Part shown: positions 1-64,000 of the stretch, one piece after another
Position numbering within the stretch: position 1 is the first letter of the stretch
Layout of the letters: each line of letters starts with the position of its first letter
The notes under the pieces: model-generated
What the model saw: only the letters and a program-made list of their open reading frames with translations
Told to the model about the DNA's origin: nothing
Database searches by the model: none
DNA from: an uncultured Alphaproteobacteria bacterium
GTDB taxonomy: Bacteria; Pseudomonadota; Alphaproteobacteria; RF32; CAG-239
Reading direction: 5' to 3'
DNA length: 64,000 nt
Assembly: GCA_944392235.1 (NCBI GenBank)
Contig: CALXVZ010000006.1
Location: forward strand, 22,664 to 86,663
Made by a program: the position numbers and the translations under genes

Positions 1-810
1 GCAGGAATAATTGATTCAAAAACAGATTATTTCTGCTCAGGCAGAATGAAACTAGGCAATCACTTATTCCACTGTTGGAAGCATTATGGACATGGACACC
101 AAACTCTAGTAAACGCACTAAAAAACTCTTGTGATATATACTTTTATGAAACTGCATTAGAGCTCGGAATAGAAAAGATAGCATCAATGAGCCACAGATT
201 AGGATTAGGTGAAACATATGATCTCGGCTTAGAAAATGAAAAAAAGGGTGTCATACCGAATAAGAAATGGAAGAGAGAAAAATTAAAAAGCAGCTGGCAG
301 AGAGGAGAAACCGTCATAGCGGGAATAGGACAAGGATATGTTTTAGTAACCCCAATGCAATTAGCAACAATGCTGGCACGTGTAGTTAATGGAGGATATG
401 AAATAACTCCTACATTCATTAAACAACAAAAAGCCGAAAAGCCGAAAGCATTAAATCTAAATCCCGAACACATTAAATTAGTAGAAGAAGGAATGTATGA
501 GGTTGTAAACGGTATAGGAGGAACAGCCACAAGAGCCAAATTAACAATAAACGGAATAAAGATGGGAGGAAAGACTGGCACCACACAAGTCCGCCGCATT
601 AGTTTAAAAGAGCGCGCCGAAGGGATAAAGAAAGATGAGGATTTACCATGGAAATATAGAAACCATGCATGGTTTATGGCATATGCACCTCATGACAATC
701 CTAAATACGCTGTAGCCGTAATTGTAGAACATGGACGATCTGGAGCCGGTGTTGCAGCCCCTATTGCTTCAAAGATACTAGAAGAAGCAATAAAATTAGA
801 TATTAGATAG
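1..810 (+). CDS. mrdA: Penicillin-binding protein 2 (peptidoglycan D,D-transpeptidase), C-terminal part; 5' end outside the window
   Basis: Frame 1 is open from base 1 (AGIIDSKTDYFCSGR precedes the first Met of ORF 46..810). Transpeptidase boxes NSCDIYFY and GGKTGTTQ (KTG box). A SEDS gene follows 8 nt downstream. Confidence 0.85.
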   Translation, partial: AGIIDSKTDYFCSGRMKLGNHLFHCWKHYGHGHQTLVNALKNSCDIYFYETALELGIEKIASMSHRLGLGETYDLGLENEKKGVIPNKKWKREKLKSSWQRGETVIAGIGQGYVLVTPMQLATMLARVVNGGYEITPTFIKQQKAEKPKALNLNPEHIKLVEEGMYEVVNGIGGTATRAKLTINGIKMGGKTGTTQVRRISLKERAEGIKKDEDLPWKYRNHAWFMAYAPHDNPKYAVAVIVEHGRSGAGVAAPIASKILEEAIKLDIR

Positions 811-818
811 GAAGAGAT

Positions 819-1952
819 ATGGCAATACTACTAAATCAAAATCAGGAATTAAACCTTAAAGAACGCTTTTTTAATTTGAACTTTGTATTCATCATTATTC
901 TGAGCATATTAGCAGGAATTGGGTGTATGACATTATACTCTGCGGCTGGAGGAAGAATCACCCCATGGGCATTAAATCAAGGCATACGCTTTTGTATGGG
1001 CTTAGGAGTTATGGTTGTGGCCGCCATGATACGCCCGGAATTTTATTATAAAATAGCCACACCGTTTTATCTATTCACACTTTTCCTATTATTAGTAGTA
1101 GATGTTGCAGGACATACAGGAATGGGAGCGCAAAGATGGATAAATTTAGGATTTTTCAAATTACAACCATCCGAATTAATGAAGTTAGCCATAGTCTTAC
1201 AACTAGCACGATACTTTAGCAATTGCACCTATGAAGAAATAAGAAGCATAAAGGGGATAATCGTTCCGATAATAATCGTCGCTGTTCCTGTTGCATTTAT
1301 TATGATACAGCCTGATTTAGGCACATCTTTAATGGTTTTATTTTGTGCCACCGCATTATTTTACTTAGCCGGCGTGCAATGGTGGAAGTTTGGGATTGCA
1401 ATTGGCGGAGTTGCGGCAGCAGCCCCTATCCTATGGCATTTTCTACATGATTACCAAAAAAACAGAATATTAACATTTTTAGACCCCGAAAGAGATCCAC
1501 AAGGAGCAGGATATCATATTATACAAGCCAAAATAGCATTAGGCTCTGGAGGAGCATGGGGAAAAGGATTTTTATCCGGCACGCAAAGTCATTTAAACTT
1601 TTTACCAGAAAAACATACAGACTTTATTTTTACGATGTTCTCTGAAGAATTCGGAATGGCTGGAGGAATAGTTATACTTTTCCTAAATTTAATACTCATC
1701 AGCTATGGTTATTGGTTTGCATTTAGAATACATCCATCAAACTATTTTGGAAAGATGGTTATATTAGGTCTAAACACCAACTATTTCCTATATGTTTTCA
1801 TCAACATTGCCATGGTAATAGGATTATTACCGGTTGTTGGAATACCGCTTCCTTTAATTAGCTATGGAGGGACCGTAATTATTTCGGTAATGGCTAGTTT
1901 CGGTATAATTCAGTCATTTTATGTAAACAGAGATAGAGAATTAAAAAAATAA
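819..1952 (+). CDS. rodA: SEDS-family peptidoglycan glycosyltransferase RodA
   Basis: Polytopic protein with FtsW/RodA/SpoVE hallmarks QPSELMKLA, IQPDLGTS, LPEKHTDFIF and GLLPVVGIPLPLISYGGT. Sits directly after mrdA. Confidence 0.85.
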   Translation: MAILLNQNQELNLKERFFNLNFVFIIILSILAGIGCMTLYSAAGGRITPWALNQGIRFCMGLGVMVVAAMIRPEFYYKIATPFYLFTLFLLLVVDVAGHTGMGAQRWINLGFFKLQPSELMKLAIVLQLARYFSNCTYEEIRSIKGIIVPIIIVAVPVAFIMIQPDLGTSLMVLFCATALFYLAGVQWWKFGIAIGGVAAAAPILWHFLHDYQKNRILTFLDPERDPQGAGYHIIQAKIALGSGGAWGKGFLSGTQSHLNFLPEKHTDFIFTMFSEEFGMAGGIVILFLNLILISYGYWFAFRIHPSNYFGKMVILGLNTNYFLYVFINIAMVIGLLPVVGIPLPLISYGGTVIISVMASFGIIQSFYVNRDRELKK

Positions 1953-2020
1953 TTTTGCCCTATTGAAAACAAGAAGTTTTTCCATATATCAGATAAAGAT
2001 GAATATATTGGAGAAAGCTA

Positions 2021-2431
2021 ATGATAGAAAAAATAAAAATAGGAATATTAAGTTTATGCATAATACTAAATGCTTGCGCAACACCACAAAAATATGACCA
2101 ACAATTAAATCAGGAAATTGGCAAAACCGCAAATCAATTAATGAATAAATACGGACAACCCGCAAAAGTAAAAAAGCTTACTAATGGAGATGAAATAATC
2201 AGTTACATTAGCATAAATAATCAAGTAGTCCAAGATCCAAATTACGACTTTAACAATGATTTCATAACTGAAGATGAAATGTTTTATCCATTCACATATG
2301 GAGGCAATGAAATTCCTATCGGTAATTATATGGGAGAAGTCATAACCGAATATTGCAAAACAGATTTTTATCTAAAAAACAACAAAGTCATATCATGGCA
2401 ATGGAAAGGAAATGCCTGTGCTGCAATATAG
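2021..2431 (+). CDS. Hypothetical lipoprotein
   Basis: Signal peptide ending in lipobox LNAC. GGAG Shine-Dalgarno sequence a few nt upstream of the ATG. No domain recognised. Confidence 0.5.
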   Translation: MIEKIKIGILSLCIILNACATPQKYDQQLNQEIGKTANQLMNKYGQPAKVKKLTNGDEIISYISINNQVVQDPNYDFNNDFITEDEMFYPFTYGGNEIPIGNYMGEVITEYCKTDFYLKNNKVISWQWKGNACAAI

Positions 2432-2435
2432 ATGC

Positions 2436-3422
2436 TTATGAATTAGAATATTGATATCCGGCCTGCCTTGCCGCAATAAGCGTATTAATATCAATGTGTT
2501 TAGCTTTTTCTAAAATTTCTTTAGCAGATGATCTATTGAAGCTTTGATTTTGATATAAGAATTTAGAGCTCAATATATCCTCTTTTTTCTGACAAGTTTC
2601 GAAATCATTTTTCAAACTCTCTGCTAAATTTCGACGACTAGCAAGTTTATTATTTTTAGCTTCAACAGCGATACCAAATTTTCTCAAAGCATCAAAAAAA
2701 TCCGCACGTGTTTCCTCTGATAAATGTTTCAAAGCCACCTGTTGCTGTTGAGATTTAAGATATTCTACCATTTTTTGTTTTTGTTCTCTATCAGACAAAC
2801 GAGCAAGAGCTTGAGCAACATCTTTTTTCATACGATTAATTTTAAGTTCAGCAGCCAATTTATCATATTCAGATTGAGACCGCTCCATACGTTTTTTTTC
2901 TCTATCCATTTCTTTAAGTAAATGAACAATATACTTTTCAGGATGATTATTTTTCCATTCTGCTTCCAATGTTTTTTTATCATTTTCACGAGTAAGCAAC
3001 CACCGTTTCATCTGAGCTTCAGATAGAGGCTGTCCATTAGCTTCAGCCAAAATAGCTTCACGTTTTTCTCTATTTGCCACCAACTGAGCAACTGTTTCAA
3101 CAGCAAATCCCAAAGCTAACAAAGACACACTATAACTCAAGATTTCCTGATTTTCTTTAGTTTCCTGAGCCATTTTTCTCTCTTCTTCTTGAACAAACTC
3201 TTTCACAGGCTCATTACCATTTAACACTTCAGAAGGAATATCATCATTATATTTATCTTTAATCCATTCAGGAATATATCTCCAAATTTTATAATGCGCC
3301 TCATGTTTAGAGAGAATAGCATTAATCACATCATCAGGAACATCATTAACAGAAGCTCTCCGATAATCATCTGGATAATTAGCATATAAAAAACGCTCAA
3401 AATCACTCATAGAATAAGCCAT
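2436..3422 (-). CDS. Hypothetical K/E/Q-rich coiled-coil protein with one hydrophobic segment
   Basis: Long uninterrupted ORF. Central hydrophobic stretch ILSYSVSLLALGFAVETVAQLV. No family recognised. Confidence 0.45.
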   Translation of the reverse strand: MAYSMSDFERFLYANYPDDYRRASVNDVPDDVINAILSKHEAHYKIWRYIPEWIKDKYNDDIPSEVLNGNEPVKEFVQEEERKMAQETKENQEILSYSVSLLALGFAVETVAQLVANREKREAILAEANGQPLSEAQMKRWLLTRENDKKTLEAEWKNNHPEKYIVHLLKEMDREKKRMERSQSEYDKLAAELKINRMKKDVAQALARLSDREQKQKMVEYLKSQQQQVALKHLSEETRADFFDALRKFGIAVEAKNNKLASRRNLAESLKNDFETCQKKEDILSSKFLYQNQSFNRSSAKEILEKAKHIDINTLIAARQAGYQYSNS

Positions 3423-3539
3423 AACACCCTCAACAAGACATATTGAACTTTTTATTAGAAATAATTATAGCATATAATCTGGAGTTCTTCAACAAAAAAA
3501 GTCTCTCCAGATATACTGAAGAGACCAAGAAATGTCTTA

Positions 3540-3914
3540 CTATTTCAAATCATCCAATTTTTCATCCATATTCCACAATGCATACTTATTTATCCATAAA
3601 GCAAAACGAAACAAACAAGTACACAACAAGCAGAAGCAAATCAAATAAAAGAAAACAGCAACCTCAGACAAAGATAACATTGCTAACAAGCGCCCAATAA
3701 AAAGAGCCAATACGGCAAATGTTAAAAACTTAAGAGAAAGCGATTTTCTATATTTAACTACAACACACACAACCGCCATCCAAGCGATAATCGCAACAGA
3801 CAACAAAATAATCACTGGCACAAATGCTTGCACAAAAAAAGACAGCACAAACCAAACAATACCACAAATTAATCCCGTTGTAAGGATTACATTTAAATTT
3901 GTTTTCTTTTCCAT
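3540..3914 (-). CDS. Hypothetical small integral membrane protein
   Basis: Several hydrophobic helices (LTTGLICGIVWFVLSFFVQAFVPVIILLSVAIIAWMAVVCVVV). Same strand as its neighbours. The overlapping + ORF 3443..3700 is low complexity. Confidence 0.4.
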   Translation of the reverse strand: MEKKTNLNVILTTGLICGIVWFVLSFFVQAFVPVIILLSVAIIAWMAVVCVVVKYRKSLSLKFLTFAVLALFIGRLLAMLSLSEVAVFFYLICFCLLCTCLFRFALWINKYALWNMDEKLDDLK

Positions 3915-4008
3915 AATAACTATTTTTTGATTAATAATAAAATATTCTAAGCTAATATATAAAATTTAAAGCAAAAAATCAATATAAAAATCTGTGCGAT
4001 TAAGACAC

Positions 4009-4036
4009 AAAAAAGCACCTAAAAGAGGTGCTTTTT
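4009..4036. terminator. Bidirectional intrinsic terminator downstream of tRNA-Arg
   Basis: 7-bp stem agcacct/aggtgct (4014-4020 / 4026-4032) with loop aaaag. Flanked by an A-run on the left and a T-run on the right. Confidence 0.6.
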
Positions 4037-4045
4037 GACATAAAA

Positions 4046-4122
4046 TGGTGTCAGCGGCGGGACTCGAACCCACTACCCACAGTTTAGGAAACTGTTGCTC
4101 TATCCTGATGAGCTACGCCGAC
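4046..4122 (-). tRNA. tRNA-Arg (anticodon CCU)
   Basis: The reverse complement folds as a 77-nt cloverleaf: GTCGGCG-TA-GCTC-ATCAGGATA-GAGC-A-ACAGT-TTCCTAA-ACTGT-GGGTA-GTGGG-TTCGAGT-CCCGC-CGCTGAC-A-CCA. Anticodon loop TT-CCT-AA. Canonical TTCGAGT T-loop and an encoded CCA. Confidence 0.9.
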
Positions 4123-4212
4123 AACAAACAAGTTATAAAACGAGGCAAAATATTTTGCAATATATTTTAAAGAAATTCCGCATAAAACAAAAAACATAAT
4201 AATAAAACAAAA

Positions 4213-5799
4213 CTAGCCCAATGCCGCATGAATAAGATTTTGAGCATATGGAGACTGAGGATGATTAAAGAGATTTTCAGCAGTATCATACTCAACAATC
4301 TCACCTTTTTTCATAACAGCAATATGATGTGCAATAGCCATTACAGCCCTCATATCATGAGATATGAACAAATAAGAAATCCCCGTTTTTTTTTGAATAT
4401 TTTTCAATAAATTAATAATTTCCGCTTGAACCGTAACATCCAGTGCAGACGTTGGCTCATCAAGAATCATAATTTTAGGTTCAACAACCAAAGCTCGAGC
4501 AATTGCAATACGTTGTCTTTGCCCTCCAGAAAATTCATGAGGATATTTATTTAAGATATCATCATCAACAAGTCCGACATTGCGAAGAACATTTTTTACC
4601 TTTTCTAAAATTTCACGTTTATTCAATTTCGGAAAATGAACTTTAATACCCTCACTAATAATTTCTAAGATTGTCATTCTAGGATTCAGCGAATTATAAG
4701 GGTCTTGAAAAACGACCTGAATATTTTTTCGAAAATCACATTCATTATTAACATGAACAAACTTTGCTGTTAAGATTTCACCTTTATAACGAATAAGATT
4801 AGCAAGACACATACCCAAAGTTGTTTTACCGGATCCTGACTCACCAACAACACCTAAAGTTTTTCCTTCATAAAGAGTAACAGATACGTTTTGCAAAGCA
4901 GAAATCGCTTTAACAACTTTTCCCAAAAAGTTTTTTTTCAAAGGATAAACAACCGATAAATTTCTTGCCTCCATAATTTTCCTTGCAGGAAAATCTGAAC
5001 GCTGACAAGTTTGCCTAAATGCGGCTAATAAGCTTTTAGTATATGAATGATTAGGAGCATTAAAGATATTACCAACACTCCCCTGTTCAACAATAACACC
5101 ACTTTTCATAACCAAAACCCGATTTGCAATTTTCCTAACAATATTCAAATCATGAGATATAAAGACTATAGCCATACCAAATTTCTGTTTCAAATTTAAA
5201 AGAAGTTCCAGAATTTGCTTTTGCACAGTAACATCAAGAGCTGTTGTCGGTTCATCTGCAATAAGAATTTTAGGATGATTAGCCACCGCCATTGCAATCA
5301 TAACACGTTGTCTTTGTCCACCAGAAAGTTCAAAAGGGAACGCCTTCATTCTTTCTCGAGGATTATCAATCCCCACCAATTTCAATAGATAACGAGCTTT
5401 TGCCCATGCTTTTCTAGCAGATATATTTTTATGCACTTTAATAATTTCCGCAATTTGTTCTCCAACACATTGAAGAGGATTAAGAGAACTCATTGGTTCT
5501 TGAAAAATCATACTAATATCATTTCCACGTATACTTTGCCATTCATTTTCACTTAAAGCCGTCAATTCTTTATTATTAAAAAGGATGGAGTTAGTGCTTT
5601 TATAGAGTACCTTTTTAGGATTAATCAGCCCCATAAGGGAAAGAGCGGTAACAGTTTTACCAGATCCAGACTCACCGACTATAGCAACAACCTCACCAGG
5701 ATTTACCACAAAAGAGCTATTATAAACAGCTGAAAAGAGTATACCTCTTTCATCAATAAACCTTACATTTAAGCTTTTAACATCCAAAACTGGCTCCAT
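4213..5799 (-). CDS. yejF: Fused double-ATPase subunit of an Opp/Dpp-type peptide ABC importer (YejF-like)
   Basis: Two complete ABC cassettes. Walker A GESGSGKT twice. Signatures LSGGQRQR and FSGGQRQR. Walker B LIADEPTTALD and MILDEPTSALD. Confidence 0.8.
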   Translation of the reverse strand: MEPVLDVKSLNVRFIDERGILFSAVYNSSFVVNPGEVVAIVGESGSGKTVTALSLMGLINPKKVLYKSTNSILFNNKELTALSENEWQSIRGNDISMIFQEPMSSLNPLQCVGEQIAEIIKVHKNISARKAWAKARYLLKLVGIDNPRERMKAFPFELSGGQRQRVMIAMAVANHPKILIADEPTTALDVTVQKQILELLLNLKQKFGMAIVFISHDLNIVRKIANRVLVMKSGVIVEQGSVGNIFNAPNHSYTKSLLAAFRQTCQRSDFPARKIMEARNLSVVYPLKKNFLGKVVKAISALQNVSVTLYEGKTLGVVGESGSGKTTLGMCLANLIRYKGEILTAKFVHVNNECDFRKNIQVVFQDPYNSLNPRMTILEIISEGIKVHFPKLNKREILEKVKNVLRNVGLVDDDILNKYPHEFSGGQRQRIAIARALVVEPKIMILDEPTSALDVTVQAEIINLLKNIQKKTGISYLFISHDMRAVMAIAHHIAVMKKGEIVEYDTAENLFNHPQSPYAQNLIHAALG

Positions 5800-5801
5800 A
5801 A

Positions 5802-6803
5802 TTATTTCCTCTTATCCAAAGCATCACGAACACCCTCACCAACAAAAATCAGAGCAGTCAATAGTGTTGATAAAACAAAAAAGATACTTAAACCAATCCA
5901 AGGAGCTTGCAAATTATCTTTACCTTGTCGCACAAGATCACCCAAAGAAGGATAATCATGCCCTAAACCCAACCCTAAAAAATCCAATGCAGTAAGAGCC
6001 ACAATAGCCCCTGCCAAAATAAACGGCACAAAAGTAACTGTAGTAACTAGTGCATTAGGCAAAATATGTCTCCAAATAATTCTTAAATTACTAACACCTA
6101 TAGCTTTAGCCGCCAAAACATATTCAAACTGTCTAGCCCGCAAGAATTCAGCACGCACCATTCCTGTTAATTCCGTCCACGAAAAGAGCAGCAATATAAA
6201 AAGAAGCGTCCAAAAAGTTGGAACAAAAACACTAGCAACAATAATCAAAATAAACATTTGCGGCATAGAATCCCAAATTTCAATAAACCGTTGAATAACT
6301 ATATCTATTTTTCCGCCAAAATAACCCTGAATTGCCCCCATAAAAATTCCAATACAAGAAGATAAAAAAGTTAATAAAAGAGCAAATGCAAAAGACAATC
6401 GAATACCATAAAGCAAGCGAGCTACAATATCTCTACCTTCCTCATCTGTTCCCAACCAATGTCTGGAAGATGGAGCTGCGGGAAATGGTTGATTGAGCTG
6501 ATAATCAACTGTATTATAAGAAAACTCAATAGGAGGCATAATCATAAATCCATTTGCATTAATATTAGCCTGAATAAGTTCATCTTTATAGTTAGCCTCA
6601 GTCGGAAAATCCCCGCCAAAACGAGCATCTGTATAAACTTTAAATACAGGAAAAAAATACTCATCTTGGTACTTCAAAAAAATAGGTTTATCATTAGCAA
6701 TAAACTCTGCAAAAACAGATAGAAATAACACTACCAAGAGTAAGCAATAGGCAACACGCCCTCTTTTATTTTTAATAAATTTACTCACACACATACAAAA
6801 CAC
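5802..6803 (-). CDS. yejE: Peptide ABC transporter permease (YejE/OppC-like)
   Basis: N-terminal anchor plus a long periplasmic loop ending in HWLGTDEEGRDIVARLLYG. EAA-type loop AAKAIGVSNLRIIWRHILPNA. Stop is 2 nt before the yejF start. Confidence 0.75.
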   Translation of the reverse strand: MFCMCVSKFIKNKRGRVAYCLLLVVLFLSVFAEFIANDKPIFLKYQDEYFFPVFKVYTDARFGGDFPTEANYKDELIQANINANGFMIMPPIEFSYNTVDYQLNQPFPAAPSSRHWLGTDEEGRDIVARLLYGIRLSFAFALLLTFLSSCIGIFMGAIQGYFGGKIDIVIQRFIEIWDSMPQMFILIIVASVFVPTFWTLLFILLLFSWTELTGMVRAEFLRARQFEYVLAAKAIGVSNLRIIWRHILPNALVTTVTFVPFILAGAIVALTALDFLGLGLGHDYPSLGDLVRQGKDNLQAPWIGLSIFFVLSTLLTALIFVGEGVRDALDKRK

Positions 6804-6925
6804 TCATCACTCTATATACAATAGAGAAAGTATCTAATCTTTGTATTTATTTCAACAACTAAGAATCTTTATACGCAAGATTTAAGATAATTTACGTTAT
6901 ACTTTCAAAGAGAATTATTTACATT

Positions 6926-9520
6926 TTAAGGAAGTAAGGTCGGAATATCTTCTATAGGAATCGCAACAGTTCCTACGGTTTTATCTAAATCATCGGTCAC
7001 TTCTTTCTGCGATTGCGAAGAGGATTCCACCGGTGCGACATTAACCTCTTGAACCGACGCCACTGGTTGTGTTTGAGGAGAAGTGTCTACTGGAGCAACA
7101 TTAACCTCTTGAGCTGATGCAGCTGGCTGTGCTTGAGGAGCGGTTGCTACTGGAGCAACATTAACCTCTTGAGCCGACGCAGCTGGTTGTGTTTGAGAAG
7201 AAGTTGCTACTGGAGCAACATTAACCTCTTGAGCTGATGCTGCTGGTTGTGTTTGAGAAGAAGTTGCTACCGGAGCAACATTAACCTCTTGAGCTGATGC
7301 TGCTGGTTGTGTTTGAGAAGAAGTTGCTACTGGAGCAACATTAACCTCTTGAGCTGATGCTGCTGGTTGTGTTTGAGAAGAAGTTGCTACCGGAGCAACA
7401 TTAACCTCTTGAGCCGACGCTGCTGATTGAAGAGAGGTATCAGTCGGCACATTTTTTTTCCCAGAAACAATATTTGAAGAGACCTCCTCATCAGAATTTT
7501 TAATAGGTTTCATCTCTCCTTTTTCATCAAATTCCAAAATAAGACTATCAGATGGAAGAAACATTCCTTCCGCTACATTATCTTCATTTTCGATTCCTTC
7601 TTTGTATTTTTCCCTATCATTTTTCTCTTTTTCAGCATTAACTTTCTGTTGATAAGCTTCCAATCTTTTTTGGTAAAGAGTTGCATTAGCTTTATAAAAT
7701 TCATACCAATCACGATAATTAGCTGCTATATTTGAAATTTTACTACCTCTAACAATAGAATTATTAATCAGGTTCTGTTTCAAACTAAGAGCTTCCTTTG
7801 TTGGCAATTTCATATTATCAATAGAATAGCAATAATCTTGATAACGAATAAGAGTTTTTGTAAAATCGCTAGCCAAACAAATATTTGCATTAATCAAGAA
7901 TTTCGGTTTTTTACCCTTTCTAATAGCCAAATTAACCAATTGATTTTTTACAAAATTCCCATATTTACCAGCCATCATACCCGACAATTCAGGAATAGGA
8001 CTAACCCCTTGAATAATAACATCTGTTCTATTATTTTTATCACTTTTACCCAAAGTATCCATAAATTCTTGCAAACGTCCGATAACACATTTAGCTTGAT
8101 CTGCATAAGCCTTTCTTTTTTCATCAATTCCACCATTTTGCAAAGAATTATCCTGAAGAGCCAACCAATCTTTTCTAGGTTTCAAGTTACAAAATTCATC
8201 ATACATATAAATATCAGAAGGTAAATCAACATAAACCATATAAATTTGTCCACCATTATCTTTTTTAAAGTCTTCTATAAGCTCATCAAAAATTGTTGGA
8301 GCCCCTTCAAAAGAAACTCTACGATTCTCAGAAGAAACTTTAATACCTTTAAGAGGAGACATATTTGCAAAAGTTTTAGCTATAGAATTGAAAGATTTAA
8401 CCTTTAAGCTCAATATCCATTCAGACAGAATAGCATAAGCATTTTGCTCAACTGATTTCGTTTTATCATAAATAGGAACAGTTTTGTAATTTTTAATAAC
8501 ACATCTGTCTGTATTTACTTTTCCTGATTTCAAACAAATATTAAATCCCGGCATAGCATAAGTACTTATACCATATCCATTATCCCAAAGATGTTTATAT
8601 AAAAGATTATCCTCTAAACTATAATAATCCAACGTTCCGTGAACAAAATCCCAAGTATTAATAAATTCAGCATATGATCTATTACCACTAGATGAGTTGG
8701 TATAATCAACTTGATTAAAAATATCAATCATATTACTAACTGTATCATCTTTTTTAACAAATGCATTTGGATATATTTCAAAATTATTGATTGCATAAAA
8801 TCCTAAAATTAAATCACGAAGTTCTCTAAAATTATAATCATTAACATTACTCAACAATTGATAAGAAGGAAATTTAGGCAACATAAAATAAATCAAATTA
8901 CCCGTTCTATCCTGTCCTGCTTTAGCAGATAAACCTTTAACCTCCGAATAATTATCTTTAGAAGCAATTATCTCTTCATTTTTCTTAATACCGATTCCCC
9001 CCGCAGATAAAAGAACGATACAAACAAAAAGCATAACAAAAGTCGAACGAAAGGCAAAAAATACAATAATAGCACAAATCAACCCAACAAACCATGCCCC
9101 AGGAATAATTCCGACAAAGGTCAACCAACCAGCCCTTTTCTCCAACCAATCTTCAACAAAGGTATCCACATTAAACAAAGCAAATTGATAAAAGAAACAC
9201 GCAACCATAACCATTGTGATAATAGCACATAATGCATTTTGAGCATCTTTAGAAAAAGACAGCAACAATATAAGCACAAAAGCTACAGCAAAGATTCCCG
9301 CTGCAATAACAACAACAGCCTGATTAAAAACACCATCTTCATACAGTTTGGCATTAATTGAATAAACAAACATAACCAAATCTATAATAAACAATAACGA
9401 AATATAAATAGCGCGTAATAATTTATCATAAAAATGATTAGCATCACCAGACCAACTAGCGAAACGACTAGATTTACTTTTTTTTCTTAAAATCAATGGT
9501 TGATTAACGGCCTCGTTCAT
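6926..9520 (-). CDS. Large membrane protein: about 5-6 N-terminal TM helices, roughly 500-aa extracytoplasmic domain, coiled-coil, C-terminal 20-aa tandem repeats
   Basis: 864-aa uninterrupted ORF. Hydrophobic N-terminal third. The topology recalls LtaS/EptA-type membrane-anchored sulfatase-fold enzymes, but the expected metal and nucleophile motifs are not visible. C-terminus carries AASAQEVNVAPVATSSQTQP seven times. Confidence 0.6.
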   Translation of the reverse strand: MNEAVNQPLILRKKSKSSRFASWSGDANHFYDKLLRAIYISLLFIIDLVMFVYSINAKLYEDGVFNQAVVVIAAGIFAVAFVLILLLSFSKDAQNALCAIITMVMVACFFYQFALFNVDTFVEDWLEKRAGWLTFVGIIPGAWFVGLICAIIVFFAFRSTFVMLFVCIVLLSAGGIGIKKNEEIIASKDNYSEVKGLSAKAGQDRTGNLIYFMLPKFPSYQLLSNVNDYNFRELRDLILGFYAINNFEIYPNAFVKKDDTVSNMIDIFNQVDYTNSSSGNRSYAEFINTWDFVHGTLDYYSLEDNLLYKHLWDNGYGISTYAMPGFNICLKSGKVNTDRCVIKNYKTVPIYDKTKSVEQNAYAILSEWILSLKVKSFNSIAKTFANMSPLKGIKVSSENRRVSFEGAPTIFDELIEDFKKDNGGQIYMVYVDLPSDIYMYDEFCNLKPRKDWLALQDNSLQNGGIDEKRKAYADQAKCVIGRLQEFMDTLGKSDKNNRTDVIIQGVSPIPELSGMMAGKYGNFVKNQLVNLAIRKGKKPKFLINANICLASDFTKTLIRYQDYCYSIDNMKLPTKEALSLKQNLINNSIVRGSKISNIAANYRDWYEFYKANATLYQKRLEAYQQKVNAEKEKNDREKYKEGIENEDNVAEGMFLPSDSLILEFDEKGEMKPIKNSDEEVSSNIVSGKKNVPTDTSLQSAASAQEVNVAPVATSSQTQPAASAQEVNVAPVATSSQTQPAASAQEVNVAPVATSSQTQPAASAQEVNVAPVATSSQTQPAASAQEVNVAPVATAPQAQPAASAQEVNVAPVDTSPQTQPVASVQEVNVAPVESSSQSQKEVTDDLDKTVGTVAIPIEDIPTLLP
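7022..7441 (-). repeat. Seven tandem copies of a 60-bp unit, in frame inside the 864-aa CDS
   Basis: The core acattaacctcttga recurs at exactly 60-bp spacing (7038, 7098, 7158, 7218, 7278, 7338, 7398). The four central copies differ only by isolated substitutions and the outer copies are more diverged. Confidence 0.95.
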
Positions 9521-9694
9521 CTTTACCTCGAGAGAAAATTAATAAAATTTACCATATAGTATTCCTATATTGCTAAACAAAAACTTAATCAAATAAAAAT
9601 ATATTTAAAAAAGGCTGAGTGAATAAACTTGAAATTAAAAAAAACAGCTGTTATAGTAAATATAGTTTATATTAAAAATAAACTATGATACGAA

Positions 9695-9976
9695 AAGCCG
9701 TATGAAATAGATATATTGGACCCGGGGGCGGTACCCGGCACCTCCACCAAAATAAATTATGGGGGTGAAATAGGTTAGACAGTATATAGTAAAGATATCT
9801 GAGCTGTATTCGGCAAGACACCACCGTTATCGGTTCAAAATAAATAAACGCAAATGATAATTTTGCACCAGTTGCTGTAGCTGCATAAGGCAAAGCAACA
9901 AACTAAATTCTTCTGACTTTGGTTAGTTGGAAGTGGGGAAAGAGCCACCTAGCAACAGAACGGCTCGTTTTTTTAC
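9695..9976 (+). ncRNA. ssrA: tmRNA (ssrA), circularly permuted two-piece type; 5' boundary approximate
   Basis: The acceptor piece ends with a T-arm (ccggg-ggcggta-cccgg) followed by CACCUCC-A-CCA (9739-9749). The coding piece starts with GGGGGUG at 9761 and pairs with that strand, giving a G3:U70 pair. Tag frame GCA AAT GAT AAT TTT GCA CCA GTT GCT GTA GCT GCA TAA (9850-9888) encodes ANDNFAPVAVAA. GC-rich relative to its flanks. Confidence 0.85.
9942..9974 (+). terminator. Intrinsic terminator at the 3' end of ssrA
   Basis: Stem gagcc/ggctc (9942-9946 / 9962-9966) followed by g and a run of seven T. Confidence 0.55.
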
Positions 9977-10006
9977 ATATAAGAAAACAGGGGTTTAAAA
10001 CAAACA

Positions 10007-10471
10007 ATGACTGAATTTGTAGAAGAGATAAACTACGACAAACTAATCGAAAAATCACTAAAACAAGTTGTGGTAGAAGCATTGAAGATAGCTGAAGCAC
10101 AGGGATTACCTGGAGAAAATCATTTTTACATCACCTTCAAAACTTCACATCCCGGAACAATCATACCCAAAGAACTACAGATTCAATATCCCGATAGTAT
10201 GACAATTGTCTTGCAACACCAATATTCCAATCTAATTGTTACAGACACTTTTTTCTCTGTAGAATTAAGTTTCGGAGGACACTTAGAAACATTAGTTATT
10301 CCCTTTGAAGCAATAACCTATTTTGCCGATCCCTATGCAAAATTCGGACTAAGTTTTTCTTTCTATGAAAACGGTGACGTTCACAGTTTAGATGACATAG
10401 ATCCTGAAAAGAAAGTATCCGGAGAAAGTGCACAAATTATTTCTTTTGATAGTTTCCGAAAGAAGAATTAA
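10007..10471 (+). CDS. sspB: ClpXP adaptor SspB (alphaproteobacterial type)
   Basis: GLPGENHFYITFKTSHPG, YPDSMTIVLQHQY and LVIPFEAITYFADPYAKFGLSF match the conserved SspB core as remembered from Caulobacter SspB. Acidic tail. Confidence 0.8.
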   Translation: MTEFVEEINYDKLIEKSLKQVVVEALKIAEAQGLPGENHFYITFKTSHPGTIIPKELQIQYPDSMTIVLQHQYSNLIVTDTFFSVELSFGGHLETLVIPFEAITYFADPYAKFGLSFSFYENGDVHSLDDIDPEKKVSGESAQIISFDSFRKKN

Positions 10472-10710
10472 TGAAAAAATATTCAGTTATAATAGCAAAC
10501 AGACACGCCACAAGTATTTCACTTGAAGAAGAATTCTATCAAGAGCTCTGTAATATAGCCGAAGAAGAAGGTATAACCATTAATCAGCTAATAACTCAGA
10601 TAGACTGTAAGAGAGAAACCCAAAATCTTTCCTCTGCACTAAGAATATATATACTAAAAAAACTTTCAGATAAATTAAAAAAATTCGAACAGAACAAACA
10701 ATCCAATTAA
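10471..10710 (+). CDS. Ribbon-helix-helix protein (RHH_4-like, common in Alphaproteobacteria)
   Basis: RHATSISLEEEFYQELCNIAEEEGITINQLITQID...NLSSALRIYIL matches the HRTS(I/V)SLE...NLSSAIR pattern. Its start overlaps the sspB stop (taATGa). Confidence 0.65.
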   Translation: MKKYSVIIANRHATSISLEEEFYQELCNIAEEEGITINQLITQIDCKRETQNLSSALRIYILKKLSDKLKKFEQNKQSN

Positions 10711-11480
10711 AAAAGATCTAAATCATCATCTTCTTCTGTTTCAATATCATTTTCATTTTGCTGAGATTTAGGCTGTTCAACTTTCAATTCTTCATCATTT
10801 TTATCTTTTGGCAAGAAAGAATTATCCAATTGATGAAGTGTAGATAACGGATCCCCTTCATTAACATTTTCCTCGCTTTTTTGTTTTTCCTCACTTTTTT
10901 GTTTTTGTGACGGGGTAGAAAGGATATTTTCCAAACCACCAGATATCAAGTTGCCCTCATCAACACTTAGTAAAGGAATATCAGCATTATTATTTTGCTC
11001 AACCTCTAATAACCCAGCATTTTCTTGCTCTAAAGATTGTTTTTTAAAACCAGATTTTCTCTTTTTTAAATTTTCTTTAGCTTTTTCCATTTCATAATCA
11101 CGATCAACTTTTTCATTATAATTTTCGCTCTTTGGACGTTCCGCCTCAAATTTTTCTTCCTCTAATTTCTTTTTAACCTCTGCTACTTCTTTTTTAATAC
11201 TCTCAGGAATAAATTCAGCTTCACCTTTTTCTACAGCTTTTGACACGAGATCAAACTTAACCTGATCATACATACTTTGATACCAAGAAAGAACATCATT
11301 TAAAGCCACACCTTGCTTCATCGGATAATAAACAATTCCAGCCGTCAAAACTAACAAAACAGACAACAACCATAACGGATGTCTCAAAATAAAAAGCAAC
11401 ACAAAAATAGGAAACGTAACAATGCTCAATAAAACATAAAAGAATTTAAAGATAGCACTTCTCTGTTTATTACCATCCAT
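10707..11480 (-). CDS. Hypothetical membrane-anchored acidic K/E-rich protein
   Basis: Two N-terminal TM helices, then a charged low-complexity tail ending in EEDDDLDLF. Lies 81 nt downstream of the GT-C-like paralog on the same strand. Confidence 0.45.
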   Translation of the reverse strand: MDGNKQRSAIFKFFYVLLSIVTFPIFVLLFILRHPLWLLSVLLVLTAGIVYYPMKQGVALNDVLSWYQSMYDQVKFDLVSKAVEKGEAEFIPESIKKEVAEVKKKLEEEKFEAERPKSENYNEKVDRDYEMEKAKENLKKRKSGFKKQSLEQENAGLLEVEQNNNADIPLLSVDEGNLISGGLENILSTPSQKQKSEEKQKSEENVNEGDPLSTLHQLDNSFLPKDKNDEELKVEQPKSQQNENDIETEEDDDLDLF

Positions 11481-11561
11481 AATATACCGTCTCCTTTAAC
11501 TCAATTTACATTACTCAAATACAATTATCACAAACAAACATAATACAGACAACATAAATAT

Positions 11562-13091
11562 TTATTTAATTTTTTCAACAAAATTCCATTGATCAGTTAT
11601 AGGATTATAAACACAAAGACGTTTATCATAAATAGGTTTTAATATATAAATGGAAGAATACGGGGTCTGTTGATAATAAGTTTCAACAATATCTTGATTG
11701 ATATAGTGAACAATTTCAGGCCGACCACTTTCATCAGAAAATTTATTAAAATAACTTTTTCCATAAATAAATTTAGGCTTGAGCATTAAAATCAATTTAT
11801 TGATATCTGGTTTCGGAGCAATACCTGTTTGCTCTCCAATAACATCAAGTTGTCCGATAAGTTGCCAATAATAAGCAGGATCTTTTCCAAAAATATTATA
11901 CATCATACCATCTCCATTAAACACATAATCACAAGGAGAAATATTGCGAACAATATAATTAGGTAGATATTGTTTATTCAACTGCAAAGTAAGTATATCT
12001 TTATAGAATAAAGTCGCCCTATAAAGCATTAAATATAATATGGAAACAGCTCCCCAAACCACTATTTTATTTTTCTCAAAAATTTTACAAACAAATGGAA
12101 TTCCTACAATAGCAGCCAAATAAACCAACCACCAGAAATAATATGAATAAGGAGAAAAATAAAATTTTCTTTGAATAAATTCAGAAACAAATAAAATAGC
12201 ACAAACCATCCAATATTTATTTTTATAAAAACAAGACGCTATAGTTCCTACAAAACCGACCCACATCAACACTGCCATATATGTAGGAAATTCGACAATT
12301 TTATTCATCTCAAACCCTTTTACAAGATTGAGATTAAATGTAAAATTTGAAACTAAATATAAATTAAAAATATCATAATAGCAAAGATAGCAAACAAATC
12401 CCCCTATCAAAAATAACGGCAAAATAAGAGCCTTAAACATATCACTTGTTTTGATATTTTTTGAAAACCAGAAATAAATACCAGATAACCCTAAAACAAA
12501 AAGCGGAAAAACGGCTTTTTGAGCAAAAAGAAAAGCAATAGTAAACCAAAGAAACGCCACAATTAAAGAAAATGCTTTTTGCTTATTTAAGTATGAAAAA
12601 TAATAATAAATACCTGCCACCAAAGCAAAAACCATATAATTATCAGGTCTAAAATCAACCGCATATAACTTATAGCTAGGAATAGCAACAATAGCTGTTG
12701 CATAGAGAGCCCAAAATTTATCACATAAGAATTCAGCACAAATACGATAAACATAAACTAAGGACTTAAGAAAAACCAAAAACGAAATCAGACAAACAAC
12801 TTCCGAAATAATTGAGTTATAAGCAAATAATCCTACTAAAGGAGCAAATAAGAACCATAACAAAGGATTATGATGTTGAAAAAAATCTCTATAAGGAACA
12901 TTCCCTTGAAAAACTAAGAAACTAGAATGAATATGTTCAATATTATCACCATTTTGAGTAGGAATATGAGCAATCAAAAAAACATAAAAAACAGAAACAA
13001 GAATAAGATCTAGAGCAACAGCGGCAGTAGAAGCTCTCTTAGTTAAGAAGTCCCTTGTAACACACCAATAATGTTTCAATCTAATATTCAT
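11562..13091 (-). CDS. Polytopic membrane protein, putative GT-C-fold glycosyltransferase (ArnT/PMT/DUF2029-like), paralog 2
   Basis: About 11-13 hydrophobic helices plus a C-terminal soluble domain of about 130 aa. First-loop motif GNVPYRDFFQHHNPLLWFL and C-terminal DPAYYWQLIGQLDVIG are shared with the upstream paralog. Its start overlaps that gene by 11 nt. Confidence 0.5.
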   Translation of the reverse strand: MNIRLKHYWCVTRDFLTKRASTAAVALDLILVSVFYVFLIAHIPTQNGDNIEHIHSSFLVFQGNVPYRDFFQHHNPLLWFLFAPLVGLFAYNSIISEVVCLISFLVFLKSLVYVYRICAEFLCDKFWALYATAIVAIPSYKLYAVDFRPDNYMVFALVAGIYYYFSYLNKQKAFSLIVAFLWFTIAFLFAQKAVFPLFVLGLSGIYFWFSKNIKTSDMFKALILPLFLIGGFVCYLCYYDIFNLYLVSNFTFNLNLVKGFEMNKIVEFPTYMAVLMWVGFVGTIASCFYKNKYWMVCAILFVSEFIQRKFYFSPYSYYFWWLVYLAAIVGIPFVCKIFEKNKIVVWGAVSILYLMLYRATLFYKDILTLQLNKQYLPNYIVRNISPCDYVFNGDGMMYNIFGKDPAYYWQLIGQLDVIGEQTGIAPKPDINKLILMLKPKFIYGKSYFNKFSDESGRPEIVHYINQDIVETYYQQTPYSSIYILKPIYDKRLCVYNPITDQWNFVEKIK

Positions 13092-14661
13092 ATCTCCATT
13101 TTCCTAATTTTGCATCAAAATAGCAATTATGTTTTTGATATTCTTTCTTTAACTCATACAATCCCACAGGATAAGGTAACTCCATTTCTTTCATCTCTTT
13201 AAAATCAAAATCAGAATCTCTTGCAAAAAGAGGAGAATAAAAAGTATCAATTAGATTCATATCAAAAGAATAAACCAACTGTTTTTTATTAAAGTAACTA
13301 TATATATCTTCCACCCAAATGTATTTTGGTTTATAATCTCTAATAATTTGATTTAAATCCTGAGGTTCATGAACACCTATTTCCTGCCCAATAAAATCAA
13401 GTCGCCCCAAAATAAACCAATAATACGCAGGATTTCTATTAAACAAAGCAAGATTTCCCCCATTACCGTTCAAAACGGTATCACATGCATTAGAATGGTT
13501 CATAATATATTCATTCATATTCACACTTTTTTTAGAATAAGAAAGATCACTAATCAAATAAAACACCATAAAAGCAGAATATGCCAAAACCTCTAATAAC
13601 ACTAAAACTTTTAACACTTTTATTTTTTGAGAAAGTTTACATAAACCAATAAAAACAATTGGCACCGCAAAGAAAAAAGTTTCATAATAGTAATAGACAT
13701 GAGGAGCAAAATAACAAATTTTTGTAATAAGGCTAACAGCAAAAAACCAACATAATATCTGGAAATATTTACCCAAATTAACATAAAGCAACACTGAAAA
13801 AAGAGTAGCCCCTCCAATAAATATATAGGCTAAATTCCAAGGAAGATTAAAGTCTAACATATAAATTTGAAAGACTTCCACCATTCTCCTATTAAAAAGG
13901 AAATTTAATTTAAAATAAGAATTAAGAGCATTCTCATAAAACAAATAAGCAATAAAAAACAGACCAGATAAAAAGGGTAGAGCTATTGCCCAAACAATAT
14001 CGCTCCATGACATCTGCCTTTTCATCAACATATAAAAAGAAATAAGAGCAACAATAGGGAAATAAAACAAAGCTTTTTGTGTAAACAAAAACGCACACCA
14101 AAACGCCAAATATGAATAAACCAAATAAGATTTTTTCTTATCTCGCAAATAAGAAAAGAAATAATAAATACCGATAGCCAAACATGTAAACATATAATTA
14201 TCGGGCTTAAAATAAGTATAATACAGAAAGACATTTGGCAATAATAAAATAATCACAGAAAATAAAGCAGCTGTTCGATCTGCTAAAAACTCCGAAATTA
14301 TCTTATAAACAAAGAAGAGTCCCAAAACAAAAAAAAGAAATGTAAGATACCCCATCATTCCAATAACAATAATATTACGCCCAACAGCATCAATCAAGGG
14401 TGCCATTAAAAACCATAATAAAGGATGATGATGTTCAAAAAAATCTCTATAAGGAACATCCCCTTGTGCAACCATATAGCTAGCATAAATATGTTCTTGA
14501 ATATCTCCTTCTGGCCAAAAGAAATAAAACGAAGCAGCCGCAATCAAAAACAAGATAGCAAGTAAAACTAAAAACAACAAAGTATCAGGCTTAAATAAAG
14601 TTTTAAGCCCGATACTTTTCTCTAATATCCTAACTTGACACTTTTTAAGATCTAGCGCCAT
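13081..14661 (-). CDS. Polytopic membrane protein, putative GT-C-fold glycosyltransferase, paralog 1
   Basis: Same architecture. Motifs GDVPYRDFFEHHHPLLWFL and NPAYYWFILGRLDFIG. Its start overlaps the malQ stop by 10 nt. Confidence 0.5.
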   Translation of the reverse strand: MALDLKKCQVRILEKSIGLKTLFKPDTLLFLVLLAILFLIAAASFYFFWPEGDIQEHIYASYMVAQGDVPYRDFFEHHHPLLWFLMAPLIDAVGRNIIVIGMMGYLTFLFFVLGLFFVYKIISEFLADRTAALFSVIILLLPNVFLYYTYFKPDNYMFTCLAIGIYYFFSYLRDKKKSYLVYSYLAFWCAFLFTQKALFYFPIVALISFYMLMKRQMSWSDIVWAIALPFLSGLFFIAYLFYENALNSYFKLNFLFNRRMVEVFQIYMLDFNLPWNLAYIFIGGATLFSVLLYVNLGKYFQILCWFFAVSLITKICYFAPHVYYYYETFFFAVPIVFIGLCKLSQKIKVLKVLVLLEVLAYSAFMVFYLISDLSYSKKSVNMNEYIMNHSNACDTVLNGNGGNLALFNRNPAYYWFILGRLDFIGQEIGVHEPQDLNQIIRDYKPKYIWVEDIYSYFNKKQLVYSFDMNLIDTFYSPLFARDSDFDFKEMKEMELPYPVGLYELKKEYQKHNCYFDAKLGKWRYEY

Positions 14662-16778
14662 TTTTTTACAGCTTTCAAATTACGCTGATAAGCCTCACTT
14701 GCTGCCATATCTTCAATATCAACAGGTAACTTTGTTCTCCAATTAGGATATTTATCAACATCTGTTCCCGGAAGGTTTTGAATTTTCATAGACTGAAAAA
14801 TATCTTCAGGTTGCAACAAAAGCACTTCACTTTTCGTTTTAGCCATATAGGAATGCACTGCTTCCTCTATACCTTCCGGATAACCTTCCCCAAATAAATA
14901 ATCACCTTTTCTAGGCTTATCCTGAGGCCAAACCCCTTCTCTATCCATTGCATTCAGCAGCAACCATCGTTCATGTTCACGCCATTTAAAATTATTATAT
15001 GTATCTTCTTGAGAAACCATTTTTAAATCACGCATAAGAGAGAGTTCTGAGCCAAACCACCAAGCTTTAAGAGGAGGCATATCATGAGTTCCGGCAGATG
15101 CAAAATACTTTTCTTCATATTCATCGGGAGCACAAAAATCCCCATCATTTTTACGACATTCTTTAAAGACACCTAAAGAATACATATTACGTTCTTTTAA
15201 CAGATTAACAAATCCCTCTGCAACATTTCCTATACATTCACCAACGACAACACATTTATTCAAGCAACTTTCAAGAGCAACAATATTAAGCATATCTTGA
15301 ACATTATAAGCTAAATAAGTTCCATCTTTACCTTGATCAGGAATAAGAAACAATCTAGACAATCCCATAACATGATCAATACGAATAGCACCTGCATAAC
15401 GCATATTAGCCCTTAAGATTTGGATAAAAGGTTTATAACAGCGTTCTTTAAGTTCAAAAGGATTAAAAGCACCCAAACCCCATTTTTGACCTGTAGGGAA
15501 ATTACTATCAGGCGGAGCCCCTGCACCGCTTTCCTGCATATAAAGATACTTATCACCCCAAACTTCAACACTATCTTTAGAAACACCCACAGGTAAATCT
15601 CTGTAAAGACCAATAATTAAATTTCTTTCTTTAATTTTCTTTTCCACCAAATTCAGTTGCCTATCAGCTTCAAATTGTAAAAATTTAAAGAAATCAATTT
15701 CATCAGAAAACTCTTCAACAAATTTACCAATAGCCGAATTCACAGAAGAATCCAACATAGGATTATATTTTCCCCAATCACCTGTTATAGCTCTCTGATG
15801 ATAAATAGATTGATAAACAGCCAATTTATTCAATTCTTCGGCATTAATTTTTTTAAATTTTTGAAATTCTTTATAATAACTATCCTGAGGATGCGTCATA
15901 AGTCTATCATAAATTTTCTGAAGAGCTTGTATTTTAGCATTATAAACAGCCGTATAGTCAATAATATCTCTATTACGCGCATTATTAACCACATCTAAAT
16001 TTTTATCAGCATCTTCATAAAAAGGAACTTTTTCTACATCAATATAAATAGGGTTCAAGAACAAACGACTAATTGAAGCATAAGGACTAGCGTTTTCAGG
16101 ATAATCATGCAACAACACATTTAAAGGGTTTAAACCAATAACATCACCACCGCTATCAGCCACCAAATCAACCATATTAATTAAATCAGTAAAATCCCCC
16201 ACGCCCCAATTTCTACGACTTTTCAAAGAATACAATTGAACAGTAAAGCCAAATAATTTATTTTTTCCTTTTTTATCTAAATGATAACAATGTCTTGGAG
16301 CAACAGCCAATTTAGTCACATATTCTTTAGAGTCAATTTTAATTTTAATATCATAATATCCAAAATCCAGTTTATTTTTAACTGTAATCAAATAATTTGT
16401 ATATAGTGTTGTAGCATTTTGCCAAGATTGACGTTCAGAAACCATCACATCAAGTAAAGAAAAGGAGTTACTCCCCTCTGGAGCATAGAAGACCTGCAAA
16501 TCATTGGATGAATATTTATTAGACAACACAATATCAAAAAAAACGTTATCTTGTTGAACAACATAAATCGGCTCAAGAGTTTTCAACCATCTACTTTTTT
16601 CAATTCTATCTAAAGAATGTTGAATTTCCTCATCATTTCCCGCTTTATATCCCATACTATTAATAAAGAAGCGCAATAAATCTTCACTAACATAGTTTGT
16701 CGACAAGGACTTAACAACATAAGTAAAACTCGTGCTTATACCTAATTTTTCCGCCAATTTATATAAAAGTTCACTCAT
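14652..16778 (-). CDS. malQ: 4-alpha-glucanotransferase (amylomaltase, GH77), long form
   Basis: GH77 signatures GAIRIDHVMGL, LYRDLPVGV, GAGAPPD and SAGTHDMPP. Length is similar to the long enterobacterial MalQ. Confidence 0.85.
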   Translation of the reverse strand: MSELLYKLAEKLGISTSFTYVVKSLSTNYVSEDLLRFFINSMGYKAGNDEEIQHSLDRIEKSRWLKTLEPIYVVQQDNVFFDIVLSNKYSSNDLQVFYAPEGSNSFSLLDVMVSERQSWQNATTLYTNYLITVKNKLDFGYYDIKIKIDSKEYVTKLAVAPRHCYHLDKKGKNKLFGFTVQLYSLKSRRNWGVGDFTDLINMVDLVADSGGDVIGLNPLNVLLHDYPENASPYASISRLFLNPIYIDVEKVPFYEDADKNLDVVNNARNRDIIDYTAVYNAKIQALQKIYDRLMTHPQDSYYKEFQKFKKINAEELNKLAVYQSIYHQRAITGDWGKYNPMLDSSVNSAIGKFVEEFSDEIDFFKFLQFEADRQLNLVEKKIKERNLIIGLYRDLPVGVSKDSVEVWGDKYLYMQESGAGAPPDSNFPTGQKWGLGAFNPFELKERCYKPFIQILRANMRYAGAIRIDHVMGLSRLFLIPDQGKDGTYLAYNVQDMLNIVALESCLNKCVVVGECIGNVAEGFVNLLKERNMYSLGVFKECRKNDGDFCAPDEYEEKYFASAGTHDMPPLKAWWFGSELSLMRDLKMVSQEDTYNNFKWREHERWLLLNAMDREGVWPQDKPRKGDYLFGEGYPEGIEEAVHSYMAKTKSEVLLLQPEDIFQSMKIQNLPGTDVDKYPNWRTKLPVDIEDMAASEAYQRNLKAVKKWR

Positions 16779-16787
16779 ACCACTCTC

Positions 16788-18863
16788 CTATTTTTTTATT
16801 TCAAAACACAAGACCGACCAAGCCGGCACCCAAATTTCCGCACCTGAAGCCAAACCATCAGCTTCAAATTTAGAAGAACTATCTAATAATAAATTCCATT
16901 TAAAAGATTTTTTAAAATTCGGTAACTTCCATTTCAAATGAGAACTCTGCGCATTAAGAATAACCATAAACAGTTTCTCGCGAGCTGTAACCACATAGGC
17001 CAAAGCCTTTCTGGTTGACTGATACCAATCAGCACTATTAAATTCCACACCTTTTTCTGTAAACCAAGCTAAATCTTTCAGTCCCAATTTAGGATCAATA
17101 ATTTGTCCTGTAAAAAAGTTTTTACGATTAAATATTCCCATCTTACGACGCAAGCGAATAAGATTTTTAACAAAACGCACATTAGCGATATCATCATTAC
17201 TTACAGCATCCCAAACCAAATAGGAAATAATATTATCATGACAATAAGCGTTATTATTACCAAACTGAGTATTTAAGAACTCATCACCTGAACGAATAAT
17301 TGGTGTTCCAAAAGAAAGAAGCAGAGTAGCAATCATCGCTTTGAGTCGAAGTTTTCTATTTTCCAAAACAGCTTTATTATCTGTATCCCCCTCTGCACCC
17401 GAATTATAGCTCCAATTAGCATCAGTTCCATCTCTATTATCTTCGCCATTTGCATAATTATGTTTATGATTATAACTAACCAAATCATATAACGTCATAC
17501 CATCATGAACAGTAAGATAATTAACAGAACTCCAAATAGTTCTCTTGCTTGGCCCAAAAATATCACTAGAGCCCGAAAGACGACTAGCTAATTCACCGAC
17601 TTGACGTTCATCACCTCTCCAAAAACGTCTAACAACATCTCTATACCGATCATTCCACTCCATACTTCCTGGAGGGAAAGCGCCAAGCTGATATCCACCG
17701 ATTCCAACATCCCAAGGTTCTGCCGCAATTTTGACCAATTGAAGCACCTCATCTTGCCGCAAGGACATTAAGAAACCGCTACTCTGATTAAATTCCTGTT
17801 TAACTCTAGCCAAAGAAGAAGCTAAATCAAGACGAAAACCATCGACATGCATTTCTTCAACCATATAACGCATAGAATCCATAACTAGTGTTAAGACATA
17901 CGGATTTTGCAGATTAAAAGAAGCCCCACAACCTGTGCTATCGTAATAATAGCGTTTATTAGTTCCATCAAGAGTATAATAGCTTTCGTTATCAATTCCT
18001 CTATAACAGAGAGTTGGTCCCATATGATTTCCTTCAAGAGTATGGTTATATACCATATCTAAAATTACTTCCAATCCACACTCATGAAATCTTTTAACCA
18101 TTTTCTTAAAGTTATTAATATCGGCACTAACCATATAACTTGGTTCAAGAGCAAAGAAGTTCAGAGTTTCATATCCCCAAAAATTATCTTTCATTCCGAC
18201 ATTACGTTCAGCCATAAATGCATTAACAGGCATAAGTTCAACTGAGGTAACGCCCAACCATTTCAAATAACCACAAACACTCCTACTTGCCAACCCAGAA
18301 AAAGTTCCTCGTTTTGCATCTTGCACTTTAGGATGTAACTTAGTGTATCCTTTAACATGGAGTTCATAAAAAACAGTTTTAGAAGCATCAATTTGAGGAG
18401 GAACATCTCCAGACCAATCAAAATCAGAACTATCAACAACCACAGACTTTGGCACATAAGGTGCACTATCTAGAGTTGAAAAAGATAAATCTTTATCTAA
18501 GCTATCAGGATCATAACCAAAAATAGCCTTATGCCAGATAAGGCGACCAATAATTTTCTTAGCATATGGATCTAATAATAATTTATTATGGTTAAATCTT
18601 TTACCTTTAGCAGGCTCATACGGACCATAAACACGATACCCATAAACCTGCCCAGGTGTAACACCTTCAAGATAAATATGCCAGATATTATTTTCCCGCA
18701 CAGGAAGTTCATAACGAGCTAATTCTTTCACTCCACTTTTATCAAACAAGCAAAGTTCCACTTTAGTAGCTCCCGCAGAGAACAGAGCAAAATTAACTCC
18801 CCACTCATCAGGTGTAGCCCCTAAAGGATAAGCACGACCTTCCCAAACTCTAATATCTGGCAT
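16788..18863 (-). CDS. glgX: Glycogen debranching enzyme GlgX (GH13)
   Basis: N-terminus RVWEGRAYPLGAT..GVNFALFS. GH13 regions DMVYNHT, GFRLDLAS, AEPWD and TVHDGMTLYDL. Confidence 0.85.
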   Translation of the reverse strand: MPDIRVWEGRAYPLGATPDEWGVNFALFSAGATKVELCLFDKSGVKELARYELPVRENNIWHIYLEGVTPGQVYGYRVYGPYEPAKGKRFNHNKLLLDPYAKKIIGRLIWHKAIFGYDPDSLDKDLSFSTLDSAPYVPKSVVVDSSDFDWSGDVPPQIDASKTVFYELHVKGYTKLHPKVQDAKRGTFSGLASRSVCGYLKWLGVTSVELMPVNAFMAERNVGMKDNFWGYETLNFFALEPSYMVSADINNFKKMVKRFHECGLEVILDMVYNHTLEGNHMGPTLCYRGIDNESYYTLDGTNKRYYYDSTGCGASFNLQNPYVLTLVMDSMRYMVEEMHVDGFRLDLASSLARVKQEFNQSSGFLMSLRQDEVLQLVKIAAEPWDVGIGGYQLGAFPPGSMEWNDRYRDVVRRFWRGDERQVGELASRLSGSSDIFGPSKRTIWSSVNYLTVHDGMTLYDLVSYNHKHNYANGEDNRDGTDANWSYNSGAEGDTDNKAVLENRKLRLKAMIATLLLSFGTPIIRSGDEFLNTQFGNNNAYCHDNIISYLVWDAVSNDDIANVRFVKNLIRLRRKMGIFNRKNFFTGQIIDPKLGLKDLAWFTEKGVEFNSADWYQSTRKALAYVVTAREKLFMVILNAQSSHLKWKLPNFKKSFKWNLLLDSSSKFEADGLASGAEIWVPAWSVLCFEIKK

Positions 18864-18884
18864 AATCCCTCACAACCTAATAAA

Positions 18885-21185
18885 TTAATAACGAATATGT
18901 TTCAACACAATTGTAGAAAGAGGCGGCAATGTAATTTCGATAGAATGAGGACGTCCATTCATAGACTCATCTGAAGCATACAATTCGCCCTCATTTTTAA
19001 CACCACTTCCCCAATAGTTTTTATCATCGCTATTAAAGATTTCTTGATATACACCACTATCCGGCACACCGATTTTAAAACCTCTTCTAACAACCGGAGT
19101 AAAGTTACAAACAACAACCATATAGTTATTTGAATCATGTCCTTTACGAATATAAGAAATAACACTATCATTAGCATTAGCGTGATCAATCCATTCAAAT
19201 CCTTTACTATCAAAATCTTCTTCAAAGAAAGCTGAATTACCTTTATACATCAAATTTAAATCACGCACACAATTTTGCACACCTTTATACATAGGATACT
19301 GCAACAAGTGCCACCTCAAACTTTCAGCAGAATTCCACTCCCAATCCTGTCCATATTCACACCCCATAAAGAGTAATTTTTTACCTGGATGCGTCCACAT
19401 AAAGCCATAATATGCTCTCAAATTAGCAAACTTCTGCCATTCATCACCCGGCATTTTACCAAGCATAGAACCTTTTCCATGAACAACTTCATCATGAGAA
19501 ATAGGCAAAACAAAATTCTCATTAAAAGCATACAACAAACCAAAAGTTAATTTACCATGTTCATATTTACGATAAACAGGATCTTTACTGATATAATTAA
19601 GGGTATCATTCATCCATCCCATATTCCATTTATAACCAAATCCCAATCCCCCCATAGAAGTAGGACGAGACACCATTGGCCAAGCAGTAGATTCTTCTGC
19701 ACAAGTCATTGTTCCAGGACATGTAGAATAACAGAGTTCATTCATTTTACGAATAAAAGCGATTGCCTCTAAATTTTCATTTCCGCCATAAATATTTGGT
19801 ATCCATTCACCATCTTTACGAGAATAGTCAAGATAGAGCATAGAAGCAACAGCATCAACACGAAGTCCATCAATATGATATTCTTTCAACCAATAAAGAG
19901 CGCTAGAGCAAAGAACATTACTTACTTCTGTTCTACCATAGTTATAGATTTTAGTTCCCCAATCTTTATGTTCACCTTTACGAGGGTCAGCATGTTCATA
20001 CAAATGTGTCCCATCAAATTCGACCAAACCATGTCCATCTTTAGGGAAATGAGCTGGCACCCAATCCATAATAACACCGATATTAGCCTGATGGAATTTA
20101 TCAATCATATATCTAAAGTCATCAGGATTACCAAAACGAGAGGTTGGAGCAAAAAGACCTGTAACCTGATATCCCCAGGAAGCATCTAAAGGATGTTCGC
20201 AAACAGGTAAAAATTCGACATGAGTAAATCCCATATTCATAACATAAGGCACAAGGCTATCAGCTAATTCTCTATAAGTTAAAAATTCTGAACCATTTTC
20301 ACCTTTTCTACGCCAAGATCCCAAATGAACTTCGTAAATAGACATTGGTCTATCAAAACTATTATATGAAGCACGATAACTCATCCAATCATTATCATTC
20401 CATTTATAGTGATTAAGATCATAAACAATAGAAGCGGTATTAGGTCTAACCTCTGAATAGAAAGCCATAGGATCGCTTTTTGTTAAAATATAACCTTGCT
20501 GAGTTTTAACTTCAAATTTATAGTATTCACCTTCAGAAATATTTGGAATAAATATATCCCAAACTCCACAATTAAAATGTTTACGCATAACATTAACGCG
20601 TCCGTCCCAATTATTAAAAGCGCCAATAACAGAAACGCGTTTAGCATTTGGAGCCCAAACAGAAAAACCTACACCTTTAACCCCATTAAGTTCCATTACA
20701 TGAGCACCAAGTTTTTTATATAGATCTAAGTGATTACCTTCAGCAAAAAGGTATTCATCTATATCACCCAAGATTGAAGGAAAAGAATAGGCATCCTCCT
20801 CAATATAAACTTCATTTTTATCGTTAGTAATTTTAAACTTATGAGAAAAGTTATCAGTATTCATCATTCCCAAATTAATTTGATAAAACCCTCTACTATC
20901 AAGCATAGTCATCAAACCCAAAGAATTATTTTGAGCATCCAATAACTCTATTGATTTTGTTTTAGGTTTATAAGCACGAATAAAGACTTCTTTACTTCCC
21001 TTATCACGATGAACACCCAACACAGCCATTACATTTTCATAATCGCCGTTAATAATGCATTCCATTTCATTTTTCGACAGTAAATTATTCATATTCCCCT
21101 CACCACAAGAACTCAAGACAGCAAAGTCACAAAGTCCATTGTTATTTTCATTTTTTACAGTTTGATTTTTAACTGTGTTGGCCAT
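18885..21185 (-). CDS. glgB: 1,4-alpha-glucan branching enzyme GlgB (GH13)
   Basis: GH13 regions [27 protein letters not shown] and [10 protein letters not shown]. Confidence 0.9.
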
Positions 21186-21788
21186 AACTATAACTCCAAA
21201 ATATAAATAAAAAATACGTTACAAAACATGTATAAAAACAAAACAAATAAATTGCAAGAATTTTGTTATTTTTTTTCACCATTCCACAACCATTTTTCCT
21301 TTTAAAAACAACATGATTACCCACATCAAAACATAGTTCTATTTTTTAAAACAACATCGCAACAAAAAACAAAAAAATAACATAAACAAGACATCCAAAT
21401 ACTATGCAAAAATATCTTTAAACTCACTACATTAAAGACACGAATAAAAAGATAATATTTTTGCACAAGAAAAGAATTTTTTTTTCATAAAAATTTTATT
21501 TAAACAAAAACAGTATTTTTCGAACTTCCATACAGAAAAATTTGCACTAAAGTTTTACAAAAAAAAGCATAAAAAACAAATAGATATCAAACAAAAGATT
21601 ATCAAAAACAAATAACTTATTGTCATTATTATTTTTTTTAATATTTCTCTCTTTTTTTAATGATTTTTTAATCTATTTACATATATAAGATATCTACCAA
21701 CAAAAACGAAAAAAATTCGTATTTACAAAATAAAAATTATATTTATACTAACACTGTTTTTACAACGAAATTATTTGGAGATATTGAA

Positions 21789-22004
21789 ATGACATTCAAT
21801 GAAAATTTAATCAGAGAAGCTGCTTACTACAATTGGCAAAATGCTGGTTGCCCTTTTGGTCAAGATGAAAAATTCTGGAATATGGCTATTGAACAAATTT
21901 ATGGTTCAAAAGCAACAAAATCTTGCTGCAGTAAAGCTAATTCCACAAAGAAGACAGCTACTAGCAAAAAAGCTACTACTTCTAAAGCTAAATTAAAGAA
22001 GTAA
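21789..22004 (+). CDS. DUF2934-like small protein with a K/S/T-rich tail
   Basis: IREAAYYNWQNAGCPFGQDEKFWNMAIEQI fits the DUF2934 pattern (IRErAY..W...G.P.G.d..hW..Ae). GGAG RBS upstream and a terminator downstream. Confidence 0.6.
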   Translation: MTFNENLIREAAYYNWQNAGCPFGQDEKFWNMAIEQIYGSKATKSCCSKANSTKKTATSKKATTSKAKLKK

Positions 22005-22025
22005 GATTGTTTTTCTAAAATAAAA

Positions 22026-22054
22026 AACCACCTGTAATTAAGGTGGTTTTTTTT
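22026..22054 (+). terminator. Intrinsic terminator
   Basis: Stem aaccacct/aggtggtt with a 7-nt loop, followed by a run of eight T. Confidence 0.75.
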
Positions 22055-22151
22055 ATATTACTATGCTTTTAAATTTTATAGAAAATTTACCTAATATTAA
22101 ATAATAAAAATCTAAATTACATCCATTAAATAAGGATAGAGAAAAGAAAAA

Positions 22152-23372
22152 ATGATAAAGCAATTCACCCCGTTAAAAAGACTAGATATAGCATGTTTTC
22201 TTCGTTCACAACTATATTTAGCACCTGTTTTAATCTTTTTCTATCAACAAAACGGTTTAAGCATCACAGACTTTGTCTTATTTCAAGGTATATTCCAGCT
22301 AACTGGAATTTTATTTGAAATACCCTGCGGATATATAGCTGATATTATATCTAAAAAGAAAGTTTTGATTTTAGCATTCACCTGCTTTTTTTTAAGAGCA
22401 GTATTATGGTTAAGTTTTTCAGGAATATACATTGTCCTTCTTGGTGAATTATTTAACGCGCTGTCACGTGCATTTTTATCTGGAGTTTATGATAGTTATA
22501 TATTTGATTATCTAAGAGATAAAAATAAAACAAGACACATGCTCAAAGAAGTTGGAAAAGCAAATTTTGCTATGTCCTCTGGAGCTATGTTTGCAGCCAT
22601 TTTCAGTGCCTCATTATATAACAAATATGGAACAATAATTTTACTTAGCCTTGAGTTCATTTTAACATTAACAAGCATAGCCCTATTGCTAACACTTCCC
22701 AATCCTCCATCTGCAAGCCCCAACGCACAAACATTAAAAGAAAAGTTTATAGAAATAAAAGAAACCACAATATTCACTATAAAAAATCAAAATATAAACA
22801 TCTATATTTTATATTCAGCATTATTATTTTCCACGACATCTTTATTTTGCTGGTGTTTCCAACCACTACTTAAAGTATCATCTGCACCAGTCATCTTATT
22901 TAGTTTAATATATGTTATAAATCATGCCCTACGCGCGATTTTCTCATACTATGTCAACAAGTTAAAAAAATTTTTCGGCTTCAATCGCCTCTTAGTAATC
23001 ACAACTTTTTTATGTGTATACTCATTTGCATGTATGATATTAAGTTTTCACTTCCAACAACCTAATATTGCATTCATTTGTTTAATTTTTGTATGCATTG
23101 GAATAGGATTTCAACTAGCATTTGCCATCGCGAATATAAACCACATCCACAGTTTTGCCCTAGAGGAAACAAGAGCAACAATATCATCTGTAAACAACAT
23201 GTTGCAACAAACCATTTCAGGACTATCCTTAATATGCTTTAAGTTTATTATAGCCCCCTCTGGAGAAAATAGCGGTTTATCATTTTCATCAGCATTTTCA
23301 CTTTTTGGAGGAATATATATAAGCATCTTTATAATACTCTTATACAACATTTACAAAAAAAAGAACACATAA
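22152..23372 (+). CDS. MFS-type transporter
   Basis: About 12 hydrophobic helices. Loop 2-3 motif GYIADIISKKKV resembles MFS motif A. Confidence 0.6.
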   Translation: MIKQFTPLKRLDIACFLRSQLYLAPVLIFFYQQNGLSITDFVLFQGIFQLTGILFEIPCGYIADIISKKKVLILAFTCFFLRAVLWLSFSGIYIVLLGELFNALSRAFLSGVYDSYIFDYLRDKNKTRHMLKEVGKANFAMSSGAMFAAIFSASLYNKYGTIILLSLEFILTLTSIALLLTLPNPPSASPNAQTLKEKFIEIKETTIFTIKNQNINIYILYSALLFSTTSLFCWCFQPLLKVSSAPVILFSLIYVINHALRAIFSYYVNKLKKFFGFNRLLVITTFLCVYSFACMILSFHFQQPNIAFICLIFVCIGIGFQLAFAIANINHIHSFALEETRATISSVNNMLQQTISGLSLICFKFIIAPSGENSGLSFSSAFSLFGGIYISIFIILLYNIYKKKNT

Positions 23373-23472
23373 CCCCTAAATAAAATAATTTTACACCGAG
23401 AATTTAACTAAAAATAAAGCAATACTCCATTAGAGTAATCACTAAGTATTAACTTACAGCAAAGGAAAAAAT

Positions 23473-23910
23473 ATGTCAGCTTGGATTATTTTTCTAATAA
23501 TAGCCACGATAAGTTTCATTGCAGAAATTTACACTCCCACAATGTTCTTTTTAAACTTTGCATTAGCCGGAATATTATGTTCAATAATATCGCTTATTAC
23601 AGACAACTACAACGTATTGATACCAATATTCACTATATTATCAATCCTCTTCATTTTATTTTTACGTCCAATATTCAATATCAACCCCAACAAAGAAAAG
23701 ACACAAAGTTTTGAATCTCAATACATAGATAAAATAGCAACAGCAATAACTGACATCAATGCGTATTCTGGAAGGTTAAAAATCTATGATGAAGATTGGG
23801 AAGCACGCACATTAGACGAAGAAAAACCTGAAATAAAAAAAGGTTCAAAAGTTAAAATCATACGACATACCGATTTGACCATGTATGTAGAGAAAAAGGG
23901 GAGAAAATAA
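23473..23910 (+). CDS. NfeD-family membrane protein
   Basis: Hydrophobic N-terminal half plus a C-terminal OB-like segment (GRLKIYDEDWEARTL..GSKVKIIRHTDLTMYVE). Stop abuts the SPFH gene start (taaATG). Confidence 0.7.
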   Translation: MSAWIIFLIIATISFIAEIYTPTMFFLNFALAGILCSIISLITDNYNVLIPIFTILSILFILFLRPIFNINPNKEKTQSFESQYIDKIATAITDINAYSGRLKIYDEDWEARTLDEEKPEIKKGSKVKIIRHTDLTMYVEKKGRK

Positions 23911-24891
23911 ATGGATATTTTACTATCACTACTAATATTTTTAGCAATTATCGTAGCCATAAAAGGATGCATAATAGTAGAGCAACAAGAAGTTGTAATT
24001 ATCCAACGTTTAGGTAAATATAAAGAAACACTGAGTGCCGGATTAAATTTTATAATTCCGATAATAGATTCCCCCAAAGGAATATACCGTAAAGTAAGCA
24101 CAACATATCCCGATGGAAGAACATATTCCTACATGCAAAAGAGCAATCGAATAGACTTGCGTGAAACAGTATATGACTTTCCTCGCCAAAACGTAATAAC
24201 CAAAGATAACGTATCCATATCAATTAATGCTGTATTATATTTTCAAATAATTAACCCTGAAAAATCTGTATACGGTGTTGAAAATTTATCAGAGGCAATT
24301 GAAAAATTAACTCAAACAACTCTTCGCCAATTAATTGGTAAAATGGAATTACAAGAAACTTTAGTATCAAGAGATAAAATCAACGAAGAATTACGGAGTA
24401 TTTTGGATTCCGCTTCCGATAAATGGGGAGTAAAAGTCAATCGTATCGAATTACAAGATATAACCCCACCAGCAGATATACAGGCAGCAATGGACAAACA
24501 AATGAAAGCGGAAAGAGAAAAGCGCGCAATGATTTATGAAGCCGAAGGTGAAAAAGAGTCATCAATTCGCATTGCCGAAGGACAAAAAGAAGCAGCCATA
24601 AGAAAAGCCGAAGGAGAAAAAGAAGCCTCCATATTAAAAGCAGAAGGTATCGCACAAGCAAGAATGGTTGAGGCGGAAGCTGAGAAGGAAGCAATTAAAC
24701 GTATAATTGAAGCATTATCAACTAAAGGCCAAGCTGACAAATACTTAATTGCAATGAAATACCTAGAAACCATGAAAGAAATGACCTCCGGCCAAGATAA
24801 CAAGATTGTATATATGCCATATGAAGCCAGTGCTGTATTAAGTTCTGTAGACGGAATACGCGAAATGCTATCACCTAAAAAAGGTGCATAA
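23911..24891 (+). CDS. SPFH/band-7 (stomatin-like) protein
   Basis: N-terminal anchor and SPFH core (VIIQRLGKY..., RIDLRE, ITKDNV, AVLYFQI, IELQDITPP). Followed by an A/E/K-rich coiled coil. Confidence 0.85.
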   Translation: MDILLSLLIFLAIIVAIKGCIIVEQQEVVIIQRLGKYKETLSAGLNFIIPIIDSPKGIYRKVSTTYPDGRTYSYMQKSNRIDLRETVYDFPRQNVITKDNVSISINAVLYFQIINPEKSVYGVENLSEAIEKLTQTTLRQLIGKMELQETLVSRDKINEELRSILDSASDKWGVKVNRIELQDITPPADIQAAMDKQMKAEREKRAMIYEAEGEKESSIRIAEGQKEAAIRKAEGEKEASILKAEGIAQARMVEAEAEKEAIKRIIEALSTKGQADKYLIAMKYLETMKEMTSGQDNKIVYMPYEASAVLSSVDGIREMLSPKKGA

Positions 24892-24914
24892 GACACAAAA
24901 AACAAGGAAGAAAA

Positions 24915-25280
24915 ATGTTCATATTACTGACCATAGGAATATTCATCTTAAAATTTTTAGCCCTTGGAGCAGTAGGATTATTCTTTGCTGAAGATTTAGC
25001 CCTAACAAAATCTGTTGGAGGAACAATATACTCAGCATATTCTACATTAGGAATATGCACATTTTTCGCTTTATTATTTTTTGCGTTAGGAAAAAGAATA
25101 TTCTGGCTAATCATAACCATCGTTTTAGGAAGCATGTATCTTGGAATGTATAATGAGGCTCCTGGAATAAAAGAGGTGCATCAACAAAACGATTTAAAAA
25201 GTCGATATTTTAAGGATACAGACACTTTCATAAATCGCATGAAGGATGTAGCCGACATCATCCAGAAAGACAAGCGATAA
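24915..25280 (+). CDS. Hypothetical small membrane protein
   Basis: Three hydrophobic helices. AGGAAG RBS upstream. Co-oriented with the NfeD-SPFH pair. Confidence 0.4.
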   Translation: MFILLTIGIFILKFLALGAVGLFFAEDLALTKSVGGTIYSAYSTLGICTFFALLFFALGKRIFWLIITIVLGSMYLGMYNEAPGIKEVHQQNDLKSRYFKDTDTFINRMKDVADIIQKDKR

Positions 25281-25318
25281 GCAAAAAAAATCAGCTTTCA
25301 ACATTCAGGAGAACATCA

Positions 25319-26272
25319 ATGTTCAAATCCTCAAAATTAGACAAGCTTGTATCGGCGCAAATTATCACCGAAGAGCAAAAGATACAAATACTAAACTTTG
25401 ATGATGGGTATAATACATCTTTTTTACAAAAGATATTAATTGGTCTTGGAATTTTCACTATTGGAATAGGAATAATCTCGATAATTGCCGCCAACTGGAA
25501 TAATATAAGTGATACCATCAAACTTTCAACAATGTTTGTTATATTACTAATAATAAGTTCCATCACCTATTATTTAACAAACAAACAGCAATACAAATTA
25601 GGTGAAAAACTAGCCTTAGGAATATTTTTTCTGATAGGAGCTTCTCTCGGATTAGTAATACAAACATTCCAGCTAAATGGAGGTAGTATATACAGCCCAC
25701 TTGGATTTTTGTGCCTCATAACCACCAGTCTACTTTTTTACCCTAAGCAAAATCTAATTTCTTATTTCTGGTCACCCATATTTTTCATATGGTTATGCTG
25801 CTATATCTTTGAAATATGGGAACATAATTTTTTAGAAAAAGAAATAAATATTTTTATGCTATTTATAGGAATATCATGGTTAGGAAAGTTCCAAGAAAAA
25901 TTCTTACCACAATTTTCACTCGGTAGAGTCATTTCAAAAACATCCTTCAAAATATATTGTATATTACAAATCTGCTTTATCATAATTGCCAGTTTTAATT
26001 CCAAAGAAGGACTACAAGCTCTATTGACATACACAACTTTTATAGGAATACTTTCGATAATCTACACCCACATTAAAGACTATAAAACAATTCATACATT
26101 ATTAAAACTAGCCGCACTGCTGATAATAGGCATTTACATAAATTTAGGAGAAAAACTAGGATTATTCCATACTGGGATAGGATTAATTATAAGTGGAACT
26201 ATTTTTATAGCTATGTTAATATACACACCCAAAATCATTCATCTAATCTCTAAGGAGAAAAAAGATGCATAA
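25319..26272 (+). CDS. Polytopic membrane protein, DUF2157-like
   Basis: Soluble N-terminal KLDKLVSAQIITEEQKIQILNF followed by about 9 TM helices. Overlaps the downstream GDYXXLXY-like gene by 8 nt, which is the usual partner arrangement. Confidence 0.5.
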   Translation: MFKSSKLDKLVSAQIITEEQKIQILNFDDGYNTSFLQKILIGLGIFTIGIGIISIIAANWNNISDTIKLSTMFVILLIISSITYYLTNKQQYKLGEKLALGIFFLIGASLGLVIQTFQLNGGSIYSPLGFLCLITTSLLFYPKQNLISYFWSPIFFIWLCCYIFEIWEHNFLEKEINIFMLFIGISWLGKFQEKFLPQFSLGRVISKTSFKIYCILQICFIIIASFNSKEGLQALLTYTTFIGILSIIYTHIKDYKTIHTLLKLAALLIIGIYINLGEKLGLFHTGIGLIISGTIFIAMLIYTPKIIHLISKEKKDA

Positions 26273-26678
26273 GAAAATACAAAATATTCTAATAATCTTC
26301 ACACCATTTTTTTTAATAACATCATGGGTAGGATATATTATATATAGCATATCGCTAGGAACGGAAGTCAAACTCCGCATACAAGGATACGATCCAAGAG
26401 ATTTACTAGCTGGCTATTACATAGAATACACAATTGATTGGAACAATACAGATTGCAGACAATTTGAAAACAACATATGTCCAGAAGAAGAGTTCGCAAA
26501 AAAAAATCTAAATAGAGGCAGATTCTACACCACAAAAGAAGATGCACAACAATTAGAAAAAGAACTCCAAGATAGTAACAATAAAGCAGAAATAATCTAC
26601 TCATATCATAAAAATAAATATCCCTATGCTTTAAGATTACTAATAAATGGAAAAAGTTGGGAAAACGACGATAAATAA
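26265..26678 (+). CDS. GDYXXLXY-domain-like protein
   Basis: N-terminal anchor, then VKLRIQGYDPRDLLAGYYIEYTIDW. This resembles the DPR.L.RGDY..L.Y core of the family, with the GDY partly degenerate as GYY. Confidence 0.5.
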   Translation: MHKKIQNILIIFTPFFLITSWVGYIIYSISLGTEVKLRIQGYDPRDLLAGYYIEYTIDWNNTDCRQFENNICPEEEFAKKNLNRGRFYTTKEDAQQLEKELQDSNNKAEIIYSYHKNKYPYALRLLINGKSWENDDK

Positions 26679-26757
26679 AAAATTAAGAAGCACTAAAAAC
26701 ATACTTATCTACCTTACTTTGTGTGCAAAGGAAGGTAGATAAGTGAGTTAGAAAATA

Positions 26758-27324
26758 TTAAAAAAGAAATTTAAAACCTCTCAATAATTTCAAGCAAAAA
26801 CTTTCTTTTTTGTGAAGTGAAACAGGAGCATTTTCAATAGAAACAACATTTCCCTCAACCCAATCAGTAGGATAACGAGCAAAAAATTCATCTACAGACA
26901 TACCTGTCAAAAATTTCAAATTAAGAGCTGCTTCTTCAGCATTATCGCTTGCATGGATTAAAAAACCGCCTTTACACCACTTACGATATTTATACTTAAG
27001 TTGAGCAACATTAATATTAATACCATTTACATAAAGAGGGTTATCATCAGAAACGATAACAGCCAGAAATTCATCATTACCGCATTCAATTTCTTTTTTA
27101 AAACCCTGAAATAACTTTTTTCCATAAAACTGAGACAATCTAAGAGCAAAGCTTTTTTTATCCCAATGGCAATTAAAGATTTGCCTAATCTGAAAATGTT
27201 TTTTTATATCATCAATAATAGGCTCTTTCAAATAGAGTCCATTACTCCAAATAACAAATATATGCAATTCACTATGCATAGTAGTCCCCTTAGTCTGATT
27301 AACGATAGAAAAAGATACTGTCAA
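26758..27324 (-). CDS. Hypothetical protein with a nucleoside-diphosphate-kinase-like motif pattern
   Basis: LHIFVIWSNG..., FLAVIVSDDNPL and GFLIHASDNAEEAALNLKFL line up by eye with the NDK elements RTF.IIKP, GP.V..V.EG.NA. and HGSDS.ESA.REI..FF. A likelier start is Met16 (MHSEL). Confidence 0.35.
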   Translation of the reverse strand: MTVSFSIVNQTKGTTMHSELHIFVIWSNGLYLKEPIIDDIKKHFQIRQIFNCHWDKKSFALRLSQFYGKKLFQGFKKEIECGNDEFLAVIVSDDNPLYVNGININVAQLKYKYRKWCKGGFLIHASDNAEEAALNLKFLTGMSVDEFFARYPTDWVEGNVVSIENAPVSLHKKESFCLKLLRGFKFLF

Positions 27325-27344
27325 ATCAATATAATAATCACTCG

Positions 27345-27659
27345 TTACACAATCGGAGGCTGAGAAGACAAGGAAGGAACAAAGTTATAAAAAAATGCAA
27401 ATTTAAAGACATCAGATAAGTGCGGATCAACAATACGTTTCATTTCACAAACAGAAACATTTTCTGGCAGAATAAAAGTCTGCACTGTAGTAAACTGAAA
27501 ACCATCATCGCTTAATCCATCATAATCATTATCTGCATCAGGATTAGAAGTAGAAAAGATAGTTTGTCCATTGTTAAGACATAACTCATCGACATCCAAT
27601 ACATCGAATATGGACGTCACAAAAGAAACAATCATTAACAATACCATAAACTTTCTCAT
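27345..27659 (-). CDS. Hypothetical secreted acidic protein
   Basis: N-terminal signal-like helix MRKFMVLLMIVSFVTSIF. D-rich centre. No homology recognised. Confidence 0.35.
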   Translation of the reverse strand: MRKFMVLLMIVSFVTSIFDVLDVDELCLNNGQTIFSTSNPDADNDYDGLSDDGFQFTTVQTFILPENVSVCEMKRIVDPHLSDVFKFAFFYNFVPSLSSQPPIV

Positions 27660-27813
27660 AATATGAAGAAATATATCATTTTTATTTATTTTACAATTAT
27701 TTTTTTTTACAAATAGTTATGCAAAAATGATTTATAATCTTTGACAAACACACAAAAAACAATAAACTTAAAGCGTCCAAAAATTATGATGTTTAATTTT
27801 TAAATTTAAGCTT

Positions 27814-28413
27814 ATGAAAAAATTAGATGCACAAGGTGAATTAGCGTTAATAAATAAAGCTACACCATTAGAATTAAGAGAATACTTCAATAATTACAGT
27901 TTTGAAGTAGCCAGTGAGCTATACTTTCTAAAGAGCACGAACACTCCGTTGAAAGTAGCATATATGCAAAAGCATCCTCTATCAGAAGCCGGAGAAATCC
28001 TTTTACTAAAAAAGGAAGATTCCTCCATCATTCTGCAATATTTCAACAAGTGGGAGTTAAGCAAAGCAGCACAACGAATATTACTTGATAAAGGATCTGT
28101 GTCAATAATTACAAATTATATTCAAATACATAACTTATCAGAAAGTAATGAACCATTGCTTTTCACTCCCAAACTCAAAGATGCCGCCCGCGTATATGTA
28201 AAAAATTTTATATTATTTGAAGCATCTGAACTTCCAATGATGGAAATGGAGGATCTTGAACTCATCGCCATGTACATTGAACATGACAGATTGCATGAAA
28301 CAGCAGAAATAAAACTGCTGACACCAGCTTTCCAACCTCTAGTTCCCACATACTACAAAAAATGGGGATTTGGTGCAAAAGCAGAAATAATCTACGCTAA
28401 TCTGACAATGTAA
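27814..28413 (+). CDS. Helical repeat protein (about seven 26-aa repeats)
   Basis: Periodic pattern LS.EA.E.LLL...D...II..YI....L, for example SEAGEILLLKKEDSSIILQYFNKWEL / SKAAQRILLDKGSVSIITNYIQIHNL. Followed by its own terminator. Confidence 0.5.
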   Translation: MKKLDAQGELALINKATPLELREYFNNYSFEVASELYFLKSTNTPLKVAYMQKHPLSEAGEILLLKKEDSSIILQYFNKWELSKAAQRILLDKGSVSIITNYIQIHNLSESNEPLLFTPKLKDAARVYVKNFILFEASELPMMEMEDLELIAMYIEHDRLHETAEIKLLTPAFQPLVPTYYKKWGFGAKAEIIYANLTM

Positions 28414-28419
28414 TTAACA

Positions 28420-28444
28420 AAGGCTTCTCATGAAGCCTTTTTTT
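28420..28444 (+). terminator. Intrinsic terminator
   Basis: 8-bp stem aaggcttc/gaagcctt with loop tcat, then a T-run. Confidence 0.75.
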
Positions 28445-28500
28445 ATGGGATATAAATAGATAAATTCTCCATTAGCACAAAATCAATAAACAAACAATAC

Positions 28501-28529
28501 TTGACAAAAACAAGATGAATACTTATGTT
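28501..28529 (+). promoter_or_regulatory. Sigma-70-like promoter candidate for ppa
   Basis: TTGACA (28501-28506), 17-nt spacer, TATGTT (28524-28529). AAGGAG RBS at 28545-28550 and ATG at 28558. Confidence 0.45.
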
Positions 28530-28557
28530 CAAGAAAGATTAATAAAGGAGAAAAATA

Positions 28558-29100
28558 ATGCATCCATGGCATCAAGTAAAACATTACTCACAATTTCCGA
28601 ATATAGTTCCAGCGATAATAGAAGTTCCTAAAGGCTCACAAGTAAAATACGAGTTAGATAAAGAAAGCGGATTAGTAAAAGTAGACCGTATATTGTATTC
28701 TTCTGTGCACTATCCTGCGAATTATGGATTTATACCTCAAACATATTGTGAAGATAATGACCCTTTAGATATATTAGTATTAGGTCAAGAAGCCATTGTT
28801 CCATTATCAATTATGCGAGCCCGCCCGATTGGCGTTATGAAGATGATTGACTGTGGAGAGGCTGATGATAAAATTATAGCCATACATGAAGATGATCCTG
28901 AGTATAATGTTTTCACAGACATATCACAATTACCCCCTCATATGTTAAAGATGCTTCAAAGATTTTTCGAAGACTACAAAGTATTAGAAAAAAAACAAGT
29001 AACCATTGAAAAATTCCTAGGTCCTGATGAAGCTAAAAAGCTGATTGAAGAAGCAAGAGAAGCTTATGAAAATAAATTTTCCAATCATACGGAAGAATAA
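28558..29100 (+). CDS. ppa: Inorganic pyrophosphatase (family I)
   Basis: [24 protein letters not shown] and GEADDKIIA motifs. Typical size of 180 aa. Confidence 0.9.
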
Positions 29101-29136
29101 CAATAAGCTCATTAACAAGAGTTAATTTAAATACAA

Positions 29137-29165
29137 AAAGCGGTAGTGTAATTAACTACCGCTTT
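29137..29165. terminator. Bidirectional hairpin terminator between convergent genes
   Basis: Stem aaagcggtag/ctaccgcttt with a 9-nt loop. The U-run is better on the minus strand. Confidence 0.55.
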
Positions 29166-29184
29166 AAGTTTAGAATGAAGCAAA

Positions 29185-29820
29185 CTATGCAAATTTCTTC
29201 ACATATTCGCAACTCTTGAGAGTTTCTTCAATCGTTGCATTTTCATTGAAGACCATAATTGTTCTATCTTCAAGATATTTTTCGTGCCACAAAAAATATC
29301 GAATACCACGAGGTTTTATTTGCTGTTTTTCAATTAACAAGTCCAGATAATACTCCGGCTTGATGAGTAATGTTGTGCAGACAATTTTATCGGTTTGTTG
29401 CCCATACATACGGACATCAAAAAATCCGTATTCACAACACTCTTGCAAAGAGATGTAATACTCTTTATATACCCAGCAATACCCCAAATATTTGAAAAGA
29501 ACATTGTCATCAAAATTCCGCTGAAGAAACAGTAAAGACACCTCTTGTTCTGCAACAGGAACATGAAGTTTCTGAGAGAAAAATTCTGCAGCATCCTTTG
29601 CGGTTAAAATTAACTTCCTACACGCCCCCATTCTAACATTAGAACAAGGAGCATTGAAATTAGACAATCCATTTGGAACATCCAAAAAATCATCTACTCG
29701 TTTACGAGTTTTAGCGATTTTTTCTTCAACCTCTGGCTCAATCTGCACTTTTCCACTAACTTCTGACTGCTTGTTACTTCCTACAAATTGCAGAAAGAAA
29801 CTAAAAACTTTTTTCATCAT
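29185..29820 (-). CDS. Hypothetical protein
   Basis: 211-aa ORF, Cys- and aromatic-rich. No family recognised. Confidence 0.45.
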   Translation of the reverse strand: MMKKVFSFFLQFVGSNKQSEVSGKVQIEPEVEEKIAKTRKRVDDFLDVPNGLSNFNAPCSNVRMGACRKLILTAKDAAEFFSQKLHVPVAEQEVSLLFLQRNFDDNVLFKYLGYCWVYKEYYISLQECCEYGFFDVRMYGQQTDKIVCTTLLIKPEYYLDLLIEKQQIKPRGIRYFLWHEKYLEDRTIMVFNENATIEETLKSCEYVKKFA

Positions 29821-30444
29821 AATATAATAAAATTTTAATAAATACGATAACTTTATACTATTTTTTCACTTTTTTGTCAAGTTGCTTTTTATCACAGAAC
29901 AAATACCATTGATGTAATAATCTAGCACATCCTTTATCATGCCAACAAACGCAAAATCTCTCCACAAACAAATAAAGTAAAAAATATCCCCCCCATACAC
30001 AATTCATCATAAACAAAACTATAAACCAAATTAAAAGCTCATTTAACATCCCTTAAAGTATAATCCTTTTGCAAAACAAATTTTTCAGATATTAGTAGAA
30101 TAAACAACTCAATTTGTTCATATCTGATATCACTCTTTCGCTAAAAAAATTAGCTCTGCTCAATACTTTTCCTAACCTTCTGTCTCTTATCAATTTGAAT
30201 TAAAATGCTATATAAATTTTAAAAATTATCCCAAATGAGAACCACTCCTATTCTGGCACAATTTTCATTTCCGAACAATATTTTGCAAGAGCGAAATTTA
30301 TGTAATTGTAAGCAACAAGTAAAATAATACTCATCTAACATAATATAACATTCACATCAAAACACAATCTCGCACCTCAAACTCCATATCAAAATAAGAA
30401 AACATCATCTCAATATCTAGTTTATATTTCCTTGATATAGATAT

Positions 30445-30572
30445 CCCCGTGTAAACCCGGGGTTCTATAACAGCTACAAACCTTACGGTTTTACCACGCT
30501 CGTTGGCGTGGAGCGGTGTTGTTCCAACACCTTGGCATTCACCCCCGAGTAAACTCGGGGTTTTCTGTAAGG
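30445..30572. ncRNA. Candidate structured RNA of unknown class (GC-rich island)
   Basis: Hairpin 30445-30462 (ccccg/cgggg). Long-range helix ccttacgg (30481-88) / ctgtaagg (30565-72) encloses three hairpins: ccacgc/gcgtgg (30494-511), ggtgttg/caacacc (30515-31) and ccccgag-taaa-ctcgggg (30543-60). Markedly more G+C than its flanks. Strand and class undetermined. Confidence 0.3.
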
Positions 30573-30580
30573 AAACTAAT

Positions 30581-30607
30581 AAAAAAGAGTCGGAAATCAT
30601 CCGACTC
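30581..30607 (-). terminator. Intrinsic terminator immediately after rpoA
   Basis: Minus-strand hairpin gagtcgga-tgatt-tccgactc followed by a run of six U (A-run 30581-30586 on the + strand). Confidence 0.75.
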
Positions 30608-30631
30608 TCATACACAATATTTTAGATTCTC

Positions 30632-31642
30632 TTAAAAATGTTCATCACATTTTTTAATTAATTCTTCAATATTCTCAGGTGGCCATCCTGGAGTTTCCAT
30701 ACCCAAGTGAATACCCATCTTAGCCAAAACCTCTTTGATTTCATTCAAAGATTTTCTACCAAAGTTAGGAGTTCTGAGCATTTCAGCCTCTGTCTTTTGA
30801 ACCAAATCACCGATATAAACAATATTATCATTCTTCAAGCAGTTAGCTGAACGAACAGATAATTCGAGTTCATCAACTTTACGCAACAAGTTTCTATCGA
30901 AAGGAAGTTCTTCTTTAACATCTTCAACTTCACTTTCTGGCTCATCGAAGTTAATAAATGGCTTCAATTGATCTTGTAAGATTCTTGCAGAAAGAGCAAC
31001 AGCATCTTCAGGAGAAACAACGCCATTAGTTTCAACAACCATAGTCAACTTATCATAATCAGTATTTTGACCAACACGAGTTTTTTCAACCTTATAAGAA
31101 ACTTTTCTAACTGGAGAATAAATTGCATCAACAGCAATCACACCGATTGGAGCATCAGCAATTTTATTTTGGACAGCTGGAACATAACCTTTACCAGTTC
31201 CAACAATCAATTCCATAGAAATTTTCGCACCAGCATCCAAAGTACAAATAACATGATCTGGGTTCATAATTTCAACATCATGACCTGTCTCAATCATACC
31301 AGCAGTAACAACTGCAGGACCTTCAGCTTTCAAGCGCATTGTTTTCTGTCCTTCAGAATGAACAGCAACAGCGAGTCCTTTGATATTCAGGATAACATCG
31401 GTAACATCTTCACGAACGCCTTCGATAACGGAAAATTCATGTAAAACGCCGTCAATTTTTACTGCGGTAACAGCACCACCCTGCAAAGAAGATAACAAAA
31501 CTCTTCTCAATGCATTACCGAGAGTTAAACCAAAGCCTCTTTCTAAAGGTTCAACCACTATCTTAGCAACATTCCTGCCTTCGCCTGGAACAACCTCTAG
31601 ATTAGTTGGTTTTATAAGTTCTTGCCAATTTTTCTGAATCAC
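30632..31642 (-). CDS. rpoA: DNA-directed RNA polymerase subunit alpha
   Basis: N-terminus WQELIKP...[32 protein letters not shown]-terminal domain [24 protein letters not shown]. Confidence 0.95.
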
Positions 31643-31724
31643 CGGAATACCCTCTTAATAGATTTATACGCAACGAAAAAACAAGCAGGAGGAAGAGTTT
31701 TCTTCCCCTGCGAAACAATAAAGA

Positions 31725-32111
31725 TTAAACTCTGCGGCGTTTTCTTAAACGGCAGCCGTTATGTGGGATTGGGGTCACATCACGGATAGAAGTAATGGTA
31801 AAGCCGATAACCTGCAAAGCTCTGATAGCGGATTCGCGTCCAGAACCTGGACCTTTAACTTCAACTTCAAGAGTTTTCATACCATTTTCCTGAGCTTTTT
31901 TACCAGCTTCTTCAGCAGCTACCTGAGCAGCATAAGGAGTAGACTTTCTTGAGCCTTTAAAGCCTTGAGCACCGGCAGTAGACCAAGAAACTGTATTACC
32001 TTGAGCATCCGTAATTGTAACTCTAGTATTATTGAATGTAGAATTCACATGAGCAACACCGGATGTGATGTTCTTTTTTTCTTTTCTTTTAATCACTGTT
32101 TTAGCCATCAC
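31725..32111 (-). CDS. rpsK: 30S ribosomal protein S11
   Basis: [43 protein letters not shown]. Confidence 0.95.
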
Positions 32112-32119
32112 TACCTCAC

Positions 32120-32488
32120 TTATTTCTTCTTATTAGCCACAGTCTTGCGTTTACCTTTACGGGTTCTCGCATTTTGTTTAGTACTCTGACCACGAACAGG
32201 TAAACCTTTACGATGGCGAAGACCACGATAGCAGCCCAAATCCATCAAGCGTTTAACATTTACAGCAACTTCACGACGAAGTTCACCTTCAACGAGGTAG
32301 TTTTTATCAATTACATCACGAACTTTTGCAATATCTTCATCAGACAATTCATGTACACGACGATCGCCTGCAACGCCCGCCTTTGCACAGATAACCTGTG
32401 CTGTTTCTCTTCCAATACCATAGATAGAGGTCAGTGCGATCTCTAATTTCTTGGCAGAAGGAATATTTACACCAGCTATACGAGCCAA
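32120..32488 (-). CDS. rpsM: 30S ribosomal protein S13 (TTG start)
   Basis: ARIAGVNIP...ALTSIYGIG...[23 protein letters not shown] lies 8 nt upstream of the TTG. Confidence 0.95.
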
Positions 32489-32658
32489 ATTAACTCTCCA
32501 TTTATTTTAAACAATTAAACCATTCAAAAAGTTGATCACCACTCTTCAAAATTAATGCGGATTATAGGGCATAATTTCATAGAGTCAACACTTCTTTTAA
32601 AAAAAAGCAAAAAAAATACACAATTTTAATAAATTATTAATTTAAACAAGCCGAATCA

Positions 32659-33330
32659 TCAAGCTTCAGCGATTCCTAAAACTTTTTCTATTTTAGCAGC
32701 TACAGCATCAATTGTCCCCGTTCCATCAACACATCTAAGCAATCCCTTACTTTCAAAAAAAGGAATAGTCGGGTAAGTCAACGCTCTAAAATTAACCAAA
32801 CGATTCTGAACAGTTGTTCGATTATCATCATGACGGCGAGAAAACTCTGTCCCACCACATTCATCACAAACACCATAAACTTTAGGTTTCAAGAATTTAT
32901 CATGGTAACCTCGGCCACAATGCATACAAGCATAGCGACCTAAAATACGTTCCATAATAATTTCATCAGGAACTTGTATTTCAATAACAGCATCAAGTTT
33001 CTGCTGTTTTTTATGAAGCATTTCACCCAAAATTTGAGCTTGCACCAATGTCCGAGGAAATCCATCCAATAAAAAGCCATGCTGACAATCTTCACATCCG
33101 ATTCGCTCTTCAACCATACGAATAATCAATTCATCAGAAGCAAAACCACCATCATCCAATGCTTTTTTCAATTCCAACCCCAAAGGAGTTGCTTTTTTAA
33201 TTTCAGCACGAAGCATTTCACCTGTAGACAAATGGCAAATTCCCGCCTTTTCACACAAAATGCGAGCCTGGGTGCCTTTTCCGCACCCGGGCGCGCCGGT
33301 AAAAACAACAAACAAATTTTTATCTAACAT
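32659..33330 (-). CDS. adk: Adenylate kinase (long lid with a four-Cys cluster)
   Basis: P-loop GAPGCGKGTQA. Lid CMHCGRGYH...CDECGG. Confidence 0.9.
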   Translation of the reverse strand: MLDKNLFVVFTGAPGCGKGTQARILCEKAGICHLSTGEMLRAEIKKATPLGLELKKALDDGGFASDELIIRMVEERIGCEDCQHGFLLDGFPRTLVQAQILGEMLHKKQQKLDAVIEIQVPDEIIMERILGRYACMHCGRGYHDKFLKPKVYGVCDECGGTEFSRRHDDNRTTVQNRLVNFRALTYPTIPFFESKGLLRCVDGTGTIDAVAAKIEKVLGIAEA

Positions 33331-33333
33331 TTA

Positions 33334-34716
33334 TTATTTTTTCCTTTTGCTAACCAAAGAAGCTTTTTTCAAAAGCCCTTCATACTGATAAGCAATCAAA
33401 TGAGATTGGACTTGAGTAATAAAATCCATTGTAACTTGCACAACGATTAGCAATGTTGTTCCGCCCAAAACAAATGGAACAGATAATTTTGCGATTAATA
33501 TCTCAGGCAAGATACAAAGAGCAGCCAAGTAAAAAGCACCAAGCACAGTCAATCTTGTAACAACATAGTCAAGATACTCCGCTGTATTCTTACCTGGACG
33601 AATACCTGCAATAAATCCGCCATGTTTCTTCAAATTCTCTGCAGTTTCTTCAGGATTAACAACAACTGCCGTATAGAAGAAAGCAAAGAACACAATCAAA
33701 AAAGCATACAAAGCCAAATACAAAGGTTGACCATGGCTAAGATATCTACTCAAAGTTTGCACCCATTCCGGACCATTATTTGACCAAATATTTGCAATAG
33801 TAATCGGCAACAACAATAAAGCACTAGCAAAGATTGGAGGAATAACACCAGTAGGATTAACCTTCAAAGGAAGGTGAGAACTTTCAGCAGAGGTCATACG
33901 AAGGCCAACTTGACGCTTTGGATATTGAACTAAAATCTTTCTCTGTGCCATTTCAACCTTTAAGATAATAAACACCAAAGCAATGCTCATAACAAAAAGT
34001 CCAAGAATAACAAGAGGAGACATTGAACCAATACGTCCCAATTCCAAAGTTTGTGCAATTGCAGAAGGAATATTAGCGATAATACCAACAGTAATAATTA
34101 AAGAAGATCCATTACCAACACCGCGAGAAGTAATCTGTTCACCTAACCATACAATAAACATTGTTCCCCCTGTAAGGGAGATGATTGTTGAAAAGATAAA
34201 TGTGTAAGGAGCAATAACAACCGCACTAGATCCATCTGCATTAGCAAGGCTCATCAACCCCACAGCAATACCATAGCCTTGAATAATCGTAATCAGAACT
34301 GTTAACAATTTTGTATAATGCATCATTTTACGATGTCCTGCCTCACCTTCTTTTTTCAAGGCAGCCAAAGAAGGAACAACCGACTGCCCCAATTGTAAAA
34401 TAATTGAAGCTGAGATATAAGGCATAATATTCAATGCAAAAATAGTCATACGCTCCAACGCACCACCGGAGAACATATTAAACATTCCCAAAATTCCGCT
34501 AGAATGTCTTGCAAAAATTTCCGCAAGAACGCGAGAATCAATTCCGGGAAGAGGAATAAACGTTCCTAAACGAAAGACAATTAAAGCTAAAACCGTAAAC
34601 AAAAGACGTTTCTTTAAATCTGTAGCCTTACTAAAAACGGAAGCGTCCATATTTGCGGCCATTTTCTCTGCTAATGATACCATTTTTATTTCCTTAAAAT
34701 TATTACTTACAATCAT
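33334..34716 (-). CDS. secY: Preprotein translocase subunit SecY
   Basis: 10-TM protein with LGTFIPLPGID, GALERMTIFALNIMPYISASII and GGTTLLIVV. The true start may be Met12. Confidence 0.9.
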   Translation of the reverse strand: MIVSNNFKEIKMVSLAEKMAANMDASVFSKATDLKKRLLFTVLALIVFRLGTFIPLPGIDSRVLAEIFARHSSGILGMFNMFSGGALERMTIFALNIMPYISASIILQLGQSVVPSLAALKKEGEAGHRKMMHYTKLLTVLITIIQGYGIAVGLMSLANADGSSAVVIAPYTFIFSTIISLTGGTMFIVWLGEQITSRGVGNGSSLIITVGIIANIPSAIAQTLELGRIGSMSPLVILGLFVMSIALVFIILKVEMAQRKILVQYPKRQVGLRMTSAESSHLPLKVNPTGVIPPIFASALLLLPITIANIWSNNGPEWVQTLSRYLSHGQPLYLALYAFLIVFFAFFYTAVVVNPEETAENLKKHGGFIAGIRPGKNTAEYLDYVVTRLTVLGAFYLAALCILPEILIAKLSVPFVLGGTTLLIVVQVTMDFITQVQSHLIAYQYEGLLKKASLVSKRKK

Positions 34717-34952
34717 CTAAAAGAGTAAAACCTCTCCAAGCTCCCACGAATTTAATACATAAAATTTAATTTTGCCTTTAAAAAGTAACTTTTTCCACCG
34801 ACTTTTAAAATTTTATATTTCATTTATACACTTTAAACATACGACAACGAATATTTTTAGCAAACCACTAGACAAAACGAATATTTTATGCTATACAGAC
34901 TAAGAATAAAAAAGGAATTAAATATTTATATTAAAAGAGGAAAATATAAAAG

Positions 34953-36377
34953 ATGTCAAAAGCAAAAATAATAGCTGGAGCGGGTATCGTTATTGCCGGA
35001 GCCACTTTCTCAAAATTACCACAAAACACGAACATTCAAAAAGAAAGTGCTAATTCTACAGAAAAAGAAATAGCTGCCTACTCATCATCTACCCCTATAG
35101 TCGAAGAAAAATCTCTAAACTCAAAACGAGATGCTGAAAAAATTTATCATCGCTTTGAAGATATTCCTGCCATTAGCGACAAAGATGCTATAAAATATAA
35201 TAAAAATGAATACATCTACATCATCAATGCCGATAAATATCAAGAAACAGGAGATATTGAACTTAAACGTGTATTAAAAAATGAAGTAACCAAAGCTAAC
35301 ACACTAAGCCTTATTTATCGTAGTGAATGCCAAACATACGAACCCCAAAAAAACGAAGATCAGTTAGCAAAATACATCATAAATTTGCGCATCATGAGTA
35401 AAACTGGTATAACAAAAGGCCCATCTCAGATGGATGATAACGCCATAAAATCTTTCATAAAATATTTAGCAGCCAATCCAGAAACAAGAAAATACGTTTT
35501 ACCACTTCTGAAAACAACAAAAGGAACACCGGAAGAGGCTGCAAAAGAATTAGAGAAAAAATTTTTCGATAAAAATGGTAACTTACGTCCAATGGATGAA
35601 CGTGATGCAATTTTACATGGACATACATATAAAAACATAACAATAAAAGAGGATGCATGGCAACATTTAGCTTCAACTAAACTAAAAAAATTTATAACCC
35701 AAGAAGAACATAAAATGTCCCAAAAAGCTGGACGAGAAATTATTTTAAGCAATACAACAAAAAATTACTTATATCTTACAGAAACATTTCCATCTGAAGA
35801 GTTACTAAAACGCCAAATAGAAGACTTCAATTTAGCATTTTACCAACTAGGTCGATCAGGAAAAACAAAACATGTGACAGCTGCACTAGCACGCAGTATG
35901 AACTTAAAAGATGAACAAGGTAATTTAGATGCAACACGTATTCCGCCCTTTGCAATAGCAGCAGCAATAAGCAGTATAAATTGGCAAGGTAACGGTAACA
36001 AAGCATTAAAAGACGCTCAAAATTTAAGAAGCAAATCTTTAGGACTAACAACAGAAAAACAGAATCAAATGTTACGAGAATTAGTAAAAAATTGGGTAAC
36101 AGGAAAAAGCAAACGCTACGGTGTTGATGAAATGTATGAATTAAATATTCTAACTCCCGATATTATTCGTCAATATAGAGAATTAGAGTTATCCGGTTCT
36201 AAAGCTCTTATTGCAAACTACAATAAAGCTATAGCGCATGCCGAACAAAGAATTCAAATTGCTCAAAACACAAACAACGAGAATAATAAGAATGAAAGTA
36301 ATACAAAACAATTAAAAAAAGAAAAAACTTTCATTTTAACAGCAATAGACTTTATCCGCAGTAAAGTCAGAGGATAA
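34953..36377 (+). CDS. Hypothetical exported protein (orphan)
   Basis: 474-aa ORF with an N-terminal hydrophobic segment AKIIAGAGIVIAGATF. GAGGAAAA RBS upstream. Followed by its own terminator. Confidence 0.5.
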   Translation: MSKAKIIAGAGIVIAGATFSKLPQNTNIQKESANSTEKEIAAYSSSTPIVEEKSLNSKRDAEKIYHRFEDIPAISDKDAIKYNKNEYIYIINADKYQETGDIELKRVLKNEVTKANTLSLIYRSECQTYEPQKNEDQLAKYIINLRIMSKTGITKGPSQMDDNAIKSFIKYLAANPETRKYVLPLLKTTKGTPEEAAKELEKKFFDKNGNLRPMDERDAILHGHTYKNITIKEDAWQHLASTKLKKFITQEEHKMSQKAGREIILSNTTKNYLYLTETFPSEELLKRQIEDFNLAFYQLGRSGKTKHVTAALARSMNLKDEQGNLDATRIPPFAIAAAISSINWQGNGNKALKDAQNLRSKSLGLTTEKQNQMLRELVKNWVTGKSKRYGVDEMYELNILTPDIIRQYRELELSGSKALIANYNKAIAHAEQRIQIAQNTNNENNKNESNTKQLKKEKTFILTAIDFIRSKVRG

Positions 36378-36406
36378 GCTATATAAAAAAATATCTCACT
36401 CATAAG

Positions 36407-36430
36407 AAAAGCTCCGCAAATGGAGCTTTT
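36407..36430. terminator. Bidirectional intrinsic terminator
   Basis: Stem aaaagctcc/ggagctttt with a 6-nt loop, between convergent genes. Confidence 0.65.
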
Positions 36431-36476
36431 CTTCATATAGCAATAAAAAAGAAGAAAATATATTATACCCTAAAAA

Positions 36477-37214
36477 CTAAATCGTTTTATAATCAAAGAA
36501 CACTGGACGACGTCCTTCACGAATAGCTTTCTGCTGATATTTAGTCTTCACCCAATCTTTAGGTTCTTTACGCCAATCATCGCCACATTTAGCTGTCCAT
36601 ATAAAACCTTTCTCATTATGCATAGTTCTTAAAACATGACGCTTATAAACAGGATGATCTGTTGCAATCCTAAACAAACCTCCAACCTTTAATATTCTCT
36701 TAATTTCCTTCAAATTATCAGGATTTACAAAACGCCGTCCAGCATGTTTATTTTTTGGCCATGGGTCAGGAAAAAGCAAATAAACCTTATCAAAAAAATT
36801 ATCGGGAAGGGCTTTAAACAATAAACGCACATCATCATCAAAAACTTTAACATTTTGAACTTGAAATTCGTGAATATCGACAGTATCAGGTAAATTATCA
36901 CCTTCTTTTATACCACTAATAAGCGTGAGCAAATTAGCCACACCATTTTGAAAAACCTCCACTCCGATATAACCATTCTGAGGATTTCTAAGAGCCTGTC
37001 CAAACAAATGTTGTCCATCACCAAATCCGATTTCCAGACAAATTTCTTTTTTTTCTATTTCAAATAATGTCTGAGCGTCAAAAACCATATCAGGAGTAAT
37101 CTTCATTTGGGGTAGCATACAATCAAGAAGGAACTGTTTTGCCTTACGCACAACACGACCCTTTCTCCGCCCAAAAAACTTCGGAGTATCTGGAATCTGA
37201 TTTTGATTAAGCAT
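36477..37214 (-). CDS. trmB: tRNA (guanine46-N7)-methyltransferase
   Basis: LEIGFGDGQHL SAM motif and LLFPDPWPKNKHAGRRF. Confidence 0.85.
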   Translation of the reverse strand: MLNQNQIPDTPKFFGRRKGRVVRKAKQFLLDCMLPQMKITPDMVFDAQTLFEIEKKEICLEIGFGDGQHLFGQALRNPQNGYIGVEVFQNGVANLLTLISGIKEGDNLPDTVDIHEFQVQNVKVFDDDVRLLFKALPDNFFDKVYLLFPDPWPKNKHAGRRFVNPDNLKEIKRILKVGGLFRIATDHPVYKRHVLRTMHNEKGFIWTAKCGDDWRKEPKDWVKTKYQQKAIREGRRPVFFDYKTI

Positions 37215-37743
37215 CTGTATCTATATCATCCTTATCTTTAAGACTAGTCAGCATTAACAACAAAGCTCCTCTCGCTTTAGCAGGAAGAGAATAAAAAGCT
37301 TTAAGAAGCATAACAGCCTCTGCTCCTTGCATAGGATCAGGTCTATAATCTCCCACATCTTCTTGCAAGAACCCTGCAGTTGAACCACATGAATATTCAA
37401 CTGACGAAGAAGCCATTTCCTGAGGCAGGCCACTAAAGAAATAATCTATATCCACACCTAAAATTGCCGCAATAGTATAAAGGCGTCCAGCACCAATACG
37501 ATTAACACCTTTTTCATATTTCTGAATTTGCTGAAAAGTAATACCTAACTTTTCTGCCATTTGTTTTTGGCTTAATTGGAGTAATTTTCTACGCGCACAA
37601 ATACGAGACCCCACATAAACATCAATAGGACCAATACTACTATCGAGTAAAGCATCATCTCCAACATACTCAGATTTCTTTTTACGTCCGCGCGGCATAA
37701 ATAATCTCCTAAATAAAAAAGTTCTTATAGAAAAACAATACAC
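37207..37743 (-). CDS. XRE-family helix-turn-helix transcriptional regulator
   Basis: LSQKQMAEKLGITFQQIQKYEKGVNRIGAGRLYTIAAILGV. The start is probably at the internal MPRGRKKK. Confidence 0.7.
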   Translation of the reverse strand: MYCFSIRTFLFRRLFMPRGRKKKSEYVGDDALLDSSIGPIDVYVGSRICARRKLLQLSQKQMAEKLGITFQQIQKYEKGVNRIGAGRLYTIAAILGVDIDYFFSGLPQEMASSSVEYSCGSTAGFLQEDVGDYRPDPMQGAEAVMLLKAFYSLPAKARGALLLMLTSLKDKDDIDTDA

Positions 37744-37821
37744 TATTACTTTATAAGTTGCAATAATATTTTACATATTTACACCTAATTGCCATATAAA
37801 AAGATATAAAATTGTATACAC

Positions 37822-39369
37822 TCAAGAGCGTTTAGATATCATCAAAACAAGTAATAAAAGCATCCCTATCAAGGACAATGGAATTACATCTCCAAAACGA
37901 TTATAGGGAGTATCAACACTCAAAACATGAGGCAATGCAACATCAGAAACACCCTTTTGATTTAATTCAATACGTCCATATATATTTCCGTTAGGAGCAA
38001 TAACCGCACTAATCCCCGTATTAGCACTTCTGACAACTGTAATCCCTTCTTCGACTGCTCTCATCTGAGCAGCAACAAGATGCTGATAAGGACCAGAACT
38101 AATCCCATACCATCCATCATTAGCCAAAACAAGTAAAATTTGCGGTTTTCGAGTAGGATTTACAACACCTTTAGGAAAAATAACTTCATAGCAAATAGCG
38201 CCCCCCATCAAAGGAAAATTCGGAATAGAAATATTTTTAAATTTCTCTCCTTTACCTAAATCACCAACAACATTAGCAACAGGTTCCATAAAATCAGGAA
38301 GATACTCACGCAAAGGCAAATATTCACCAAAAGGCACTAAGTGAGATTTATCATAATAATCCAAAATATACCCTTTTTTATTAATAGCATACATCGAATT
38401 ATAAGGAACAAATGAGCCATTTTCCATACCAATACGCATAACACCGGTAACTAAAATACCATCATTAGGAATTGCAGATAAAATCTGCTGCAAATGAGCT
38501 TCATCTCTATCTAAAAAGAAAGGTGTTGCCGTCTCGCCCCAAACGACCAATTGAACATTATCCAAAGACTTAGATTTTGTCAGATTAATATATTGCTGAA
38601 AATTCTGTTCTAATAAATTTTGATTCCATTTAAAAGTTTGAGGAATACTTGGTTGAACAAGACGAGCAATAATATTTCCCTTGGAAATATCTTTATAATT
38701 CAAAGAAAAGCCACCCAAAACACAAAGAGGCACTAAAATAAGCATCAATGTTTTAAGATGAAAAGAGCGAGAAAAAATTTCTTTAATTAGTAAAGCTACA
38801 CCTGATAATAATATCAGTAACAATAGCGATAATCCATACGTTCCGATATAAGCAGCCCCTTGAATAAGACGAACATCAAAGCTAAGAGCTGTTCCCAACA
38901 AATTCCAAGGAAAACCTGTAAAAATAAAACTCCTTATCCACTCAAAAACAACAAAGACGCTGCAAAAAGAAACAACTGAAGAATAAACTCTTTTTCCACT
39001 TAAGAACAATGCCGGCAAAGCCCAAAAAAGAGCAAAAAAAGCCCCCAAAGCAAAAAAGACAAACGGAACAAATACTACAAATTTTTGTTCATCAATTAAA
39101 AGAGCATTACAAATCCAAGCAAAACTCACCGCATAAAAAGAGAAACCAAACGCATAAGCAATCCAAAACAGTTTTTTCTTACTTTGTCTAATAGAGAAAA
39201 GCAAAACTAAAAAAGCAATAAGGGCACAATAAGCAATTTTATTTAACACGAAAGGAGGAAAGATAAAAGAAGCAACAGCCCCTAAAAAGAAAGCTGTTAC
39301 TCCCATAAAAAAGCTACTATGTCGGATAACTTTTCCAACAATATATTCTTTGATTTTTATAGCAATCAT
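37822..39369 (-). CDS. lnt: Apolipoprotein N-acyltransferase
   Basis: Membrane N-terminal domain plus a nitrilase-like domain with the E-K-C triad contexts VVWGETA, YDKSHLVPFGEY and GGAICYEVIFP. Confidence 0.85.
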   Translation of the reverse strand: MIAIKIKEYIVGKVIRHSSFFMGVTAFFLGAVASFIFPPFVLNKIAYCALIAFLVLLFSIRQSKKKLFWIAYAFGFSFYAVSFAWICNALLIDEQKFVVFVPFVFFALGAFFALFWALPALFLSGKRVYSSVVSFCSVFVVFEWIRSFIFTGFPWNLLGTALSFDVRLIQGAAYIGTYGLSLLLLILLSGVALLIKEIFSRSFHLKTLMLILVPLCVLGGFSLNYKDISKGNIIARLVQPSIPQTFKWNQNLLEQNFQQYINLTKSKSLDNVQLVVWGETATPFFLDRDEAHLQQILSAIPNDGILVTGVMRIGMENGSFVPYNSMYAINKKGYILDYYDKSHLVPFGEYLPLREYLPDFMEPVANVVGDLGKGEKFKNISIPNFPLMGGAICYEVIFPKGVVNPTRKPQILLVLANDGWYGISSGPYQHLVAAQMRAVEEGITVVRSANTGISAVIAPNGNIYGRIELNQKGVSDVALPHVLSVDTPYNRFGDVIPLSLIGMLLLLVLMISKRS

Positions 39370-39372
39370 CTA

Positions 39373-39954
39373 TTAATCTTCCTCATCAGCATAAGGATTA
39401 TCAATCGAAAATTGCTCTAAAATTTCCACTTCAAGTGCTTCCATTTCTTCAGCCTCATCATCAGTTTGATGATCGAATCCCAGAATATGTAAAAATCCAT
39501 GAATCAACAAATGACAAAAATGAGCATACACTGTGATATGTTTTTCATTAGCTTCACGTTGCAAAGTTTCAAAAGCAAGAATAATATCACCTAAATCCAA
39601 TCTTTCAGATTTATCTAACATCTCCCAAAACTCATCATCATCTACATTAGCAAAAGAAAGCACATTAGTAGGTTTATCCATACCACGAAATTCTTTATTC
39701 AAGCGATGGACTTCTTCATCATTACTCAGAGCAACATTAAGATCATATGTTTTACTGAGTTCCAATAAATCAATATCAGCAACATCCGAAACATATGCAA
39801 AAGCCACATCTTTAAGTTCTTCTGCAACTTTTACAGCGTCAAAATCAACCATCTCAGTCCATAGAGGATTATCAACTGAGACATTTAAAACAATTTTACT
39901 CTTCATCACGTTCTCTCTTATTTTTTTCCTCATAAGCTTTAACGATTTTAGCAA
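39373..39954 (-). CDS. ybeY: rRNA maturation endoribonuclease YbeY
   Basis: Metal motif HLLIHGFLHILGFDH. Probable start at the internal MKSKIVLNV. Confidence 0.85.
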   Translation of the reverse strand: MLKSLKLMRKKIRENVMKSKIVLNVSVDNPLWTEMVDFDAVKVAEELKDVAFAYVSDVADIDLLELSKTYDLNVALSNDEEVHRLNKEFRGMDKPTNVLSFANVDDDEFWEMLDKSERLDLGDIILAFETLQREANEKHITVYAHFCHLLIHGFLHILGFDHQTDDEAEEMEALEVEILEQFSIDNPYADEED

Positions 39955-40861
39955 CTAATCCATGTCGAACTACATCATTAGCCGAAAATGTAACAGAGCT
40001 AATATTGCTAACACCTTTAAGAGTATCTAAAGCATCTCTCAAACCAGAAATTACCCCTCTTGGTAAATCGACTTGACTAAGATCCCCATTAACCACCATA
40101 CGAGAATTTTCACCCAAACGTGTCAAGAACATTTTCATTTGCATTGGCGTTGTATTTTGAGCCTCATCCAAAATAACAAATGCATTAGAAAGAGTACGCC
40201 CACGCATAAAAGCCAACGGTGCGATTTCGATTTCGCCCAAAGCTAATTTTTTATCCACTTGTTCAGCTGGTAACATCTCATAAAGAGCATCATATAAAGG
40301 ACGAAGATAAGGGTCAACTTTCTCTTTCAAATCACCCGGTAAAAAACCTAAATTTTCACCAGCTTCAACAGCAGGACGAGATAAAATAATTTTATCAACA
40401 GCCCCTTCAATCATCATAGAAACAGCCAAAGCGACCGCCAAATATGTTTTACCGGTACCTGCAGGTCCCAAACCAAATACCAGCTCATTTTTCATCATTT
40501 CGGTAATATACTTAGCTTGAGTTGCAGAACGAGGATAGATATACCTTTTCTTCGTTTTCAGAACAATTTCGCTCAAGGATTGTTTTTCATCATGAGTTTC
40601 AGCCCCACCGCAAATACGCACAGCTGCTTTAACTTCTTGTTCACCAATAACATGACCTTTGCTAGCTTTTTCATACAAGATATCAATAGCCGTTTTAGCA
40701 TTATCAACATCAGTTGCAGCACCTTTAATAGTTATTTGGTTACCAAAGCTTAAAATTTCGACATCAAGCATACGCTCAATTAAACGAATATTTTCATCAT
40801 TAACACCAACTACCACTTTGAGCAATTGATTATTAAAGAGTTCAAAACTTAATTCAGCCAT
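39896..40861 (-). CDS. phoH: PhoH-family ATPase
   Basis: Walker A GPAGTGKTYLAVA and VILDEAQN. Confidence 0.85.
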   Translation of the reverse strand: MAELSFELFNNQLLKVVVGVNDENIRLIERMLDVEILSFGNQITIKGAATDVDNAKTAIDILYEKASKGHVIGEQEVKAAVRICGGAETHDEKQSLSEIVLKTKKRYIYPRSATQAKYITEMMKNELVFGLGPAGTGKTYLAVALAVSMMIEGAVDKIILSRPAVEAGENLGFLPGDLKEKVDPYLRPLYDALYEMLPAEQVDKKLALGEIEIAPLAFMRGRTLSNAFVILDEAQNTTPMQMKMFLTRLGENSRMVVNGDLSQVDLPRGVISGLRDALDTLKGVSNISSVTFSANDVVRHGLVAKIVKAYEEKNKRERDEE

Positions 40862-40862
40862 G

Positions 40863-42194
40863 TCAAATTACCTCCCCGCTTAAAGAGTTAGTTGAAGCAT
40901 CAGTCACACGCACTTCAACAATTTTATTGAGAAAAGAATTATCTACCTCAGCATGCAAATTTTGCATATAAGGTGTTCTTCCAACCAATTGTCCTTTATG
41001 TCTACCTTTATTTTCAAATAAAACCGGCATCACCTTCCCTATGCTATCCAAATTAAATTTAGTTTGATAAGAGAACAACAAGTCTTGTAAGATTTGCAAT
41101 CTATCTTTTTTAACTTTTTCATCAATTTGCCCATCCATAACCGCAGCAGGAGTTCCCGGACGTCGACTATATTTAAAGGAAAAAGCTTGAATATATTTAA
41201 CTCGATTAACAACATCCAAAGTCTGCTGAAAATCTTCATCAGTTTCCCCTGGAAAGCCGACAATAAAGTCTGAAGACATCCCGATATTAGGATTCGCCTC
41301 TTTTAATTTCTCAACAACTCGTAAATAATCATCACGAGTATGTCTTCTATTCATTTTTTTAAGAATAGCATCAGAACCGGACTGAATAGGCAAATGTAAA
41401 TAAGGCATCAATTTTACAATATTTTTATGACATTGTATCAAATCATCATCAACATCAGCCGGATAAGAAGTGGTATATCGAATACGTTGCAATCCATCAA
41501 TTTCAGCAATTTTATTTAAGAGGTAAGCCAAATTTCTCTCTTTACCGGAAGCATCTTCACCATGGTATGAGTTAACATTTTGTCCTAAAAGATTAAGTTC
41601 CAAACTTCCTGTTTGAACCAAGCGTTTAGCTTCATTTAAGACATCTTCAACAGGTCTTGACACTTCCACTCCACGAGTATATGGAACAACGCAATATGTG
41701 CAAAAATTATTACATCCCTCTTGAATAGCCAAATAAGAGCAACCGCTTTCCGATTTATTTTCGGGCAAGAAATCAAATTTAGAAACAGCTGAAAATTGTG
41801 TATCAAGCAACTGTTTTTCTCTCTCATTAAAAATAGCCTCAACAACTTCTTTCAAACGAAAATATCTCAATGGCCCCAAAGCAAAATCGACATAAGGAGC
41901 ACGTTTTAAAATTTCCTTATCTTCAGCCTGCACAACACAACCGGTAACCCCGATTATAGTATCCTTACCATTTTCCAATCTTTCTTGTTTAATAAGATAA
42001 GCGCGTCCCAAATCAGAAAAGACTTTTTCAGCAGCTTTTTCACGAATATGACAAGTATTAAAGATAACGACATCAGCGTCGCGTTGATTCTGAGTTTTAA
42101 CCAAGCCCATATTTTCGAGCATAACAGCCATACGATTAGAATCATAGACATTCATCTGGCAACCAAAAGTTTTAATAAAATATTTTTTTGACAT
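40863..42194 (-). CDS. miaB: tRNA-i6A37 methylthiotransferase MiaB
   Basis: N-terminus KTFGCQMNVYDS, radical-SAM CNNFCTYCVVP, and a C-terminal TRAM-like domain. Confidence 0.9.
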   Translation of the reverse strand: MSKKYFIKTFGCQMNVYDSNRMAVMLENMGLVKTQNQRDADVVIFNTCHIREKAAEKVFSDLGRAYLIKQERLENGKDTIIGVTGCVVQAEDKEILKRAPYVDFALGPLRYFRLKEVVEAIFNEREKQLLDTQFSAVSKFDFLPENKSESGCSYLAIQEGCNNFCTYCVVPYTRGVEVSRPVEDVLNEAKRLVQTGSLELNLLGQNVNSYHGEDASGKERNLAYLLNKIAEIDGLQRIRYTTSYPADVDDDLIQCHKNIVKLMPYLHLPIQSGSDAILKKMNRRHTRDDYLRVVEKLKEANPNIGMSSDFIVGFPGETDEDFQQTLDVVNRVKYIQAFSFKYSRRPGTPAAVMDGQIDEKVKKDRLQILQDLLFSYQTKFNLDSIGKVMPVLFENKGRHKGQLVGRTPYMQNLHAEVDNSFLNKIVEVRVTDASTNSLSGEVI

Positions 42195-42365
42195 ATTTTT
42201 GATACATAACCCTAAAACACATTATTTAATAAAAAAGATTATACCAGCAAACTTTATTTTTTTCAAATAAAATCTGCAAGAGATTACCTATTTTAGCAAG
42301 AAGTATTTTTTTGTTGCAAGATAAGAGATTTTCTGGCAGAATAACAATATAGGAGAAGAAGAAAA

Positions 42366-42815
42366 ATGTCATATAGCGATATAAAAAAGAATAGCATATT
42401 TAATAGTGCAACTCCTGAAGAAAAGGAAGTGTTTCTATCAACTTTATGCACGCTAGCTCAAATAGACAGCAAGATAAAGCCGGAAGAAATGTCTTTCATT
42501 GAAACAATAGCAAACGAAATGAAGGTTCCACTAAAATCACATTTTTTCAGATACTCTCAAGAAGTTTGCATCAAAAAAGCAGAACAAATAAACAATCGCA
42601 GATTAGGCCTTGAATTGATAAAGGATTTACTGGCCATTGCATATACAGATGACAACTTTTCCGATTCTGAAGGACATTTTATCTGTAAGATTGGAGATGC
42701 GCTTAAAATAGAAGCCCAAAAGATAGGCGAAATAAGTTCTTGGTTAATTGATCACATTATCTGGCTCGAACAAGAGCAGTTAATATTTGAAACAGCCGAT
42801 ATCAAAGGAGAATAA
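42366..42815 (+). CDS. TerB-like (tellurite-resistance TerB fold) protein
   Basis: Two half-repeats of the TerB pattern (LCTLAQIDSKIKPEEMSFIETIANEM and LLAIAYTDDNFSDSEGHFICKIGDAL). Confidence 0.5.
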   Translation: MSYSDIKKNSIFNSATPEEKEVFLSTLCTLAQIDSKIKPEEMSFIETIANEMKVPLKSHFFRYSQEVCIKKAEQINNRRLGLELIKDLLAIAYTDDNFSDSEGHFICKIGDALKIEAQKIGEISSWLIDHIIWLEQEQLIFETADIKGE

Positions 42816-42817
42816 AC

Positions 42818-43735
42818 ATGATGTCCACTGAATATAGTTTACCAGAAAAAGAAAATACTCATAAAGATACAAACTATTACCTAGTTATACAAAAATACCT
42901 AAAAAAGCAGTATCCGACCATAGAAAAACAAGAAGCACACACCTTAAGTCGAGAAATTGTATTTGCACCTCAAAATTATGAAACAGAAATAAAAGGAACA
43001 CCTAAATCAATTTCATCATTACGAGAAAATCTTGCAGAATTTATTGAAAGAGATAACGCCCGCAATGATTTCGTTCCATACTCATTGGATTCTGCCATAG
43101 CCGACTTAATCGAAAAGAGCAATTGTGAAACAACCACAATGAATGAATATTATCGCTGGATAACTGTCACCACGGAAATACTAAATCACATGAATGACGG
43201 AGAAGTTACCCATGATGACCTAGAAGAACGTAACCAGTTCATTCATATGAGTTATGACCGAGAATCAGAAATTTTATTATGTCTAGCATTATATGAAAGC
43301 GCAGGAAAAAGTGCAGACAAAGAAAAAATAGAAAAATTAAAATTCAAGTTAGCCCGTTTACGAGAAATGCGTAGTATAATTCGCAATACATCCCACCTTG
43401 TTAACACAAAAAATTACGAAGCAAAGGAAAAAATACAGCAATATTATCAATATTGCGCAAATTTAATGTCAGAAAAAAACATTTCAGCCACAAATTTTAA
43501 CTTGAAATTAAATTTAAATATCAATCATAGTAACGACGAAGATTTAGATGAGAATTATTCATATATAGACTATTTACGTCAAACTATATTAGAAATGATG
43601 CATAGGCTTGAGAAATCCTCTGAAGAAAATCAACGTCCGCAAAATATTGATGAAGACATCAATACTACAGCAATTGATAAAGAACAAGAAATAAACCCAT
43701 ATACAACCAGCGCATATGAAAGAGAAAGTCGCTAA
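42818..43735 (+). CDS. Hypothetical protein, translationally coupled to the TerB-like gene
   Basis: Starts 2 nt after the upstream stop. 305 aa, E/N/K-rich. No domain recognised. Confidence 0.45.
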   Translation: MMSTEYSLPEKENTHKDTNYYLVIQKYLKKQYPTIEKQEAHTLSREIVFAPQNYETEIKGTPKSISSLRENLAEFIERDNARNDFVPYSLDSAIADLIEKSNCETTTMNEYYRWITVTTEILNHMNDGEVTHDDLEERNQFIHMSYDRESEILLCLALYESAGKSADKEKIEKLKFKLARLREMRSIIRNTSHLVNTKNYEAKEKIQQYYQYCANLMSEKNISATNFNLKLNLNINHSNDEDLDENYSYIDYLRQTILEMMHRLEKSSEENQRPQNIDEDINTTAIDKEQEINPYTTSAYERESR

Positions 43736-43759
43736 ATTATAAACAAAGGAGATAAAAAG

Positions 43760-44074
43760 ATGGAAATTATGCTAGAATCCCTACTTTGGTGCATAGAAGG
43801 GGTATTGGAGTTATACTTCATATTAGCAGTAGTAAATATTGCCCTATATTGGTGTATGCATTATAATGTAATAGGCCAAGGAGGACCAACCTTTAAAAAA
43901 TTCCTTGCATTTTTGCATCAAATAACAGAACCTGTTTATGCAAAATTACGAGAAAAAATTAAACCAATATCAGGCTTTGATATTTCACCATATGTCCTAA
44001 TTTTAGCATTAATGTTTGTAATACACATCTTAGAAAAAACCCGCCAAGTATTAACACCTATTAGCGGCTCATAA
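43760..44074 (+). CDS. yggT: YggT-family membrane protein
   Basis: LHQITEPVYAKLREKIKPISGFDISPYVLILALMF fits the YggT pattern (TeP...P.R..iP...g.D.SP). Confidence 0.6.
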   Translation: MEIMLESLLWCIEGVLELYFILAVVNIALYWCMHYNVIGQGGPTFKKFLAFLHQITEPVYAKLREKIKPISGFDISPYVLILALMFVIHILEKTRQVLTPISGS

Positions 44075-44080
44075 AGAAGT

Positions 44081-44440
44081 ATGTATTACACCAAAACAGA
44101 AAAAGGATACATTATAAGAGTTCGGGTAACACCGAACTCTTCTAGAAATAATATCTCAGGAATATTCACGGATAATAATTCCACATCATATTTAAAAATC
44201 AACATACAAGTAGCACCAGAAAAAGGCAAAGCGAATCAAGAATTAATCAAATATTTGAGCAAATTATTACACATAAACAAGAGTTATATTGAATTATTGA
44301 GTGGAGAAACTGAGCGCTATAAAAAACTCCTAATAAAAGAGCCACACAATCAAAGTTTAGAAGATATATTAAACGAATTGGAACAGAAACATGACAGCCA
44401 CGATATTAAACGGAAAGAAACTAGCACAAGCGATTCGTGA
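44081..44440 (+). CDS. yggU: DUF167 (YggU-like) protein
   Basis: IRVRVTPNSSRN...LKINIQVAPEKGKANQELIKYLSKLL. Overlaps the folD start by 50 nt. Confidence 0.65.
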   Translation: MYYTKTEKGYIIRVRVTPNSSRNNISGIFTDNNSTSYLKINIQVAPEKGKANQELIKYLSKLLHINKSYIELLSGETERYKKLLIKEPHNQSLEDILNELEQKHDSHDIKRKETSTSDS

Positions 44441-45236
44441 AAAATTAAAATTAGAAATATCAAAACAAAATATTACTCCACAGTTAGCTGTAGTAATTAT
44501 AGGAAATGACGCAGCCAGCAGCATCTATGTTCATTCCAAAGAAAAAGCATGTCTTGAAGTTGGAATAAAAGCCACCACCTATCACTTAGAAACAACAATT
44601 ACGACACAAGATTTAATAAATCTCATAACAAAATTAAACAACGATACTAATGTCAATGGAATATTAGTTCAATTACCTCTCCCCGCCCACTTAAACACTC
44701 AAGAAATTTTATCTCAAATAGACCCCCAAAAAGATGTTGACGGTTTTACCGCATTAAATGTAGGTTTAACGTTACAAAAGCACCCTCAAGCATTCATTCC
44801 ATGCACACCTAAAGGAATACTAAGACTAATTAAAGAAGTGCACTCTGATTTAAATGGATTAAATGCCGTTGTAGTAGGACGTTCTCAGATAGTAGGTATA
44901 CCGACAGCCCACTTACTACTAAACAGCAATTGCACTGTTACAATAGCTCACTCAAAAACAAAAGATTTAGCAAATATCTGCCAAAAAGCAGATATACTCA
45001 TTGCCTCCGTTGGAAAAGCAAATTTCTTCAGTAAAGAATATATAAAAGAAGGAGCTACCGTCATAGATGTCGGAATAAATAGAACCGAAAACGGAATAAC
45101 AGGAGACGTAAAATACGAAGAAGTCATAGAAAAAGCAGGATACATAACCCCTGTTCCCGGAGGAGTCGGTCCAATGACAATAGCCATGTTACTAGAAAAT
45201 ACATATGAAGCCTATTTAAAACAAAAACAGCTCTAA
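44391..45236 (+). CDS. folD: Bifunctional methylenetetrahydrofolate dehydrogenase/cyclohydrolase
   Basis: ILNGKKLA, SKEKACLEVGI, GILVQLPLP, VVGRSQIVG and PVPGGVGPMTIAMLL. Confidence 0.9.
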   Translation: MTATILNGKKLAQAIREKLKLEISKQNITPQLAVVIIGNDAASSIYVHSKEKACLEVGIKATTYHLETTITTQDLINLITKLNNDTNVNGILVQLPLPAHLNTQEILSQIDPQKDVDGFTALNVGLTLQKHPQAFIPCTPKGILRLIKEVHSDLNGLNAVVVGRSQIVGIPTAHLLLNSNCTVTIAHSKTKDLANICQKADILIASVGKANFFSKEYIKEGATVIDVGINRTENGITGDVKYEEVIEKAGYITPVPGGVGPMTIAMLLENTYEAYLKQKQL

Positions 45237-45296
45237 AAAAACTCACATAGTCGCATTATATTAGAATAACTTAAACCGTAAAAAAGGAGAAATATA

Positions 45297-45917
45297 ATGC
45301 GTTACGCTGGAAATATCTTTTTATACAATAATAACAATATAAATAAAACCATCTACCATGAGAACCTAGAAAAATTAGGATACTATCTCTTTGACACAGA
45401 CAATTTATACAAATTTACGCTATATAACAAAGAAATAACCCCCAATATTATACTATTTGACTTTGCTCCAAACACATCTGCAAACTTCATCACATCACTA
45501 GAAGAAAGATTTGAACGCTCAGACACCCCCATAATTATCGTGAGTGAAGAACCTAAATCCTTAATTTACCACCCCTCAGTCAGTCATTACATAACCCATA
45601 ATGAAGCACAAAAAGGACTCAATGAAATCATAGAAACATACTGCATTGGAAATAAAAATCACCAAATACTCTATATAAATTTAAAACCACATGAAAAATC
45701 AGATTTTTCCAAATCTATACAAAACAGCAAATATAGCACTTTTGAAGTTCATACAATTAATGCCGCACAAACATACTTGCAAAAAAACACCCCTACAATT
45801 ATTTGCATAAACTTCTTACCTGCATTAAGTAAATCTAAAAAAATTTTCTCATTTTCCAACACTTTTTATGTGGAAAACACGCAAAATATTAAGGAATTTG
45901 AACAATTTTTACATTAA
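45297..45917 (+). CDS. Hypothetical protein (possibly a degenerate receiver-like fold)
   Basis: Alternating beta/alpha-like pattern NIFLYNNN...PNIILFDFAP...TPIIIVSEE. It lacks the N-terminal acidic pair of true receiver domains. Weak call. Confidence 0.4.
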   Translation: MRYAGNIFLYNNNNINKTIYHENLEKLGYYLFDTDNLYKFTLYNKEITPNIILFDFAPNTSANFITSLEERFERSDTPIIIVSEEPKSLIYHPSVSHYITHNEAQKGLNEIIETYCIGNKNHQILYINLKPHEKSDFSKSIQNSKYSTFEVHTINAAQTYLQKNTPTIICINFLPALSKSKKIFSFSNTFYVENTQNIKEFEQFLH

Positions 45918-45958
45918 AAATAGAAGCCATCTGATAACTTATATAAAGAAGAGGCACT

Positions 45959-46552
45959 ATGTCATTTAAGAATTTAACACGTAGCATTTATGACCATACA
46001 TTAAATTTAGCTGCCAAACAAAATGCATTAACATGGCTATTTATCATTTCATTCATTGAAAGCTCATTTTTTCCAATTCCACCGGATATCATGATCATAC
46101 CAATGGTATTAGCCACTCCAAAAGATGCTTACAGAATTGCGGGCATCGCAACAATAGCCAGTGTCCTCGGAGGATATTTCGGATATTTCATCGGAGTATA
46201 TGGATTTGAATTAATAGCACGTCCTTTATTAGAATTTTATGGATATATGGCGCAATTTTCAAAATTTGAAAATTATTATCACGAATACGGTGCATGGATA
46301 GTTTTTGGAGCAGGAATAACTCCGTTTCCTTACAAAATAATTACTATTGCCAGCGGTGTAGTTCAATTAGATTTATTAGTATTCACTATAGCATCAATTA
46401 TAGCAAGAGGAATGAGATTTTACTTGATAGCTTGGTTATTAAAACGCTTTGGCGACCCAATGAAAGTATTTATAGAAAAGAACTTAAACCTACTTTCTGT
46501 TATCTTTTTACTATTGTTAATTGGAGGCTTTGCTGCCGTAAAATTACTATAA
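45959..46552 (+). CDS. DedA/YqaA-family membrane protein
   Basis: FIISFIESSFFPIPPDIMIIPM and GITPFPYKIITIASG. Confidence 0.7.
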   Translation: MSFKNLTRSIYDHTLNLAAKQNALTWLFIISFIESSFFPIPPDIMIIPMVLATPKDAYRIAGIATIASVLGGYFGYFIGVYGFELIARPLLEFYGYMAQFSKFENYYHEYGAWIVFGAGITPFPYKIITIASGVVQLDLLVFTIASIIARGMRFYLIAWLLKRFGDPMKVFIEKNLNLLSVIFLLLLIGGFAAVKLL

Positions 46553-46573
46553 ATTCAGAAATAGAAACACAAA

Positions 46574-46603
46574 AAATCCTGCAATAAAATGCAGGATTTT
46601 TTT
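46574..46603 (+). terminator. Intrinsic terminator
   Basis: Stem aaatcctgca/tgcaggattt with a 6-nt loop, followed by a T-run. Confidence 0.75.
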
Positions 46604-46684
46604 ACTCAATAATAAATATAATAAGCATAATAAAAGAAAATCTCACTAATCAGTTCATAAATAAACAAATACAATAACAGATAC

Positions 46685-46708
46685 AAAAAAGCAGAGAAAA
46701 ATCTCTGC
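46685..46708 (-). terminator. Intrinsic terminator for the NMO-like gene
   Basis: Minus-strand stem gcagaga/tctctgc with a 4-nt loop, followed by a run of six U. Confidence 0.7.
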
Positions 46709-46726
46709 TTCACTAAATCAAATAAA

Positions 46727-48118
46727 CTAACGTCCAGCCTTAATAGCCTCTATTAATTCATGAGTAGTTGGAACATGTTCGTTAGCATAAAGGGGATCCT
46801 GACCAAAACGATAAACCTGATGTCCTGCAAAAAGCAAATTATCATCTGTCTTACCATTATGACTAATATCAAACAATGTTTTATGAATACAATACGTTCT
46901 AGGATCACATAATTTACCTGTAGTACCATTTGCCCCTGACCATGCAGAGAATTGGCATTGAGATAAGCATCCCAAACATTTAGCTCTATCGTCTTTCATT
47001 ATCGTCCACTCTTGAGGTGTCAAGAAAACAACAGTAGCATCAGGAGTTTCTTGAATAACTGTAAACCCTGCTTTAATTTGATTATCTGCTTTAGCAAGAT
47101 CTTCCGATTTAATAAATACTGTTTTAACATTACTTAGAGACAAAGGAGTATCAAAATCTTCATCAGCTTCAAGTTTATAAGCAATTTCCCCCTCTTTACG
47201 TTCAATCAAGCGAGTTAAAAACTTATTTTTAATAGCGGAAGAATAAAATCCGGTCGGACTAAAACGTTGCAAAACAACATCACCAGGTTTAGTATGAAGC
47301 ATAACATGTTTCCAAGCATCACTAACAGGGCTTTCAGTTGTAATCATAGGTCTCGTTCCAAATTGGAAAGCAACTTTTCCAATTTCAGGATTATCAAGAT
47401 AATCAGTCCAATCGCTAAGAGACCAAACCCCACCCGCAATAATAATCGGAGTTTCAGCCAATCCCAATTTCACCAAAGTTGCTCTTAATTCTTTAATACG
47501 ATTATAAGGGTTCTGAGGTTCATTAGGATTTTCTGCATTTGATAAACCATTATGTCCACCTGCCAACCAAGGATCTTCATAAACAACACCACCTAAAAAG
47601 TCGCTATAATTTACATAGGCACGTTTCCACAAGATTTGGAAAGCTCTAGCAGAAGAAACAATAGGATAGTAATAAACACCCTGAGCAGAGGCAATTTCAC
47701 CTAATTTATAAGGTAAACCAGCCCCACAAGTAACACCATGAATAAGCCCTTTAGCACCTTTTAATACTTCAGTAATAACGGTTTCAGAATCAGCTAATTC
47801 CCATAATTCATTAACATGAATACGCCCATTACCACCTGCAATTTCATGAGCAATTTGAGCCTGAGCGATTCCGCCTTTGATAGCACCAGCAATTAGGTCC
47901 TCATGACGTTCCAATCTCTTCAAACGATGAGAACGCTCTAAAACAGGTTTACCATTTTCATCATAGTAATCAGGACTAACCAAAGAGATTGTGCCCACAC
48001 AATTTTCCTTAGCAAAAGCACCGCTACTACGCCCATCTGTTCCGTTAATACCTTTTCCGCCTTCAATAATCGGACAAACTTCTTTACCGGAAATAACAAT
48101 ATTCTTCAAATTAATCAC
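46727..48118 (-). CDS. Flavin oxidoreductase of the nitronate monooxygenase / FabK-like family (long form with a C-terminal Cys cluster)
   Basis: TIM-barrel NMO-like motifs (PIIEGGKGINGT, VTCGAGLP, PIIIAGGVW). C-terminal CLGCLSQC...C...C. Confidence 0.6.
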   Translation of the reverse strand: MINLKNIVISGKEVCPIIEGGKGINGTDGRSSGAFAKENCVGTISLVSPDYYDENGKPVLERSHRLKRLERHEDLIAGAIKGGIAQAQIAHEIAGGNGRIHVNELWELADSETVITEVLKGAKGLIHGVTCGAGLPYKLGEIASAQGVYYYPIVSSARAFQILWKRAYVNYSDFLGGVVYEDPWLAGGHNGLSNAENPNEPQNPYNRIKELRATLVKLGLAETPIIIAGGVWSLSDWTDYLDNPEIGKVAFQFGTRPMITTESPVSDAWKHVMLHTKPGDVVLQRFSPTGFYSSAIKNKFLTRLIERKEGEIAYKLEADEDFDTPLSLSNVKTVFIKSEDLAKADNQIKAGFTVIQETPDATVVFLTPQEWTIMKDDRAKCLGCLSQCQFSAWSGANGTTGKLCDPRTYCIHKTLFDISHNGKTDDNLLFAGHQVYRFGQDPLYANEHVPTTHELIEAIKAGR

Positions 48119-48226
48119 AAATTTTTCCTTAAATTATCAAAAACCAATACATAATTTATAACAACTATTTTTAAAATGAAAAGTAGGCACTTAAAAGGGT
48201 GTTAGTATCTCTAAAGAAACTGACAT

Positions 48227-49699
48227 TTAGAATGCTTTAAATAACTTAGCCCAATCAATATCATTTCCCACAACAAGTGCAACGATGACACAACAATAAG
48301 TATATGTAATTAAAGTATTAATCATCATAACACCAATACGTTTGGATAATGATCTATGCCACTTTTTAATTCCCCAATGGAGCAAATTAAAAAACAAGAT
48401 ATACACAATAAGCTGTAAAGATATCCCCAGCTTTTGCAAATCTTCTTTATAACCGACTACAAATCTCGGCCAAAATGTTAATAAAAGACTATAGAGCATT
48501 ACGCAAAAATAAGTAACTCTCATAGTTTTCTGCTCATAAATTTGAGATTGTAATTTATTTTTCTCCAAGCTTTCACGAGATAAATTTTTCAATTCAAATC
48601 CACGAATTTTGCGAGGTTGCGTTTTCTGTTCCTGAATTGTTTTCAAATTAACTTTAAGTCGCTCTTCCGCAACACATAAACCACACCCTTTATTTGTAAA
48701 ATAAGCATGATTAGGATTCTTTTTACAATGTTTTAGATTTTTAAGCAAATAATCCAATTCCATTTGCCACTCAATTGCGGACGGTCTTTTTTGTCCTTTA
48801 ACAAAAGCTCTATCAAAAAGCTTTAAAGTACTTTGCGGTAAGAATTCATGAATACTATATGGATGAGGAGCCTGATAAGTATCCCCCCACATACCATAAG
48901 CATAATGATATTGTTCAATACGTTCTTGAATAGAAAGAGCACTATCAGCATTTTTCTTAACAACACCAGAAAAAGGATGAATACCATTATTCAGCAATTT
49001 AAAGATAATAACAGCTAATGCAAATTTATCTTGTTCCTCTCCCATCTCCTCACAAGATTGTTCCATACCTTCCGGATAAATATACTCTTCGCTAACAAAT
49101 TCAGCCGGAAAACGAGCCTGTTCACCCTGAATAGAAAACCCATCACAATCAAACATTGCAACAGTCATCGTCTTTTTATAGATTGAAACATTAGAAGGTT
49201 TAAGGTCAATAATATAATGCCCATATCTATGTAAAGAAGCCACCATAAGAGCGACATTATAAGCAGCCATAACACGATATTCATATTTATCGCTCAACCC
49301 CAACTTAGAACGAACAGCACCTTGCATCAAGTGATCAAGAGAAACCGCTGCAGACGTATCAATAAAAGGCATCATATAGCCGACACAATATCCTTCATCA
49401 TCTTCAAGCACTGCTTCAGGCCATGCTATTTGCACATACTCAACACCACCTGCAGTAACACTAGGAATATTAGGATTATTGACCACCATCGCCTCTAATT
49501 TCAAGCGATTAGTATTACTTTTCTGTCTTTCATGAAATATTTTTGCAACTTTATCAGGTTGTCCAACAATTTCATAAATTTTACCAGCCGCACCACCTTT
49601 ATTTAAGAGTTTACCTAAAGTAACTCGAGTAAAATGTCTATCTGCAAAAATAGCATTATATTGTAACAAAGGCGACAAAGACAAAGTTTCAGAAGTCAT
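48227..49699 (-). CDS. Membrane-anchored atypical Ser/Thr protein kinase (YegI/TerY-P kinase type)
   Basis: Gly loop NKGGAAGKIYEI, beta-3 Lys VAKIF, catalytic loop YIIDLKPSN (no HRD His/Arg), DCDG in place of DFG, and FALAVIIFKLL..HPF. Cys cluster HCKK...GCGLC. About three C-terminal TM helices. ATGA start/stop overlap with the PP2C gene. Confidence 0.75.
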   Translation of the reverse strand: MTSETLSLSPLLQYNAIFADRHFTRVTLGKLLNKGGAAGKIYEIVGQPDKVAKIFHERQKSNTNRLKLEAMVVNNPNIPSVTAGGVEYVQIAWPEAVLEDDEGYCVGYMMPFIDTSAAVSLDHLMQGAVRSKLGLSDKYEYRVMAAYNVALMVASLHRYGHYIIDLKPSNVSIYKKTMTVAMFDCDGFSIQGEQARFPAEFVSEEYIYPEGMEQSCEEMGEEQDKFALAVIIFKLLNNGIHPFSGVVKKNADSALSIQERIEQYHYAYGMWGDTYQAPHPYSIHEFLPQSTLKLFDRAFVKGQKRPSAIEWQMELDYLLKNLKHCKKNPNHAYFTNKGCGLCVAEERLKVNLKTIQEQKTQPRKIRGFELKNLSRESLEKNKLQSQIYEQKTMRVTYFCVMLYSLLLTFWPRFVVGYKEDLQKLGISLQLIVYILFFNLLHWGIKKWHRSLSKRIGVMMINTLITYTYCCVIVALVVGNDIDWAKLFKAF

Positions 49700-50502
49700 A
49701 GTTCAACCCACAAAAAAGTTTTATCATCAGAATTTAATTTTCTAGCTTGTTTCGTATTCAAAGTATTATTCAAAGCTTTCAACGCTCTCGTTTTATTTTG
49801 TTCATTTTTAAGATAGCGATTAATAGGTTCAATAAATCCGTGTTTAAGCTGGCACATATTATCAGAAAGAGCAAAATTAGTAACACCATCTGTCATAAGA
49901 AATAAGGTATCTGCTTTTTCGATTGGTGTAAAACGCAAACATTTTTCCCAATTATTCATCGTATAGAAATAAGTTTCACACGAAAAATTACCATTAGCAG
50001 GTCTAGAAAGAGTATAATTAATTTTTCCATCTATTGCATGATCTGAATTTACCAAAGGCGTATTTTTAGAAGGATGGAGAGCAATACCTGCCCCATCACC
50101 AATATGAAAAAAAACACCTTTATTTTTATGATAAGCCACCCCCACAATAGTGGCTGAAAAATTCAAAATTTCTCTATCGGACTTAGACTTATTCAATCGA
50201 TGAATAACCAAGCGAGAACGAGCCATATTAATAGCCTTAAAAACAGCTTCTCTAGTATTTTTAAGAGGTGTATTAATTAAGACGTTTACAAGAGTTTCGC
50301 AAACAATTTTAGCCCCTATTTTTCCATAAAGAGCCGACCCTGCCCCATCAGAAACAACAGCAACTAACTTATTACCGGAACAAGCATATTGATAAAAATC
50401 CTGACAAGGTTTTTGCTTAGCTAAATGCAGCCCCCCAGTAATTTTTGTAGCAATAACACGTATAGGACTAGGCGTTTTCTTCATTCCAAGCCTCAATATC
50501 AT
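49696..50502 (-). CDS. PP2C-like Ser/Thr phosphatase (PphC/TerY-P type)
   Basis: KPCQDFYQY, VVSDGAGSA, FHIGDGAG and LFLMTDGV. The 5' end overlaps the vWA gene. Confidence 0.7.
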   Translation of the reverse strand: MILRLGMKKTPSPIRVIATKITGGLHLAKQKPCQDFYQYACSGNKLVAVVSDGAGSALYGKIGAKIVCETLVNVLINTPLKNTREAVFKAINMARSRLVIHRLNKSKSDREILNFSATIVGVAYHKNKGVFFHIGDGAGIALHPSKNTPLVNSDHAIDGKINYTLSRPANGNFSCETYFYTMNNWEKCLRFTPIEKADTLFLMTDGVTNFALSDNMCQLKHGFIEPINRYLKNEQNKTRALKALNNTLNTKQARKLNSDDKTFLWVEL

Positions 50503-51160
50503 CTAAAATATCAGGCATATTCGGAGCCGCCCTGGAAACGCAAGACACACTACGAGAAAGCCACAAGAAAAACTCAGTAAATTTGAGCCCGCTTAAACGT
50601 TTAGGTGTCAAAAGAGAAAACTTGGCCAATTTATCAAGATTAGCCCCTTGAGTTCCAACTGCATGGATAACCACTTTTTTATTTTGCTGAGCTTCACGAC
50701 ATTTTGCAGCCGCCAACTCCCAACCATAATCAGTTGGTTCACCATCACTAATTAAAAAAATCCAAGGTCTTTTAGAGGTAATACCGCAACTATCGTATAA
50801 GCATTTTTGCTCTTCAATTTTATGTAAAGCAAGTTCCATCGCTTTGCCAATTGGAGACAAACCTGAAGCTTCCATAACTGGAGCAGTAAAATTCATTGCA
50901 TCAACCCAATCGGCTGAAATTTCCGCATTATCTTTACCATAAGCTTTAATAACCAACAATTGCACACGAGAACTCGCATCAATATCCTCTTTTAATTCTT
51001 TTTCCAACGCTTGCAAACCGGAATTAAGCTGTTTAATAGGTTCTCCTCTCATAGAGCCTGAGCAATCAAGAACCAAGATACAAGGAGTTCTCTCATTAGC
51101 ATTTTCAGCAAATTCCACATACGGAATCATAACATCGGAAAAATCATTTTTATTTTCCAT
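50468..51160 (-). CDS. von Willebrand factor A domain protein (TerY/YegL-like)
   Basis: MIDAS motif LVLDCSGSM and downstream FLISDGEPTD. Cytoplasmic (no signal peptide). Confidence 0.75.
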   Translation of the reverse strand: MENKNDFSDVMIPYVEFAENANERTPCILVLDCSGSMRGEPIKQLNSGLQALEKELKEDIDASSRVQLLVIKAYGKDNAEISADWVDAMNFTAPVMEASGLSPIGKAMELALHKIEEQKCLYDSCGITSKRPWIFLISDGEPTDYGWELAAAKCREAQQNKKVVIHAVGTQGANLDKLAKFSLLTPKRLSGLKFTEFFLWLSRSVSCVSRAAPNMPDILDDIEAWNEENA

Positions 51161-51196
51161 AGTATTACCCTCTATAAAATCTACGACAAAGACAAA

Positions 51197-51331
51197 TTAA
51201 TGTCTTGGATAAGAATGCGGATAACCACTTCCTCTTATTGGTTCATTTGAAGAAATTCTACCGCAAGCACTTACATTTAAGATGGAAAAAAATACTAAAA
51301 AAATCATTAAAAATTTAACTAAATATTTCAT
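51197..51331 (-). CDS. Small (44-aa) putative lipoprotein, below the ORF-track size cut-off
   Basis: Own translation: MKYLVKFLMIFLVFFSILNVSACGRISSNEPIRGSGYPHSYPRH*. Lipobox VSAC. AGGA lies 6 nt upstream of the ATG. Ends 36 nt before the vWA start. Confidence 0.4.
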   Translation of the reverse strand: MKYLVKFLMIFLVFFSILNVSACGRISSNEPIRGSGYPHSYPRH

Positions 51332-51426
51332 TTTTTATCCTAATCATTGAATAACGATAAAACAAAGTTTATATGAAAGCTTCCAAAAACACAAAGCTGA
51401 AATACACTAATTAACAGGAAAAGTCT

Positions 51427-51975
51427 ATGAAAAAGATAATAAGTCTGATAGTATTCTTTTTACTCACCAGTTTAAGTGCACAAGCATACAGTGGCCCCAA
51501 AGGGCTATATATTTTAGAGTATCCGGTGAATATGCCTGATATCTCATTAGTATCAGAAAACAACGAACAATTTTCTATATTAAGCAGTAAAGCTCAATTA
51601 ACCATTTTAATTTTTTGGTCACAAAGTTGTTTTCCCTGCTTAAGAGAGATGAAAAGGCTAGAAAAATTTTATCCCAAAGCTCTAAAAGATGATATAAAAG
51701 TAGTGTTAGTTTCTCCTGCATCTGAGTGGAGCAATAACACTGAAGAAAGGCAATTTTTAACAAAATATGGAGCCCCGACAATTCCTTTTTACAATGATAA
51801 AGAAAATAAATTATCATTAAGTTTAGGCATAGGTTCCACACCATATACTGTTATAATGGATAAGCAAGGCAAAAAAATAGCTACTATTCAAGGAGAAGCC
51901 GATTGGAGTTCAAACCAACTATATAAACAAATAAAGGCACTAAAAAAATCAGATGAAGGAACAATAATAAAATAG
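51427..51975 (+). CDS. TlpA-like periplasmic thiol:disulfide oxidoreductase
   Basis: Signal peptide. Thioredoxin motif WSQSCFPCLREM. GIGSTPYTVIMD (cis-Pro loop). Confidence 0.7.
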   Translation: MKKIISLIVFFLLTSLSAQAYSGPKGLYILEYPVNMPDISLVSENNEQFSILSSKAQLTILIFWSQSCFPCLREMKRLEKFYPKALKDDIKVVLVSPASEWSNNTEERQFLTKYGAPTIPFYNDKENKLSLSLGIGSTPYTVIMDKQGKKIATIQGEADWSSNQLYKQIKALKKSDEGTIIK

Positions 51976-51996
51976 ATATATTTTCCAAATCACAAA

Positions 51997-52026
51997 CAAA
52001 AAAGGAGCCAAACAGCTCCTTTTTTT
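51997..52026. terminator. Bidirectional intrinsic terminator
   Basis: Stem aggagc/gctcct with a 6-nt loop, flanked by an A-run and a T-run, between convergent genes. Confidence 0.7.
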
Positions 52027-52045
52027 AATAAAACAAACATAAAAT

Positions 52046-53503
52046 TTAGTGAATTTCACAATCTTTTTGATTTTTACCTTCCGCAGCATATTTTTCCAAA
52101 ACGACCGCTGCTTTTTTAGGCATAGAAAGACATCCTGGACCTGCAATACAGCCACCTTCACAACACATAACTTCCAACATATTGCATCCATTATCCAAAC
52201 CTTTTGCAGCATAACGTTTTAAGTTTTTAACTTCATCTTTAGTAAGCCCATCAATTTTCATTGGACGATAATCAGCACGACCATCGATTAAATTTTCAAC
52301 TGCAGCAGCAACACCGCCAGAAATAGCATAGCGACGAGATTGAGCAGAAGCTTCATCAGAAAAAGCAGACGCATCCAAAGCATTAATATCAATACCTTTA
52401 GCATCAAACATAGCTTGAATATCAGCAAATACTAACACATAATCGACATTAGGATTACTTTCAGCTTCAATTCGCTTAGCCAAACAAGGCCCAACAAATA
52501 CGGAAACAGCATCTGGATAACGTTTCTTTAAGACCTCTGCTGCATAAAACATTGGACTACCAGTATTAGAAACATATTTTTCAATATCTGGAACATGAAC
52601 TTTAGCAGTTTTAACATAAGCCGGACAGCAAGAAGTCGTCATAAAAGGAGCACCTTCATGCATACGCTCCACAAATTCTGCAGATTCGTTTTTAGAAGTG
52701 AAATCTGCTCCATAAGCAACTTCAATAACATCATCAAATCCTAAAGCTTTATAAGCTGCAATAACCTTACCTAAATCATTACCAAACTGTCCTAAAATAG
52801 AAGGAGCAACCATCGCTACAACTTTTTTATCAGGATTTTTCAGCACGTTTAAGACGTCAATCATCTGTGAATTATAAGTAATAGCACCAAAAGGACAAGA
52901 TTGGAGACATTTCCCGCAAGAAATACATTTTTCAATATCAATTTCTTCACGCCCGTCAGCATCTTTTGAAATTGCATTTACCGGACAAGCATCCTCACAA
53001 GGCACCACAGATTTATGAATAGCCCCATAAGGACAATACATAGCACACAAACCACATTTGATACATTTACTCTGGTCAATAAAGGCTTTATCTGTAACAG
53101 TAATTGCTTTCTTAGCACAATTAAGTTCACAAGGACGTGCCACACAAGCCTGACACATGGGAGTAACCTCAAAAGTTTTAGATCTGCAAGCATTACAAGC
53201 CCCTTTAGTCACAGATAAACCGGCACGAGTAGGCAACGTTCGTTCCAAAGCTTCTTTTGCCAATTCATTCAAATTTCGATTCTCATCAACATTCTGAACT
53301 AAAAAACCCATTGCAGCCAAGATTTGCCCTTTAATTGCAGCCTTCGCCATATCTTGATTATGGTAAACTGTTTTTTCCGCAGATAATTCATCTAAAACAT
53401 TCTCAATATCATCTAAATTTGTTTCAACAAAGGACTTAGCAACTCTTTGCATCACCTCTGCACGAATATACGCCACATTATTTTTTGCAGTCAGCATAAG
53501 CAA
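52046..53503 (-). CDS. [FeFe]-hydrogenase-like catalytic subunit with two ferredoxin-type clusters
   Basis: CIKCGLCAMYCP and CISCGKCLQSCP (two [4Fe-4S] motifs). H-cluster motifs TTSCCPAY (L1), GPCLAKRIE (L2) and MCCEGGCIAGPG (L3). Confidence 0.75.
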   Translation of the reverse strand: MLMLTAKNNVAYIRAEVMQRVAKSFVETNLDDIENVLDELSAEKTVYHNQDMAKAAIKGQILAAMGFLVQNVDENRNLNELAKEALERTLPTRAGLSVTKGACNACRSKTFEVTPMCQACVARPCELNCAKKAITVTDKAFIDQSKCIKCGLCAMYCPYGAIHKSVVPCEDACPVNAISKDADGREEIDIEKCISCGKCLQSCPFGAITYNSQMIDVLNVLKNPDKKVVAMVAPSILGQFGNDLGKVIAAYKALGFDDVIEVAYGADFTSKNESAEFVERMHEGAPFMTTSCCPAYVKTAKVHVPDIEKYVSNTGSPMFYAAEVLKKRYPDAVSVFVGPCLAKRIEAESNPNVDYVLVFADIQAMFDAKGIDINALDASAFSDEASAQSRRYAISGGVAAAVENLIDGRADYRPMKIDGLTKDEVKNLKRYAAKGLDNGCNMLEVMCCEGGCIAGPGCLSMPKKAAVVLEKYAAEGKNQKDCEIH

Positions 53504-53692
53504 CCTCTAACAGATTAATTTCATAACATATTTATGATAGCTTGCAATTTATAAGATTTCCTAAAAAAAGCAAGAAAAAAGCATTTTTCTACATTTTTTT
53601 AAATTTCCCCCAATTTTCACTTGACGTATAGACAAAAAAAAGCTAAAAATAATCTAGCAAAATAAGTTTATGTTTAATTTTAATGTATCATT

Positions 53693-54349
53693 ATGGAAAT
53701 AAAGTATTTAGGCCAGAACTACAATATTCTGGATTACAACGTTGAATCAAGCACTCCTGCTCGTCATTACAGCTCAGAACTTCCTTCATTTTTGAACCGT
53801 GCCAAAAAAGAGATTAAGGAACTGACTTTAAAAGAAAGAGAAAGTCCCATCGTCACTGTGTATATTGATAGTGGTTACATATTCCACACAGTATCTGTTG
53901 ACAGAGCCTTACTTTTAAGCCTAGTCGGACAGGATTATGTTTTTTCACCTTGCATTAAAAAGATCACCTATTGTTCATCGATAGGAACTTTTGCAAAAAA
54001 AGAAGGAAACCATATCCTACTGTGGGAATCAATGCGGTTAATCCCCAAGGCCACTCCAACATATCTGAACAAGAAATTATTGGAGGAAAATCTGCAAAAA
54101 GTCTTTACGGATGTCCGAATCAAACTTGGACAACTGCAAGACAAAGGAATAAAGTTCATTGCTTGGCAAATTACAACAAAGCAAGGAATATTCTACGTTC
54201 CTTGGCACAATGGAAGTTTAATTCCAGAGAAAGAAACTTTTAGTTTTGAAGAAAAGGAGTTTACGGAAATCAAACGAACCTACAAAGTCTTAAGATTTTC
54301 TCGTATTCTGGAAGGCAATGTTGAGGCATATAGTATCCTCTACGCCTAA
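53693..54349 (+). CDS. Hypothetical protein
   Basis: 218-aa ORF preceded by TTGACG-N17-TAAAAA (53621-53649) and followed by a terminator. No family recognised. Confidence 0.45.
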   Translation: MEIKYLGQNYNILDYNVESSTPARHYSSELPSFLNRAKKEIKELTLKERESPIVTVYIDSGYIFHTVSVDRALLLSLVGQDYVFSPCIKKITYCSSIGTFAKKEGNHILLWESMRLIPKATPTYLNKKLLEENLQKVFTDVRIKLGQLQDKGIKFIAWQITTKQGIFYVPWHNGSLIPEKETFSFEEKEFTEIKRTYKVLRFSRILEGNVEAYSILYA

Positions 54350-54355
54350 AAAACT

Positions 54356-54395
54356 AAAAAACACCGAAGAGATTAATTCTTTTCGGTGTTTTTTT
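54356..54395. terminator. Bidirectional intrinsic terminator
   Basis: 8-bp stem acaccgaa/ttcggtgt with a 13-nt loop, an A-run before and a T-run after. Confidence 0.7.
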
Positions 54396-54415
54396 ATGAT
54401 AAAAATAAATTACGA

Positions 54416-57400
54416 TTAAAAGTTACTTTGCACACCTAATATTCCGATATAATCAGTAACACCTTTTTCACCATCGGCATTAAAACGAGCCTGCACTTTT
54501 CCCATAAGGCTAAGATCTTCTTTAGGCTGCCCTTGATAGTAAAGACCTAAATCATATTCTTTAGCCTCTGGTGTTAAAGAGGTGTTGAGTTTATTCATAT
54601 AAATCGTATCAGAATTATTATCGCGACCACTAGCATAAAGTAAAGACGCCCGTCCTTTAACTACAGAAAGAGGTGAAGAAAGACTCAAGCCTATTTTATC
54701 TTTTGCATTTAATCTATATTCACCAGCCAACATAAAGCTTTCTGTTTGTAAATCAGATATAGCCAACATTGGTGTATCAGCACCTTGTGTATAACCACGA
54801 TAATAAGCCGCAATCAAAGAGAGATTAGGAGTTAAATTCAAAGCAGCTCTAATCCCCATATAATAAGTAGAACTATCTTTAATACCAAAACCGCCTGTTC
54901 CATTCATACCCAAAAGAGCATCATTTTCCATAAGCATTCCACCCATGGTTGCCAACTCAAGATAATCTGTCATATTAAAAGAATACTCACCGGAAAAAGC
55001 ATATGAACGTTCTGTAAAGGAATGGTTATCCTGTTCATAATCACGCTCAAACAAGCCATTTTCACCAGTTTGCAAAGCCAATTTAAATTTAGAAGTATCA
55101 CTAAGTTTCATCGTATTTTCGGCCCCATAAGCCTCATTCATAGCCAAATAAGGATTAGTTGAAGGGGTTAAGACATTTTCCGGAGTATCAAATTTACTAT
55201 TTTGAGCATAATAAAAACGAGTAGCTCCTTTATCAGTTTCGTTGACAACTTCCATTGAAGCCAAATTAGCTTTACCACCATTATCTAACGTTTCGCTAGA
55301 AGAAAAAGAGAAACCAGTTTTTTCATCTTTAATGACCTTTTTATTACTTCCCGCGGCCATTCTGGATACGGCATTACGGAAATTAGCATTAGAAGCGTGT
55401 GTTTCATTAACTAAATTTTCTGTATTATATTGAAAAGGTCTATTAAGAGCATCAAAAGCAGTAACAGATTTAGGTAAAACCTTTAAGATTTTATTCTGCA
55501 TCGCAGAAGAAAGGGATAACTTAGAGAGCCCTGCAGAAGACAGAGAATTAAAGGAAGCAGACGTTGGCAAACCCAACCCACCTATTGGAGTAGTAACAGC
55601 CGCTTCCAAATCCAACGCTCCTTGTCCATACTTTTGCGAATTTGCATATTCTCCCTTATCATTAGCCGTTTCAAGCAAGATATATGCAATATTCTGAGCT
55701 GATAACCAAGGATAATATCCCATTAACAAAGCTACACTACCAGAAACAACGGGAGTAGCCATAGATGTTCCGCTTTCAGCAAGCGTTCCTTCGTCAACAG
55801 CACCGGTTGATTCAACAGTGCTCCCCGGAGCGGCCAAACAATAACCGGCAGCACTTCCACACCAGTTAGAATAATTCGCCATATATCCTGAAGGAGCATT
55901 AGCATCTTTAGTACTATAATCCAATGCAGCAACAGCTAAGAAAGGCACTTCATATTTACCAGGCCCCGCATAACCATAATGAGACAAATCCACAGTAGGC
56001 AATCCCGTTTGTATAGCTGAATTATGAAGACCTTCATTTCCGGTTGCCTGCACCCAAACAGCTCCCCCTTTCGCAGCATAAGCATAAGCTTTCGCATCAT
56101 CAGAATATTGAATAAGCGAGGCATTATCTGCATTAATAATGCTATTAGCCGGTGTCCCCCAGCTATTATTGAAAACTTTAACACCATTATCCGTCAAAGT
56201 TTTGACTATTTCGGAAATATTATTTTCCAAATCCCAACTAACAGCAACAATTTGAGCATTTTCAAAAGCGACACCATGCATACCTGAATCATTTTTATTT
56301 CCGGCTACAATACCAGCCACATGCGTTCCATGATTAATATTGCTAATGACACCTAAAACAGTATCAAGATCATAGATATCAAACTTATTAATCAAGGAAG
56401 TTCCCGGATCCGCCGCATTACCAGAATTTACCAAAGAAAACTCATCTTTAGTAAGACCATAATCAGCTAAAACTTTATTTAACTCCGTCTCAGACAGTTC
56501 ATAGCTACCATTTTCACTGCGTCCTACATTCATATAAACCTGAGTTGCATCTTTTTCATTCGGTTTAGCCTGCACAAAATAGTAAGATCCATTTTTGAAA
56601 AAGATATAAGATTGAAAACCATTAGCCGCCTTAAAACTTGTCCAAATATTAGCTTGATGATTATAATCATTAACATCATATGCGCCAACAATTTTTTCAG
56701 CTAAATCTGCATTAGAATAAACTCCGGTATCAACCACAGCTACTTTAACCTTTTTGAGTTGTTCATCTGAATTAGCCTGATGACTGATGAGATTACCTTT
56801 ATCATCTTTAGAATACATATAGCTATACGCCTCAGCAGCATTTATCGCATCTAAGAAGTTCCCTTTAGAATATTCTTGAGTTTTAAAAACATCTGCAGAA
56901 ATTGTCGGTTTTTTATCACTATCAACTGGAGGCCCGGAGATTTCACCTTCAAAATGGCTACTATCGCTTCCACCGCCACCACCACTTGAAAGAGCCGCAA
57001 CACCACCACCAACAGCAAGAGCCCCAAGCCCCCACCATAAATAATTATTTCCACTATCATCTGTCTTATAATAAGAGGATGAAGATGGTCTTATTGCATT
57101 TTTACGAGTTCGACTTTGAGCATACTGTTCTTTTTGTTCATTAACCTTTTGCACACAAGAATGATGAGTATTTGCCCCATAATTTTCCAATAAATTCTGG
57201 GCTTGAGTATCATTATAACGCAAAGCCAAACAATATGCGGTATTACCGGAATAATTCTGTAAATCTATCGCTCCCTGATAGCGAGACAATCTATGCAAAA
57301 ACGTAGTATTACCATGATTAGCTTGCCGGTAAATTTCATTTGCTGTAAGACTGTATGCAAACGAGGGGGCAAGAGGAAGACCAATACCAAATACAGATAA

Positions 57401-57445
57401 TAAAAACCAAAGACCAACTTTATTTTGCCCCATCATAACCAACAC
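54416..57445 (-). CDS. Autotransporter serine protease: signal peptide, ankyrin-like N-terminus, S8 subtilase passenger, C-terminal beta-barrel
   Basis: Catalytic triad contexts VAVVDTGV, HGTHVAGIVAG and SGTSMATPVVSG. ANK-like GNTAYCLALRYNDTQAQNLLENYGAN. Gly-rich linker. C-terminal amphipathic beta-strands ending in GVQSNF. Confidence 0.8.
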   Translation of the reverse strand: MLVMMGQNKVGLWFLLSVFGIGLPLAPSFAYSLTANEIYRQANHGNTTFLHRLSRYQGAIDLQNYSGNTAYCLALRYNDTQAQNLLENYGANTHHSCVQKVNEQKEQYAQSRTRKNAIRPSSSSYYKTDDSGNNYLWWGLGALAVGGGVAALSSGGGGGSDSSHFEGEISGPPVDSDKKPTISADVFKTQEYSKGNFLDAINAAEAYSYMYSKDDKGNLISHQANSDEQLKKVKVAVVDTGVYSNADLAEKIVGAYDVNDYNHQANIWTSFKAANGFQSYIFFKNGSYYFVQAKPNEKDATQVYMNVGRSENGSYELSETELNKVLADYGLTKDEFSLVNSGNAADPGTSLINKFDIYDLDTVLGVISNINHGTHVAGIVAGNKNDSGMHGVAFENAQIVAVSWDLENNISEIVKTLTDNGVKVFNNSWGTPANSIINADNASLIQYSDDAKAYAYAAKGGAVWVQATGNEGLHNSAIQTGLPTVDLSHYGYAGPGKYEVPFLAVAALDYSTKDANAPSGYMANYSNWCGSAAGYCLAAPGSTVESTGAVDEGTLAESGTSMATPVVSGSVALLMGYYPWLSAQNIAYILLETANDKGEYANSQKYGQGALDLEAAVTTPIGGLGLPTSASFNSLSSAGLSKLSLSSAMQNKILKVLPKSVTAFDALNRPFQYNTENLVNETHASNANFRNAVSRMAAGSNKKVIKDEKTGFSFSSSETLDNGGKANLASMEVVNETDKGATRFYYAQNSKFDTPENVLTPSTNPYLAMNEAYGAENTMKLSDTSKFKLALQTGENGLFERDYEQDNHSFTERSYAFSGEYSFNMTDYLELATMGGMLMENDALLGMNGTGGFGIKDSSTYYMGIRAALNLTPNLSLIAAYYRGYTQGADTPMLAISDLQTESFMLAGEYRLNAKDKIGLSLSSPLSVVKGRASLLYASGRDNNSDTIYMNKLNTSLTPEAKEYDLGLYYQGQPKEDLSLMGKVQARFNADGEKGVTDYIGILGVQSNF

Positions 57446-57523
57446 TTTCTCATTTATTGTCTTAATTTATATAACTAAAATTAACAGACAAACACTAAAA
57501 AAGCTTTAAAAATACGATATTAT

Positions 57524-57907
57524 TTATTTCTGTAAAAAATCTATAATATCGACATCCGCAGGAGGAAATTGGAATAAACTTAATTCATTAGGAGTAACCC
57601 ATTTAAGATTCTGATGAACAAGAGGCTTAAGATTTTGAGGATCTACAATTTTAGCCTGATAAACCATAAGTTTAAATTCCCCATGAGGATATGATTTTGT
57701 AACAGAAAGTAAAAATTTCCCTACATGACATTCAACATCTAACTCTTCTCTAATTTCCCTAACAATACATTGCTCAATAGTTTCACCCTGCTCTTGTTTC
57801 CCCCCAGGAAATTCCCACAAACCAGCCAAATCTTTTCCCTCAGGACGTTGTCCAATCAAAATTTTCCCTTGATTATCAGTAATAATTGCCGTACCTACGA
57901 TTTTCAT
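57524..57907 (-). CDS. mutT: Nudix hydrolase (MutT-like 8-oxo-dGTP diphosphatase)
   Basis: Nudix box GKQEQGETIEQCIVREIREELDV and LWEFPGG. Confidence 0.8.
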   Translation of the reverse strand: MKIVGTAIITDNQGKILIGQRPEGKDLAGLWEFPGGKQEQGETIEQCIVREIREELDVECHVGKFLLSVTKSYPHGEFKLMVYQAKIVDPQNLKPLVHQNLKWVTPNELSLFQFPPADVDIIDFLQK

Positions 57908-57983
57908 AATTTATCCCCAAATTTAAATAAATATTAAACATTTACCTCGAAGACTACAAGAAACAGGTAAAAAAGGAAAAAGA

Positions 57984-58886
57984 ATGTTCGGATTTTTCAA
58001 CAATAAAATTTTTGACAAAGGCTATCTGCCAGAATATGAAGGGCACGAGATTTACTATCAACAAATGGGCAATTCCAAAGGTGAACCTGTTTTATTTTTT
58101 CATGGCGGTCCTGGCGGTCAATGTAAAAAGAGTCATGGACGTTACTTTAATTTAAAAAAGCAGCGTATCATAATGTTTGACCAAAGAGGAGCCGGATTAT
58201 CAAAAGCCGAAGATATCACAACATTAAACGATACAACAAGATTAGTAAAAGACGCCAAAAGACTATTAGAGTATCTAAACATTGAAACACCTATAACTAT
58301 TGCCGGTGGTTCTTGGGGATCAACATTAGCATTATTATTTGCTGAAAAATATCCGGAATGTGTAAAAGAGATATGCGTATACGCTGTATTTTTAGCCCGT
58401 CGAGAAGACATGGAATGGATGTTACGCGACAGCGGATTATTTTATCCGGACTTATTGGAAGAAATACGCCGTCAGAGTGAAGGAGAAAATCCATATACAC
58501 ATTACGCCAAATTAATTTTTTCAGATGATTTAGGAAGTATACAAACAGCGATAAAATACATGGTTCACTACGAATATCAGATGGGAAAATTAGATGCAGG
58601 ATTTAAGGATGTTGCCATAGATAACGCAAGTATAAATTCAGCTAGAATTAGCCTTTACTATGCTGCAAACCGTTATTTTTTGAGTGACAATGAAATATTA
58701 AAAAACATAGATAAGATTAAGAATATTCCCACACAAATCGTTCACAACCGACTTGATATGTGTTGCCCAATAAAAGGAGCCTGGGATTTATATCGAGCAA
58801 TGGATAATGCCCAAATAGAAATTATCGCAGATTTAGGACACGTAGGAGACAAATTAAGAAAAGCCTACAGAAATTTATTCAAATAA
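57984..58886 (+). CDS. pip: Prolyl aminopeptidase (alpha/beta hydrolase)
   Basis: FFHGGPGG oxyanion motif. Nucleophile elbow GGSWGSTLAL. C-terminal GH. Confidence 0.75.
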   Translation: MFGFFNNKIFDKGYLPEYEGHEIYYQQMGNSKGEPVLFFHGGPGGQCKKSHGRYFNLKKQRIIMFDQRGAGLSKAEDITTLNDTTRLVKDAKRLLEYLNIETPITIAGGSWGSTLALLFAEKYPECVKEICVYAVFLARREDMEWMLRDSGLFYPDLLEEIRRQSEGENPYTHYAKLIFSDDLGSIQTAIKYMVHYEYQMGKLDAGFKDVAIDNASINSARISLYYAANRYFLSDNEILKNIDKIKNIPTQIVHNRLDMCCPIKGAWDLYRAMDNAQIEIIADLGHVGDKLRKAYRNLFK

Positions 58887-58924
58887 AAATAACCAGACTC
58901 TACAAATTCTATAACACAATTCAC

Positions 58925-58950
58925 AAAAAGGGGCTGATTATAGCCCCTTT
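58925..58950. terminator. Hairpin terminator between convergent genes (better U-run on the minus strand)
   Basis: Stem aaaggggct/agccccttt with a 6-nt loop. Confidence 0.6.
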
Positions 58951-58981
58951 CCCATAAATAAAATCTTTTACCCGATTAAAT

Positions 58982-59389
58982 TTAAGCACTACGTTCCAAA
59001 AAATTCATTCTAGCCAAAGTTCTAGCATCAGGTTCAGCCAAGAACAAAGCACAAGCGCCATATTTTTCTTGATCTTCCTTAGAGTATTGTCGTTCAACAC
59101 GCAAATGAATCTCCTCACGATTATTATAACCAATCATTTCAGGAGGAAGCATATCAATAAGGGTCTTAAAGTCTTTAAAAAGAGCAATACCTTTAACTTC
59201 ACGCAACAAACAACTTTTAGTTTCTGCATTAACATATTCAATGGTATCACCAACATGAATATTATGAAATCTTTTGAGATAAAGGCGTAAATCAATTTTA
59301 CGCTGACCACCCAAAATTTTATGATACGCAAAAGGATATACTTCTATCAAGTGTTTCATAACACATACCCCTTCAATACAAACAACCAT
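58982..59389 (-). CDS. ASCH/PUA-like domain protein
   Basis: HLIEVYPFAYHKILGGQRKIDLRLY....HVGDTIEY resembles the ASCH N-terminal pattern. Weak call. Confidence 0.4.
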   Translation of the reverse strand: MVVCIEGVCVMKHLIEVYPFAYHKILGGQRKIDLRLYLKRFHNIHVGDTIEYVNAETKSCLLREVKGIALFKDFKTLIDMLPPEMIGYNNREEIHLRVERQYSKEDQEKYGACALFLAEPDARTLARMNFLERSA

Positions 59390-59482
59390 CTCTAATCATA
59401 TATAATATATAAACTTTAAAAACCTAAAGTGCAAGCATTTTATACGTTTATGAATGTATAATTAAGGCATACATTTTTTATA

Positions 59483-59511
59483 TTGACGATTCCCCAAAAA
59501 TATGCTATGTT
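59483..59511 (+). promoter_or_regulatory. Sigma-70-like promoter candidate
   Basis: TTGACG (59483-88), 17-nt spacer, TATGTT (59506-11). Confidence 0.45.
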
Positions 59512-59669
59512 AATAATGTTATATTATAGATATTTTAATAATTTTTTGTATTATTAGGGAATTTTTTCATAGTTTTATTTTACTGTGATTTTCCTGATTT
59601 ATATCTGTAATTAACCTACCTATTTTTCTTTGGTGTAAAAAAAAGAAAATCATAAAAAAAAATAAAGAT

Positions 59670-59891
59670 ATGAAAAAAATTGCTTTCTTCGTGGTATATG
59701 CAATAGTTGCATTTATCACTTGTATTATCTGTGGTGTTGATTCTATCTTCAGTAATCCAATAGGGTTGCTAAAACTTAGCATCTTGATGAGTTTAATAAT
59801 TACCCTCGTTACAGCAGTAGCTGTATGGATGGTCGAGCTCATAGCCCCGCAAACCACAGAAAAAATAAAAAAAATGTTTAACGAAGAATAA
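59670..59891 (+). CDS. Hypothetical 73-aa two-TM membrane protein
   Basis: Two hydrophobic helices. Bracketed by the promoter candidate and a strong terminator. The RBS is weak. Confidence 0.4.
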   Translation: MKKIAFFVVYAIVAFITCIICGVDSIFSNPIGLLKLSILMSLIITLVTAVAVWMVELIAPQTTEKIKKMFNEE

Positions 59892-59899
59892 ACATTTTC

Positions 59900-59949
59900 C
59901 ACCTTGAAATCTCACTAATTCTAGTGCTCTGATTTCAAGGTGTTTTTTT
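59900..59949 (+). terminator. Strong intrinsic terminator
   Basis: Perfect 12-bp stem caccttgaaatc/gatttcaaggtg (59900-11 / 59931-42) followed by a run of seven T. Confidence 0.8.
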
Positions 59950-60069
59950 ATATAGAAATAATTGCAAGTTCCTCCTAAAATCAGCAATAAACTTATAGCT
60001 AGTTCTATTCTGCAACATAAATTCACAATAATAATTTCTCATAGTAATTCATAATTTTCCACATCCAAT

Positions 60070-60099
60070 AAAAAAAGAAGTGCCATATTTAGCACCTCT
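60070..60099 (-). terminator. Intrinsic terminator for the DUF1013 gene
   Basis: Minus-strand stem agaggtgc/gcacttct (one G:U pair) followed by a U-run. Confidence 0.55.
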
Positions 60100-60151
60100 T
60101 CATCGTGAACATTAAAGAAAACTATTAATCAGTTTTGTCTTTAGAGACACT

Positions 60152-60832
60152 TTATTTAGATTCTTTCTTAGACTTAACGCTTTTCTTTTCCTTTTTTGTT
60201 GATTGTTTAGTTGCTTCCTTTTTGGGACGACCACATTTTCTAGCAACACCTTCTGCTTTAGAAGCAGCTTTTTTCTTAGTTTTCTTTTTAGATTTATTTT
60301 CTTTAATTTCAGCCTGCTGTTGAGAAATCAGCATAGCTTTTTCCAATTCTTTTTCAGAACACAAACCAACAGCCATTGGGTTAATAGGTCTCAAATTAGC
60401 CATATTAGCGTGAGTCCCATTACGAATAGAAGCGATAGTCGGCTTAGTTGTTCCAATCAACTTACAAATTTGAGAATCCATAACTTCCGGACAATTTTTA
60501 ATAATCCACAAGACTGCACTAGGTTTCTCAGCACGTTGAGTAGGAGAGAGGACTTTTTTAGCCTTAGCATTTCTCTCTTTAACATTTTTCTCCAAAGGAA
60601 CAGCGACCAAACGAGCCTTTTCATCAGCTTCACAACGCTGAATTTCTTCCAAAGTCAACTGTCCATTAGAAATAGGGCTGACCCCCATAATATTATAAGC
60701 AATATCACCATCGGCAATAGCTTGAATTTCCAATTCATGCAATTCACAAAAATCTGCAATTTGTTGAAAAGTCAAAGTAGTGTTTTCGACCAACCAAACT
60801 GCAGTAGCCTTAGGCATCAAAGGAGCTGTCAT
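60152..60832 (-). CDS. DUF1013 protein (alphaproteobacterial cell-cycle regulator TrcR-like) with a K-rich tail
   Basis: LMPKATAVWLVENTTLTFQQIADFCELHELEIQAIADGDIA...GQLTLEEIQRCE matches the highly conserved DUF1013 N-terminus. Confidence 0.7.
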   Translation of the reverse strand: MTAPLMPKATAVWLVENTTLTFQQIADFCELHELEIQAIADGDIAYNIMGVSPISNGQLTLEEIQRCEADEKARLVAVPLEKNVKERNAKAKKVLSPTQRAEKPSAVLWIIKNCPEVMDSQICKLIGTTKPTIASIRNGTHANMANLRPINPMAVGLCSEKELEKAMLISQQQAEIKENKSKKKTKKKAASKAEGVARKCGRPKKEATKQSTKKEKKSVKSKKESK

Positions 60833-60995
60833 ATCATTATCCTTTCTTAATTTATAAGATAAACCTCTATTAACTATAACCGTAAACTGTTTTTAACGGA
60901 GATACAAGCGATTTTAAGTTTTTTCTACACAAACTTTAAAGCTGAGACAAGATAGCGTTCCCAGTAGGAGTAGGAATACCGCATACCACCAAAAA

Positions 60996-61028
60996 GCAAA
61001 AAAGAAAAGCCTGCAAAACACAGGCTTT
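60996..61028 (-). terminator. Intrinsic terminator for rpmE
   Basis: Minus-strand stem aaagcctg/caggcttt with a 7-nt loop, followed by a T-rich run. Confidence 0.65.
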
Positions 61029-61053
61029 ATCAGAAAAAACCATCAACAACAAA

Positions 61054-61287
61054 TTAGTTAGCAGCTTTTTTAGCAACGAACTTAGCAAATTTGTTATTAA
61101 ATTTACCAACTTGACCACCAGAATCAACCATACGATGAACACCTGTCCAAGCTGGGTGAGACTTAGGATCGAGTTCAAGAACCATTCTATCGCCTTCTTT
61201 ACCCCAAGTTGTCTTTATTTTTTTCTCTGTTCCATCTGTCATCACATATGTAATCTCGTGATAATCAGGGTGAATACCTTTTTTCAT
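61054..61287 (-). CDS. rpmE: 50S ribosomal protein L31 (Cys-less type)
   Basis: [12 protein letters not shown]...[11 protein letters not shown]. The ORF track starts 4 codons earlier (61299), but the MKKGIHPDY start is canonical. Confidence 0.9.
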
Positions 61288-61380
61288 TATTATCTCCAAA
61301 ATTAAACTTCACAAAAAATTTACAGTTTTTATACACTACACTTTCAGAGAATGCAAGTATAATTTTATAAATTTTTAAAC

Positions 61381-62181
61381 TTATTTTAAAATCTTAGCAA
61401 TTTTTTGACTTAAGTTAAAGCTTGCCGCCATCAAATTACCAGAATTCAAGAGCATTGGTAAATCCTCAGTTCGTGTATCATCTTGATCAATATCCAGCAC
61501 GATACCGCCAGCTTCTTTAACAAGCAAGATACCAGCAGCGATACTTGCGAGCATAGAAGAAGGAGCAATAACGCCATCAAGTTTACCTGCTGCGACATAA
61601 GCCAAATCCAAAGCAACAACGCCACTAATACGAACATCTCTGCAAAGCATCAAAGAATTATTAATAATTTTAGCAGATTGTTCGACATCATTTAGATAAG
61701 GTTTAACAGCAATCAAAGCACCATCAAGTTCCTGACGAGCGGCAACACGCAAACGTTCATGACTTCTAAATCCTTCTTTAAAAGCGCCCTTACCTTTTTC
61801 AGCAAAGAACAGTTCATCACGAGCTGGATTATAAACAACAGCATCTAAAATAGTCTGTCCATCGATAAGAGCCACAGAGATAGCGAAGTCAGGATTTCCA
61901 TGAGCAAAATTAGCCAATCCTTCGATTCCCGAAACAGCAAAAAACATACCATTTTGAGGAGTTTTCTCGCCAGCAAAGATTACCGGCACAATTGGCATAA
62001 TTCTATAAATTTCGTTTTTAAGACTTTTTTGAATTTTATCAAAAGCGATTTTGGTAAAATCCATACTACCCTTAACAGAATTTTGTAAACGCTCAATTTC
62101 GCTAAAATCGCGATTAAGGTTAATAGAAGCCTTTTTAACCGCATTAACGATATTTGTGAGCATTGGTGAGATATAAGCCAT
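61381..62181 (-). CDS. suhB: SuhB/inositol-monophosphatase-family protein with degenerate catalytic motifs
   Basis: Collinear with E. coli SuhB as remembered (SPMLTNIVNAVKKAS, VVYNPARDELFFAEKGKGAF, SGVVALDLAYVAAGKLDG, LLVKEAGGIV). DPLDGT is replaced by SGIEGL and WD.AAG by AS.AAG. Confidence 0.75.
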   Translation of the reverse strand: MAYISPMLTNIVNAVKKASINLNRDFSEIERLQNSVKGSMDFTKIAFDKIQKSLKNEIYRIMPIVPVIFAGEKTPQNGMFFAVSGIEGLANFAHGNPDFAISVALIDGQTILDAVVYNPARDELFFAEKGKGAFKEGFRSHERLRVAARQELDGALIAVKPYLNDVEQSAKIINNSLMLCRDVRISGVVALDLAYVAAGKLDGVIAPSSMLASIAAGILLVKEAGGIVLDIDQDDTRTEDLPMLLNSGNLMAASFNLSQKIAKILK

Positions 62182-62744
62182 TATTTTGCTCTTTCAACAT
62201 AGTTAGCTTCTTCAGTTCCGACAACAATTTTTTCGCCTGCAGCGATAAACGGAGGCACACCGATACGCATACCATTATCCAAAACAGCAGGTTTATAAGA
62301 AGAAGTAACAGTTTGTCCTTTAATAACAGGTTCTGTTTCAACAACAGTGCAAACAACCTGTTGAGGCAATTGAACAGAAATAGGTCTATCGTTAATATGA
62401 GAGATACGAACAACCATACCTTCAGTCAAGAAAGGTCTAGAGTCGCCTAAAATATCTGCTGGCATGGAGAACTGTTCAAAAGTTTCGTTTTCCATAAAGT
62501 TCAAGCCGGTACCATCTTCAAACAAGAACTGACAATCTTTATCTTCCACCATCATTTTTTCAACAGTATCTTCAGTTCTGTAACGTTCGTTAGTTTTAGT
62601 TCCTTCTTCAACAGACTTCATTTCAACCTGCATAAAAGCACCGCCTTTACCTGGTTTAATGTGTTGAGCTTTAGTAATAGTCCAAGGTTTACCTTTATAT
62701 TCGATAACCCAGCCAATTCTGATTGATCCGGCTAACTGTTTCAT
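62181..62744 (-). CDS. efp: Elongation factor P
   Basis: IKPGKGGAFMQVEMK loop and a three-domain length of 187 aa. Its stop abuts the suhB-like start. Confidence 0.9.
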   Translation of the reverse strand: MKQLAGSIRIGWVIEYKGKPWTITKAQHIKPGKGGAFMQVEMKSVEEGTKTNERYRTEDTVEKMMVEDKDCQFLFEDGTGLNFMENETFEQFSMPADILGDSRPFLTEGMVVRISHINDRPISVQLPQQVVCTVVETEPVIKGQTVTSSYKPAVLDNGMRIGVPPFIAAGEKIVVGTEEANYVERAK

Positions 62745-62970
62745 TTATTTGTTCTCCATATTTACAATGTTAATATTCAACAACAATTTACATACAAGCC
62801 CTTGCAGGAAAGAACCTAAGAGCTCCATCTGAGCGACAAGATAGACTAAAAATTTTATTTTGCAACAAAAATCGTAATTAGACAAAATTTTTCTCTTGCA
62901 CAAATGCAAAATTTATGCTATTCCCTACCCCATAAAACAATTATCATGTCTAACATTAAATAAAATTATT

Positions 62971-64000
62971 ATGAAAGAAAAAAATGTGAACTGCGTTTCT
63001 ACAACGCCGGAACAGATGTATGCGGAACTTCAAGCAGAAAAGAAGCAACGCTCTTCCATTAAACCACAGCAGTCAGAACCTATATCCGAGGTCAATACCC
63101 CTCAGGATTTGGAACGACCATATGGTTTAATCCAGAAGGAAGACAAATGTATAATCTACAAAAGAAACGGCAAAAGCATCAAAAATGAAGATATATGCTT
63201 CAGTTTTATGTGGCAAAACGCCGATGAACCTTTTGTTGAATATGCAAAAAAAGCCAATCTTCTCTCTACCGAAGATATTTCACTTGAAAGTAATTTTATC
63301 AGTGCGTTAAGCGCGGGTAATATAATTTATTATATTCTCGTGAACTATCGCCGAGTGGACATTCGTTATCTCGGCAATATGAGAATTTTGGAATTGGATT
63401 CCATTCTTGAAAATTGCCCTGAATTTCCAACGCAAAATCTGCTATCCGACGGCAGAAAAAAACTTATGAGCGAAAAACTCGTCCGTAAAAAAGATATAAA
63501 TTTTAGGCTAAAGAATCTATTACACTTAGATGACCTTATAGATATATGGAATTTATATGACGAGCAAGATCAGCTCAAAGTTTGGGAATGGCCCACTGCC
63601 CCAAAGTTACTCCTTGCTTTAGCCAAAGAAGGATGGCTCAGCGGTAAAGCCCAAGTCAACGCACTTGAGTTACAAAATGCTAAGGATATTATCCTTAAAC
63701 AAGCAAAAAATGGATGGCTCTGCGATGCGGCCCAACTCAAAGCTTTTGAATTACCAAACGCATCAGAAATTATCCATACTCTATTAAAAAGAGGACGGCT
63801 CAGAGATGTTGCACAAATCAAAATTTTTGAATGGTCAAATGCAGCTGAGATTATCCTTGAGCAAGCAAAAAAAGGAAACCTCAGCAAAGAAGCCCAACTC
63901 AAAGTTTTTGAATGGTCAAATGCAGCTGAGATTATCCTTGAACAAGCAAAAAATGGATGGCTCTGCGATGAAACCATAATCAAAGCTTTTGAATTGCCAA
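62971..64000 (+). CDS. Helical repeat protein (27-aa repeats), 3' end outside the window; absent from the ORF track
   Basis: Own translation from ATG 62971 gives 343 codons with no stop up to the window edge. From residue 201 the repeats are QLKVFEWSNAAEIILEQAKNGWLCDxA. Confidence 0.6.
   Translation, partial: MKEKNVNCVSTTPEQMYAELQAEKKQRSSIKPQQSEPISEVNTPQDLERPYGLIQKEDKCIIYKRNGKSIKNEDICFSFMWQNADEPFVEYAKKANLLSTEDISLESNFISALSAGNIIYYILVNYRRVDIRYLGNMRILELDSILENCPEFPTQNLLSDGRKKLMSEKLVRKKDINFRLKNLLHLDDLIDIWNLYDEQDQLKVWEWPTAPKLLLALAKEGWLSGKAQVNALELQNAKDIILKQAKNGWLCDAAQLKAFELPNASEIIHTLLKRGRLRDVAQIKIFEWSNAAEIILEQAKKGNLSKEAQLKVFEWSNAAEIILEQAKNGWLCDETIIKAFELP
63571..64000 (+). repeat. Tandem 81-bp coding repeats (at least 5.3 copies, continuing past the window edge)
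   Basis: Units start at 63571, 63652, 63733, 63814, 63895 and 63976. The units at 63814 and 63895 share a long near-identical stretch (tttgaatggtcaaatgcagctgagattatccttga). Confidence 0.85.

Follow-up and report, generated by a model that had tools for sequence, protein, structure and literature searches.

The locus lies within a 64,000-nt stretch of genomic DNA (the window) and comprises genes for the branching enzyme GlgB, the debranching enzyme GlgX and the 4-alpha-glucanotransferase MalQ, followed on the same strand by two paralogous genes for polytopic membrane proteins, termed here A and B (Table 1). The spacers measure 21 nt between glgB and glgX and 9 nt between glgX and malQ, the malQ stop overlaps the start of A by 10 nt, and A overlaps B, whose ATG has GGAG directly upstream, by 11 nt; all junctions of these five co-directional genes given in the first-pass annotation were reproduced. 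A sixth co-directional gene, overlooked there, begins 81 nt after B with its own AAGGAG ribosome-binding site; its 257-aa product carries a TM segment at its N-terminus, ends in a low-complexity tail rich in Lys and Glu, and finds no family match in Pfam or NCBIfam. On the other side, a small DUF2934 gene is divergent from glgB, with an AT-rich spacer of ~600 nt between them.

Table 1. Features of the glgB-glgX-malQ locus in window coordinates. The DUF2934 gene was placed from the related locus L001 (window position = 24662 minus L001 position).
Feature	Position	Strand	Basis
257-aa membrane/low-complexity protein	10707-11480	-	no family match; conserved position
Paralog B, same family as A, 509 aa	11562-13091	-	homology to A, family-invariant residues
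Paralog A, GT-C glycosyltransferase (supported by model), 526 aa	13081-14661	-	Pfam PMT_2, AF2 model, Foldseek
Terminator-like hairpin and tail	14565-14618	-	scan match, RNA fold, covariation
malQ, 4-alpha-glucanotransferase, 708 aa	14652-16778	-	TIGR00217, Pfam Glyco_hydro_77
glgX, glycogen debranching enzyme, 691 aa	16788-18863	-	TIGR02100
glgB, 1,4-alpha-glucan branching enzyme, 766 aa	18885-21185	-	NCBIfam NF003811, Pfam
Small DUF2934 gene	21789-22004	+	called gene with PF11154 in L001

Judged by sequence, GlgB, GlgX and MalQ are canonical equivalogs, as had been assumed: all three score above the curated NCBIfam cut-offs (GlgB 1021 bits against 741, GlgX 884 against 641, MalQ 387 against 206). 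GlgB has the Pfam domains GlgB_N, CBM_48, Alpha-amylase and Alpha-amylase_C, and MalQ matches Glyco_hydro_77 with E = 2e-102. No signal peptide is found in the sequence of any of the three, and GlgB is for this reason predicted to be cytoplasmic. Classical glycogen loci are composed differently, e.g. glgBXCAP with a separate malPQ in E. coli, or glgA-treZ-malQ-treY-glgX in Pseudomonas; glgX and malQ have been found clustered before, and models for fused GlgX/MalQ proteins exist in NCBIfam (PRK14510). The locus described here shares with them canonical GlgB, GlgX and MalQ, but glgA, glgC and glgP are missing from the operon and from the window ORFs of at least 150 aa scanned with Pfam, which bears out the earlier remark that the operon lacks glgA and glgC. 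The conserved unit, in the window as well as in an outgroup locus (L091), is the glgB-glgX-malQ trio with the divergent DUF2934 gene; the outgroup locus has this arrangement without a GT-C gene.

With 33% identity across 483 aa (E = 3e-81), A and B are genuine paralogs, and their alignment contains both motifs described previously, QG(D/N)VPYRDFF(E/Q)HH(H/N)PLLWFL and (N/D)PAYYW..G.LD.IG. A matches the Pfam family PMT_2 (PF13231) with 31.1 bits against a gathering threshold of 26.1; B falls slightly under that threshold with 24.1 bits, and other paralogs of the family reach 31.9 and 40.0 bits. The AF2 model of A (pLDDT 87.5, pTM 0.89) was compared with the PDB using Foldseek, as the first-pass annotation had proposed for both proteins. 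The best 40 matches are all GT-C enzymes, with probability 1.00 and TM-scores of at most 0.55; they include STT3/PglB/AglB (E ~1e-6), ALG9, ArnT (5f15), DPY19, Pmt4, Emb, AftA and PimE. The model thus supports the initial assignment of A as a GT-C-type membrane glycosyltransferase, with a GT-C rather than a transporter fold, and B, which carries all the residues invariant in the family, shares this predicted fold through its homology to A.

A is predicted to have ~11 TM helices followed by a C-terminal domain of 150 aa, predicted to be periplasmic, which on its own finds no structural match in the PDB, carbohydrate-binding modules included. In a 34-sequence family alignment the invariant residues are D53, E56, the motif Y71-x-D73-F-F-x-H77-H78-x-P80, P153-D154, Q195, N253 and N257. 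The positive-inside rule (with six K/R in the N-terminal tail, KK175-176 and KR214-215 as markers in A) places all of them on the predicted periplasmic side: D53 and E56 follow TM1 by 7-10 residues, and the Y71-to-P80 motif lies in the first loop. The conserved first extracytoplasmic loop that the earlier description had taken as a GT-C hallmark is found across the family, with invariant acidic residues (D53, E56, D73) and histidines predicted to face the periplasm.

Within the GT-C superfamily, the nearest structural relative by TM-score is ArnT (GT83, PDB 5f15; 0.55/0.54). ArnT and the COG1807/PMT_2 proteins resemble A and B in length (~500-550 aa), in the multi-TM GT-C fold, in an Asp just after TM1, in a second acidic residue at the periplasmic end of a later TM helix and in a periplasmic C-terminal domain; A also has its PMT_2 match, and a database entry for one member of the family carries the name [quoted passage not shown]. 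On the other hand, the family is distinguished by the motif VPYRDFFxHHxPLLW, by a C-terminal domain with no solved relative, by the lack of arnBCADTEF-type neighbors and by 5-7 paralogs per genome. Searches with family sequences, even as a profile, retrieve no ArnT sequence from the PDB, and there is no match to an NCBIfam ArnT model at E up to 1. The resemblance to ArnT is structural, no arn genes are adjacent, and we do not assign the family to GT83.

The best Foldseek E-values (1.5e-6 to 8e-4) belong to the GT66 enzymes STT3/PglB/AglB, which align over the whole protein and likewise have an Asp after TM1; YYW413-415 of A, ~35 residues after the last TM helix, loosely recalls their WWDYG motif. 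However, TM-scores to GT66 structures lie at just 0.42-0.52, no match is obtained with the C-terminal domain by itself and there is no pgl-type cluster. The family lacks both an STT3 Pfam match and the WWDYG motif itself, and is not placed in GT66.

Other homologs bear the name "glycosyltransferase family 39" in databases, and A and B might accordingly be protein O-mannosyltransferases (CAZy GT39) that modify Ser/Thr of secreted or periplasmic proteins instead of lipid A or LPS. The PMT_2 match of A and the presence of Pmt4 and Pmt1-Pmt2 among the Foldseek matches are compatible with this reading, which we nevertheless regard as improbable. The name itself is an automatic annotation based on PMT_2, another member carries the ArnT-like name cited above, and 5-7 paralogs per genome would in our judgment suit the stepwise decoration of a glycolipid better than a single protein mannosyltransferase. 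Neither PF02366 (PMT) nor a MIR domain is matched at E up to 1, and the Pmt structures come after STT3, ALG9 and ArnT in the Foldseek ranking, with alignments limited to ~260 columns; the family is therefore not assigned to GT39.

The best functional analogy is provided by Rhizobium, where RgtC and RgtD complete a set of paralogs, encoded partly in tandem, that act on LPS core Kdo and lipid A, each enzyme modifying its own position on a single glycolipid of the envelope. RgtA and RgtB of Rhizobium leguminosarum are ArnT-like GalA transferases acting on the LPS core (PMC4402001). Both cases involve several paralogous alphaproteobacterial ArnT-like GT-C enzymes; the comparison is one of function, and the Rgt genes are not known to neighbor glg genes.

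Family members were matched in 415 stretches of genome contigs. A neighbor-joining tree divides this ArnT/PMT_2-like family, expanded within the lineage to 5-7 copies per genome, into at least seven orthogroups, and single MAGs hold copies at four loci (e.g. L007, L047, L073 and L076 of isolate E19__bin231). Junctions with unrelated genes can be as tight as those with malQ. In L079, with the order nth-[GT-C][GT-C]-uvrC-pgsA, uvrC starts on the base after the GT-C stop, and in L041 a GT-C gene shares 32 nt with the gene for a PHO4 phosphate transporter. B is closer to unlinked singleton copies (~40% identity) than to A (33%), and the two genes do not stem from a recent tandem duplication. B belongs, by sequence, to the universal glg-linked orthogroup: its orthologs (53-67% identity) come after malQ in each glg-linked locus. 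Orthologs of A occur only in ~12 related genomes, and A appears to be ancestral and repeatedly lost. In the loci examined, none of the more distant family members lies near glg genes.

The linkage of glgB-glgX-malQ with GT-C genes is present in 32 loci of related gut and rumen MAGs and hence is not peculiar to this genome. It forms part of a block of ~20 kb (Band7-NfeD-MFS-glgBX-malQ-GT-C-p257-SspB-ABC) that is syntenic across the clade, unrelated genes included, and the glg/GT-C adjacency is no better conserved than the neighboring Band7, NfeD, MFS, SspB and ABC transporter genes. Homologs of the 257-aa protein (36-61% identity) directly follow the B ortholog in most glg-linked loci and are absent from the remaining GT-C loci.

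A hairpin missed in the first-pass annotation, with a 17-bp stem (14618-14579) and a T-rich tail (GTTGTTTTTAGTTT), begins 33 nt past the end of malQ, within the first 83 nt of A (codons 15-28). Its folding energy is -24.6 kcal/mol (z = -6.9), a value equaled by none of 200 shuffled sequences. Homologous hairpins follow malQ in 17 of the 32 related loci, with compensatory changes at 9 of 16 consensus pairs, and the element occurs once per locus and is thus not a dispersed repeat. In most relatives with a single GT-C gene it is intergenic and followed by a spacer of 80-210 nt. 

The tight junctions favor a single five-gene transcript, and yet this conserved terminator-like element stands 33 nt after malQ. 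One way to reconcile the two is to regard the hairpin as a full intrinsic terminator of glgBX-malQ and the ORF of A as over-extended, its true start lying downstream, e.g. at TTG codons 28/29 after the hairpin, so that the overlap would be an artefact of ORF calling and the GT-C genes would be transcribed from a promoter of their own. The strength of the hairpin, its T-rich tail and its intergenic position in most single-GT-C relatives agree with such independent units, as do residues 1-19 of A, predicted to be disordered (pLDDT <50), and the ATG of A at 14661, preceded only by a weak GAAAG Shine-Dalgarno-like sequence. We consider this solution unlikely, if somewhat less so than the other alternatives weighed here. 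A start after the hairpin would deprive A of the six K/R that orient TM1 and has no ribosome-binding site; every ortholog of A starts no more than ~25 nt from the end of malQ and retains a basic N-terminal tail of 20-27 aa; and L011 also codes through the hairpin with a similar peptide (SIRQKLRFLPDA, compared with SIGLKTLFKPDT in the window). No separate promoter of the GT-C genes can be told from chance in the window, in a scan that is powerless in DNA this AT-rich (56 sites against 58 expected).

We regard it as probable that the locus consists of two separable modules, which are neighbors by inherited gene order in one uncultured low-GC gut/rumen lineage. The first, glgB-glgX-malQ, would be a cytoplasmic operon for branching, debranching and disproportionating alpha-1,4/1,6-glucans, ending in the conserved hairpin and U-tract, which most likely terminates or attenuates transcription. 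The second would comprise A and B, perhaps with the 257-aa membrane protein. Each enzyme is predicted to be an 11-TM inner-membrane protein with its invariant residues and 150-aa C-terminal domain facing the periplasm; from the fold and these residues, A and B most likely each take a single sugar from a polyprenyl-phosphate-linked donor and transfer it to an acceptor in the envelope, for which lipid A or LPS core, some other glycolipid and a protein of the periplasm are candidates. By analogy with RgtA-D, different paralogs may modify different positions. In the window, expression of the GT-C genes is probably low and sustained by read-through of the hairpin and translational coupling at the 10- and 11-nt overlaps, and we infer that no substrate flows between the modules. 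The adjacency looks like inherited gene order because a family of 5-7 copies is scattered among unrelated housekeeping genes.

Three observations count against the two-module reading. The malQ/GT-C adjacency is unbroken in all 32 clade loci; in L092 it persists though ankyrin-repeat genes replace the downstream genes; and ~15 loci lack the hairpin and have their GT-C gene at most 25 nt from malQ. Much of the lineage therefore likely co-transcribes these genes, which could mean co-regulation.

The persistence of the adjacency in L092, together with the restriction of the B orthogroup to the position next to malQ (32/32 loci) and the overlapping or abutting malQ-GT-C junctions here and in ~15 relatives, would suit a functional coupling in which B, with A where present, acts on a product of the glg enzymes. 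Glucose or a malto-oligosaccharide on polyprenyl phosphate would cross the membrane and be attached to LPS or another acceptor, giving a surface or periplasmic alpha-glucan. There is a precedent in Aeromonas hydrophila, where an intracellular glycogen-like glucan derived from GlgA/GlgC reaches the surface through undecaprenyl-phosphate machinery, requiring WecP and being attached by the O-antigen ligase WaaL (PMC3341381; PMC11046441). There too a cytoplasmic glycogen-type glucan is tied to lipid-carrier machinery and a polytopic periplasm-facing transferase, but the link is genetic and not an operon fusion, and it uses WaaL rather than a PMT_2-type enzyme, and the present locus has no WecP-like initiating enzyme or flippase nearby. 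A surface alpha-glucan link of the Aeromonas kind is possible but unlikely here, and we give little credence to the coupling in general. Against it stand an adjacency conserved no better than that of unrelated neighbors, sister paralogs placed just as tightly beside uvrC and PHO4, the conserved hairpin between malQ and the GT-C genes, and the outgroup operon without a GT-C gene. An initiating phosphoglycosyltransferase, a flippase and a GT2 polyprenyl-phosphate-sugar synthase were found neither at the locus nor elsewhere in the 64-kb window; the C-terminal domain is unlike any carbohydrate-binding module or other solved fold, and GlgB, GlgX and MalQ have no signal peptides. On these points, the first-pass suggestion of a pathway from malto-oligosaccharide turnover to the envelope finds no support. 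That annotation had named a glg linkage unique to this genome, with an internal promoter or terminator, as evidence against its own suggestion; an internal terminator-like hairpin does exist, while the linkage is shared by the clade.

The main value of this locus is a caution against over-reading gene overlap in compact genomes, as members of one family also overlap PHO4 and abut uvrC. The analysis further documents a glgB-glgX-malQ unit without glgA and glgC in gut Alphaproteobacteria and a covarying post-malQ hairpin retained in both intergenic and coding contexts. In its most specific form, which we think quite improbable, the glucan reading would assign to B, in which A plays an accessory part, the envelope step still missing from a route to surface or periplasmic alpha-glucan in gut Alphaproteobacteria, as a GT-C counterpart of the WecP/WaaL route. 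The equally doubtful order of events would be that glucose or a malto-oligosaccharide produced by MalQ, GlgB and GlgX is loaded on polyprenyl phosphate, flipped, and transferred by B to LPS or another anchor. The route by which alpha-glucan passes from the cytoplasm to the surface is still unknown for mycobacteria (reviewed in PMC11046441), and, if true, a GT-C route would offer a handle on this passage and a possible model for capsular alpha-glucan export. Also defined here is an ArnT-like GT-C family, expanded within its lineage to as many as seven paralogs per genome and marked by a VPYRDFFxHHxPLLW loop and an unmatched, predicted periplasmic C-terminal domain, in uncultured but widespread Alphaproteobacteria of the human, mouse and ruminant gut. 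Its expansion points to an elaborate, uncharacterized envelope glycan in these bacteria, which could affect their recognition by the host.

The glgB, glgX and malQ genes and the two membrane-protein genes that follow them, paralog A and paralog B, form five packed co-directional ORFs, whose coordinates, gaps and overlaps all proved to be exactly as claimed in the first-pass annotation. GlgB, GlgX and MalQ pass the curated NCBIfam equivalog cut-offs, and signal peptides are absent from all three. No glgA, glgC, glgP or GT2 enzyme gene was found among the scanned window ORFs of at least 150 aa, and an Rfam scan gave no match in the operon, its only hits lying outside it, on the alpha-type tmRNA and a single tRNA of the window. 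GGAG stands before the start of B, and the start of A is preceded only by a weak Shine-Dalgarno-like sequence. A promoter scan returned 56 sites where chance predicts 58, and neither located nor excluded an internal promoter.

Features of the glg/GT-C region and of the rest of the window (positions refer to the window unless a locus of another genome is named)
Feature	Position	Strand	Remarks
864-aa ORF	6926-9520	-	no Pfam match at E <= 0.01
ssrA	9625-9970	+	two-piece alpha-proteobacterial tmRNA gene
sspB	10007-10471	+	36 nt downstream of ssrA
p257 gene	10707-11480	-	257 aa; own AAGGAG site; 81 nt after B
paralog B	11562-13091	-	509 aa
paralog A	13081-14661	-	526 aa; 11-nt overlap with paralog B
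hairpin	14618-14579		17-bp stem, T-rich tail; 33 nt past malQ stop
malQ	14652-16778	-	10-nt overlap with paralog A
glgX	16788-18863	-	9-nt gap to malQ
glgB	18885-21185	-	21-nt gap to glgX
spacer upstream of glgB	21186-21788		~600 nt, very AT-rich; no Rfam RNA family
DUF2934 gene	21789-22004	+	71 aa; divergent from glgB
474-aa ORF	34953-36377	+	no Pfam match; between secY-adk-rpoA cluster and tRNA methyltransferase gene
three overlapping genes	48227-51160	-	Ser/Thr protein-kinase-like (490 aa), PP2C phosphatase (268 aa), 230-aa protein without family
[FeFe]-hydrogenase large-subunit-like gene	52046-53503	-	several 4Fe-4S domains in the product
ankyrin-repeat and unannotated genes	L092 5716-10248		GCA_052845415.1
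glgB/glgX insertion	L017 2610-5637		~3 kb
three GT-C family members in tandem	L088 5505-9913		beside exbB-exbD

A and B are indeed paralogous, aligning over 483 residues at 33% identity (E = 3e-81), and they carry the two motifs quoted as shared between them. Their assignment to the GT-C glycosyltransferase fold class, originally proposed from topology and motif resemblance, is confirmed by the score of A for the Pfam family PMT_2 (31.1 bits, with a cut-off of 26.1; B, at 24.1 bits, falls just short), by an AlphaFold2 model of A, and by the Foldseek comparison of that model with the PDB. A PDB-wide sequence search with A alone and with the family profile A1 yielded no significant match (best: HhaI methylase, E = 0.19; PimE, E = 1.1), and fold comparison was the only PDB approach that succeeded for A. 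Built from a 34-sequence alignment of the family, the model has high confidence (pLDDT 87.5, pTM 0.89), and its top 40 Foldseek matches in the PDB are all GT-C proteins (STT3/PglB/AglB, ALG9, ArnT, DPY19, Pmt4, Emb, AftA, and PimE), with the best TM-scores (0.55/0.54) for ArnT, the lipid A 4-amino-arabinose transferase. The family alignment contains the invariant residues D53, E56, Y71, D73, F74, F75, H77, H78, P80, P153, D154, G164, Q195, and N257. When the modelled helices are oriented by the positive-inside rule (six K/R in the N-terminal tail, KK175-176, KR214-215), A is predicted to cross the membrane about 11 times, with its N-terminus in the cytoplasm; on this topology all invariant residues are predicted to lie on the periplasmic side, as is the 150-aa C-terminal domain. 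Modelled alone, the latter (151 aa) is again confident (pLDDT 89.6); a Foldseek search with it, aimed at a carbohydrate- or acceptor-binding fold, returned no PDB match at E < 1 and thus no pointer to the acceptor.

Analysis of the distribution of the family shows that it is expanded in this lineage. The motif DFF[EQ]HH[HN]P occurs in 415 coding stretches of one-genome-per-species contigs, and a tblastn survey with a neighbor-joining tree of 111 members resolves at least seven orthogroups, comprising A, B, one singleton, and two distinct tandem pairs; individual MAGs hold as many as seven copies, spread over four loci (e.g. isolate E19__bin231, with L007, L047, L073, and L076). A word-index search gave 77 clusters, an underestimate, and was replaced by an exhaustive profile search, which gave 825 clusters at E <= 1e-30 and 10,485 at E <= 1e-3; at the looser threshold the family grades into generic PMT_2/PMT proteins. 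Existing database names of members are "glycosyltransferase family 39" and "ArnT and related glycosyltransferase of PMT family". Orthologs of B (53-67% identity) follow malQ in 32/32 glg-containing loci; those of A (36-52% identity) are present in only about a dozen, and the relatives closest to the window by GlgB (93% identity) do not have A. A recent tandem duplication giving rise to A and B is ruled out by the tree and the identities: no orthogroup diverges more than A, and B resembles the unlinked singleton copies (~40% identity) more closely than it resembles A. The tree of A mirrors that of B, which makes a recent insertion of A in the window genome unlikely and suggests that A is ancestral and was lost several times. 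Tandem amplification recurs outside the studied gut clade, in a more distant alphaproteobacterial MAG (L088). The gene for p257, a protein with an N-terminal TM region, a long Lys/Glu-rich low-complexity tail, and no family match, always lies directly after the glg-linked orthogroup B and is missing from the other GT-C loci.

The hairpin after malQ has a folding energy of -24.6 kcal/mol (z = -6.9), and a homologous one occupies the same site in 17/32 related loci, with compensatory changes in 9/16 consensus pairs. Loci that have it contain a single copy, invariably downstream of malQ, which rules out a dispersed REP-like element. In most relatives with only one GT-C gene the hairpin falls between genes, with a spacer of 80-210 nt behind it; in the window and in one relative (L011) the A ORF codes through it.

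It had been proposed that the joining of the glg genes to the GT-C genes may mark a pathway linking malto-oligosaccharide turnover to an envelope glycan. Our findings do not support this proposal, which we consider improbable, as five controls count against it. Other paralogs are packed equally tightly beside unrelated housekeeping genes: for the tandem pair in nth-[GT-C][GT-C]-uvrC-pgsA, uvrC begins at the very next base after the GT-C stop, and the singleton gene shares 32 nt with a PHO4 phosphate-transporter gene and lies ahead of a gene for a type II topoisomerase B subunit (gyrB/parE-like) and of rpsB. In nearly every locus, synteny extends over the entire ~20-kb block Band7-NfeD-MFS-glgB-glgX-malQ-(A)-B-p257-SspB-864-aa ORF-ABC permease-ABC ATPase, so the glg/GT-C junction is no better kept than junctions of unrelated genes. 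In an outgroup (MalQ 50% identical, 40% GC), the gene next to DUF2934/glgB-glgX-malQ is a convergent SpoU gene, and there is no GT-C gene. More remote family members have restriction-modification, ExbBD or other genes as neighbors, and in no case glg genes. Finally, there is the conserved hairpin with its T-rich tail just past the malQ stop. Other observations speak for a link. The malQ/GT-C junction is unbroken throughout the clade, even in L092, where the downstream genes were swapped for ankyrin-repeat genes, and in about 15 loci the hairpin is missing and the GT-C gene abuts malQ directly. [quoted passage not shown] We found no paper on a GT-C gene within a glg operon, and no genomic study of the envelope of this lineage.

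The glg operon itself is variable in the clade, as indicated by insertions between glgB and glgX in some relatives (L017 and, with ~0.4-0.6 kb, L010, L012, and L023). The divergent DUF2934/glgB pair also persists in the outgroup L091, in which all other flanks differ, and hence DUF2934 may be the true conserved partner of the operon, perhaps a regulator.

The relatives are all MAGs from human, mouse and ruminant gut, deposited as "uncultured Alphaproteobacteria", "Acetobacter sp.", "Rickettsiales" or "Rhodospirillales". The window (about 33% GC) carries an alpha-type two-piece tmRNA and is otherwise ordinary chromosome, with PBP2-RodA, an ABC transporter, rpoA-adk-secY, Lnt, YbeY, PhoH, subtilase, and EF-P genes. 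It also encodes a [FeFe]-hydrogenase-like protein, which fits an anaerobic life by fermentation in the gut, and a Ser/Thr kinase-like/PP2C/230-aa gene trio that may be a eukaryote-like signalling cassette. The product of sspB is the adaptor that hands SsrA-tagged proteins to ClpXP; the gene is followed by a small RHH_4 gene, and its placement beside p257 is kept across the clade. The 864-aa ORF (44-69% identity) occupies the same site, just upstream of the ABC permease/ATPase pair, in nearly all related MAG loci. In L092, ankyrin-repeat and unannotated proteins replace the genes after both GT-C paralogs; such a run, unusual in free-living bacteria, may reflect contact with a protist or another eukaryotic host.

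The arrangement may be described as two modules. The glgB-glgX-malQ products would carry out cytoplasmic remodelling of alpha-glucan or maltodextrin, their module ending at a putative attenuating terminator. The second module would comprise periplasm-facing transferases, presumably using polyprenyl-phosphate-sugar donors, which may decorate some envelope acceptor; in the window genome, hairpin read-through and translational coupling probably give low expression of its genes. The best analogy is provided by the multi-paralog, ArnT-like Rgt enzymes of Rhizobium (PMC4402001). A and B are members of a lineage-expanded family within a known kind of enzyme, adjoining a canonical glucan operon via conserved synteny.

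Follow-up and report, generated by a model that had tools for sequence, protein, structure and literature searches.

The window analysed here, a stretch of 64,000 nucleotides from an uncultured alphaproteobacterium, contains on its minus strand a trio of genes encoding a MIDAS-bearing vWA protein, a PP2C phosphatase and an atypical Ser/Thr kinase, which are co-directional, tightly packed and arranged in an order shared with E. coli and five plasmid loci. The open reading frames, coding for proteins of 230, 268 and 490 residues, lie where an earlier note on this DNA had placed them (Table 1), and the motifs it had quoted are all found in the translations. In agreement with its description of the junctions, the stop codon of the PP2C gene and the start codon of the kinase gene overlap as ATGA, and the 3' end of the vWA gene runs into the PP2C reading frame. 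The latter overlap amounts to 35 nt if counted from the first ATG and to 17 nt if the phosphatase starts at its conserved M7 (50484), which, judged by start-site conservation, is probably the true start. Tight or overlapping junctions are kept across loci: adjacent genes share 4 nt in 33 of them and a single nucleotide in 15. The surroundings are of the housekeeping type, as had been stated, and no mobile elements were found among the genes around the triad.

Table 1. Features of the triad locus and its surroundings, in coordinates of the window.
Feature	Coordinates	Strand	Basis or remark
YegL/TerY-type cytoplasmic vWA protein	50468..51160	-	Pfam VWA, YegL identity, cross-phylum invariants, AlphaFold
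PP2C_2-family Ser/Thr phosphatase, PphC/YegK homolog	49696..50502	-	Pfam, BLASTP, conserved Asp
YegI-family Ser/Thr kinase (catalytic domain, zinc ribbon, helical linker, three TM helices)	48227..49699	-	
Kinase catalytic domain, aa ~20-320	48740..49642	-	Alignments; fold matches to PknB, BRAF and others
Zinc-ribbon-like C325-x5-H331-x7-C339-x2-C342, directly after catalytic domain	48674..48727	-	Invariance, model
Membrane anchor, three TM helices, aa ~393-481	48257..48523	-	Family-averaged hydropathy, modelled helices
lipo44, unannotated 44-aa lipoprotein gene	51197..51331	-	Sequence reading, ortholog alignment
TlpA/ResA-like periplasmic thiol:disulfide oxidoreductase	51427..51975	+	Pfam AhpC-TSA/Redoxin/Thioredoxin_8; NCBIfam TlpA/ResA
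NMO-family, FabX-like oxidoreductase, putatively FMN/[4Fe-4S], 463 aa	46727..48118	-	Pfam NMO 33.4 bits
Intrinsic-terminator-like hairpin and T-run, strong	46688..46711	-	16 nt past the NMO-like stop codon
TerB-domain ORF	42366-42815	opposite strand	5.4 kb from triad; not kept with triad in distant species

The MIDAS of the vWA protein is intact, with LVLDCSGSM present in the translation as described before. Its residues comprise D32-x-S34-x-S36, the loop G100-L-S-P103-x-G105 and D139, and our cross-phylum alignment shows conservation of D32, S34, S36, the T/S loop and D139. Towards the C-terminus, the protein carries the signature F194..F198-x-W200-L-S202-x-S204-x4-S209. An AlphaFold model (pLDDT 77) matched vWA/I-domains and the archaeal protein ArnB in a fold search. 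The phosphatase shows the motifs VVSDGAGS and LMTDGV that had been read in its translation, and it matches Pfam PP2C_2 with 115 bits at a cutoff of 24. The aspartate of VVSDGAGS is invariant in 80 orthologs and corresponds to D46 of E. coli PphC, which is essential in that enzyme (bioRxiv 10.1101/303594).

The motifs GGAAGK, VAKIF, IIDLKPSN and FDCDGF of the kinase and its Cys cluster, which consists of C325, H331, C339 and C342, are likewise present as previously listed. The description of the protein as atypical holds in comparison with canonical kinases, but not with its own family, whose consensus it matches: IDLKPxN, DCDG and the C-H-C-C ribbon define a very large family (694 representative clusters at E<=1e-30), in which E. 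coli YegI is the outlier. K53 of VAKIF, D165 of IIDLKPSN and D184/D186 of DCDG are invariant in 25 diverse family members and in the clade; the four ribbon residues are invariant in the same 25 members and again in the clade, and the ribbon is found in each of the six kinases examined from plasmids and E. coli. The Pfam matches of the kinase (Pkinase, 32.3 bits at a cutoff of 31.7) and of the vWA protein (VWA, 25.1 bits at a cutoff of 23.8) are both marginal, and both are backed by the fold searches, in which the kinase model retrieved protein kinases including PknB with TM-scores of up to 0.72. HMM and structural matches that were sought for the assignments are thus present. Within the kinase model, the ribbon region is well defined (pLDDT 84-94), and two stretches modelled with low confidence, residues 196-211 and 239-279, take in the activation segment.

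Past the ribbon, we found no further Pfam domain in the kinase, and the model shows a helical linker followed by three TM helices. The three TM segments proposed earlier are borne out by family-averaged hydrophobicity over 81 orthologs, which places them at residues ~395-416, 421-444 and 457-481. The loop between the second and third segment is rich in Lys and Arg, hence the predicted N-in/C-out topology, with an expected periplasmic exposure of only ~7 and ~10 residues. Since sequence conservation in the TM tail is poor (0.50 vs 0.84 in the C-lobe), this region fits an anchor better than a sensor.

All three proteins are homologous to those encoded by the E. coli genes yegL, pphC and yegI. 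In BLASTP searches of strain K-12, the vWA protein is 42% identical to YegL (E 1e-49) and the phosphatase 24% identical to PphC (E 6e-10); BLASTP aligns the kinase with YegI at 28% identity over 335 residues including the Cys cluster (E 2e-28). This homology, together with that of the kinase to plasmid-borne triads, supports the assignment to the TerY-P/YegL-PphC-YegI type made in the earlier note. The E. coli genes follow the same order, with the ATGA junction of pphC and yegI shared in B strains. YegL shares the MIDAS and, near the C-terminus, the WLSxS...S signature, PphC is also a PP2C_2 family member that has kept its essential aspartate, and both YegI and our kinase are membrane-anchored, lack HRD and DFG and contain a D-x-D motif and a C-H-C-C zinc ribbon. 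The absence of HRD, the replacement of DFG by DSD, the membrane association and the ATGA overlap have been described for YegI, which, although more degenerate than the kinase of the window, is an active kinase (bioRxiv 10.1101/819920). The two differ in their catalytic loop, which follows the family consensus with IDLKPxN and DCDG in the window and reads VGDxxQxS and DSD in YegI, and in their C-terminus: YegI, a protein of 648 residues, was shown by experiment to cross the membrane twice and has a helix-hairpin-helix region at its cytoplasmic C-terminus, whereas our protein stops ~10 residues past its third TM helix. The E. coli locus has neither an upstream lipoprotein gene nor TlpA-like or NMO-like neighbours, it varies between strains by a yegJ insertion, and its expression was weak in published work.

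The order of the genes and their tight junctions recur in plasmid triads from four phyla, among them one from Deinococcus that adjoins StiP, PRTase and HpcH genes and whose kinase is 30% identical to that of the window (E 3e-28). The TerY-P triads of Ter clusters and CoCoNuT systems (Anantharaman, Iyer and Aravind 2012, summarised in PMC11090510) are described to consist of a TerY-like vWA protein, a PP2C and a Ser/Thr kinase that carries a zinc ribbon fused to its C-terminus, a make-up that is shared by the window triad. Classical TerY-P modules are accessory, whereas the triad described here is core-genomic and located outside any ter operon or restriction system; in a search for ter genes (TerD/TerZ/TerA/TerB/TerC) or linked biosynthetic and DNA-processing genes in its vicinity, we found only a lone TerB-domain ORF (Table 1). 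Two further systems resemble it in part. In Sulfolobus, the cytoplasmic vWA protein ArnB is the phospho-regulated element of a system that contains the FHA protein ArnA, the kinases ArnC and ArnD and PP2A, and its oligomeric state is set by ArnC and PP2A (PMC7472852). The fold search with our vWA model retrieved ArnB (PDB 8s05; rmsd 3.2 A) among others, but the Arn system is archaeal, includes an FHA partner, employs unrelated kinases and a PPP-type phosphatase, and its vWA protein is extended by a further domain at the C-terminus; the likeness is one of mechanism by analogy and not of family membership. The operon DRA0331-DRA0334 of Deinococcus radiodurans (vWA - STPK - FHA - PP2C; bioRxiv 10.64898/2026.01.23.701218), compared by its make-up, also pairs a vWA protein with a PP2C and a kinase bearing three C-terminal TM helices, but differs in gene order, in its additional FHA protein and in a phosphatase that is a KI-FHA-PP2C fusion.

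The triad occupies one syntenic site in at least 80 species of uncultured gut and rumen Alphaproteobacteria. As the earlier reading implied, its three genes are conserved together in related genomes, and the conserved block extends beyond them to lipo44, to the divergently oriented TlpA-like redoxin gene and, usually, to the FabX-like flavoenzyme gene downstream. In 80 species, the TlpA-like, lipo44, vWA, PP2C and kinase genes are found at constant offsets even as the outer flanks are rearranged, and the retention of the block in at least 80 species is far beyond chance. A scan anchored on the NMO-like gene revealed no gut-clade locus without the triad, and no presence/absence polymorphism was found across the 80 species. 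The reading frames are intact everywhere and strong purifying selection acts on all three proteins. The vWA protein, with an identity of 79-97% over 80 species and medians of 94% (close group) and 82% (far group), matches the slow evolution of EF-P, whose median in the close group is also 94%; the respective values are 92% and 85% for PhoH and 85% and 76% for MiaB.

Statements on the neighbourhood of the triad have to be revised in part. The earlier note had seen no linked effector, which holds for nucleases and pores but overlooked the co-conserved lipoprotein, redoxin and flavoenzyme. Located 36 nt upstream of the vWA gene, lipo44 encodes a signal peptide with a lipobox cysteine and a mature peptide of ~21 residues containing the near-invariant motif P-x-EGSGYPHxYPR. 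In an alignment of 77 orthologs, the signal peptide with its h-region is variable while lipobox and mature motif are conserved, and the cysteine of the lipobox ([LVI][SA][AG]C) is invariant in all of them and in one additional divergent copy, that of L047. No Pfam family matches lipo44, the six database entries that resemble it are all unnamed, and it is absent upstream of the plasmid triads. The TlpA-like protein contains a SCFPC motif and a signal peptide formed by an N-terminal hydrophobic segment; its gene, divergent from the operon, keeps its offset in every locus for which this position is sequenced (28-78% identity). As far as conserved adjacency goes, both genes may be relevant to the triad.

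We consider it likely, if with appreciable reserve, that the triad is a chromosomal and vertically inherited phospho-switch of the YegL-PphC-YegI (TerY-P) type that constitutes a core signalling unit and not a mobile defence island. The kinase would be held at the inner membrane by its TM helices, with catalytic domain and zinc ribbon residing in the cytoplasm. By analogy to YegI, it would autophosphorylate at serines of the activation segment in a Mn2+-dependent process with second-order kinetics, and the translationally coupled phosphatase would reset it, as PphC does in dephosphorylating YegI; autophosphorylation and its reversal were both demonstrated with the E. coli enzymes (bioRxiv 10.1101/819920, 10.1101/303594). 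The cytoplasmic vWA protein, in analogy to ArnB, could act as the regulated adaptor or substrate; through its metal site and the invariant serines near its C-terminus, it would link the phosphorylation state with the binding of a conserved cellular partner. In the clade, lipo44 would extend the module and may supply an extracytoplasmic input to a kinase that has no sensor domain.

An unlikely alternative, closer to the conflict-type module envisaged in the earlier note, regards the triad as a TerY-P-type system of phage defence (Gao et al. 2020) which happens to have become fixed in the clade. The kinase would be set off by infection and, through phosphorylation via the vWA adaptor, either arrest the growth of the phage or bring about abortive infection. 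The system of Gao et al., compared by its description, is likewise a three-gene vWA, PP2C and kinase cassette, and protection against T7-like phages has been reported for it (PMC7699616). CoCoNuT restriction systems contain embedded TerY-P triads (PMC11090510), plasmid homologs adjoin a GIY-YIG nuclease, DNA methyltransferases, an Hxs system and IS elements, and the kinase family is elsewhere found in accessory or mobile contexts. PADLOC returned weak matches of the window proteins to PD-T4-6-type kinase models and none of TerY-type; since it also recognised neither E. coli YegL, PphC and YegI nor three plasmid triads, it is uninformative in this case. What speaks against defence is the distribution, which in the 80 species is universal and bound to a single site, with nothing of the patchy, mobile, defence-island-type pattern, and which comes with a vWA protein constrained like EF-P. 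Fixed synteny and slow evolution of this kind point to a phospho-switch with a housekeeping role more than to mobile defence. In addition, nucleases, pores, mobile elements and other defence genes are absent nearby, the only 'phage' match comes from an unverified virome contig with the same bacterial block on it, and the kinase ends in TM helices in place of the C-terminal OB fold that has been ascribed to the version of Gao et al. (PMC11090510).

It is still less probable that the whole block forms a circuit for envelope or membrane-lipid homeostasis, where the kinase, with its TM helices and no extracytoplasmic domain, would together with lipo44 sense the state of membrane or periplasm and adjust a FabX-like enzyme of unsaturated-fatty-acid synthesis, comparable to the control that DesK exerts on the Des desaturase. 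Such a link is suggested by the co-conserved lipoprotein and periplasmic redoxin and by the NMO-like gene, which begins 108 nt downstream of the kinase gene on the same strand, with a terminator-like site after it and none found between the two, and whose offset is unchanged in ~73 of 77 species even though the flanks have been rearranged. The closest solved relatives of its product are structures of H. pylori FabX (7e1q/9lt5, E 4e-17, residues 15-311 aligned), and the catalytic histidine of the FMN TIM barrel (His182 of FabX; PMC8626469) is retained in a GGHNG opposite GGHQG; a cluster of four cysteines is invariant in the clade. The similarity is distant (65 bits), however, and the cysteines follow an insert of ~75 residues with a spacing (C-x2-C-x3-C-x21-C) that differs from that of FabX (Cys300/304/308/320). 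The neighbour is also frequent but not obligate: three species (L047, L067 and L084) have the triad without it, in one (L072) it is displaced, with a gene on the opposite strand intervening, and a 52%-identical homolog is found elsewhere with no triad nearby. Triads in other organisms show no linkage to lipid genes, the TM tail is weakly conserved, and mature lipo44 offers no cysteine for redox sensing.

That the trio is instead an inactive relic, a pseudokinase with degenerate partners kept by synteny alone as the missing canonical HRD and DFG and the marginal Pkinase and VWA scores might suggest, is very improbable in light of the invariance of the family's catalytic residues, the activity of the still more degenerate YegI (bioRxiv 10.1101/819920) and the strong purifying selection on three intact reading frames across 80 species.

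Returning to the phospho-switch that we favour, its architecture is already known and the triad of the window is a further case of it; since this architecture has been described and the organisms are uncultured, the practical value is limited. In a speculative extension, to which we assign a low probability, the triad would be part of a six-gene envelope or lipid homeostasis unit specific to the gut clade, with lipo44 serving as extracytoplasmic co-sensor of a receptor kinase devoid of a sensor domain, in the way MgrB does for PhoQ, and the switch acting via the vWA protein on the FabX-like enzyme or on another essential envelope process. If this were true, TerY-P-type triads would be general-purpose vWA phospho-switches that were here recruited for housekeeping. 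The vWA-PP2C-kinase triad is widespread, and its E. coli version is barely expressed in a neighbourhood that varies with the strain. In the gut alphaproteobacterial clade the triad looks indispensable, being present in every sampled species at the same site with a vWA protein under EF-P-level constraint, which indicates that the module can serve a core function beyond that of an accessory in phage defence or stress. As candidate partners of such a function, the clade offers a tiny lipoprotein, the three invariant vWA serines S202, S204 and S209 and a FabX-like neighbour.

The vWA, PP2C and kinase genes, which an earlier note had assigned from the nucleotide sequence to the YegL-PphC-YegI or TerY-P type, are open reading frames of the minus strand located where that note had placed them. 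Their translations contain the motifs that it had quoted, with DCSGSM in the vWA protein, VSDGAGS and MTDGV in the PP2C, and GGAAGK, VAKIF, IIDLKPSN and DCDG together with a Cys/His cluster in the kinase. The type assignment is borne out by BLASTP homology of all three proteins to E. coli K-12, with identities of 42% between the vWA protein and YegL (E 1e-49), 28% over 335 aa, extending through the Cys cluster, between the kinase and YegI (E 2e-28) and 24% between the PP2C and PphC (E 6e-10). Pfam searches, which the same note had proposed, support each of the three domains, and the marginal VWA and Pkinase scores are backed by predicted structures that match the same folds. The model of the kinase (mean pLDDT 73.7) resembles protein kinases including PknB of M. 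tuberculosis, with TM-scores of up to 0.72 at identities of at most 18%, and the model of the vWA protein (mean pLDDT 77) resembles the vWA domains of anthrax receptor, collagen VI and integrins and archaeal ArnB. When the PDB was searched by sequence, the vWA protein had no match, and its solved relatives were identified by fold comparison only; its orthologs are labelled 'uncharacterized protein YegL' by JGI. The peculiarities published for YegI, which lacks HRD, contains DSD in place of DFG, prefers Mn2+ and is membrane-bound (bioRxiv 10.1101/819920), are of the same kind as those of the window kinase. In PphC, an enzymatically active PP2C that depends on Mn2+, Asp46 is essential (bioRxiv 10.1101/303594), and this residue aligns with the invariant Asp of the VVSDGAGS motif in the window PP2C.

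Features of the window, with strand and supporting details
Feature	Position	Strand	Details
Large ORF	6926-9520	minus	864 aa; no Pfam match at E≤1e-5
tmRNA, permuted two-piece, alphaproteobacterial	9625-9979	plus	tag ANDNFAPVAVAA
SspB homolog	10007-10471	plus	directly after tmRNA
ORF	10707-11480	minus	257 aa; no Pfam match at E≤1e-5
Large ORF	11562-13091	minus	509 aa; no Pfam match at E≤1e-5
ORF	34953-36377	plus	474 aa; no Pfam match at E≤1e-5
TerB-domain protein, stand-alone	42366-42815	plus	PF05099, 38.4 bits; followed by 305-aa ORF of no recognisable family
206-aa ORF	45297-45917	plus	sub-threshold similarity only, to receiver/VpsR-type domains
Terminator-like site	46688-46711		strong; after NMO-like gene
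NMO-family protein	46727-48118	minus	463 aa; 108 nt downstream of kinase
Kinase	48227-49699	minus	490 aa; Pfam Pkinase 32.3 bits (cutoff 31.7)
PP2C	49696-50502	minus	268 aa; Pfam PP2C_2 115 bits
vWA protein	50468-51160	minus	230 aa; Pfam VWA 25.1 bits (cutoff 23.8)
lipo44, 44-aa lipoprotein gene	51197-51331	minus	previously unannotated; 36 nt upstream of vWA gene
TlpA/ResA-like redoxin	51427-51975	plus	signal peptide; divergent from triad operon; always present
[FeFe]-hydrogenase-type protein	52046-53503	minus	Fe_hyd_lg_C and several 4Fe-4S domains
Subtilase	54416-57445	minus	1,009 aa; signal sequence; Peptidase_S8; long C-terminal region resembling autotransporter beta-domain

The stop codon of the PP2C gene and the start codon of the kinase gene overlap in the sequence ATGA, as had been noticed before, and the same overlap was described for pphC and yegI in B strains of E. 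coli (bioRxiv 10.1101/819920). The reported overlap of the vWA and PP2C reading frames is equally real and amounts to 35 nt if counted from the first ATG of the PP2C; ortholog alignments place the conserved start at M7 (position 50484), leaving an overlap of 17 nt. Tight junctions recur across loci, with 4-nt overlaps found in 33 and 1-nt overlaps in 15 of them. Rfam detects the tmRNA and one tRNA in the window and neither a riboswitch nor a leader at the triad operon, and no promoter is claimed since a promoter scan gave fewer sites than in shuffled sequence.

The kinase is part of a very large family, for which an exhaustive phmmer search yielded 694 representative clusters at E≤1e-30 and 5,308 at E≤1e-10, with a shared module comprising kinase and ribbon (query residues ~25-350) and total lengths from 355 to 1,145 aa. 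An alignment of 25 diverse members shows K53, D165, D184, D186, C325, H331, C339 and C342 to be invariant and defines the consensus motifs IDLKPxN and LDCDGFSI, by which the window kinase is a typical and E. coli YegI a divergent member. C-terminal additions within the family include Ank, SH3_3, PG_binding_1, Sel1, TPR and HhH domains, and all six inspected kinases from E. coli and plasmids continue from the ribbon (~305-325) into TM-like segments and a long tail. The window kinase is a minimal form that ends about 10 residues past its third TM helix. Hydropathy averaged over 81 orthologs locates its TM segments at ~395-416, 421-444 and 457-481, and the Lys/Arg-rich loop between the second and the third predicts an N-in/C-out topology that leaves next to nothing on the periplasmic side. 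Since the kinase lacks a sensor domain and its TM tail is weakly conserved in sequence among orthologs (0.50 vs 0.84 for the C-lobe), this tail looks like an anchor. The observation of the earlier note is confirmed and its interpretation supported, the triad being a member of the YegL-PphC-YegI/TerY-P family in a minimal membrane-anchored form.

Our genome scan identified 529 stretches encoding a relative, and the best 80 of these, each from a species-level genome, all originate from Alphaproteobacteria of the gut or rumen that have not been cultured, among them CAG:495, Ca. Scatocola and UMGS1453; the clade probably corresponds to GTDB order RF32. The permuted alpha-type tmRNA and the TrcR gene of the window agree with this alphaproteobacterial placement. 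Across the 80 loci the triad is kept as a block, which answers the question of co-conservation raised in the earlier note, and tblastn finds the divergent TlpA-like gene, lipo44, vWA, PP2C and kinase at fixed offsets in every locus with sequence at that place. The outer flanks vary by species and contain Fe-hydrogenase, FolD/VTT, ribosomal protein L31 or type IV pilus genes. Because the scan was anchored on the kinase and could thus not detect absence of the triad, a metagenome scan was anchored on the NMO-like neighbour, which found no absence in any gut-clade contig with enough upstream sequence. In locus L007 of one relative, an integrase, an HTH protein and a helicase/restriction-type gene (18086-21485) are located ~7 kb downstream of the triad, where the otherwise identical locus L006 contains a porin and ribosomal protein S1; these genes are a strain-specific insertion near the conserved block, not inside it.

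Rates were expressed as median identity to the window proteins in close and far species, respectively, with values of 94 and 82 for the vWA protein, 92 and 85 for PhoH, 85 and 76 for MiaB, 80 and 57 for the kinase, 75 and 50 for the PP2C and 63 and 51 for FolD; EF-P reaches 94 in close species and is not present in the far-species loci. Columns that are at least 90% conserved make up 73% of the alignment of the vWA protein compared to 33% in the PP2C, and the EF-P-like constraint over its whole length suggests that the vWA protein binds a conserved cellular component. MIDAS residues and a C-terminal signature, F-x3-F-x-W-[LV]-S-x-S-x4-S, are common to vWA proteins of four phyla, and the three invariant serines of this signature are, in our view, candidate phospho-acceptor or docking residues.

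Directly upstream of the vWA gene, lipo44 encodes a lipoprotein with a freely variable signal peptide, whose lipobox Cys and mature motif CG[KR]xSxPxPxEGSGYPHxYPR are nearly invariant in 77 orthologs; with a divergent copy in locus L047, it is present in about 78 species. No Pfam family covers the protein and none of its relatives is named, with only six unnamed entries in the database, and no lipoprotein gene was found upstream of the triads in five plasmid loci. On the other side, no terminator-like site separates the kinase from the NMO-like gene. The closest solved relatives of its product are entries of H. pylori FabX (E 4e-17), an FMN/[4Fe-4S] decanoyl-ACP dehydrogenase/isomerase, and the catalytic His is kept by comparison to this enzyme (PMC8626469). 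With four clade-invariant Cys, spaced unlike in FabX and preceded by an insert of ~75 aa, the protein may represent a separate subfamily of FabX-like enzymes among the anaerobic Alphaproteobacteria of the gut. The gene adjoins the triad in ~73 of 77 species, is missing there in L047, L067 and L084, and in L072 has a gene of the opposite strand between itself and the triad. A general linkage was rejected, since a homolog of 52% identity (L112) has no triad nearby and three clade members have no adjoining NMO-like gene; the link is clade-specific and frequent, not obligate. Additions to the triad that are specific to this clade comprise lipo44, the TlpA-like redoxin and, in most species, the FabX-like enzyme.

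The remainder of the window is of housekeeping type (PBP2/RodA, SspB, glycogen enzymes, RpoA, Adk, SecY, Lnt, PhoH/YbeY/MiaB, FolD, EF-P), and no mobile or defence genes were found among its annotatable ORFs. SspB is an adaptor for tagged-protein degradation. The [FeFe]-hydrogenase-type gene, which adjoins the conserved block in closer relatives only, fits an anaerobic gut lifestyle, and the subtilase is fast-diverging, with 26-87% identity among relatives. The 206-aa ORF, possibly a degenerate response-regulator-like protein, is kept with the FolD/VTT genes and not with the triad.

A domesticated or fixed defence function of the triad in this clade appears unlikely to us. It would be in line with the protection against T7-like phages reported for a related TerY-P cassette (PMC7699616) and with the triads embedded in CoCoNuT restriction systems (PMC11090510), but the kinase of the cassette tested by Gao et al. 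is described in the latter source with an OB fold, which the window kinase lacks. The pattern found here, universal, syntenic and slowly evolving in housekeeping surroundings, argues against a typical mobile defence system. PADLOC, whose use had been advised, was run but returned no TerY-type match for the window proteins; as it did not recognise E. coli YegL/PphC/YegI or three plasmid triads either, this outcome carries no information and does not count as a negative. Five plasmid loci, from Azospirillum, Granulicella, Pseudomonas (pQBR103), Sinorhizobium and Deinococcus, keep the order vWA, PP2C, kinase, in each case in an accessory context. The Deinococcus triad adjoins genes for StiP, a phosphoribosyltransferase and an HpcH aldolase, which we take to be the Ter-associated gene set of Anantharaman et al. 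2012. A Ter linkage in the window was set aside, the TerB ORF lying 5.4 kb off on the opposite strand and not being co-conserved in distant species. The one match in a phage collection (L125, GenBank MT836238.1, 'UNVERIFIED: Bacteriophage sp.', human faecal virome) was rejected as evidence of mobility, being an unverified contig with the same bacterial block, TlpA-lipo44-vWA-PP2C-kinase-NMO, and most likely a bacterial fragment of this clade, not phage.

For the conserved triad, the biochemistry of the E. coli proteins suggests that the kinase would autophosphorylate in its activation segment and that the PP2C would reverse this modification. The MIDAS-vWA protein might serve as phospho-regulated adaptor, by analogy to ArnA/ArnB/ArnC/PP2A (PMC7472852) and to a hypothesis summarised in PMC11090510. 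For a kinase without sensor domain, the conserved adjacency of lipo44 makes this lipoprotein the leading candidate to provide a signal from outside the cytoplasm. The architecture itself has already been described and the organisms are uncultured; what is gained are concrete handles on the triad, in its fixation in the core genome, the constraint on its vWA protein at the level of EF-P and a new candidate lipoprotein partner.
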